A stretch of 27,829 bases of DNA from an uncultured Nitrospiraceae bacterium (GTDB taxonomy: Bacteria > Nitrospirota > Thermodesulfovibrionia > Thermodesulfovibrionales > Dissulfurispiraceae). How positions within the stretch are numbered: the stretch's first letter is position 1; every line of letters starts with the position of its first letter. Positions 1 through 27,829 of this stretch are shown here, in pieces. The notes under the pieces were generated by a model that was given only the letters and a program-made list of their open reading frames with translations, was not told the DNA's origin and did not search any database. The position numbers were made by a program, and so were the translations under genes. The stretch is from the NCBI GenBank assembly GCA_963727805.1, contig CAVSHF010000002.1, positions 1-27,829 of the forward strand, read 5' to 3'.

Positions 1-200
1 ATGGATTGCAGGCTTGCCCCCTGTTCCTGTAACTGCCGAATGCGATTGAGCGTTTGCAAATGACTGTCATTATAAAATCCACCCCTACCCCTTCCCGCCG
101 GCGGATCAATCAGTCCTTCCTGCACATAATACCTTATAGTTCTTCTATTTAAGCCCGTTAGAGCTGCTAAATCGTCTATTGTAAATCTTGTCCCATCCAT
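1..200 (-). CDS. MerR-family helix-turn-helix regulator, copy 1 (3' end runs off left edge)
   Basis: Manual translation from ATG at 200: MDGTRFTIDDLAALTGLNRRTIRYYVQEGLIDPPAGRGRGGFYNDSHLQTLNRIRQLQEQGASLQS..., a MerR HTH signature (I.DLA..TG...RTIRYY...GLI). Open to the window edge, so absent from the ORF track. Confidence 0.85.
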   Translation of the reverse strand, partial: MDGTRFTIDDLAALTGLNRRTIRYYVQEGLIDPPAGRGRGGFYNDSHLQTLNRIRQLQEQGASLQS

Positions 201-206
201 GGCTTT

Positions 207-236
207 ATTATGACAGTGTAGCTGTCGTTATGTCAA
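207..236 (-). promoter_or_regulatory. sigma70-type promoter of MerR copy 1 with dyad operator; probably leaderless
   Basis: Minus strand TTGACA-18 nt-CATAAT, then 6 nt to the ATG with no SD. Inverted repeat GACAG-tgtag-CTGTC at 212-226 lies in the spacer. Confidence 0.6.
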
Positions 237-506
237 GAGAATCTTTTTCGAGATTAGTTGGTGCAGGGATCCCAGAGTTTGAATCTTGGTTTTCCAATGC
301 AACTTCAACTAAAACAGAATATATCATAGGGAAATGAGGGGTATTGGCAGCAGGTCAAAAAAAGCGGAAACCTATGACACCCCCTGGGGTAGACGGCCTT
401 TTATACTAAAAACAGGACAATGGATGGCCTCTCCTCAGAACAGCTGAAACTGAGTGAAGGCGGCTCTGAAAGGCTAAACGAGGCATACGAGGAACGAGGA
501 GGGAAC

Positions 507-830
507 ATGCAGGCGACACTTACTGACCATGCAGCACTAAGGGCAGCCCAGCGGAACATTACCGAGCATGATATCGACATCATCGCAACTTATGGCAAGA
601 CGATACACTGCGGCGGCGCCGTGCACATCTTTTTAAGGGCCAAGGACTTGCCCTCAGACCTTCACGCGGATGATTCTTTCAGCAAACTCATCGGAACGAC
701 CGCCGTTATAGCTGCGGATGACATTACTGTCATAACAATCTACCGTAACCGGCATGCGCTCAGTGCAATCCGGAAAAAGAACAAATGGAACCTAAGTAGG
801 CGTGCCCAACGTCTGCGGTACGCTGCATAG
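507..830 (+). CDS. DUF4258-like small protein, copy 1 (107 aa)
   Basis: SD GAGGAGG before ATG 507. LTDHAALRAAQRNIT..DI...ITVITIY matches the DUF4258 pattern (T.HA..RM.QR.I...VITVY). Confidence 0.7.
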   Translation: MQATLTDHAALRAAQRNITEHDIDIIATYGKTIHCGGAVHIFLRAKDLPSDLHADDSFSKLIGTTAVIAADDITVITIYRNRHALSAIRKKNKWNLSRRAQRLRYAA

Positions 831-982
831 CCCCTAGAAAAGGGACAAATACGGAGGCCAATTAGAGATGATGGGGGATGTCGCAGAAGGTTACAATGCC
901 TTGGTTGAAAAAGGAATAAAGGCAAAAAGCGAAGATGAACAACATCATCCGGGATACAAATATCAAGCAGGAGGTAAATACA

Positions 983-1152
983 ATGGGAAGAATTCTCTTT
1001 AGAATGACACAAGCAGAATATGATGCTAGGCTCAAGGAAGCAAGGGAAATAAAGGCAAGAGCTCGATAAGCATAGGGCCTCATGGAAGGCTACCGTTGCC
1101 GCTGGGTTTCGCGATCTTCCTCCTTATGCTGCCTCTGACAAGACCTCAGCAG
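983..1152 (+). pseudogene. Frameshifted, junction-truncated copy of the 63-aa peptide gene
   Basis: Same SD/ATG context as 2120, but gctcgataag replaces actgataag (+1 nt) giving an early TAA. The 3' end is lost at the duplication junction. Confidence 0.6.
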
Positions 1153-1344
1153 CAGGCTTGCCCCCTGTTCCTGTAACTGCCGAATGCGATTGAGCGTTTG
1201 CAAATGACTGTCATTATAAAATCCACCCCTGCCCCTTCCCGCCGGCGGATCAATCAGTCCTTCCTGCACATAATACCTTATTGTTCTTCGATTTACGCCC
1301 GTAAGAGCTGCCAAATCGTCTATTGTAAATCTTGTCCCAGCCAT
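1090..1344 (-). pseudogene. MerR HTH copy 2, truncated at duplication junction with a novel C-terminal tail
   Basis: MAGTRFTIDDLAALTGVNRRTIRYY...QGASL, then reads into the antisense strand of unit 1 (LLRSCQRQHKEEDRETQRQR*). Confidence 0.75.
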
Positions 1345-1350
1345 GGCTTT

Positions 1351-1379
1351 ATTATGACAGTGTACTGTCGTTTTGTCAA
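1351..1379 (-). promoter_or_regulatory. sigma70-type promoter of MerR copy 2
   Basis: Minus strand TTGACA-17 nt-CATAAT with GACAG-tgta-CTGTC dyad. Spacer is 1 nt shorter than in copy 1. Confidence 0.55.
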
Positions 1380-1644
1380 GAGACTCTTTTTCGAGATTAG
1401 TTGGTGCAGGGATCCCAGAGTGTGAATCTTGGTTTTCCAATGCAACTTCAACTAAAACAGAACATAGGGAAATGAGGGGTATTGGTAGCAGGTCAAAAAA
1501 AGCCGAAACCTATGACACCCCCTGGGGTAGACGGCCTTTTATACTAAAAACAGGACAATGGATGGCCTCTCCTCAGAACGGATGAAACTGAGTGAAGGCT
1601 GCTGTGAAAGGCTAAACAAGGCATACGAGGAACGAGGAGGAAAC

Positions 1645-1968
1645 ATGCAGGCGACACTTACTGACCATGCAGCACTAAGGGCAGCCCAGCGGAACATTAC
1701 CGAGCATGATATCGACATCATCGCAACTTATGGCAAGACGATACACTGCGGAGGCGCCGTGCATATCTTTTTAAGGGCCAAGGACTTGCCCTCAGACCTT
1801 CACTCGGATGATTCTTTCAGCAAACTCATCGGAACGACCGCCGTTATAGCTAAGGATGACATTACTGTCATAACAATCTACCGTAACCGGCATGCGCTCG
1901 GTGCAATCAGGAAAAAGAACAAATGGAACCTAAGTAGGCGTGCGCAACGTCTGCGGTACGCTGCATAG
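1645..1968 (+). CDS. DUF4258-like small protein, copy 2 (107 aa)
   Basis: SD GAGGAGG before ATG 1645. Differs from copy 1 at three residues (HAD/HSD, AAD/AKD, LSA/LGA). Confidence 0.7.
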   Translation: MQATLTDHAALRAAQRNITEHDIDIIATYGKTIHCGGAVHIFLRAKDLPSDLHSDDSFSKLIGTTAVIAKDDITVITIYRNRHALGAIRKKNKWNLSRRAQRLRYAA

Positions 1969-2119
1969 CCCCTAGAAAAGGGACAAATAAGGAGGCCAAT
2001 AGAGATGATGGGGGATGTCGCAGAAGGTTACAATGCGTTGGTCGAAAAAGGAATAAAGGCAAAAAGCGAAGATGAACAACATCATCCGGGATGCAAATAT
2101 CAAGCAGGAGGTAAATAAA

Positions 2120-2311
2120 ATGGGAAGAATTCTTTTTAGAATGACACAAGCAGAATATGATGCTAGGCTCAAGGAAGCAAGGGAAATAAAGGCAAGAACT
2201 GATAAGCATAGGGCCTCATGGAAGGCTACCGTTGCCGCTGGGTTTCGCGATCTTCCTCCTTATGCTGCCTCTGAAAAGACCTCAGCAGTATTTATGAAGA
2301 GAAAGGAATGA
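2120..2311 (+). CDS. Hypothetical 63-aa basic helical protein
   Basis: Strong SD AGGAGGT before ATG 2120; MGRILFRMTQAEYDARLKEAREIKAR... Confidence 0.55.
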   Translation: MGRILFRMTQAEYDARLKEAREIKARTDKHRASWKATVAAGFRDLPPYAASEKTSAVFMKRKE

Positions 2312-2518
2312 ACATCAGACTGTCGTAAACTCAATATACGAAAGAGTTTTGCTCATAATTGCAAAAACTTTGAAAAAGATAAGAGGATGTCGTTTGTGAT
2401 GGTAGAAGTTAACCGAAACAAATTAAGGATAAGACAGTTAATGGCATCGACGTTCATCAAGGGATATTCCCAATTATCGGAGCATTGTTAAATTTGTGCA
2501 ATCAAAGGAGGCGACGCG

Positions 2519-2809
2519 ATGGGCTGGGTTATAGTGCTTGACGATGAAGATGACATCTATAAGAATATGAATTGCTGTACTATGGTGGGAATGACCGAGC
2601 TTCAGGATTTTATAGCCAAGCATAGAGAAGACGCTCCTACTCTTGCCGAGTGCGGGGATTATCTGTTCCTTACATCCGAGCGCAATCCCGATCTGATTGA
2701 GGAAATCAATCGCGTCCGACCGCAGGCTACCCGCAACGTCAGACCGATACTGGATAATATTAGGCGAGCCGCAAAAAAAGCGGAATACTATTTTGAGATC
2801 AGACAGTGA
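2519..2809 (+). CDS. Hypothetical protein (96 aa)
   Basis: SD AAGGAGG before the ATG and protein-like composition. No family recognised. Confidence 0.6.
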   Translation: MGWVIVLDDEDDIYKNMNCCTMVGMTELQDFIAKHREDAPTLAECGDYLFLTSERNPDLIEEINRVRPQATRNVRPILDNIRRAAKKAEYYFEIRQ

Positions 2810-2949
2810 TATTGATGGATGAGTAGTCTCATATTTAACTGAAGATGAGATGACATCAAGATGGCAAAAAGAAAGGTGGTCACCAAATGCACCAAATAAT
2901 TAGGCGACTTTCCATGATGAGCGGACGGAGCTGACAATTGTAATGACGA

Positions 2950-3981
2950 ATGAACGGGTATATACAGAAGAAGAAGAGGCCTATCTCCGGAGACTTATGT
3001 CTCACGGAACGGACCGGAAAAGGGCGGAATGGTATCTTAACCGAATGCAGACTTGGAAGGAACGAGGACTACGATAAATACACGAAATTTCACCTCTGGA
3101 TGATGGGAGAAGAAACAGGGGATGAGCAGTATGATAACGCCAAGGATATCAAACAACTGAATGCGGTTCTCGAGAAAGGCAATTTTGAAATTCTCAAGAA
3201 GAATATCAGAATCCCTCTCCTGGCCCATATCCCTCATAGTTCTACGACTATCCCGGATGAAATAAGAAAGACCTTCCTGATAGGTGATGCTGCTCTCCAG
3301 AAGGAGTTGCTCCTACTAACCGACAGATACTCTGATGATATTTTCTCAAGCGCCGTCGAGTTGGGAGGAATTGCGTTCGTTTGCCGGCGAAGCAGAATGG
3401 TTGTTGATCCTGAGCGGTTCCCCGATGATAGAGACGAACCTATGTCCCGAAAAGGGATGGGGATAATCTATATGAAAACATCCGACAGTCAGACACTGAG
3501 AAAAAGGATGACTAAAGTGCAGAGGAATACACTTCTCGAGCAATATTACTTGCCTTATCGCCAGGCAATTGAGGATGAAGTGGATAAATTACTGGAGACC
3601 TACGGCAATTGCCTGATTGTAGACTGCCATTCATTTTCATCTTTGCCACTAGCCTTTGAACCAGATCAGGATCCGGACAGGCCGGACATATGCATAGGAA
3701 CCGACTCGTTCCACACGCCTCCTTCACTGGTTAGAAAAGCTGAGAAATGTTTTAAAGCTGATGGATTCTCTGTCAAACTTAACAAACCTTACTCCGGAAC
3801 CTACGTTCCACTCAAACACTTTGAAAAGGACAAAAGGGTGTCGTCTATACTGGTGGAAGTTAACCGAAAGCTCTACATGGAAGAAAGAAGCGGCAAAAAG
3901 TTGAGAACCTATAATAGAATCAAGGATGTGCTCAAGAAGATAATGGGAGAGTTAGCAGCTACAACATCTTACAAATCTTGA
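2950..3981 (+). CDS. N-formylglutamate amidohydrolase-family protein (true start uncertain, probably downstream of 2950)
   Basis: Family motifs HIPHSS, TDRYSD, SRMVVDPERF, LIVDCHSF, RPDICIGTD, NKPYSG, EVNRKLYM. Confidence 0.85.
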   Translation: MNGYIQKKKRPISGDLCLTERTGKGRNGILTECRLGRNEDYDKYTKFHLWMMGEETGDEQYDNAKDIKQLNAVLEKGNFEILKKNIRIPLLAHIPHSSTTIPDEIRKTFLIGDAALQKELLLLTDRYSDDIFSSAVELGGIAFVCRRSRMVVDPERFPDDRDEPMSRKGMGIIYMKTSDSQTLRKRMTKVQRNTLLEQYYLPYRQAIEDEVDKLLETYGNCLIVDCHSFSSLPLAFEPDQDPDRPDICIGTDSFHTPPSLVRKAEKCFKADGFSVKLNKPYSGTYVPLKHFEKDKRVSSILVEVNRKLYMEERSGKKLRTYNRIKDVLKKIMGELAATTSYKS

Positions 3982-4000
3982 CTTGCATGGGGAGAAGATT

Positions 4001-7000
4001 GTGAATCAGCTCCAAAAAAGCATATCGGAAATTTGCATCAAGGATCGCATGCAGGAAAAAATCCTCATAGCCCCGTCGTTTTCCGCAGGTCTTCAGATCG
4101 TCGAATCTGTAGTTAGACAGGAAACACCATGCCTGAATCTGAGGATAAAAACAATCGGATCTCTGGCACATGATTTTGTTGACACGGACTTGGCAAGTGA
4201 TAACATTTCCCTTCTTCCAGATATCGCCATGCTGCTGTTCATAGAAGATATCTTCAACGAGCTCAAGCAGAAGAAACAATCCTACTTTCAGAACATGGAA
4301 GCCAAGGAAGGGATTGTGAGCGCCCTCGCCGGTGCAATTTGTGACTTGAGAATGAACGGTATCCGCAGTAATGACCTCTCTTTAGAACAGTTCGAGAGTG
4401 AGAAAAAGGGTAAAGAGCTAAAGATCATGCTCCATCGATATGAGGGATTTCTGAAAGACAAAAAATACGTGGACACCGCAGAGATTCTTGGCAGTGCTTT
4501 AAAAAAAGCTGTGAGTGGCAAAATTGTCTCGGGCGATACGCTGTATCTTGCGTTGTCGGATACATCCTTCTCTCTTTTGGAAAAGCAGCTTTTCGATGCC
4601 ATGCCCGGCGCAAAGAAGGTGCTGCCTCACGATATCCCCCATGGGCTTCATGCCTTTATAGAGATACCTGCCATTCAGCGAGACTATAGATAATCCGGCC
4701 CCTGCGTCGAATATCGGACTGATGCCATGGCTATTCGAAACTGAAAAGGCTCCTGCTTCTTTTCCCGATGACACCGTCACGCTTTTTCATGCTGTGGGGA
4801 GGAGAAATGAGATAAGAGAAACTTTGAGACGGGTCCTAGCTTCGGGAGCAAAGAGCGATGAGGTTGAGATCGTATACACATCGTATGATGACTACGTGCC
4901 TCTGATCTATGGCACAGCGCAAAAGATCGGAATAGAGATTACGGTGCAGGATGGACTCCCTGTCACATTGACAAGGGTCGGACGAGCGGCATTGGGACTG
5001 ATTTCGTGGATTGCCTCAGATTTTGAGGCCGTTAAGTTCAGGCAGCTCCTCACAGGGGGCTCTTTAGACTTGAAGATTGAGGCTACCAAAGAGGGCTTAC
5101 TTTCTGCTTCAGCTATGGGCAGGATCATACGAGAGTCCGGCATAGGATGGAAAAAGGAGAGGTATCTGCCAATACTTGCAGAAATGGCTGAATCATATGA
5201 AACCCAAGCCAAAGAGAAGGATGAGGACGGACGAGATCGAAGCGAGTTCTACCTAAAAAAAGTGGCCAACGCAAGATTTCTAATCGAGCTAGCGAAAGAA
5301 CTTCTCGAATCGATTCCGGTCGCTGATGGTAATGGTACCGTATCTGTGAGCGATCTTTGTAAGGCAATCATGATGTTTCTTGAATCCTATGCGCGTATTT
5401 CGAATGAATTGGATGGTGAAGCAAAGTCTGTTATAAAGAGTGAACTGGAAGAGACAGTGCTTCTGTCCAGTCAGAGGATGTCGCTTCATGATGCCTTGAG
5501 CAGAGTAGAAATGATGATCAGGGATACAAGTGTTGGCGCTTCAGGACCTGCACCGGGATGCCTCCATCTGTCCTCCTATAAACACGGAGGACGATCTGGA
5601 AGATCTCATACATATCTTGTGGGATGTGAATCTCAACTGCTACCGGGAGGCTCAATACAGAACCCTGTGCTGCTGGACGTCGAACTGGAGGCAATAAGCA
5701 AGGACCTTATGCTTTCTTCTGAACAGATCAAGGAAAATCTCTACCGGATGGCTGCGCTTTTGGCATCATTGAGGGGTCATGTAACGCTCTCCTTTTCTTC
5801 CTTCGATGTGCTGGATAATAGGGAGTCATTTCCGTCATCAATATTACTTCAAGTGCATAGACTTATATCAGGGACTTCGGTGGCTGACTATTCCGACATG
5901 ATGGCAGCATTAGGTTCTCCAGCAGGCTACGTTCCCTCATCAGACCCGATTGACAGCCTCGATTTCTGGGTTAAGAACTATTTCGCTACTGATGGTCTGA
6001 AAAAGACCGACGCCCAAACGATCGCACTTTATCCCGGGCTTTACGAAGGAATCAGGGCAATTGTATCCAGGCAGTCCAACAAGGTGACCGAATACGATGG
6101 GAAAATTACGACGGCAGGGAGAGACCTGGACCCGCGAGTAAACAAGGATCTAGTGATGTCGGCATCGATGATCGAGAAATTGGCTACCTGCCCTTTCTCA
6201 TATCTACTTTACTATGTGCTTAAGGTAAGACCATTGGAAGAAGTCACCATAAACGATGGCGAGTGGCTGGACCCTATGCAAAGGGGTCAGCTTCTGCATG
6301 AGCTGTTTTATGAATTCATGAAAGAGATTACCAAAAGGGATGAAAAGCCTTCAATGAAATTACACCCAAAGCTCATCGAACGGCTCGCGGGAAAGATCAT
6401 CAAAAAATACAAAGAAGAGATCCCACCGCCTGGAGAGGTCTTCTATGAGCAAGAAAGAAAGCAACTCCTTAAAACGGCTTTGGTTTTCCTCAGGGTTGAG
6501 GAGGAGCACTGCAGGCAATGCACCCCGCTTTTCTTCGAACTTGCTTTCGGGTTCAGAGGGGGCGATCAACAGGGCTTGTGTATAAAGGAACCTATTCAAA
6601 TAACCATAGGGGATGGAGAGTCAATCAGACTTAGCGGCCGCATAGACAGGGTAGATAAAATCGGTGATCACGACTATGAAATATGGGACTATAAGACAGG
6701 TGGTACTTACGACCACTCAGACGCCGCTTGTTATAGCGGTGGCAAGACCCTTCAGCACGCGCTCTATGCCGTTGCTGCTGAAATAATCCTTAGGAATACC
6801 GCAGGGGACGAGTCAGCTAGTGTAAAACGGTCGGGATATTTATTCCCCTCAGAGAAGGGTACGGGAAAACGTCTGGCGAGGTCCAGGAACGACAAGGCTC
6901 TCGGAGAAATCCTGAACTGCCTCTGCGATATCTTGAAGGACGGCTTATTTCTGCCGTCGAATGACGAGACCTCTTGCAAATACTGCGAATATACTGGTAT

Positions 7001-7106
7001 TTGCGGTGTTTGCAACTGTGACGTTGTCGCAATGGCAAAAAGCAAGATGGAGAACAACGAAAACACCGAACTGTCGGGACTTAGGAGGGTTAAAGATTAT
7101 GCCTAA
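4001..7106 (+). CDS. AddB-like PD-(D/E)XK nuclease subunit with inactive helicase scaffold; one frameshift near 4650-4690
   Basis: Joins ORFs 3983-4693 and 4722-7106; GTG 4001 follows GGGGAG. C-terminus has SASMIEKLATCPF, RGQLLHELF, GRIDRVD, IWDYKTG, LQHALYA and CKYCEYTGIC (four-Cys Fe-S staple pattern). Confidence 0.85.
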
Positions 7107-10100
7107 GAAAGCAACATCGGCAATTACCCTTACCGACCAATCAGCGAGAGATGCCATTACGGAGCTTCTTGACAAGACCATGATGGTCGAGGCTGGGGCC
7201 GGTTCCGGCAAGACAACCTATCTTGTGAGACGAATGACAGCCCTTATAGCTGAAGGGAAAGCTGAGATCGGGAGCATCGCCGCGGTTACATTCACCAGAA
7301 AGGCTGCAGCGGAACTGAAGCAGAAATTCCAGCTTGCCCTTGAAAAGAGTTTTAAGACTTCTGATAGCTACAGGAAGGAACGAATAGGCTTAGCGCTGCA
7401 AGATCTGGAGCAGGGATTTATCGGTACCATCCACTCATTTTGCGCTCAACTACTAAGAGAGCGTCCTGTGGAGGCTGGAATAGACCCCTCCTTCATTGAA
7501 ATGGACGAGACTGAAGACGGCTTAAACAGTAACACAGCTTGGGAATCATACCTTTCAAAACTGCTCTTCGAAGACGAAAAAGTGCTTTCCAGACTTTACG
7601 AGATGGATGTGACTCTCGCCGAGTTAAACGAGGCCTATCACATGCTGGTGCTATACCCTGAAGTATCAGTAGAAACAGAGGACCGTTCTCTACCAGATAC
7701 CAAGAGGGCCAAGGTGGAAATCTCTAATTTCCTTGCATGTGCTGAACCGATGCTACCCGACTCTGTCCCCGAAAAAGGATGGGACCCTGTACAGGACCAG
7801 GTGATAACTCTGAGCAGGATGATGAAATCACTCGATCCTAACGAAATGAGAGATTTCTTCAGAATTATCTCGCCTCTTGAGGCTGATAAAAAAGCCATAT
7901 TAAACAGATGGCCTTCTAAAGAAGCGGCAAGAAAGGTGGAGTCAATTCTATCAGATCTCAGGACAAGTATTGTCCTGCCCATGCTTACGGCATGGAGACG
8001 GTATCGTCACTCCCATCTCATGGAGATTATCAGACCTGCGGCAGATCTCTGTAAGCAGCGGCGAACTGAGGATTCGATGCTCAATTTTCAGGATCTCCTT
8101 CAATTGGCCTCCACCCTACTCCGGGACAATCCTGAAGTTAGAAAGTATTTCAAAAAGAGATTTACGCATCTTCTCGTCGATGAATTTCAGGATACAGATC
8201 CAATCCAGGCAGAGGTCATGTTTTACCTGACCGGAGCCGATACGACTGAGACAAATTGGAAAAAACTGAAGCCAGAAAACGGTTCTCTGTTCGTAGTTGG
8301 AGACCCAAAACAGTCGATATACAGGTTCAGACGGGCGGACATTGATACTTACAATCTGGTAAAGACACTTATACAGCAATCAGGGGGAGAATTAGTCGAA
8401 CTGAAAAGCAACTTCAGATCCCTTCGATCGATAGGTGATTGGCTCAACCCTATTTTCGAAGCGAGGTTTCCCAAAGAGGGCACGAAGTACCAGGCGAAAT
8501 TCGGCAGATTGGAAACAACAAGAATCGATAATGCTTCATGCATGTCAGGTCTACGCAAAATAACTACTCCAAAAATAGAACGGCACAAAACGGAAGAGAT
8601 TGTGGAAAACGATTCTTTGAAGATAGCCTCCTGGATAAAGCATGCACTGAATGGCGGAATCAAGATAGAAAGGACAGAGGATGAAAAAGTCCTTGGTTTG
8701 ACCGAAAAACCCGTACCATCAGACTTTCTGATACTTGTAAGAAATAGAAAAATGATACCGAAGTATGCCATGCGCCTAGAGGAGCTTGGGATTCCCTTCG
8801 AGGTAGCCGGTGGAAATGCATTCTCGAGCACTTATGCGCTAAATGAAATCGTCAAGATACTTAAGGCAGTAGCTGACCCTGACTCAGCTGTGGATCTGGT
8901 GGCAACCATGAGAGGGCTTTTCTTTGGGATCAGCGACGACGTTCTTTACCAGTTTAGAAAAGCAGGCGGTAGGTTCTCATTCTATTCCGAGGTGCCGGCC
9001 GGAATACCAGCGGCAATTGGCGGCGTCATCATGAGCGCATTTGAAAGACTGCAGTTGTACCGAAACTGGTCCAGAACACTTCCGCCATCAGTTGCCATTG
9101 AGAAGATCATGGAAGATGTTGGGTTAGTACCATTCCTCATCAATCAGGACATGGCTGGAAGCCGAACCGGAAACATCATGAAAGTTCTGGAATATCTCAA
9201 TCGAGCCGAACTAACTGGAGATATGGAATTTCTATCAGTTGTTGAAGGCCTCGAGAAGTTGACGGCTGAAGGAGAAATGGATGAGATCGATATCTCCCAC
9301 GGAGGCCGGAAAGCAGTGCGCATTATGAACCTACATAAGGCAAAGGGACTTGAGGCGCCGGTGGTCTTCATAGCCAACCCGACTGGCAAATCAAATCATC
9401 CACCCATGTTGCACATTCGGCGGGAAACTGATCAGGCTATCGGTCACTTTGTAATCTCTGTTAGATCGAATTTCCATGACAAGATCATTGCGATACCTCC
9501 GGACTGGGATAAATATGAGGCAGAAGAAAATAGCTACGGTGCCGCAGAGGAAGAACGTCTTCTCTACGTTGCTAGCACAAGAGCGAAGAATATTTTGGTC
9601 ATAAGTTCCTACCCCGATAAAGCAGCTGGTAATTACTGGTCTGTTTTTGACCCTTATCTTGCGACAGTGAAAGAACTTGACGCTCCGGAGGCAGAAGCAA
9701 AAGTACTAACAACGTTCTCAGTAACAAAGAACAACTTTGATGAGGCACAGAAGTTATTTAGGCAGAACCTGGAATCTTTTGGCAGACAAACGCATTCGGT
9801 CGTGAGTGTGACATCCCTCCCAAAGGAAGGGATCGCGCTTCCATCCTGGAAGAGAACAGGACGCGGTCTTTCCTGGGGAAACGTAATACATCGAACTCTT
9901 GAAGCTATCAATAAAGGAATCACCGGCAAGGAACTTGATGTGCTGGTTACAAACCTACTTACAAGCGAAGGCCGTCCACTGGACGACAAGGCAACGGTTT
10001 TTTCAGTAATAGAGGAAATCAGGAAGTCGGAATTCTGGAAAGAAGTGGAAAAAGCAGAGAAGAAATTCATGGAAGTTCCCTTTTCCCTTAAACTAAGGCC

Positions 10101-10359
10101 GTCCGAACTCGGACTTAACGTTCCTAAAGGGGAATACGTGATCCTCTCAGGTGTTATCGACCTCGTGTACAAGAATCAAAAGGGTTGGACTATCGTAGAT
10201 TACAAGACTGACGATGTCGGGGACAATATTCAGGATTTCGTAAAGTACTATGCTCCGCAAGTGAAGGTTTATTCCCGTTACTGGGAGGAAACATCCGGCG
10301 AAGCCGTTAGCAAAACTGGGCTGTTTTTTGTGCAGCGTAAGGAATTTATTGAAATATAA
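7099..10359 (+). CDS. AddA-like UvrD/SF1 helicase-nuclease
   Basis: ATG 7099 after AGGAGG overlaps the upstream stop. Motifs AGAGSGKT, VTFTRKAA, TIHSFC, VDEFQDT, VGDPKQSIYRFR, NFRS, HKAKGLE, EERLLYVASTRA; C-terminal RecB-type nuclease GVIDLV...IVDYKT...Q...Y. Confidence 0.95.
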   Translation: MPKKATSAITLTDQSARDAITELLDKTMMVEAGAGSGKTTYLVRRMTALIAEGKAEIGSIAAVTFTRKAAAELKQKFQLALEKSFKTSDSYRKERIGLALQDLEQGFIGTIHSFCAQLLRERPVEAGIDPSFIEMDETEDGLNSNTAWESYLSKLLFEDEKVLSRLYEMDVTLAELNEAYHMLVLYPEVSVETEDRSLPDTKRAKVEISNFLACAEPMLPDSVPEKGWDPVQDQVITLSRMMKSLDPNEMRDFFRIISPLEADKKAILNRWPSKEAARKVESILSDLRTSIVLPMLTAWRRYRHSHLMEIIRPAADLCKQRRTEDSMLNFQDLLQLASTLLRDNPEVRKYFKKRFTHLLVDEFQDTDPIQAEVMFYLTGADTTETNWKKLKPENGSLFVVGDPKQSIYRFRRADIDTYNLVKTLIQQSGGELVELKSNFRSLRSIGDWLNPIFEARFPKEGTKYQAKFGRLETTRIDNASCMSGLRKITTPKIERHKTEEIVENDSLKIASWIKHALNGGIKIERTEDEKVLGLTEKPVPSDFLILVRNRKMIPKYAMRLEELGIPFEVAGGNAFSSTYALNEIVKILKAVADPDSAVDLVATMRGLFFGISDDVLYQFRKAGGRFSFYSEVPAGIPAAIGGVIMSAFERLQLYRNWSRTLPPSVAIEKIMEDVGLVPFLINQDMAGSRTGNIMKVLEYLNRAELTGDMEFLSVVEGLEKLTAEGEMDEIDISHGGRKAVRIMNLHKAKGLEAPVVFIANPTGKSNHPPMLHIRRETDQAIGHFVISVRSNFHDKIIAIPPDWDKYEAEENSYGAAEEERLLYVASTRAKNILVISSYPDKAAGNYWSVFDPYLATVKELDAPEAEAKVLTTFSVTKNNFDEAQKLFRQNLESFGRQTHSVVSVTSLPKEGIALPSWKRTGRGLSWGNVIHRTLEAINKGITGKELDVLVTNLLTSEGRPLDDKATVFSVIEEIRKSEFWKEVEKAEKKFMEVPFSLKLRPSELGLNVPKGEYVILSGVIDLVYKNQKGWTIVDYKTDDVGDNIQDFVKYYAPQVKVYSRYWEETSGEAVSKTGLFFVQRKEFIEI

Positions 10360-10609
10360 GGATTAACTTGAGCTATCTTCAATAGCATACGTGTGATCCC
10401 ATTTATGTAGCCCCATTAATCACTGTTTTGAAGTCCTACGTTCAGCGATTTTAAATCTGCTGCTAAGCTTTCTCTCAGAGACAATTAGCTCAATTTTCGA
10501 GATTCCTAAAAAACCGCTAACCGTCAATATATAAGATGAAAACACTATTATGACGTCATTTCTTTGACCTCTACAATATGCACTAGCTTGGCATTCAAGA
10601 ACTTACGCC

Positions 10610-10625
10610 AGGCACAGAAAGTGCA
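10610..10625 (+). promoter_or_regulatory. sigma54 (-24/-12) promoter
   Basis: aGGCACagaaagtGCa gives GG-N10-GC with a GGCAC core, ~80 nt upstream of flhG. Confidence 0.6.
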
Positions 10626-10703
10626 AATATAAGCATAGATGGAGACGCTCAATCTCAGGGAAGGAAAAGTACTTTAATTACATTGCCAAGAGGAAGAATA
10701 AAT

Positions 10704-11471
10704 ATGGAATTCTTTGGTAATCCACGAATAATAGCGGTATCTAGCGGAAAGGGCGGGGTAGGCAAGACAAATTGTGTAGCCAATCTTGCCTTGTATTTTG
10801 CAGGTATTAACAAAAAAGTACTTATTTTGGATGCCGATCTTGGATTATGCAATATAGACGTGCTCTTCGGTATAAGACATAAATACAACATCAAGCACGT
10901 CTTAACTGGCGAAAAAAGTCTGAAAGATATAATTCTGGAAGGTCCAATGGGCATTAAGATCATACCCGCCGGTTCCGGAATAAAGGAACTAACGAACATT
11001 AACAATGAGCAGCGCCAGAAACTGCTTTCAACCCTTGAGCAATATGATATTCCTGTTGACATAGTCCTTATCGACACAGGAGCTGGCGTGGCTGACAATG
11101 TTCTGTTTTTCTGCGACTGCGCTCACCAGACGATAGTCATGACGACTCCAGAACCTACCTCCATTACCGATGCTTATGCTCTAATCAAATTACTCTCGCG
11201 AAATAAACTTGAGAGACATCTCAGTCTTCTTGTTAATATGGCCAAAAGTGAACAAGAGGCTCTAGAGGCGTTCAGGCAGATAGCGTACACCGCCGAAATG
11301 TTTCTTTCTCTATCGCTAGACTACCTCGACTATCTGCCCGATGATCCAAATCTCAGGGTTGCGAGTAGAGCACAAAGAGTATTCATTTCAATGTTCCCAA
11401 ACAGTAGTTTTGCAAGACGGCTAGCTCGGATTGGTGACAAGGTGATTGAATGCACCCCTTGTGTCTGCTAA
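10704..11471 (+). CDS. flhG: MinD/ParA-family ATPase, FlhG/FleN type
   Basis: SSGKGGVGKT deviant Walker A, DADLGLCNID, IDTGAG, TPEPTSITDAYALIK. ATG 10704 follows GAGGA. Confidence 0.85.
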   Translation: MEFFGNPRIIAVSSGKGGVGKTNCVANLALYFAGINKKVLILDADLGLCNIDVLFGIRHKYNIKHVLTGEKSLKDIILEGPMGIKIIPAGSGIKELTNINNEQRQKLLSTLEQYDIPVDIVLIDTGAGVADNVLFFCDCAHQTIVMTTPEPTSITDAYALIKLLSRNKLERHLSLLVNMAKSEQEALEAFRQIAYTAEMFLSLSLDYLDYLPDDPNLRVASRAQRVFISMFPNSSFARRLARIGDKVIECTPCVC

Positions 11472-11964
11472 TATTCACTGGATGGCTATTACGCGGCAAG
11501 ATCTTTAATCTTGTCGGGTACATTTGCTGCACATAGCACAAAATAAATACTGATAAAGCAGCGATATCTATGTGCAAAAAGATGTCGAAAAAGAAAGGAT
11601 TGACGAACGTTATAGCTGATATTCAAGAAACCAAGGTGGGTCAAATATAAAGAGAATTTAGAATAATCTCCGGCATCATGCTCACACCCGGCGCCTCCAC
11701 TGCGTCACTCGTCGGGACCTACGATCGTTGCCCCGTGAAATATTGACTCCACCTCTAAAATCACCAAATCAGCTTGTGGCCTGCTTGCCTGTGTATTCTT
11801 CAGAATGCTGTCGATAGCTCTGCGAGTTATCAAAATACAACCGAGCAAGTTCTTTTGAGGTCAAGATAAGAAGGGCTGTGCCACTTTAGTTGACTAAAAC
11901 ACTCACAAATCTCTTTCAATGTCACCCCTATGGCATCAGAATAGATAGAAAATGTTTTGTTCAA

Positions 11965-12963
11965 TCACCTGAAAGTCTTCTGGCACTCCTTATATAGTTT
12001 TTCGGCTTCATCCTCGGACATTGGAACAATCGAGTTTGGGAAATAAAAATCCCTTTGCAACAGCTCCTTAATGTTACTTGTCGTAAGATAATGGAGAATC
12101 GTTCCGTCTTCGAGTTTTACTCCGCTGATAAATTGGCTCAATTTGATTGACCTTTCTTCCTCATCGAGTTCTTCATTGTGTGCATCCTTTATCGTTGCCG
12201 TTCCCTTACCCGCCGCAATGATCCCATAGCCGTTATGATACAGGAAAATGAAAGACTTGTTCATCCACTCTCCGATGATTCCTCTGCGGTCTCCATAGAT
12301 CGCGGCCTTTTTATGCTTGATCATGTCCAAATATGCCTCCGGATAATGAGTCTGGCAAGTGTTGATCCAGCAATTGTATGAATTCTGAGGACAGAAAAGT
12401 TCGTTCGACAATTCGAAGTATCTCTTGCCGGCAACTTCATAGAAACGATAGAAGTATTCTTCTATGTCGACCCCAGATTTTCTCCAGTACTTGGCGATCG
12501 TTCCTGTGTATTCAGAGGATGAGTGTGATATTAAAATAGTTTTTTGTCTCTTATTGAATTCGGTTAAGTCAATCCTATATCCGTAATGCTGCTCAAATGC
12601 ATCTATCAGTTCATTGTCCTGAGGAAAGCACTTCTTGAAATGATTGTTCATTTCGTTGTAACGCCAATAGGAGAAATGTTGGGCATAGCCCAATGCCTGG
12701 TAGACCTTGCCACGATCATAATGTCCATCTACCTTCAATTCGAAGACGACCAGGTCTCCGCTGCTATTCAGAGCAAATAAATCTGCTTCGCTTTGAAACG
12801 ATCGTTCATTTCCAAAGACCAGATATTCAGGGAATAGGATGTCTCCGATTATCTCTTTGAGGTAGTTCTCCAGATTCTTTTCGCTCTCTCCGAGCGAATG
12901 GACAATATTCATCGCTAAAACCGGCTTAAACCCCTTGGACTTATCATCCATCTCGAATAGCAT
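11965..12963 (-). CDS. NucS/EndoMS-like PD-(D/E)XK nuclease with probable EVE/PUA-like C-terminal domain
   Basis: EKNLENYL...EADLFALNSSGDLVVFELK...VYQALGYA nuclease motif. C-terminal IFLYHNGYGIIAAGK resembles the EVE core. Strong SD. Confidence 0.65.
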   Translation of the reverse strand: MLFEMDDKSKGFKPVLAMNIVHSLGESEKNLENYLKEIIGDILFPEYLVFGNERSFQSEADLFALNSSGDLVVFELKVDGHYDRGKVYQALGYAQHFSYWRYNEMNNHFKKCFPQDNELIDAFEQHYGYRIDLTEFNKRQKTILISHSSSEYTGTIAKYWRKSGVDIEEYFYRFYEVAGKRYFELSNELFCPQNSYNCWINTCQTHYPEAYLDMIKHKKAAIYGDRRGIIGEWMNKSFIFLYHNGYGIIAAGKGTATIKDAHNEELDEEERSIKLSQFISGVKLEDGTILHYLTTSNIKELLQRDFYFPNSIVPMSEDEAEKLYKECQKTFR

Positions 12964-13111
12964 CTTTTACCCCTCCCTCCTAATAAAGACACAATATATT
13001 ATCAACAAGTTTTCTATATTCTATGAGAATGTGCATGCAAGATCAAATTATAGTGCACTGCCGCCGATTCACACATATCAGTAATGCTTGAATATCGTCG
13101 ATCAAAAGTAA

Positions 13112-13501
13112 TTATTTATTTGATATTTCCCCCTCTTCAATAAACTCATTGTGTTCAGTCGTTTTTAGGAATTTTAATATATCTTTTGCGGCTTTGCCAC
13201 CGATTTTTCTTATCGCCATAATGGCTTCTTCCTGTATAGATATGTCGTCGTCATACAGAGCTATCGATTGCAGAAGAGGCAGCGCCTTCTTGATTTTTCT
13301 TTTTCCGATAGCACCCAATGCCTCATAGACCAGAGTAATTTCGGAGCTTTGAAGCATTTCAAGCAACTCCTGCTCCTCATAGGCTGCCGCGTTTTTCACT
13401 CCTTCATCAAAAGCAACCGTCGTCCTTTGAACTTTCGGGTGCTGGTCAGGTACGTAAGATTCATAGTCGGCTTTGGTTGGATATTCTTTATCGTCAGTCA
13501 T
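13112..13501 (-). CDS. HEAT-repeat (PBS-lyase-like) protein
   Basis: EALGAIGKRKIKKALPLLQSIALYDDDISIQEEAIMAIRKIGGKAAKDIL, two HEAT-like units. Confidence 0.75.
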   Translation of the reverse strand: MTDDKEYPTKADYESYVPDQHPKVQRTTVAFDEGVKNAAAYEEQELLEMLQSSEITLVYEALGAIGKRKIKKALPLLQSIALYDDDISIQEEAIMAIRKIGGKAAKDILKFLKTTEHNEFIEEGEISNK

Positions 13502-13506
13502 ACTTC

Positions 13507-13542
13507 ACTATAGAATAAATCACTGCCAGCATCCTGGCAGCG
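13507..13542 (-). promoter_or_regulatory. Putative WYL box 1 plus -10 element
   Basis: CACTGCCA-gcatcc-TGGCAGCG (13521-13542). Minus strand reads TGGCAG-tgatttattc-TATAGT, then 5 nt to the ATG of the HEAT gene. Confidence 0.7.
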
Positions 13543-13795
13543 GCGAACAACTTTTCACGTCCATGAATCATCGAAAAGATATTCTTCCAATTTTATTGAA
13601 TCAATAACGAGAAACGATTTATCACTTCGCAAAGAGCAACTGCCATGGTACTAGCGTCATATATGATATTATTCATAATACATTGGGCTTGATCGTTAGC
13701 GCAGCAGGAGTTGTAAGCGCCCTGGCAGGTTATTTTTCCGGAAATTATCGTATCAGCGACGACTAGTTAACAATATATTATATGGAGGTGAAACA

Positions 13796-14397
13796 GTGGG
13801 CATTTCTTACTTAAAACATCGCAGTTGGGCGAATTGGTCGCGCGACGAGCGTTTTTTTTGCGCAGTGCTGTTTGAGTACGCACGAAAGGACCCCGGCGCA
13901 TTCGCCAGATACCTCATCACTCAGGCGCGTTGTCCTTTCGATCTGTCTAAGCGGCCTCTTAAGCTGTCGCAGGATGAGACTGGGATCTTGGATATGAAGT
14001 CTGCTTCTACCGTGACTTCCTCTGGCCATCCCAAAAGACTGCCCGCCAGGATGGGTATCCTGCAAAAAGGACATTTGACCTTTGCCTTTTTGGCGAAAAG
14101 GCTATCATCATCATAGAAGCTAAGGTATTCCAGCGATTCGAAGTTGACCAGAATCGAGATTTTGAGAATGACCGTAAACTGATCAAGCGGCTTCTCGGCT
14201 CGGATTCATTTGAGGTTTGCGTGGTTGCGCTTGCTTCCTCGAAGTACTTCTCGAACGCTAAGTCCTATGCGAAAACAGAATCTCTGAAGGTGTTCGACGC
14301 CGCTATCACGTGGTCCGATGTTGCAACACACTATGGCAGTGATAAGCTGCTCTTCCGGGCAGAGGCTCTATACAAGATGGAAAGGAACAGCTGTTAA
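13796..14397 (+). CDS. PD-(D/E)XK nuclease-like protein; frameshift near 13975
   Basis: SD GGAGGTG before GTG 13796. After a 1-nt shift the frame continues DWDLGYEVCFYRDFLW...KRTFDLCLFGEKAIIIIEAKVFQ...YKMERNSC* (TAA 14395-14397), giving a D...ExK motif. Confidence 0.65.
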
Positions 14398-14476
14398 CAG
14401 ACCCTGTCTAATAAGCGCGGGCAGGAGACAAGCCCGGCCTGCAACCTTTTGCCAAACATTAGTGCAGGTATACTCA

Positions 14477-15960
14477 TTAAATCGATCTCATGCTGTCCAA
14501 TATTTTCACCATCGCGAATGTATCCAATTTGCAGTAATCAAGAAGTGCCTTTCGTATTGCTAATTTTTCAGACTCCTCGGTTGATTTCTCAGTTTGAAAT
14601 AAGCATCCACGGCCATACCGCCGTTTTGGATTTCACAGTCACTATATTTAAGGTCAGAGACCAATGAGGGCAGGACGTACTTAATCGAAGAGGACCCTTT
14701 CATATCCGGCTTGTAGACAACCTTTCTTCTGAAGGGTTCGGCAAAGATCTCTAATATTATCAACAATCTGCTGTAACAGTTTTTGCTTCTTGGGGAACCA
14801 ATCTCCTAAAGAATTAAGAATAGTTTTTTCGAAGCTGGTATAGACGACGATGCAAGACTTCTTAGGAATAATTCGTAACAGGTTCTGCAGCAACTCTTCC
14901 CTAGAATCTATAGTCGGATCACCCAGGTACTCGAAATGCTCTGGCTCGGCGCCTTTTTTTCCTATAATATGAATCGAAAACTGGAATGGCACCTGCTGGT
15001 ATGGCCTGATTCCGTCATAGGCAGGCACTGCTGTTGTATAGGTCTCAAAGTCTAGGAATACCATTGGGTGCCATAGTGAGTCCAGAAACTGTTTACATTA
15101 GTCTTATCAACTCAGGATTTTCCGTCTATATGGGCTGCAACCTGAAGCCTCTGTGAGCCATTGAGGATCTCCAGCGGTATGTCGGCCAATCTGATCGTCC
15201 CTTGCCTATATAGATCAAAAGTGTTCACTCCTCTTCCTTTTAGCGAGAACACCGAGTCTTCCGGTAAGTGTTTCAAGCAGTGACCCATAAAATCACATCC
15301 ATAAGGATCCTTGCAATGCTCACCGATATCAATGACGGGTTCGGAGCCAGTAAGCATTTTCTTCATCTTTTTAATCTCTTTTTCAACCTTCTCCTGCAAA
15401 CCCAATACTGCTTTTGTAACATCAACGATCGTGAATAGTTCACTAAGATTTATATCGCCGTGTCGCTCGTATTCGTTGTTGATGTGGATGACGTGCGCTT
15501 TGCCAACGGGCAGGCCCGCTTTCGACATAAGATTGTACTGGATGGCAACATTGTCCAGATACACATCTTTCACATCGGTAGATGACTTCACCTCATAGAG
15601 ATTCCAGCGTCCTCTTGTCTTCTTAATGATATCGGCCCGCGCCATAACACCATCGTGTTCAATAGCCGCTTCATAAAGTATTGTGGCGCCGGATGCAAGG
15701 GCATCTTCAGTCATGCAGAGCTGCTCAGGCAACTCATAGTCGCTGCTGGTTGCCAGCACTCCGCCTGGGAAAAGTTCTTGGGCTAGTTCACCGACTTCGT
15801 GACCTTGCGAAAACCTCATCAACAGGTCTGTAGAAAGCTCATCCCTAAGTTCGGGATGGTACTTCTGCAGATAGAGGGATTTATGACATTGAAGCCCTCT
15901 AATGTAAAGGGATTTGCTCAGACCTGTCTTCTGGTGCTCGATATTTGTTTCACTCATCAT
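14477..15960 (-). pseudogene. DUF2779-domain protein (N-terminal PD-(D/E)XK/Cas4-like + RNase H-like domain), interrupted about 4 times
   Basis: LSKSLYIRGLQCHKSLYL, ARADII, EVKSST, HCKDPYGCDFMGHC, FLDFET, RPYQQVPFQFSIH, GSSSIKYVLP, ALLDYCKLDTFAM occur across frames. TGA at 15112-15114 plus shifts near 15093, 14744 and 14585. Confidence 0.85.
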
Positions 15961-15991
15961 ATTCTCCTGATAATTCAGTATCTATTTGAAT

Positions 15992-16917
15992 TTATTTATT
16001 CTTATTAGCTGCTGCTGTAAGCTCATTATTGAGCTCCTTTCTTAAGGACATCGGGGAAATCACCTCGACATGAGGTGACCAGCCCAAGAGCCACTTGAGC
16101 AGACCAAAGCTGTCCTTAGCCTGGAAACTTATCTCAATACTTCCGTCGGTAAGTATCTCACTCTGCTGGCCCGATACCCACTGCCTTCTCTGGATCAGTT
16201 CGACCACCCCGACGTCAAAACGCAGGACCACATCTATTTCTTCCCCATCAAGCCAGGGGCCGAACACCGGAACTGGTTGACTTGCCCCATTGTCAGTCCT
16301 TCGGGGATAGTAGCGGTTGATCATCTTTAAATCAAGTATCCGGTCCAGCGCAAGGACTCTGAACTCCTCGTTATCGTGGCAGAAACCCCGCAGATACCAG
16401 AATGAGTCAGAAAAGAAAATATAGTATGGATCTACATCTCTCCTGACTTCTTGCCCGAGGAGGATGATGCGTACAGAAGATTAACGGTCTTGCCCTCGTT
16501 GATTGCCAAGTGCAGGATTTCCAGATATTCCTTAATCTTAGGCGGAGATTTATATATAGGGAGGATAATGCTTTGTCGGGTGCTTTTCTTCTTTGACTTC
16601 AGCTTGGTTTCGAGGGATTCGAGATTCTGTTCAAGAGATGTCCCGAAATTCTTAAGAATTCCTTTGGCAAGGGCGATTGTCAACGACTCTGCATCACTTA
16701 GTTCCGGCTTGCTGATAGAAAATCCCTCTTCGAAGACGTAACTCTCCTTCTGCTTATCGTATATTATGCGAATATTGGCGCGCCTCAGGATATCAACGTA
16801 CCGGAATACGCTGCGCTCGGAAATGCCGAAGTCATTCATCAGAGAGTATTTCGTCACCTTCTCTTTCCTGTCGATCTTTCGAACAATATCCAGCATCATA
16901 TCGAACTTAGATGACAT
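15992..16917 (-). CDS. HTH-WYL-WCX transcriptional regulator (PafB/DriD/YafY-like); frameshift near 16440
   Basis: N-terminal wHTH (FGISERSVFRYVDILRRA). After the shift: RDVDPYYIFFSDSFWYLRGFCHDNEEFRVLALDRI (WYL). C-terminal WLLGWSPHVEVISPMSLR (WCX). SD AGGAGG. Confidence 0.92.
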
Positions 16918-16977
16918 TTAGCCTCCTATTATCAGAAAAAGCCTCTTCCCCTTATGTTTTGCTTAATTCCTGTACTT

Positions 16978-17022
16978 ATAATACACGTACTCACTGCCAG
17001 ATGTCTGGCAGTGAGTACGTGT
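16978..17022 (-). promoter_or_regulatory. Putative WYL box 2 (autoregulatory) within a perfect 19-bp-arm palindrome, plus -10 element
   Basis: ACACGTACTCACTGCCAGA-tg-TCTGGCAGTGAGTACGTGT (16983-17022). Minus strand reads TGGCAG-tgagtacgtg-TATTAT, ~60 nt upstream of the WYL ATG. Confidence 0.8.
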
Positions 17023-17079
17023 GATATTCGGGTGACGCATTCAAGATTGCCGGATGCATTGTGGTCCTCTTGGAACCTC

Positions 17080-18674
17080 CTAAAACAGCCTCCTGCTTTT
17101 CTTGAACAACATGCTTATTGGTAGGAGTGCTTCGCGCAAAATTTCTGTCATTTGCTCATTTTGTGAATCATAAGCAAGGGAAAGCAGCTTTACGTTCTGC
17201 TGAAACTGCGTGAACTGATACGGATCCAGTTTCAGCAATTGCAGCTTAATATCCGACTCGATATCTTTATCTACTTTACTGGTTATTATCCATTCATTGA
17301 CCAGCGCCATTTGCATGGCATCGTTTGCAAAACTCAAATTTATATCTACATGAAAGAACGGATCAATGGTAAATGCCGGGATACGCCCGCCTGCGAAAAA
17401 GGCCAGGCCCCGGTATTGCCTGAAACTCTTGATCAGCAAATTACCGATCCACTCTGGCAGAGACGGGCGTCCCAGATAAGCGAAATGGCAGTCATCCACA
17501 ACGATTATCACATCATTGGTTGCAGCTGCTCTCTCGAAAAATTCATTATTCATTTTTTTTATCTCACGATGTCCCTCCATCGAAAGAGCGCTTAGATGCA
17601 TCTCCATTACATTTCGCTTTAACCGCGCGGCGGCAGCATAAGCTACTATTGAACGACGATCGGGCCTATCTCCCCAAAGCATTACCTTTAACCCTTTTAC
17701 GGAGTCATCGTTGCAATCTACGGCTTCCGTTTCAAGCCTCTGTGCAATCCGGATCAGCGAATAGAATTTACGGTTAGCGAGTTCAGGCAATTTCAGGCTT
17801 TCAGGGCCATCTTTCGGCTTGATAACTTTATAATATTTTTGATCTACTCCAATTTCCATGCTCTGCAGTTTTGCCCCATATTCCAGGTCTTCATGAGTTA
17901 GCACGAGCTGATTGTTATCTCTTTCAAAAACCCTATGCAGAGCAGCGATAACAGAATTTTTTATATATCCACCTGTAAGCAAATACTTTTGTGCGAGGCT
18001 TCTGAAATCAATATCCCGGTCACAGGCTATGCGCTCCGGTATATGCACTTTCCAAAGCTTTTGCGCATTTCTTCGTCCGGAACCGGCAGCTCAATCTTTA
18101 AACTTACCCTACGATCAAATGACTTTCCAACCCTTTCGGGGTAATTAGTAGCCAATATCACCATTCCATCGCTCTCTTCGAGTTCATTGAGCAGTGTATC
18201 GTATTCAGTTGTTCGTTCATCCATGAATCGGTCGCATTCGTCAATGAATACAATGCCACTCTTTTCTTTGGCCAGTTTGAACAGCTCTTCTATTGCGTGG
18301 TCCGAATATCCGCCTGGTCGGTCAAACCTGATGCCTTGCTCTCCTTTCAGTCCGAAAAGCGGCTTTCCCATAATTCTTGAGATGGACCGGGCCAATAGGG
18401 TCTTACCTGTGCCCGGGCGACCATATACCATGATAGTCGTGCCTCGCCCGTAAGTGATCAGACGATCGATTCCGAGCTCTGAAAATCCCCGTTTTACCAA
18501 ATCATGGTTTCGAATGAATAACAGAACTTTCCCCTTGATGTCGGAAGACATCACCATATTATTTAGTTCATTGTTAGCGGACATTACATCCGTCGGGGAA
18601 ATAGTTTCACAATACTGATCTTCCATATGCCGGCTGCTTCCATTGCCTCCGTTGCCTCTGTCTGCTGGAATCAT
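17080..18674 (-). CDS. Tandem AAA+ ATPase (active D1, degenerate D2); frameshift in the A-run at 18059-18062
   Basis: D1: YGRPGTGKT, VFIDECD, LATNYPERVGKSFDRRV. Adding one A restores RKKLWKVHIP...LTGGYIKNSV. D2: MLWGDRPDRRS (no Walker A Lys), IIVVDD. Confidence 0.88.
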
Positions 18675-18686
18675 GATCTCTTTCTC

Positions 18687-19238
18687 CTATTTGGCGGAAT
18701 ATACGCCATCGGCGATTCCGTACTGGATGGCCTCAGCAGGTGTGAGCCAGGTATCGACATCCCTTAATAATAGCGTCTCGACTTCCTGCCGAGTCTGGAT
18801 ATTAGAATGGGATATATAGTGCTCAATAAGCCTCTCATGTAGAAAATCCTCCTCTTTCCTGCGCGCTATTAGTTCAGAATGGTTTCCCATGCTGATTGAG
18901 AAAAAGCGATGCGACAACAGCGATGTGCGTGGCGTAAGTATGCGATGGTCTTTGTTTCCAGACATAAAAATACCCAGAGCCATGGAAGCAACAAGTCCAA
19001 GCCCAGTAGTGTATACTGGCAGCGAAGACCATTCCATCATGTCAATAATTGCAAACCCTGCCGATATGTCCCCACCGCTTGAATTGATTATCATCTGAAT
19101 GTGGTCGGCCGGGCGTTCCAGATTGATTCTGATAATATCCCGGCATATTCTTTCAGCCGCCCCGCCATCTATTCCACCAGAAATGAAAATGATTCCGTAG
19201 TCCTCTGTCGACTTTCTCGAACTCTTCTCTTGTTCCAT
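18687..19238 (-). CDS. clpP: ClpP-family serine protease proteolytic subunit (divergent paralog)
   Basis: INSSGG, AGFAIIDMM, GLVASMA (catalytic Ser), LLSHR (His), RDVDTWLTPAEAIQYGIAD (Asp). SD AGGAGG. Confidence 0.92.
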   Translation of the reverse strand: MEQEKSSRKSTEDYGIIFISGGIDGGAAERICRDIIRINLERPADHIQMIINSSGGDISAGFAIIDMMEWSSLPVYTTGLGLVASMALGIFMSGNKDHRILTPRTSLLSHRFFSISMGNHSELIARRKEEDFLHERLIEHYISHSNIQTRQEVETLLLRDVDTWLTPAEAIQYGIADGVYSAK

Positions 19239-19283
19239 GCTATCCCTCCTGTGTTTGTAGTGATTTATTGAGCCTCTGATACA

Positions 19284-19319
19284 AGATTAATCAAACCCGC
19301 TGCCACAAGCTTGGCGGTG
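19284..19319 (-). promoter_or_regulatory. Putative WYL box 3 plus -10 element for the clpP-AAA operon
   Basis: CGCTGCCA-caagct-TGGCGGTG (19298-19319). Minus strand reads TGGCAG-cgggtttgat-TAATCT. Confidence 0.7.
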
Positions 19320-19363
19320 AAAAAAAATAACTATGGCTATATCGATTCTAGCCCAGTATCGCT

Positions 19364-19399
19364 GGCCGCCAGGCATCTGGCAGTGCCAAATGCGATTAT
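19364..19399 (+). promoter_or_regulatory. Putative WYL box 4 facing the DnaB-like gene
   Basis: GGCCGCCA-ggcatc-TGGCAGTG (19364-19385). Plus strand reads TGGCAG-tgccaaatgc-GATTAT (one mismatch to TAnnnT). Confidence 0.6.
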
Positions 19400-19522
19400 T
19401 TAGGCACGGATAAAGACGAGGGTCAAATAGAAAAGTAATCCTGCGCCTCTAACATTGGACACAATAATCAAGAGAATCGTCATACAAAGCTTCTGATATT
19501 AATAACTAACTAAAGGACGGCA

Positions 19523-20479
19523 GTGGATATGGTTGAACCGGAGACAGGCAACGTGGATTCCATTCGGGATGCAGTAAAAGATGCTTTCAAGATAGTAGAG
19601 GTTCTTCATGATATGAAAAAGTGTCACGGACTAAAGATTTTGTCGGGCTTTAAGCAACTAGATACCATCTTATCCGGGTTCTTCGTCGGCGATGTGTACG
19701 TGGTATGCGGAGAACCAGGAGTCGGCAAATCATCCTTCGTATACAGTATTGCAAGAAATCTTGCTGTAAAGATGAAGCCTCCAATAGCTTTGGCTTTATT
19801 TAGCTTAGACAAAACGCCGGATCATCTAGCTCTAAAACTTCTATGCGCTGAGGGAGAAACATCATACTGGGGAACGACGTCGGGCAATATAACAAGAGAC
19901 GATTGGCCCAAACTCACTAGCGCGGCAGGACGATTGGCGCAATCTCAAATTTATATAAATTATTCCAATATTGCATCGGCGCAAGATTTAATAAAGCAGA
20001 TCAGTAATCTGGTTGCTAGAAAGTCGAACATATCTCTTTTGATAATTGATTCTTTGCAAAATCTAGTGCCCGAAGACAAGGCAACGGCTTCCGAGTGCCT
20101 CAGAACTTTGAAAGAGACAGCCTTAAAACTAAGACTGCCTATTATTATCACAAGTAGTATTAATATGAAGAAATACCCGAGGAATAAAAACCCGATAGCT
20201 GCAGACCCTAATTATAGCGTGATCACAAAATATTCCGACGTAGTGCTGATATTGCGAAAAGGTGAATGCGAGACCTCACTTCCTTCCATCAAAGAGAGCC
20301 CTTCCTGCAGGTATCAGAATGCGCTGATAGCCAAGATGAAGATCGAAATAACTATCGCCCAGAAGACAAATGGCTTAACGGGGACCCTTTTTCTCGATTA
20401 CATGCCTCAGCATGGCGGGTTCGAGGACATGGATGAGAGACCGGATTCGGCACCAGTAGAATGGTCTGATGCGTATTAA
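19523..20479 (+). CDS. DnaB-like RecA-fold ATPase, C-terminal domain only, degenerate
   Basis: SGFKQLDTILSG, GEPGVGKS, FSLDK, DWPKLTSAAGRL, LLIIDSLQ, LKETALKLRLPII. No N-terminal primase-binding domain. Confidence 0.85.
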   Translation: MDMVEPETGNVDSIRDAVKDAFKIVEVLHDMKKCHGLKILSGFKQLDTILSGFFVGDVYVVCGEPGVGKSSFVYSIARNLAVKMKPPIALALFSLDKTPDHLALKLLCAEGETSYWGTTSGNITRDDWPKLTSAAGRLAQSQIYINYSNIASAQDLIKQISNLVARKSNISLLIIDSLQNLVPEDKATASECLRTLKETALKLRLPIIITSSINMKKYPRNKNPIAADPNYSVITKYSDVVLILRKGECETSLPSIKESPSCRYQNALIAKMKIEITIAQKTNGLTGTLFLDYMPQHGGFEDMDERPDSAPVEWSDAY

Positions 20480-20714
20480 TTGATAAATAATTTATGATTA
20501 TGTCTACCTTCCTGAAATGTTCCCCGCTAAATATGCTATTCAGCATGCAAGACAAACTACCAACGTAGTCTTGAATTGGTGCGAACGTCGGCATGATCTT
20601 GCCCATTTTCTGCGGTATATTTAACTGGAGTCTATCATCATGGATGGATGTCAACATCAGTATGCATCCTTAATGCTTAATATTTCCTTTACAATACGTC
20701 AAAATAGCTTCATC

Positions 20715-21122
20715 CTATTTTAACCACTTACCTTCCGCGGCCTTATGTATGACTTTGTGAAGCACAGAACGATGGCACCGTTGCTCATCTTCACAGTAAC
20801 AACCCACGGCAATAGGACTTCTTTTTGCTATCTCAGAGAGCAGCAGTACTGACTGACGGGCATCTGTATAAGTCGCTAACTCCTTTTCATAGAGTTCAAA
20901 GAACTTGTTCTGATTGGCCTTATCATCAAAATTCCATTTCTTAACTTTATTAAGGAGTTTTCGGCTAGGTGCAACAGTAGGGAGCCAAACATCAAAATAA
21001 TCATGTTTGGCATAATCCTCCTTCTTAACCCCTCTCGGCAGGTATCGAACTGTGCCAACGCGCAAGCCCTCTCCTTCTTCTCTTGGAGTACCACATCGAT
21101 ATGTTTTCAGCTTCAAATTCAT
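20715..21122 (-). CDS. DUF488 (YeaO-like) family protein
   Basis: GLRVGTVRYLPRGVKKE...DVWLPTVAPSRKL...CYCEDEQRCHRSVL. Confidence 0.85.
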   Translation of the reverse strand: MNLKLKTYRCGTPREEGEGLRVGTVRYLPRGVKKEDYAKHDYFDVWLPTVAPSRKLLNKVKKWNFDDKANQNKFFELYEKELATYTDARQSVLLLSEIAKRSPIAVGCYCEDEQRCHRSVLHKVIHKAAEGKWLK

Positions 21123-21154
21123 TCTTCAGCCCCCGTTATTTTCAGCCTTATTCA

Positions 21155-22019
21155 TTACAGATACCTTTCACTTAGATACCGAATATACTCGCCGTGGTGA
21201 GACCGCCATTGACTCGCCAATTTAGCAATCAATTCCTGATATGTCAGCGAATGGAACTTGATTCCGTCTTGCTTTGCCACTTTCGTAAACTCTGTAATTT
21301 CATCCTGATGACATTTACCTTGTTCGCCAAGCACGTCGTACCACAGGTAAAGTAGTCGGAAACCACCCGCTCCAAATTGCCGCTTCAGACCGAGAACGTG
21401 CTTTATCAACTGCGCTGGGTGCAGATGCTTAAATTCATTGTCATCTGGTGAAATCCGTTCCGCAAAGGCTCTCAAACCAGGGATATCACTCCAAATATCA
21501 CCACAGTCCAGGTACTTTTGCTTAAGTCCACCGTGACTATACGCACCGTACGCTTCAGAAAACTTACATTCGATGGCAAACCGCTTATTTTTTGCCTAGG
21601 GCTCGTTGTGGATAACGACATCTATATTAGGGATGAAATCCAAAGCTGTCGCCGATCGGGTACTTCTCCTCGAACTGAATATCGCGGGAAATCTCCGATC
21701 CCTCACGGCAAAAGCCGCACGCCGCTGAGATAATGGGAACTGCCAAGATCGATTTCCAGTACTGGAATACATTCACGCCTAATGCCGAGGATGAGTGTAT
21801 AGCTTGCATTTTCCCAGGCATGCCGCAAGAACCTAGTTCGCCGCCATCTCCTTTGGAAAAGGAACTGCGCACCTCCGGAAGCAATGGTTGAAAGAGCTTG
21901 AAATCAAGGTCTGTGGTGTACGCAGGGCGACCACGATTCGCTCTGCTGCCGATGAGGTCTAAGCCCCGGTTCTTGGCCCATTCAGTTTGTTTAACCAGGA
22001 TGTATTGATATCCGTTCAT
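21155..22019 (-). pseudogene. Putative restriction endonuclease (PD-(D/E)XK, PGN_0703-like); frameshift near 21630 and in-frame TAG at 21596-21598
   Basis: KMQAIHSSSALGVNVF, IQFEEKYP, then in the shifted frame PNIDVVIH...FAIECKFSEAY, then HLHPAQLIKHVLGL...LLYLWYD...LTYQELI. Probable start ATG 22019. Confidence 0.75.
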
Positions 22020-22073
22020 CGTGCTTTTATTCCGAATGTCTGCCACATAATACATTGCTTTCCCATGCAATGC

Positions 22074-25000
22074 TTACCCTCCCCTCCTATTATCCTCAAA
22101 CATCTCTACTGGCATTGGATGCTGTAAATTCCAAACCATCTTGATAGGCCGCTCATCTTCGTATCTGACTAATTTCACAGGTCCAAGATAGGTAAACGGC
22201 ACCGTGACCCCGTTCCGCTTTTTTTGGTCACGGGCAAAAACTAAGATTGTATAGTCACGATTCACATGGTGAATAAGATTCTGGCCGGTTTCAGACTGTT
22301 GAGATGTCGTTGACTGCGACTCCCAGTGTAGTAGTTCCCTGCTAATCGGGTAATCAGCATACATGGTACTCGGGGAAAACTCCTTTTCAGTCTTCTGAAA
22401 GGTTATAGCAGGGCATAGGTTTTAAATTCCGAAAAATGAAACGATCCCACACCTGTTTGCCCAGCTGTCTCTAAGGTTGCCCGGCCAAAAACCGCCTGAA
22501 TCTCCTTGATCCCATAGTGGGCATGAAGTTCAAGTGGACAGGCAAAAGGCAAATCAGGTCTCCTGCCGCTAACCTCGGTTGTATCAAGCGCCCAAGCAAG
22601 TATCTCATCCAGATCGGACAAAATGGACGGATTTGTGGCTAGTCGGCGGAAGGCATCTTCAAGGGATGTTATGCCGAGATTGGTACCTTTATCTCCCCAG
22701 AGTCGGTAGTACAACATCATGACCGAGTCCCCTGCGAGTGCAATTGCCTCAGTAATAGCACCATTGGAGACTAGTTTAAGAACTTCGCGTAACAACGTGG
22801 CTTCTTTCGGCCCATTGATAAATACCGCCCGTATCAGGGTTTTCTTCAGCCTCGCCAGATCAGGGTCATCGGGTATCGAACCAAGCTGTGTCTTAGCTTT
22901 CCACCCAGACCACGTCTCACTAGCCAGAAGTACTTCCGGATCGTAATCGTGATAGCGAATGAAATTGCCAAAGGTCAGCACTTGTCCAGTTTCGCTCGTA
23001 AATGTCTGTAGCCTATCAGGCACCTGAGCGGCTAATCGGCCGAGGTTTTCCTTTATGTTCTCCAAGACGTACTGCCGCGAGAGGCGGTCAAGCTGAATGG
23101 AACAACCGGCCGGAAGATGGGGGAAATCGAGCTCCACTTCCTTGTCAATAGAATAGCGATGCCGTGGCATAAGCGCCTTGAGCTTTGTGTCGGACCGGTA
23201 TCTTCGGTGCGCCTGGCCGACAAAATCGAGCACTGTAAGGCAATCTTTTCCAGGAGCATGGCGCAAGCCTCGTCCCAGCTGCTGAAGGAAGACGGTCAGG
23301 CTTTCGGTGGGTCGGAGGAAGAGAACGGTGTTCACCTCGGGCACGTCGACACCTTCACTGAGTTTGTCGACAGTGAATAGAAAAGTGAGCGTTCCGTTTT
23401 TTAGGTCGGTAAGCAAATTCTGACATTGTTCATCGTCAACCCCAGATACAAAGGCACCCGATGGGATCCTCATCTGCGTGAACTGGTTAGCCATGAAGAC
23501 GGCATGTTTGATAGTGACACAGAAACCAATTCCCTTGACGGTGTTCAGGTCAGACTCATAGCGATTAAGTGCCTCCACAATGGCATTAACTCGTTGATCT
23601 GCTCGTGCACGATCCAGCACATAGACTTTCTCTAAGGCCGCGGCATCATATTTGCCATTGCGCCAGAATTGGTCCTGATTTATGGCAATCGGATCGGCAA
23701 CCCCGAAATAATGGAATGGGCACAGGAGCTTCTCCTCCAACGCCTCAGGCAAGCGTATCTCAGCGGCAAAGCGATTACCAAAGTCGGCCGCTACGTTGTC
23801 GCCGTCCATACGCTCTGGTGTGGCCGTCAGACCGAGGAGTATTTTCGGGGTGAAGTTATCGAAGATTGGCCTATAGCTGTTAGCAGTACCGTGATGTGCT
23901 TCATCGACCACGATGTAGTCGTAGAAATCCTCACCGACCTGCTCCCACAAGCGTCTGCTTGTAAGCATTCCAACAGAGCAAAACAGGTGTTCGAGGCGGT
24001 TGGCCTCATAAGGACCGACTAATAGCTCACCAAAATTTTGGTCACGCAATACATTACTGAAGATCGCCTGTGCCTGCTGAAGAATCTGCTGACGGTGGGC
24101 GATGTAAAGGAGTCGAACCTGCTGTTGTTTCTTTTCGAAGAATTGCTTGAAGTCAAAGGCCGCAACAACGGTCTTGCCGGTACCGGTAGCTGCTATTACT
24201 AAGTTACGCCAGCGGCCATGCGTGTTACGCTCCCGTTCCAGTGCCTCAAGAATGCGCTCCTGAAATGGGTGAGGCCTAAGATCAAAGAAGACTGCCGGTC
24301 CATTTGTTCTGGTATTGCGAGCTCGATCAATAGCAGTTCGAAAGAGTGTCGGATTTTCGGGATCAAAAGGTACAAACTCCCGACTGTTCCAGTAGGTCTC
24401 AAACTCGATGCTAAATTTCTCTAGGATGTGCCCCATGTCCTGGGCAGTTACTTTAAGATTCCATTCTAGCCCGCTTGTAATGGCTGCATGGGACATATTG
24501 GACGATCCAATATAGGCCGTGGAGAATCCGCTGTTGCGCCTAAAGTGGTAAGCCTTGGCATGAAGCCGAGTTCGCTCGATATCATATGAGACGCGTACTT
24601 CTACATTAGGCATATGAGCTAACCATTCCACAGCCGGAGCATCGGATGCCCCCATGTAGGAGGTGGTAATGAGACGGACCGGGACATTACGATCGCGAAG
24701 ATCCTCAAATGTTGATATCAATAGGCGCAGTCCTGACCATTTTATGAATGAGACCAGGATATCCACTGCATCGGCAGAACGCATCTCAGCTTGCAACTCA
24801 TGTGAAAGTTGTGGTTCCTGGGGAGAGCCGGTAAAAAGACTGCTTTCCACTATCGGAGTGTGGGGGCGAGTAATGCCTGACGTACCATAATTCGGAGGAG
24901 TGATTTCCAGGAGCACCGGTTTTGCGGCAGGTACCAGTCGATGCTTTTCAAAGTGGTTCCTGACCGGCTCTTTGGCAACCTGCTCTAGAATCAGGTTGCA

Positions 25001-25201
25001 CAGACCCAGTCGTCTTTCAGGATCAGATTCTTCTCGTAAAGCCTGCTCGAGTACCTTTGCTACGAATGACGCATACCGGGCCGGCTGCTCCTCAGGTTCG
25101 ATTTTGCCAAAAACAGTCCTCAACTCCGGATGCTGGACTAGCGCATCTCGAAGGTATTCATCAAGAAGCTCCTCATATATTCCGTGAGCAAAATGCTTCA
25201 T
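22074..25201 (-). CDS. PLD nuclease-SF2 helicase-DUF3427 fusion (SauUSI-like type IV restriction enzyme); frameshift near 22405
   Basis: LHAKAY...YIGSSNMS (PLD HxK), ATGTGKT, VVDEAHH, GLTATPER, LQQLGRGLR. The C-terminus continues after the shift as ITFQKTEKEFSPSTMYADYPISRELLHWESQS...FTYLG (DUF3427). Confidence 0.92.
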
Positions 25202-25599
25202 CTAGATAACCGAGACTCTGCTAGATACGATTCAATAACTGGTAGGTCAGCCTCAGCCCAATCGAGAGTGAGTAGTTCATCCGATGCTAACCAAGCCACG
25301 GCGGAATGTTCGTGAAGAATTATTTCTCCGGATTCTATAGAGCAAACAAAAGGATATAGTGTGATAGCAAAATCCGCGTAATTGTGGCTGCTATGTGGCA
25401 GGTGTTTCCCCACGCGAACACAAATGCCCAACTCCTCCACCAATTCACGCCGCAGGCACTCTTCCGCCGATTCGCCGGGATCTATCTTTCCACCAGGGAA
25501 CTCCCACTTAAGTGGCAAGCTCATGATGGCACTGCGTTGTGCAGTAAGCACTTTCCCACCATTTTCTATAATAGCGCATGCGACGTGAATATGCTTCAT
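25198..25599 (-). CDS. MutT/NudG-like NUDIX (d)NTP pyrophosphohydrolase
   Basis: WEFPGGKIDPGESAEECLRRELVEELGI Nudix box. ATGA overlap with the downstream helicase gene. Confidence 0.93.
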   Translation of the reverse strand: MKHIHVACAIIENGGKVLTAQRSAIMSLPLKWEFPGGKIDPGESAEECLRRELVEELGICVRVGKHLPHSSHNYADFAITLYPFVCSIESGEIILHEHSAVAWLASDELLTLDWAEADLPVIESYLAESRLSR

Positions 25600-26034
25600 G
25601 GCTCCTTAATGAACGTCACCACCCTCGTGTCACAAGTGGTATTAGGTCTTGGTTCTTGAGTTATTATGATTTCTCCTCGTCTTATCCGAGATCTTCCCTG
25701 CGATATTAGACTTGTTGCCATTCTGTAACACGTTACAGCTTGCTTCTATTTTTTGAGCTATTAACCACAGTCCCAACAGATTTTCACAATTATAGCATTA
25801 AAGGAATTACTTCTGACGCCACCTCAGGGCTACTATTTTTTTAATTCATCACCACTATTTATAAAAAAAAGGAATGTCCCGTTTTTTCCAGTCAAGAGGA
25901 AAAAACAGTGTCTGTTTCGTGACATACAAAGCCCGGCTCTAAACCGTCTGCAAATTGATTATGCACAATCACTTGTGGTAATAAAAAAGAGGATGTTTGG
26001 CCCGAGCGACTAGAGCTATAAGGAATAATGATAA

Positions 26035-26439
26035 ATGGTGATTATTGATTATTCTCGAACATACTTCGAAATTATTCTGAAATCAGCTGTACCATCAAAG
26101 CGTGGCGGAAAATTCGTTCAAATACAAAATGATGATACCGAATATTTCGTTATATCGCCAAGAGATCTTTCCTGTTATCACGCCAACATAGTGGAAAGGT
26201 TCTGTCTATCAAATCATCTTGAAGGCAAGTATACCTCTAAGAAAATGGATAATTATGAGATCGCTGATCAGGATTGGTCCGTCGTCGGTGGCGGGAAATG
26301 GTCCATTGACGAGTATGAAAAGAAGCTCACTCTATTTGACGAATCTACTATATACGGGAAATTCGAAGATGCCAATCTGAGGGAAAATATTCTGCTATCG
26401 CCTCTCTTCAAAGGGTATCAGATTAGAATTATTAGATAG
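26035..26439 (+). CDS. Hypothetical protein resembling the PHPT1/Janus-Ocnus phosphohistidine phosphatase fold
   Basis: GGKFVQI...YHANIVE...VGGGKW...KKLTLFDESTIYG parallels the PHPT1 motifs G.FKYVLI...YHADI...LGGGRI...KKI.VYGYS..YG. Confidence 0.55.
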   Translation: MVIIDYSRTYFEIILKSAVPSKRGGKFVQIQNDDTEYFVISPRDLSCYHANIVERFCLSNHLEGKYTSKKMDNYEIADQDWSVVGGGKWSIDEYEKKLTLFDESTIYGKFEDANLRENILLSPLFKGYQIRIIR

Positions 26440-26745
26440 ATGCAAATATAGTAAGGAGCTGCGATTGAAAAAGCGATGACCCACTTCTCAAGGCATCCGA
26501 AACGCAATTCAGGTTTATAGATCGATATCACTGCGAATCTTGGTGGTTAATCATTCAGTTCGGCATTTACACAGTTTGCGACGAGGTATGCTAGATAGTT
26601 ATTCAATGGTTGAGAGAATAAAGGTATCCGTTTAGTGATAATATATGGCATATAATAAGGAACCATACTGCTGAGGCTTTTGTGCAAAATATGCAGGTAG
26701 ACGGTTTTCAAGGATGCGATATAACAAGCGTGTTTTTAGTGAGAT

Positions 26746-27480
26746 ATGAATAAACATACAATTATATCTGTTGATTTGGCGTATCGGAATTATACTGATG
26801 TCGGAATTGCTCTACTCTCACCTAAAAATAAAGATATCGCGGTCGAGTTAGTTAAACCTGATCAGTATGAGCTAATAGGAGAACCATCGGCGACTGAGCT
26901 TGCCAAGTGCTTAACGCGATTATGTAGCGAGCGAAAATCTCAAATATTAATTCTGGACGGCCCACAGGCCTGGAAAGATCCAGACAATGGGTTAGAGCAC
27001 TGCAGATGTTGTGAACGCCAATTAAACACTCAAGCAAAGACGGGGATACCATATTGCGTAAAGCCGCGAAACTATACACCTTTTGTGAGCTTTTCTATTG
27101 CAGTCTTCAATGAATTGCAAAGAAATGGTATCAGAATACTACACGGATTGAATGATTACCCTGTCAATAATGAGGTCCTGGCATTGGAATCCTATCCATT
27201 TGCGGCCTGGAAAGCTCTCACAATCAAACCCTTGCCTGCAAAATCCAAAGCGACTACTCTCGATATTAGTGATCGTTTGAAAATCCTCAAATGTATGTAC
27301 TCTCTGAATATTTCTGGTTTGCCAACGCATGATGAACTGCAAGCTATTGTGATGGGAATAGCAGGGATATCATTTTTGAGAAGAAACACGGCAGAATATA
27401 TATTAGTTGGCAATCCACCTATTGGGATTGACGGAATAACAAGAGAAGGCTTCATCATCGTGCCAACTAATGCTACATAA
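26746..27480 (+). CDS. DUF429-family predicted nuclease (RNase H-like fold)
   Basis: ISVDLAY, LILDGPQAW, RCCERQL, LESYP, THDELQAIV. Confidence 0.75.
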   Translation: MNKHTIISVDLAYRNYTDVGIALLSPKNKDIAVELVKPDQYELIGEPSATELAKCLTRLCSERKSQILILDGPQAWKDPDNGLEHCRCCERQLNTQAKTGIPYCVKPRNYTPFVSFSIAVFNELQRNGIRILHGLNDYPVNNEVLALESYPFAAWKALTIKPLPAKSKATTLDISDRLKILKCMYSLNISGLPTHDELQAIVMGIAGISFLRRNTAEYILVGNPPIGIDGITREGFIIVPTNAT

Positions 27481-27829
27481 TCCACAACACAGCAATGTTG
27501 GGAACCTTGGAGACATTCTAAAGCATGCAGCGCTTATTAAATTGCTGAAGCTTCTCACTCGGCACAACAAAGCCGGGTTTGCTTATATAGAAACTCATGC
27601 TTTTCTGCTGAATGCTCCGTGTCCCCACCCTACCTTGTGGCTTCAGGAAGTAAATAATGAGCTATTTCTACATGATTCCTATAAGGATTATTTAGATGCC
27701 GAGATAGCAATCATGAATGGTAAACATTACAGATGTTCTGCTGGATTAGCGGTAGATACACTGAAAGCAATGAGAATTGATAACCCATTCATTATCTTGG
27801 CTGAAAAAAATCCTGATACGAGATCCGCC
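27470..27829 (+). CDS. RlmJ-like adenine-N6 methyltransferase, partial (runs off right edge)
   Basis: Manual translation from ATG 27470: MLHNPQHSNVGNLGDILKHAALIKLLKLLTRHNKAGFAYIETHAF...YRCSAGLA...IILAEKNPDTR, matching RlmJ H..GN..D.LKH...F.Y.DTHA...Y.GS...L.E.HP. Not in the ORF track because there is no stop in the window. Confidence 0.7.
   Translation, partial: MLHNPQHSNVGNLGDILKHAALIKLLKLLTRHNKAGFAYIETHAFLLNAPCPHPTLWLQEVNNELFLHDSYKDYLDAEIAIMNGKHYRCSAGLAVDTLKAMRIDNPFIILAEKNPDTRSA

Follow-up and report, generated by a model that had tools for sequence, protein, structure and literature searches.

The window analysed here, a whole contig of 27,829 nt from an uncultured Nitrospiraceae bacterium, carries the gene of a wHTH-WYL-WCX regulator together with genes for a DUF2779 protein, a HEAT-repeat protein, a ClpP-like protease, an AAA ATPase and a protein consisting only of the C-terminal part of DnaB (Table 1). 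Two open reading frames of these loci, one at 13796-14397 and one of 172 aa in the same-genus genome G006, match no Pfam family.

Table 1. Genes and palindromic boxes of the WYL locus (window coordinates).
Feature	Position	Strand	Remarks
HEAT-repeat protein, 129 aa	13112..13501	-	Pfam HEAT_2; ATG 5 nt past the -10 hexamer, no Shine-Dalgarno
Box 1	13523-13540	-	18 bp, 10-nt spacer, -10 hexamer TATAGT 13507-13512; fronts HEAT gene
DUF2779 protein	14477..15960	-	Cas4-like PD-(D/E)xK and RNase H-like exonuclease domains; frameshifts near 15095 and 14745
wHTH-WYL-WCX regulator	15992..16917	-	frameshift near 16460; intact orthologue in G006, 78% identity
Box 2	16994-17011	-	-10 hexamer TATTAT 16978-16983; fronts WYL-DUF2779
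AAA ATPase	17080..18674	-	first module intact, second degenerate; frameshift near 18060; 528 aa in G006
ClpP-like protease, divergent, 183 aa	18687..19238	-	12 nt upstream of AAA gene
Box 3	19300-19317	-	-10 hexamer TAATCT 19284-19289; fronts ClpP-AAA
Box 4	19366-19383	+	TG-n-GATTAT, hexamer 19394-19399; fronts pseudo-DnaB
DnaB C-terminal-only protein (pseudo-DnaB)	19529..20479	+	Walker A and B kept

The initial annotation had described a dyad at four sites, all intergenic and 5' of a gene. This is what we find, with each box starting 2 nt to the right of the position first given; the gene-proximal TGGCAG is indeed exactly 10 nt from the hexamers of boxes 1 to 3, and the fourth site has GATTAT at this same distance. 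A canonical -35 is lacking, as had been noted: the best match to TTGACA at a spacer of 16-19 nt reaches 2, 4, 1 and 3 of 6 positions for boxes 1 to 4, respectively. The pattern C[CT]GCCA-N6-TGGC[AG]G has four matches in the window and two in the remaining 3,865,688 bases (0.014 expected per window), while TGCCA-N6-TGGCA with at most one mismatch matches 10 times in the window (0.86 expected), a number reached in none of 100 shuffles. Box 1 is the top score of the entire genome with a matrix trained on the boxes of orthologues, box 2 is embedded in a perfect palindrome (16983-17022, each arm 18 bp) that is absent from G006, and boxes 3 and 4 each deviate by one base from the strict family consensus; weaker consensus matches at 2850 and 11919 have no -10 at register 10. 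G006 retains boxes 2-4, and box 3 is conserved there together with its hexamer; its counterpart of box 4 has the hexamer GATCAT and stands before a HEAT gene rather than DnaB. Since the pattern was chosen post hoc in this contig, what decides in its favour is that other genomes conserve it.

The WYL reading frame is broken, as the initial annotation had stated, but the breaks in AAA and DUF2779 had been missed; all three genes are intact in G006. The same contig has more split genes. All four breaks are single-base indels by short runs or repeats, and they are likely assembly errors; a gene interrupted here is probably intact in the living cell. The one sequencing run found covers none of the four positions. 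It is also conceivable, with lower probability, that the regulon is real in the relatives and has decayed in this genome by true mutations of WYL, AAA and DUF2779. Such decay would agree with the concentration of frame changes on this contig (2 of 3 scored loci plus WYL, compared with 0 of 68 conserved loci on other contigs) and with the other split genes, but comparison with G006 reveals no in-frame nonsense substitution, neither the catalytic motifs nor any of the boxes are damaged, and the contig is small and separate, as a poorly polished piece would be.

The genome has one WYL gene, and the domains HTH_11, WYL and WCX are found both in the intact G006 orthologue and in the two pieces in the window. 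By sequence, PafBC and DriD are the closest solved relatives, above CapW and BrxR; by fold, DriD is the top match, again above CapW/BrxR, for a model with a pTM of 0.33. This low-pTM model has helices at residues 75-91, 93-107 and 126-141, which are candidates for the three-helix bundle that separates HTH and WYL domain in DriD/SiwR/DdaA-type activators. Two arginines of the HTH recognition helix, R35 and R39, four residues apart, are invariant in all 90 orthologues compared. In the F-R-x-D-R motif of the WYL domain, the second Arg is kept in 85/90 and the first Arg is replaced by Ala in 81/90, with Arg not among the four commonest residues at this position; the complete Arg pair (F/W-R-x-D-R) of the DriD/SiwR/DdaA-type activators for ssDNA is thus missing. 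Other residues of the ligand pocket (Y149, W174, R177, R187, D192, R193) are retained. The RWHVR motif of the CapW/BrxR repressors is absent and the consensus at this place is F/I-W-Y-L-R-G.

Upstream of orthologous wHTH-WYL-WCX genes, TG[A/C/T]CA-N6-TG[A/G/T]CA (more narrowly, TG[A/C]CA-N6-TG[G/T]CA) is present in 75 of 100 cases, at loci related by descent and picked via WYL, and in none of 389 coding windows; the hosts, where named, are mostly Nitrospirota and Thermodesulfobacteriota. When orthologues are thinned to <70% identity, 35 of 45 are boxed. The 25 orthologues with no box within 200 nt include some that are second in an operon. No spacer other than N6 exceeds 2 of 100 among the close orthologues, and distant WYL genes have the N6 box in 4/30 and a related N5 spacing in 9/30 cases. 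Additional boxes in the WYL loci are mostly intergenic (79/85), though coding DNA is 3.8 times larger. Two expectations of the initial annotation, conservation next to orthologous WYL genes and rarity within coding DNA, were thus borne out. One genome, G003, has two HEAT genes and DUF2779 with no match to this WYL, and none of them has a box in front. Because the box is conserved at orthologues, recurs before their neighbours and is absent in G003, which has no match to this WYL, it is very likely the operator of this wHTH-WYL-WCX protein.

That the palindrome is read by something else, as the site of a host-wide factor or of cassette recombination, is very improbable. Cassette order and content do vary among loci, no HTH residue stood out as covarying with the A/C position of the box, and binding by WYL is a prediction; but boxes cluster at WYL loci and drop to background level elsewhere in the genome, they keep a fixed register to -10 hexamers and ATGs, G003 has none at its HEAT and DUF2779 genes, and the related N5 spacing recurs at distant WYL genes.

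The 10-nt register to the -10, without a -35, is kept in the relatives: TANNNT lies 10 nt downstream of the box, the spacing known from PafBC, in 60 of the 75 boxed WYL promoters. Among the thinned orthologues, register 10 is found in 28 cases toward the gene and in 6 away from it. For 63 target boxes, whose direction was taken from the closest gene start without reference to the -10, the hexamer is at 10 in 37 toward and 9 away, and an ATG stands at offset 22-23 in 20 toward and 4 away. Sometimes the register is 11 instead of 10, as for both boxes of G355, a genome outside the training set. The ATG follows the hexamer by 6-7 nt in many boxed genes and by 5-7 nt in 10 of 10 HEAT genes; because ATGs stand 5-7 nt after the hexamer, leaderless starts fit, and the predicted start sites gain support that is independent of the -10 itself. 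The HEAT mRNA in the window is likely leaderless, judging by its ATG.

The same promoters can be read the opposite way, with WYL as a CapW/BrxR-like repressor that sits over the -35 of extended -10 promoters and is released by ssDNA; we regard this as rather improbable. The box spans about -40 to -23 and covers the -35 region, TG at -15/-14 in 33 of the 75 WYL promoters could allow firing without an activator, and the island has defence-like genes. In addition, a further TANNNT is found at register 5 in 43/75 WYL promoters; spaced 17 nt from the left half-site, it would form a canonical promoter occluded by the box. In raw counts this second promoter goes with the TGACA-type left half (33/41 versus 8/28), of which only 2 independent pairs on supported branches remain (p ~1). 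Register 5 is, however, rare at target promoters (11/63), a repressor would not need the fixed register of 10-11 nt that is kept at WYL and target promoters alike, the RWHVR motif (PMC11662680) is missing, and DriD and PafBC come ahead of CapW and BrxR in sequence and fold. Promoter geometry and ranking together suggest that the WYL protein probably acts as an activator at the box, similar to DriD and SiwR.

The initial annotation treated protease pair, WYL-DUF2779, HEAT protein and pseudo-DnaB as a fixed module, which does not hold: among 317 genomes of the order, ClpP orthologues (ClpP/AAA) are found in two and pseudo-DnaB, a member of a small family, in one, and relatives place other genes behind the box. 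These include ARPP-1 (6/6 loci), Tpt1/KptA, a DSP-type phosphatase, HD and metallophosphoesterase proteins, beta-flower and WG-repeat proteins, FtsZ pieces, MraZ and lone receiver domains, in varying order and content, with up to five boxed promoters per locus; DUF2779 and HEAT are recurrent. From the distribution of boxes, the regulon appears local, with a cargo that varies between loci.

DUF2779 is the commonest boxed cargo (23 loci). It is present in 6 of 68 genomes of the family, and five of these six are among the seven with this WYL clade. Residues D110, E123, K125, four Cys, D304, E306, D405 and D480 are invariant in 15 intact homologues, and the protein is predicted to be a two-domain nuclease. 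The HEAT family comprises 105 proteins, its model is all-helical (pLDDT 80), and HEAT is boxed in 10 of the 10 WYL loci that carry it; for its function, Foldseek returned only alphaRep-type repeats with E above 0.01 and the atlas only generic HEAT clusters.

The Ser-His-Asp of the ClpP-like protein align with the triad of the host ClpP. Its partner is outside the ClpX/ClpA clade: the best models are IteA and CDC48, far below cut-off, and ClpX matches with an E of 3e-4 over Walker A only. The two may form a functional protease pair, but the term ClpP/AAA protease pair was overstated, as the AAA protein is not of ClpX/ClpA type. IetAS consists of an IetA ATPase next to an S8 protease; the match to IetA is partial here and the ClpP-like neighbour has no PADLOC match. 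Catalytic Glu, sensor Gln and the K-x-R finger are functional motifs of the replicative DnaB helicase. By comparison with the host DnaB, all three as well as the N-terminal domain are missing from the protein in the window and from 4 of 4 orthologues, and the label pseudo-DnaB is apt.

A global damage regulon, with operators at recA and chromosomal repair genes, is not what we find: recA has no box within 450 nt, the best candidate having three mismatches, and off-island matches are near background and mostly inside genes, arguing against a genome-wide SOS-like regulon. The regulon is therefore not connected to DNA damage through any classical repair gene. We could not confirm that the host has no LexA: a LexA DNA-binding model matched nothing, yet two HTH + S24 proteins look LexA-like. 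Neither phage nor plasmid origin is supported: viral contigs yielded no relative of WYL or of HEAT, and plasmids gave only distant matches (≤34% among the ten best listed).

The signal of the WYL protein is uncertain because the first Arg of the WYL domain is Ala, as in DdaA; we lean slightly towards damage or phage. An activator with another ligand (an RNA end, an ADP-ribose product or a cyclic nucleotide), serving RNA/ADP-ribose repair or a general stress response, seems quite unlikely to us. It would account for the Arg to Ala exchange, for the ARPP-1 (at all six loci), Tpt1/KptA, phosphatase, HD and metallophosphoesterase genes behind the relatives' boxes and for the unboxed recA, and WYL-ARPP gene pairs are described in ADP-ribose conflict systems (PMC9503650). 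On the other hand, the Cas4-like/exonuclease DUF2779 dominates the cargo, the remaining pocket residues are kept, and DdaA, with the same Ala, responds to DNA damage (PMC12392091, PMC13010146).

As a whole, we consider it reasonably likely that the WYL protein is a homodimeric activator that acts via the box on local, separately promoted cassettes and probably senses nucleic-acid damage. Each HTH would read one half-site with the invariant Arg pair; the dimer would occupy the stretch from about -40 to -23 and place its gene-proximal half on -26, the position used by PafB and SiwR. A ligand in the WYL domain may then lead to recruitment of housekeeping RNA polymerase to otherwise weak promoters, and a single signal would switch on ClpP-AAA, WYL-DUF2779, the leaderless HEAT gene and a DnaB fragment devoid of enzymatic activity. 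The WYL-DUF2779 output would combine positive feedback with a predicted nuclease. Most likely, DUF2779 would serve to clear damaged or foreign nucleic acid while replication is slowed by pseudo-DnaB, a predicted poison or decoy of the host DnaB hexamer.

A bolder idea, which we hold to be unlikely, is that box and -10 (~35 bp) are a portable promoter with which islands gather crippled housekeeping copies and nucleases, which, on the WYL signal, would brake replication and division as dominant negatives or decoys. The crippled copies would be the dead DnaB C-terminal domain, FtsZ pieces, MraZ, lone receiver domains and the divergent ClpP. If true, this would be a modular WYL-activated dormancy or defence programme, for which our searches found no named counterpart.

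For a so far unstudied clade of WYL proteins, from groups in which hardly any regulation is mapped (Nitrospirota and Thermodesulfobacteriota), the data supply a very likely operator together with its promoter geometry and a list of targets. The box can serve as a search tag for co-regulated stress or defence candidates: DUF2779, leaderless HEAT, dead DnaB, ARPP-1, beta-flower and WG-repeat proteins and offshoots of FtsZ and MraZ. The titles and abstracts found in the open literature contain no report of the box motif, though it may be listed elsewhere, and none joining WYL, Nitrospirota and regulon; the accessible text of some papers naming DUF2779 makes no link to WYL.

The initial annotation could not name the system. 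None of the outputs passes the NCBIfam named-family cut-off, and PADLOC matches for boxed genes are partial; the kind of switch is known, with the homodimeric activators DriD, SiwR and DdaA as closest precedents. A palindromic operator that lies over -35/-26, keeps a constant spacing to the -10 and has no -35 is of their type, with start sites inferred from leaderless ATGs. DriD of Caulobacter crescentus, the top fold match, is a homodimeric wHTH-3HB-WYL-WCX activator whose palindromic sites cover the -35 position, with constant spacing to the -10 and no -35 element (PMC13004042). It differs in its site (ATACGAC-N7-GTCGTAT versus TG[A/C]CA-N6-TG[G/T]CA), in its WYL motif (WRLDR versus FALDR) and in its targets, which are scattered chromosomal damage genes rather than a local cassette cluster; sequence identity is about 23%. 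SiwR of Mycobacterium smegmatis is likewise a local homodimeric WYL activator; it has an imperfect palindrome between -35 and -10, requires its -26 region and carries the HTH pair R38/R42 (PMC10693628), but controls one adjacent dinB-like operon, whereas here the multiple boxed promoters have variable cargo and one box precedes WYL itself. DdaA of Moraxellaceae, a homodimeric WYL activator with damage and defence genes as targets, has a related palindrome (CGWCA-N5-TGWCG) and activates despite the same exchange of the first Arg to Ala, but its signal may differ (PMC12392091); unlike the regulon here, with N6 at about -31 and an unboxed recA, it is global, includes recA and has its motif further out, some 50 bp before the start.

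CapW/BrxR share the wHTH-WYL-WCX architecture and a palindromic site in a defence-rich island, but here RWHVR is lacking, sequence and fold match less well, and multiple promoters stand in a fixed, activator-like register. In the neighbourhoods of WYL with ARPP or ARG phosphatases (PMC9503650), ARPP-1, phosphatases and Tpt1 recall the genes behind the box in our relatives; these neighbourhoods are proposed to be WYL-repressed, with no operator given in the accessible text, and neither an ARPP nor an ARG gene is present in the window. PafBC of Actinobacteria has the register in common (tGTCgg-N10-tA-N3-T, compared with TG[G/T]CAG-N10-TANNNT here) as well as an Arg pair, R46/R50, that reads the -26 element (PMC8635444); it is, however, a heterodimer with one half-site and about 150 genes, while our locus has a single WYL gene, a complete palindrome and a regulon of local extent. 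A full palindrome in the PafBC register would bridge two known modes of activation, the sigma adaptation of PafBC and that of DriD.

The initial annotation had proposed four palindromic boxes, each followed by a -10 hexamer (TANNNT at three of them, GATTAT at the fourth) and without a canonical -35; re-inspection of the window sequence bore out all four with their spacers and hexamers, and no -35 is evident. In the host genome (3.89 Mb in five contigs, of which the window is one entire contig), a relaxed 18-mer form of the box has four copies in the window and two in the remaining 3.87 Mb, and a 16-mer form with up to one mismatch has 10 matches in the window versus 0.86 expected. A scan of the host with an orthologue-trained matrix gave the top score to box 1 and the third-best to box 2; the two other high scorers were intragenic. 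No box was found at recA of the host. The extended palindrome around box 2 is missing from the same-genus genome G006 and could be a terminator of the ClpP-AAA transcript or a local rearrangement.

G006 matches window 14472-19327 with 70% identity. Its genes for DUF2779 (500 aa), WYL (332-aa ORF, 78% identical), AAA (528 aa) and ClpP (183 aa) are intact and, as in the window, boxes lie upstream of WYL and of ClpP; a third box, back-to-back, faces HEAT, where the window has the DnaB-like gene, and a fourth precedes a 172-aa ORF. Relative to G006, the window has one-base shifts in WYL (near 16460), AAA (near 18060) and DUF2779 (near 15095 and 14745). None of 68 conserved loci on other host contigs is shifted; errors made in assembling a poorly polished contig are a likelier cause than decay. 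A single sequencing run, which may share its origin with the assembly and whose coverage does not reach the breaks, covers boxes 3 and 4 without difference.

A six-orthologue alignment was used to fetch 160 WYL loci, from which four 5'-truncated matches were removed; 132 are unique, and those with at least 100 nt upstream comprise 100 close (at least 35% identical) and 30 distant loci. An unguided dyad count on the upstream DNA placed TGACA-N6 and TGCCA-N6 among the top motifs. If the boxes form a WYL regulon, as initially proposed, they should be kept next to orthologous WYL genes and be rarer in coding DNA, and both are the case: TG[ACT]CA-N6-TG[AGT]CA is present within 200 nt upstream of 75/100 close and 4/30 distant WYL genes and in none of 389 coding windows. 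Other spacers between 3 and 10 occur at no more than two of the 100 close genes, and 35 of 45 orthologues thinned to less than 70% identity are boxed. Upstream of 9/30 distant WYL genes (among L070-L105) the same half-sites are separated by N5, which suggests a sister operator. Close loci with a named phylum come mostly from Thermodesulfobacteriota (15) and Nitrospirota (13), and 59/90 have no phylum; within the family the clade is patchy, with 7/68 genomes.

Boxes are concentrated around the WYL gene. The six relatives with a close WYL have one to four box-plus-hexamer matches each, all but two near the WYL gene on the same contig; 55 other relatives have 20 matches, versus 12 for a reversed control across all 61, and the off-island matches inspected were mostly intragenic. 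G355, a relative outside the training set, has boxes on both sides of WYL, with the hexamer at 11 nt. One genome, G003 (98% complete), carries two HEAT genes and one DUF2779 gene but gave no WYL match, and these genes are not preceded by a box. Judged by these sequence comparisons, the WYL clade very likely has the box as its operator. Both G003 HEAT genes carry another motif, GAAAAATTCG-N7-AAACGGTT, immediately upstream of the ATG, possibly the site of a different regulator or sigma factor. In the relative G010, three further boxes lie on a contig different from that of WYL: either this piece adjoins the WYL contig, or control is exerted at a distance.

Features of the window, the host (G000) and related loci
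Feature	Location	Remarks
Box 1	window 13523 (start)	before HEAT
Box 2	window 16994 (start)	before WYL
Box 3	window 19300 (start)	before ClpP
Box 4	window 19366 (start)	before DnaB-like gene
Perfect palindrome	window 16983-17022	embeds box 2; 18-bp arms; hairpin z -6.1; 58 nt past AAA stop
Weaker consensus match	window 2850-2867	intergenic; no hexamer at 10 nt; function doubtful
Weaker consensus match	window 11919-11936	intergenic; no hexamer at 10 nt; function doubtful
Degenerate box	window 13640-13675	left half good, right half poor; TATTAT at 9 nt
ORF behind degenerate box	window 13796-14397 (+)	frameshifted; EAK motif reminiscent of PD-(D/E)xK nucleases; no Pfam match
Unboxed defence-like genes	window 11965-12963, 20715-25599	PDC-S11-like, DUF488-N3a, PDC-S07 Nudix, split REase-ARP, split PLD-helicase-DUF3427 type IV restriction enzyme
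Tandem duplication	window 8-2288	~1.15 kb; 96.3% identity (34 substitutions, 4 gap openings); DUF4258 and MerR ORFs
Two LexA-like HTH plus S24 proteins	G000:C3:2171639, C5:888014	missed by Pfam LexA DNA-binding model
DUF2779 between two HEAT genes	G003:C2 about 2773300-2778500 (L221, L222)
Three further boxes	G010:C160 (L223 8446-10766)	near DUF2779 and 702-aa ORF
Boxed genes, twin-arginine-like N-terminus fused to FtsZ C-terminal, FtsZ GTPase, MraZ or WG-repeat domain	L047:12070-12609+, L111:3915-4481+, L130:2198-3355-, L027:9401-9964+, L030:2940-3974-, L038:9652-10635+, L061:7739-8815+

At WYL promoters, TANNNT lies 10 nt past the box in 60/75 cases versus 10 on the far side, with a second peak at 5 nt (43/75). 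Of the other strict boxes in WYL loci, 79/85 are intergenic; oriented solely by the nearest gene start, 37/63 have the hexamer at 10 nt (far side 9) and just 11/63 at 5 nt. An ATG follows at offset 22-23, 6-7 nt past the hexamer, in 20/63 boxes versus 4 on the far side, and at offset 21-23 in 10/10 HEAT genes; the window HEAT gene has no GGA-type ribosome-binding site, which the other five genes have upstream. Such probably leaderless starts would put the start site where the 10-nt register predicts, and thus the box would cover about -40 to -23.

The cargo behind the boxes differs between loci. DUF2779 is present at 23 loci, with its own box in 11 and directly behind WYL in many others, and 5/6 family genomes with DUF2779 also carry the WYL clade. 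All 15 intact copies share, without variation, its PD-(D/E)xK residues, four Cys and the acidic residues of the exonuclease, in line with the predicted fusion of a Cas4-like and an RNase H-like exonuclease (PMC13621843, PMC3985635). HEAT (10 loci), ARPP-1 (6) and beta-flower proteins (5) are boxed throughout, and WG-repeat, FtsZ-derived, MraZ, receiver, Tpt1, phosphatase and HD genes are boxed too; WYL-ARPP pairs have been described previously (PMC9503650). A simple twin-arginine pattern matched 5/104 boxed and 6/900 other genes and missed both FtsZ_C cases.

No close match to the gene initially called a pseudo-DnaB was found in 316 further genomes, but it has four metagenomic orthologues (56-69%), and the description holds: it and its orthologues alike keep the Walker motifs, whereas the N-terminal domain, the catalytic Glu, the sensor Gln and the Arg finger are missing. 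The gene is thus a dead fragment that has been maintained rather than one in fresh decay. In G010, a DnaB C-terminal-only gene retaining Glu and Gln adjoins WYL. ClpP, whose Ser-His-Asp triad aligns with host ClpP, has orthologues in the window and G006 only, among 317 genomes. AAA is intact in its first module and degenerate in its second, and its likeness to IteA and CDC48 is far below cut-off; besides G006 and the window fragment, the matches listed include one full-length relative (35%). With its AddAB-like, PDC-S11-like, DUF488-N3a, REase-ARP, PLD-helicase type IV restriction enzyme and Nudix genes, the contig has the appearance of an island rich in defence genes.

All 90 orthologues of WYL have R35 and R39 in the HTH and Y149, W174, R177, R187 and D192 in the WYL domain. 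The first Arg of F-R-x-D-R is Ala in 81/90, a change shared with DdaA (PMC12392091), an activator of damage genes (PMC12392091, PMC13010146). Profiles of PafBC (2e-22) and DriD (3e-17) rank above those of BrxR and CapW (4e-10 or weaker), a modest fold model (pLDDT 71, pTM 0.33) matches DriD best, and the repressor motif RWHVR (PMC11662680) is absent from the orthologues. WYL likely acts by activation; its signal and the purpose of the regulon are predictions.

Within the literature searched, the WYL clade, its predicted operator and a palindrome in the register of PafBC are new, as is a series of cassettes with exchangeable cargo, each with its own promoter and many of them probably leaderless. 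The PafBC motif is tGTCgg-N10-tA-N3-T (PMC8635444), sites of DriD overlap with the -35 and keep a constant spacing to the -10 (PMC13004042), and SiwR requires the -26 region (PMC10693628). The predicted switch of WYL and box would be of the same kind as those of DriD, SiwR and DdaA.

Follow-up and report, generated by a model that had tools for sequence, protein, structure and literature searches.

A divergent ClpP encoded in an operon with a tandem classical-clade AAA+ ATPase, and a candidate docking tail of the LF(G) type

In the parts of the literature available to us, the ATPase partners of ClpP are Clp/Hsp100 proteins that carry an internal IGF/LGF loop, and docking through a C-terminal tail belongs to activators of the 20S proteasome. 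According to the available text of the respective papers, the ClpP-docking motif is (L/I/V)-G-(F/L) (PMC8745299) and the motif that docks on 20S is HbYX (PMC7226402, PMC6017811). A C-terminal tail need not be the docking element, because removal of the last five residues of mycobacterial Cpa left its 20S binding unchanged, as described in the accessible part of that study (PMC6017811). A further two-gene module, IetAS (Gao_Iet), pairs a toxin that is a serine protease with an ATPase acting as antitoxin, as presented in the available section of its report (PMC13069673). On the regulatory side, inverted repeats are the binding sites of BrxR, which is found alongside defence islands (PMC9122601), ClpP being unmentioned in the main text of that paper insofar as it was available, and DriD senses ssDNA, according to the accessible portion of its description.

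Here we analysed a stretch of 27,829 nucleotides (the window; contig CAVSHF010000002.1) from an uncultured Nitrospiraceae bacterium, in which a clpP paralog (183 aa; 18687..19238, minus strand) is followed by the gene for a tandem classical-clade AAA+ ATPase (531 aa when intact; 17080..18674, minus strand). The preliminary description of this DNA had placed a ClpP with an intact Ser-His-Asp triad 12 nt upstream of the ATPase, and the spacing between the clpP stop and the ATPase ATG is indeed 12 nt. The window ClpP falls in the ClpP peptidase superfamily by its match to Pfam PF00574 (E 1.5e-34; 119.9 bits versus a cut-off of 20.2). Its triad, S85 (18984-18986), H110 (18909-18911) and D162 (18753-18755), is invariant in 71/71 ClpPs of the family that it forms with its relatives, and aligns with the triad of 13 housekeeping ClpPs. 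The protein is 26-30% identical to solved ClpPs, and its model (pLDDT 88) reaches a TM score of 0.86 to their structures. The fold, the triad and the position of an AAA+ gene right after clpP are all shared with ClpXP, ClpAP and ClpCP.

Unlike the ClpP of those machines, the family ClpPs have no N-terminal hairpin and their docking cleft is remodelled. The hairpin/gate and the YSRL segment are absent from all 71 aligned members. Cleft positions 61/63/83 hold Q, I/V and W, where the housekeeping ClpPs have H/Y, Y and Y/F, and R171 is replaced by V in 70/71; we take the roles of these positions to be those that they have in S. aureus and E. coli ClpP. Two cleft positions, Q48 and W70, are family-invariant (71/71 each). 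In a quick tree the family forms a clade of its own apart from the 13 housekeeping ClpPs (SH-aLRT 100); a grouping with them had been named beforehand as a result that would refute the proposal. A duplicate of the housekeeping ClpP was rejected as an identity on the TIGR00493 score (70.1 versus 308.6 bits), the separate clade and the absence of the gate and of the canonical cleft residues. The same genome holds a separate clpP-clpX pair, whose ClpX has an IGF loop. A phage ClpP-type head maturation protease was also rejected (NF045542, 70.8 versus 120 bits); capsid and portal families were absent among the 20 window ORFs and 79 neighbours scanned. The 13 IMG/VR matches are relatives at 34-44% with no family ATPase adjoining.

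The partner ATPase carries a classical-clade AAA module with the arginines of the second region of homology (PF00004, E 1e-18). Its first domain, D1, contains a Walker A motif (GRPGTGKT, residues 85-92; 18399..18422, minus strand), a Walker B motif (VFIDE) and the second region of homology (LATN...FDRR, residues 174-189; 18108..18155, minus strand). The SRH-type motif claimed earlier is present in a short form with adjacent arginines (RR), unlike the RPGR form of PAN and Cdc48. In the second domain, D2, both GKT and the Walker B glutamate are missing, as expected of the dead domain that had been reported. The assignment to the classical clade also held: the best Foldseek matches are Rix7, p97/Cdc48 and NSF/Sec18, and ClpX, ClpA and ClpB models were absent among the NCBIfam matches at E up to 1e-5. 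The intact protein contains no internal [ILVM]G[FL] tripeptide, which agrees with the reported lack of an IGF/LGF loop. This ATPase differs from the partners in ClpXP, ClpAP and ClpCP in its clade, in having a C-terminal LF(G) tail instead of an internal loop, and in lacking a canonical pore loop.

The two-domain architecture stands, although in the assembly the gene is split by a one-base frameshift near 18060 into two ORFs, 18027-18674 (215 aa) and 17080-18048 (322 aa). An intact 531-aa protein from another contig, P0242, matches the window ATPase both before and after the break: identity is 99.7% over 327 aa, and the four mismatches within the first 209 aa all lie where the frames part. The gene for an HTH-WYL-WCX transcription regulator (15992..16917, minus strand; 308 aa when intact) is likewise broken near 16450, and an intact protein from another contig, P0248, matches it on both sides. 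Since such intact matching proteins exist, the ATPase break is most likely a sequencing or assembly error, a verdict based on database proteins and not on reads. The alternative that the module is decaying in the source organism, so that the ATPase and WYL genes and a split DUF2779 gene (14480..15960, minus strand) would be real pseudogenes, has in its favour that all three are frameshifted in the window, but we find it hardly credible: intact ATPase and WYL copies lie on another contig, a third contig has breaks that differ from those of the window, and in a genome of the same genus (G006) the module genes are intact, the DUF2779 protein having 500 aa there.

The family ATPase resembles the activators of the 20S proteasome (Cdc48/p97, PAN, Mpa/ARC and Cpa) in being a classical-clade AAA+ protein, in its tandem domains and in the proposal that a flexible C-terminal tail contacts the protease; a further link is the HbYX end of eukaryotic sisters of the family. 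It differs from them in that its partner is ClpP, D2 is dead and HbYX is absent from the family; where Cdc48 has its N-domain, most family ATPases carry an N-terminal winged-helix domain, which the window's member has lost. Membership of the Cdc48/PAN group was rejected (TIGR01243, 59 versus 803; PAN, 56 versus 500; last ring dead; tail LF). Homology to the winged-helix AAA ATPases (PF22977), which presumably include the Afp15/Pvc15 type of contractile injection systems, extends over the full length, winged-helix domain included. In contrast to the family, the last domain holds the active site in the distant winged-helix AAAs examined, and none of these has a ClpP close by. An atlas look-up with the dead D2 returned generic AAA clusters only, and in the FastTree tree of the ATPases the D2-dead family is not recovered as a single supported clade.

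We then come to the C-terminal tail, which in the window ATPase reads KKSRRLF (17083..17103, minus strand), as the preliminary description had it; its LF proved to be the unvarying part of an LFG tail that runs through the family. L530 and F531 are invariant in 55/55 aligned family ATPases, and LFG occurs within the last 22 residues in 49/51 complete partner ATPases versus 4/1657 background windows. In the window's lineage the tail is LF, the G having been lost. Among representatives collected without reference to ClpP, LFG is present in 66/73 D2-dead proteins versus 0/64 D2-active sisters. Of the latter, 41/64 end in [ILVMF]G[FL] and 6/64 in HbYX; all six HbYX-ending sisters fall in clusters named as eukaryotic and are largely one clade, so that they are not independent events. 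In the ATPase model the tail is flexible (pLDDT under 50 at 522-528). Because the same tail in the sisters is of the ClpP-docking type or HbYX, the LF(G) tail is likely a protease plug, and a hydrophobic tripeptide as the candidate plug for clefts between ClpP subunits would be a further likeness to ClpXP, ClpAP and ClpCP. Against this reading, LFG departs from the consensus (L/I/V)-G-(F/L), and in the window's lineage even the G is gone.

Our model suggests that the ATPase docks on its own ClpP through the LF(G) tail and acts as an ATP-dependent activator and substrate selector, probably under the control of the neighbouring WYL regulator upon DNA damage or the entry of foreign DNA. We hold this model with about even confidence. 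It builds on the conserved operon, the intact triad, the separate ClpP clade, the active D1 and dead D2 as judged from motifs, and the invariant LF.

Whether the ATPase would also thread substrates depends on its pore loops. The canonical aromatic pore-1 loop is found in 0/65 family D1 domains versus 49/57 sister D2 domains. As the ring that bears this loop in the sisters is the one that is dead in the family, the standard picture of an unfoldase is weakened. One could still propose that tail docking is as we suggest and that the ATPase is a true processive unfoldase, in which a non-canonical, lineage-specific D1 loop threads the substrate through the dead D2 into ClpP, as in ClpX or Cdc48. 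The invariance of the D1 Walker A, Walker B, sensor N177, R188 and R189 in 55/55 aligned family ATPases, some aromatic residue in 48/65 family D1 loops and the fold similarity to Rix7, p97 and NSF/Sec18 argue for this proposal; the D1 segment, conserved in neither length nor sequence, argues against it together with the missing canonical motif, and we regard it as unlikely, though with some weight. The loss of the canonical pore loop with D2 also counts against our preferred docking model, in which substrate entry lacks an explanation.

The ClpP and the ATPase form a conserved operon that is patchily distributed in bacteria. A family ATPase lies directly downstream of a family ClpP in 73/77 GTDB loci, and failure to co-occur had been named beforehand as a result that would speak against the pairing. 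Across 677 genomes from three phyla, searches that started from the ATPase found nine family members, of which three belong to the centre genomes themselves, and ClpP adjoins in 9/9. Within the 4-15 kb examined, ClpP was found near 0/10 distant winged-helix AAAs and 0/8 sister-type AAAs with [ILVMF]GF tails. Between pairs of loci, ClpP distance and ATPase distance rise together (Spearman 0.86, 48 loci), compared with 0.49 for ClpP and WYL (30 loci); this is no proof of contact, because operon-mates share history regardless of binding.

Such co-inheritance is also what one would see if ClpP and ATPase were co-regulated in the WYL regulon and did not bind each other, the ATPase remodelling other complexes and using its tail for its own assembly or for another partner. 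It fits this explanation that many related AAAs with no ClpP gene in their vicinity carry [ILVMF]GF tails. Several observations speak against it: the change from [ILVMF]GF to LFG goes together with the acquisition of the private ClpP, the cleft of this ClpP is remodelled yet invariant, the tail becomes HbYX in the eukaryotic sisters, and the order ClpP to ATPase does not vary, whereas other regulon genes change places. Taken together, we judge a pair that does not bind to be very improbable.

A third explanation takes IetAS as its template. Here the gate-less ClpP would be a toxin restrained by the ATPase tail and freed upon infection, in a toxin-antitoxin or abortive-infection pair. The absence of the N-terminal hairpin region in all aligned family ClpPs is consistent with this, and IetA is the best PADLOC match of the ATPase (E 7e-19), although this match scores 62.8 versus 510 bits (NF042959) and covers D1 only. 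Since ClpP is ClpP-type and has no PADLOC match, membership of IetAS was rejected. IetS is a subtilisin-like protease, and the family ATPase differs further in its two AAA domains and LFG tail; the likeness lies in the two-gene module of AAA+ ATPase and serine protease and in D1. Four loci have a ClpP with no intact ATPase: in two of them ClpP is broken, which favours this explanation, but in the other two (L038, L063) it is intact, which does not. Known ClpPs are activated, not inhibited, by occupancy of the cleft, as stated in the available parts of two reports (PMC7112951, PMC8745299). Genes of defence type in the window lend the toxin explanation some support, and we consider it distinctly unlikely overall. 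The role in abortive infection raised by the preliminary description may apply, its basis being the gene neighbourhood; for the phage or replication proteins that it had suggested as substrates, nothing identifies them.

The module carries the marks of a WYL regulon, namely an HTH-WYL-WCX gene and inverted-repeat putative operators upstream of itself and of its targets. Two operator copies lie upstream of clpP, at 19366..19385 (CACTGCCA-N6-TGGC) and 19300..19319; a palindrome with 24-nt arms (16978..17027, core operator 16992-17013) precedes the WYL gene; and a further copy (13521..13542) precedes a HEAT-repeat gene (13112..13501, minus strand) whose orthologue is divergent from clpP in G006. 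Five operator matches occur at these four window sites versus 0 in 100 shuffles, with three in the other 3.87 Mb and three at equivalent places in G006. Across the wider family, the window's motif is found in 1/72 upstream regions, and another dyad, TGTC-N7-GACA, in 32/72 versus 6/70 coding controls with up to one mismatch, this dyad having been chosen from the same data used to score its enrichment. Among the 57 loci with enough upstream DNA, a WYL gene is present in 40/57 and divergent in 32/57 (raw neighbour counts), and missing in 17/57 within the DNA covered. The regulator and its repeats resemble those of BrxR, DriD and PafBC, the targets here being, unlike in those regulons, a private ClpP, an ATPase and variable nucleases, among which we place the DUF2779-domain protein as a putative nuclease. 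The WYL gene and palindromic operator suggest an inducible regulon, which fits the inducibility proposed earlier for a dedicated protease machine.

We hypothesize that the WYL protein would bind the palindromes that precede clpP, its own gene and the HEAT-repeat gene, and that a nucleic-acid signal such as ssDNA would turn the regulon on, by analogy with DriD- and BrxR-type regulators. The ATPase hexamer would then offer six flexible tails from its D2 face to the hydrophobic clefts between ClpP subunits, where the altered tail (LFG for IGF) and the altered cleft could keep the pair from mixing with the housekeeping ClpXP. In the least certain step, ATP turnover in D1 would switch assembly and target capture, which is more likely than processive threading given that both rings lack a canonical pore loop. 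The activated, gate-less ClpP might finally cleave a limited range of regulatory or invader proteins, in parallel with the co-induced nucleases.

A wider interpretation, which we put forward tentatively and at somewhat less than even confidence, is that a p97-like lineage has a swappable tail plug, whereby IGF-type tails would serve housekeeping ClpP in bacteria, HbYX the 20S in eukaryotic members, and LFG a private gate-less ClpP. The family would then be a new class of AAA+ protease across the divide between Clp and proteasome, inducible by invading or damaged DNA, in which ATP switches an activator and does not drive a threading motor. If true, tail docking of a classical-clade ATPase on ClpP would unite the Clp and proteasome architectures, and a three-residue tail could decide which protease an ATPase serves. 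Many bacterial AAA proteins with IGF-like tails would gain a testable function, and degradation tools could draw on a ClpP-ATPase pair that is orthogonal by nature; should the link to WYL hold, regulated proteolysis would join the outputs of DNA-sensing regulons.

Literature searches found no description of the system of ClpP and tandem ATPase, and supplementary or subscription neighbourhood tables could already list the operon. Collections of plasmid and phage records contained no family member, the best listed matches having 34% and 43% identity. In a metagenome scan with the ATPase alignment, one of the best three of 80 loci was a family member with ClpP, the search patterns being too general for the family. 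The defence-type genes that PADLOC reports in the window are a type IV restriction-like gene and a PDC-S11-like gene. One of the family loci, L036, comes from a cultured host, Geomobilimonas luticola.

The clpP gene (18687-19238, minus strand) encodes a protein that matches PF00574 with 120 bits, and its structural model (pLDDT 88) reaches a TM of 0.86 against solved ClpPs. The preliminary description reported an intact Ser-His-Asp triad and an ATPase gene 12 nt away. Both observations hold: S85, H110 and D162 are unchanged in 71/71 family ClpPs, and the ATPase starts 12 nt past the clpP stop. A GTDB search with a 43-sequence ClpP alignment returned 78 loci, of which one (L081), an unrelated weak match, was removed. 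In 73 of the remaining 77, broken and contig-end copies counted, the family ATPase lies directly downstream of ClpP, so the concern that the genes might not co-occur is not borne out. The exceptions are two loci with an intact ClpP and no ATPase (L038, L063), one with a broken ClpP and an ATPase remnant (L072) and one with a truncated ClpP (L079). The proposed ClpP-AAA-WYL synteny survives in its first two members and only partly in the third: where 1400 nt or more of upstream DNA was available (57 loci), 40 loci carry a WYL gene, 32 of them in divergent orientation and 8 at another position, and 17 have none.

Searches starting from the ATPase gave the same pairing. In the phylum of Geomobilimonas luticola, 14/301 genomes matched and yielded four family members, all with ClpP adjacent; no ClpP was found within the 9-14 kb read around 10 distant winged-helix AAAs of that phylum. 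A profile of the sister group, related ATPases with two active AAA domains, matched 23/251 and 5/125 genomes of two more phyla, and the 25 of 29 matches examined included five family members, again with ClpP adjacent in 5/5. Three of these nine members come from genomes on which the searches were centred, and scoring covered no more than 3 to 8 candidates in each genome. Hosts are mostly Thermodesulfobacteriota, and also Nitrospirota, Planctomycetota, Gemmatimonadota, Acidobacteriota and others. Across 48 loci, pairwise distances between ClpPs and between ATPases rise together with a correlation of 0.86; over 30 shared loci the values are 0.82 for ClpP-ATPase, 0.49 for ClpP-WYL and 0.60 for ATPase-WYL. 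At the level of sequence, the ClpP-ATPase correlation shows joint inheritance, not contact. That the two proteins act without touching is very unlikely in our view, and a physical partnership in some form is highly probable.

The window, a complete contig (C2, 27.8 kb), is one of five in a 3.9-Mb genome. A second, housekeeping clpP lies elsewhere in that genome, next to a tig-like gene and to a clpX-like gene whose product has an IGF loop. The window ClpP is 28% identical to the housekeeping protein, and its closest GTDB relative (locus L004) shares 86%. Only 2/61 genomes of the order, the window's own and the same-genus G006, match the family profile, and thus the module is accessory. A canonical ClpP is also present in 10/10 genomes checked, besides one control genome lacking the family gene; one canonical copy is frameshifted. 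The possibility that the window ClpP might group with housekeeping ClpPs is contradicted by a quick maximum-likelihood tree, which separates the 71 family ClpPs at one branch (SH-aLRT 100) and 13 housekeeping ClpPs at another (100); seven phage ClpPs fall in between, although these were picked with family patterns and their closeness is partly a selection effect. Two features of housekeeping ClpP, the conserved N-terminal hairpin sequence and a YSRL segment, are missing from all 71 family ClpPs. H/Y61, Y63 and Y/F83 are exchanged for Q (71/71), I/V and W (71/71), and R171 for V (70/71). In the ClpPs of S. aureus and E. coli, residues at these sites shape the docking cleft and the contact between rings. 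A cleft so altered yet invariant would fit a dedicated partner. The phage relatives L082-L094 (34-44% identity) are the nearest outgroup in the tree; some have a gene for a single-strand DNA binding protein (phrog_224) next to them or a ribonucleotide reductase gene nearby, and no family ATPase was found beside them.

The partner had been described as a two-domain AAA protein. Its tandem domains and dead second domain are confirmed; the description passed over a one-base frameshift near 18060 that interrupts the gene in this assembly. The window's WYL and DUF2779 genes are also broken. The 90% cluster of the window fragments includes two unbroken proteins from a 3.9-kb contig, a 531-aa ATPase (P0242) and a 308-aa WYL protein, which match the window on both sides of the breaks; a further contig carries breaks at different places, and all four genes are unbroken in G006. 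We take the window breaks to be probable assembly errors, and given these intact copies it is extremely improbable that the module is a pseudogene.

Most partner ATPases are about 750 aa long, with a winged helix (PF22977), an active AAA domain (D1) and a dead one (D2). The winged helix is missing in the window's lineage (P0242, P0122, P0123 and their sister P0125; support 100). The model of the L004 ATPase (pLDDT 81) best matches Rix7, p97/Cdc48 and NSF, in agreement with the proposed classical-clade assignment, and the family comes near no NCBIfam cut-off. It is homologous end to end with the sister group (hhalign probability 100), where a canonical pore loop occurs in D2 (49/57) and never in D1 (0/60). 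In the family, D2 activity has been lost and D1 has no canonical pore loop either (0/65), the finding that speaks most against a standard unfoldase. A threading motor that grips with an atypical loop would draw on some aromatic residue in 48 of the 65 D1 loops, but with D2 dead and the canonical loop gone we consider it unlikely. Instead, we favor, at an even chance, a WYL-induced pair in which the ATPase would dock on ClpP by its tail and D1 ATP turnover would switch assembly and target capture.

LFG lies within the final 22 residues of 49 of 51 complete partners (at least 500 aa, no X) versus 4/1657 background windows; the exceptions are L004, ending LF, and L011. L and F do not vary in an alignment of 55 rows, the window's protein among them, and the VLFG of P0125 bridges the two forms. 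We surveyed the best 150 representatives of a 50% library, retrieved without reference to ClpP and excluding 13 partial sequences; the profile includes the tail, which slightly biases ranking. D2-dead proteins (n=73) have LFG in 66, an LF end in 1, another GF-type in 2 and none in 4, and D2-active proteins (n=64) have LFG in 0, [ILVMF]G[FL] in 41 and other ends in 23. A hydrophobic-Tyr-X (HbYX) end occurs in 6/64 D2-active proteins (background 0.6% per position), five of them in a single clade of nine rows (support 97) that branches from within GF-tailed rows. We looked up these six, one MFL-ending clade-mate and three GF-tailed proteins. The first seven belong to clusters with eukaryotic names, one via a cluster member, and the three GF-tailed proteins carry none. 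Judging by species names, the hosts are presumably amoebozoan, euglenid, haptophyte, green-algal, dinoflagellate or diplonemid. P0326, P0362, P0366, P0371, P0374, P0386 and P0390 form a eukaryotic, mostly HbYX-ended branch of sister winged-helix double-AAAs, possibly an undescribed 20S partner in protists and algae.

Published work gives (L/I/V)-G-(F/L) as the ClpP-docking motif, seated in clefts between ClpP subunits (PMC8745299, PMC7112951, PMC10149685), and HbYX as the 20S motif (PMC7226402, PMC6017811). Within one lineage, therefore, tail ends switch between two known protease-docking motifs and a third type found with a private ClpP. No other indirect evidence speaks as strongly for the tail being a protease plug as this alternation does, and we consider tail docking with activation likely. 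The alternation falls short of proof because HbYX is mostly confined to one clade, GF-tail function is not shown, and the Cpa tail is dispensable for 20S binding (PMC6017811). No clpP was found near bacterial GF-tailed AAAs in 8/8 loci (L260-L267, in genomes G435, G508, G388, G385, G594, G575, G507 and G660; 4-15 kb read), and these proteins may use housekeeping ClpP. In L267 a WYL gene lies about 1.1 kb upstream.

A compartmental AAA+ protease is of a known kind; the ClpP-ATPase pairing is undescribed in the literature covered. Full-text searches of mainly non-subscription literature turned up no title or abstract that describes such an operon, and PMC7824862 mentions phage ClpPs without the pairing in the portion seen.

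The palindrome CACYGCCA-N6-TGGC has five matches at four window sites (0 in 100 shuffles), upstream of clpP (two), the WYL gene and a HEAT-repeat gene (13112-13501, minus strand). The pattern derives from these sites themselves, and the independent check is G006, with three matches at equivalent places; the rest of the window's own genome (3.87 Mb) holds three. In G006 the HEAT gene is divergent from clpP, a place taken in the window, across two operator copies, by a DnaB-type gene (19523-20479, plus strand) with the C-terminal domain, no N-terminal domain and 35% identity to the other DnaB encoded in the genome. In family loci, 32/72 upstream regions have a further dyad of operator type, TGTC-N7-GACA (at most one mismatch), as against 6/70 controls; it mostly lies 54-102 nt before the estimated start of clpP. 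BrxR binds inverted repeats and is found with defense systems (PMC9122601), and ssDNA activates DriD.

DUF2779 proteins lie near the module in 20 loci. Besides these, 76 downstream ORFs in 40 loci were compared with PADLOC, and 12 of them match (E up to 1e-8), some via generic domains only. Pfam domains there include PD-(D/E)XK, REase-ARP, ERCC4, GmrSD, AbiE, Nmad2, RtcB and UDG, and about half of the ORFs gave no match. Since these counts come without a genomic background, a defense role is plausible and a DNA-damage response fits equally; an anti-phage role is a tentative prospect, somewhat below even. A restrained toxin resembling IetAS (PMC13069673) is unlikely. In L046, L047, L056 and L065 the ATPase is followed by REase-ARP genes, in most cases together with ERCC4-domain genes. 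Five loci (L008, L013, L014, L061 and L071) have, close to the module, members of a protein cluster represented by a protein with a DnaA ATPase domain, and L071 also has a 235-aa gene between clpP and the ATPase.

Elsewhere in the window, a PLD-helicase (22074-25201, minus strand; PADLOC mREase_IV, 553 bits) is apparently split near 22400, and a weak REase-ARP match lies at 21155-22070 (minus strand); a PDC-S11-like gene (E 2e-19) occupies 11965-12963 on the minus strand. An AddAB-like pair, so labeled by inference (3983-10359, plus strand), comprises a protein that has a weak Cas4-like match at its C-terminus and is apparently split into 236 + 794 aa, and a 1132-aa UvrD-like helicase. A tandem duplication of about 1145 bp (8-2288; 96% identity), with two DUF4258-like ORFs and a MerR-type HTH, may be genuine or may have arisen in assembly at the contig end. 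The N-formylglutamate amidohydrolase gene (2946-3951) recurs on contig C3 as a DNA copy with 80% identity.
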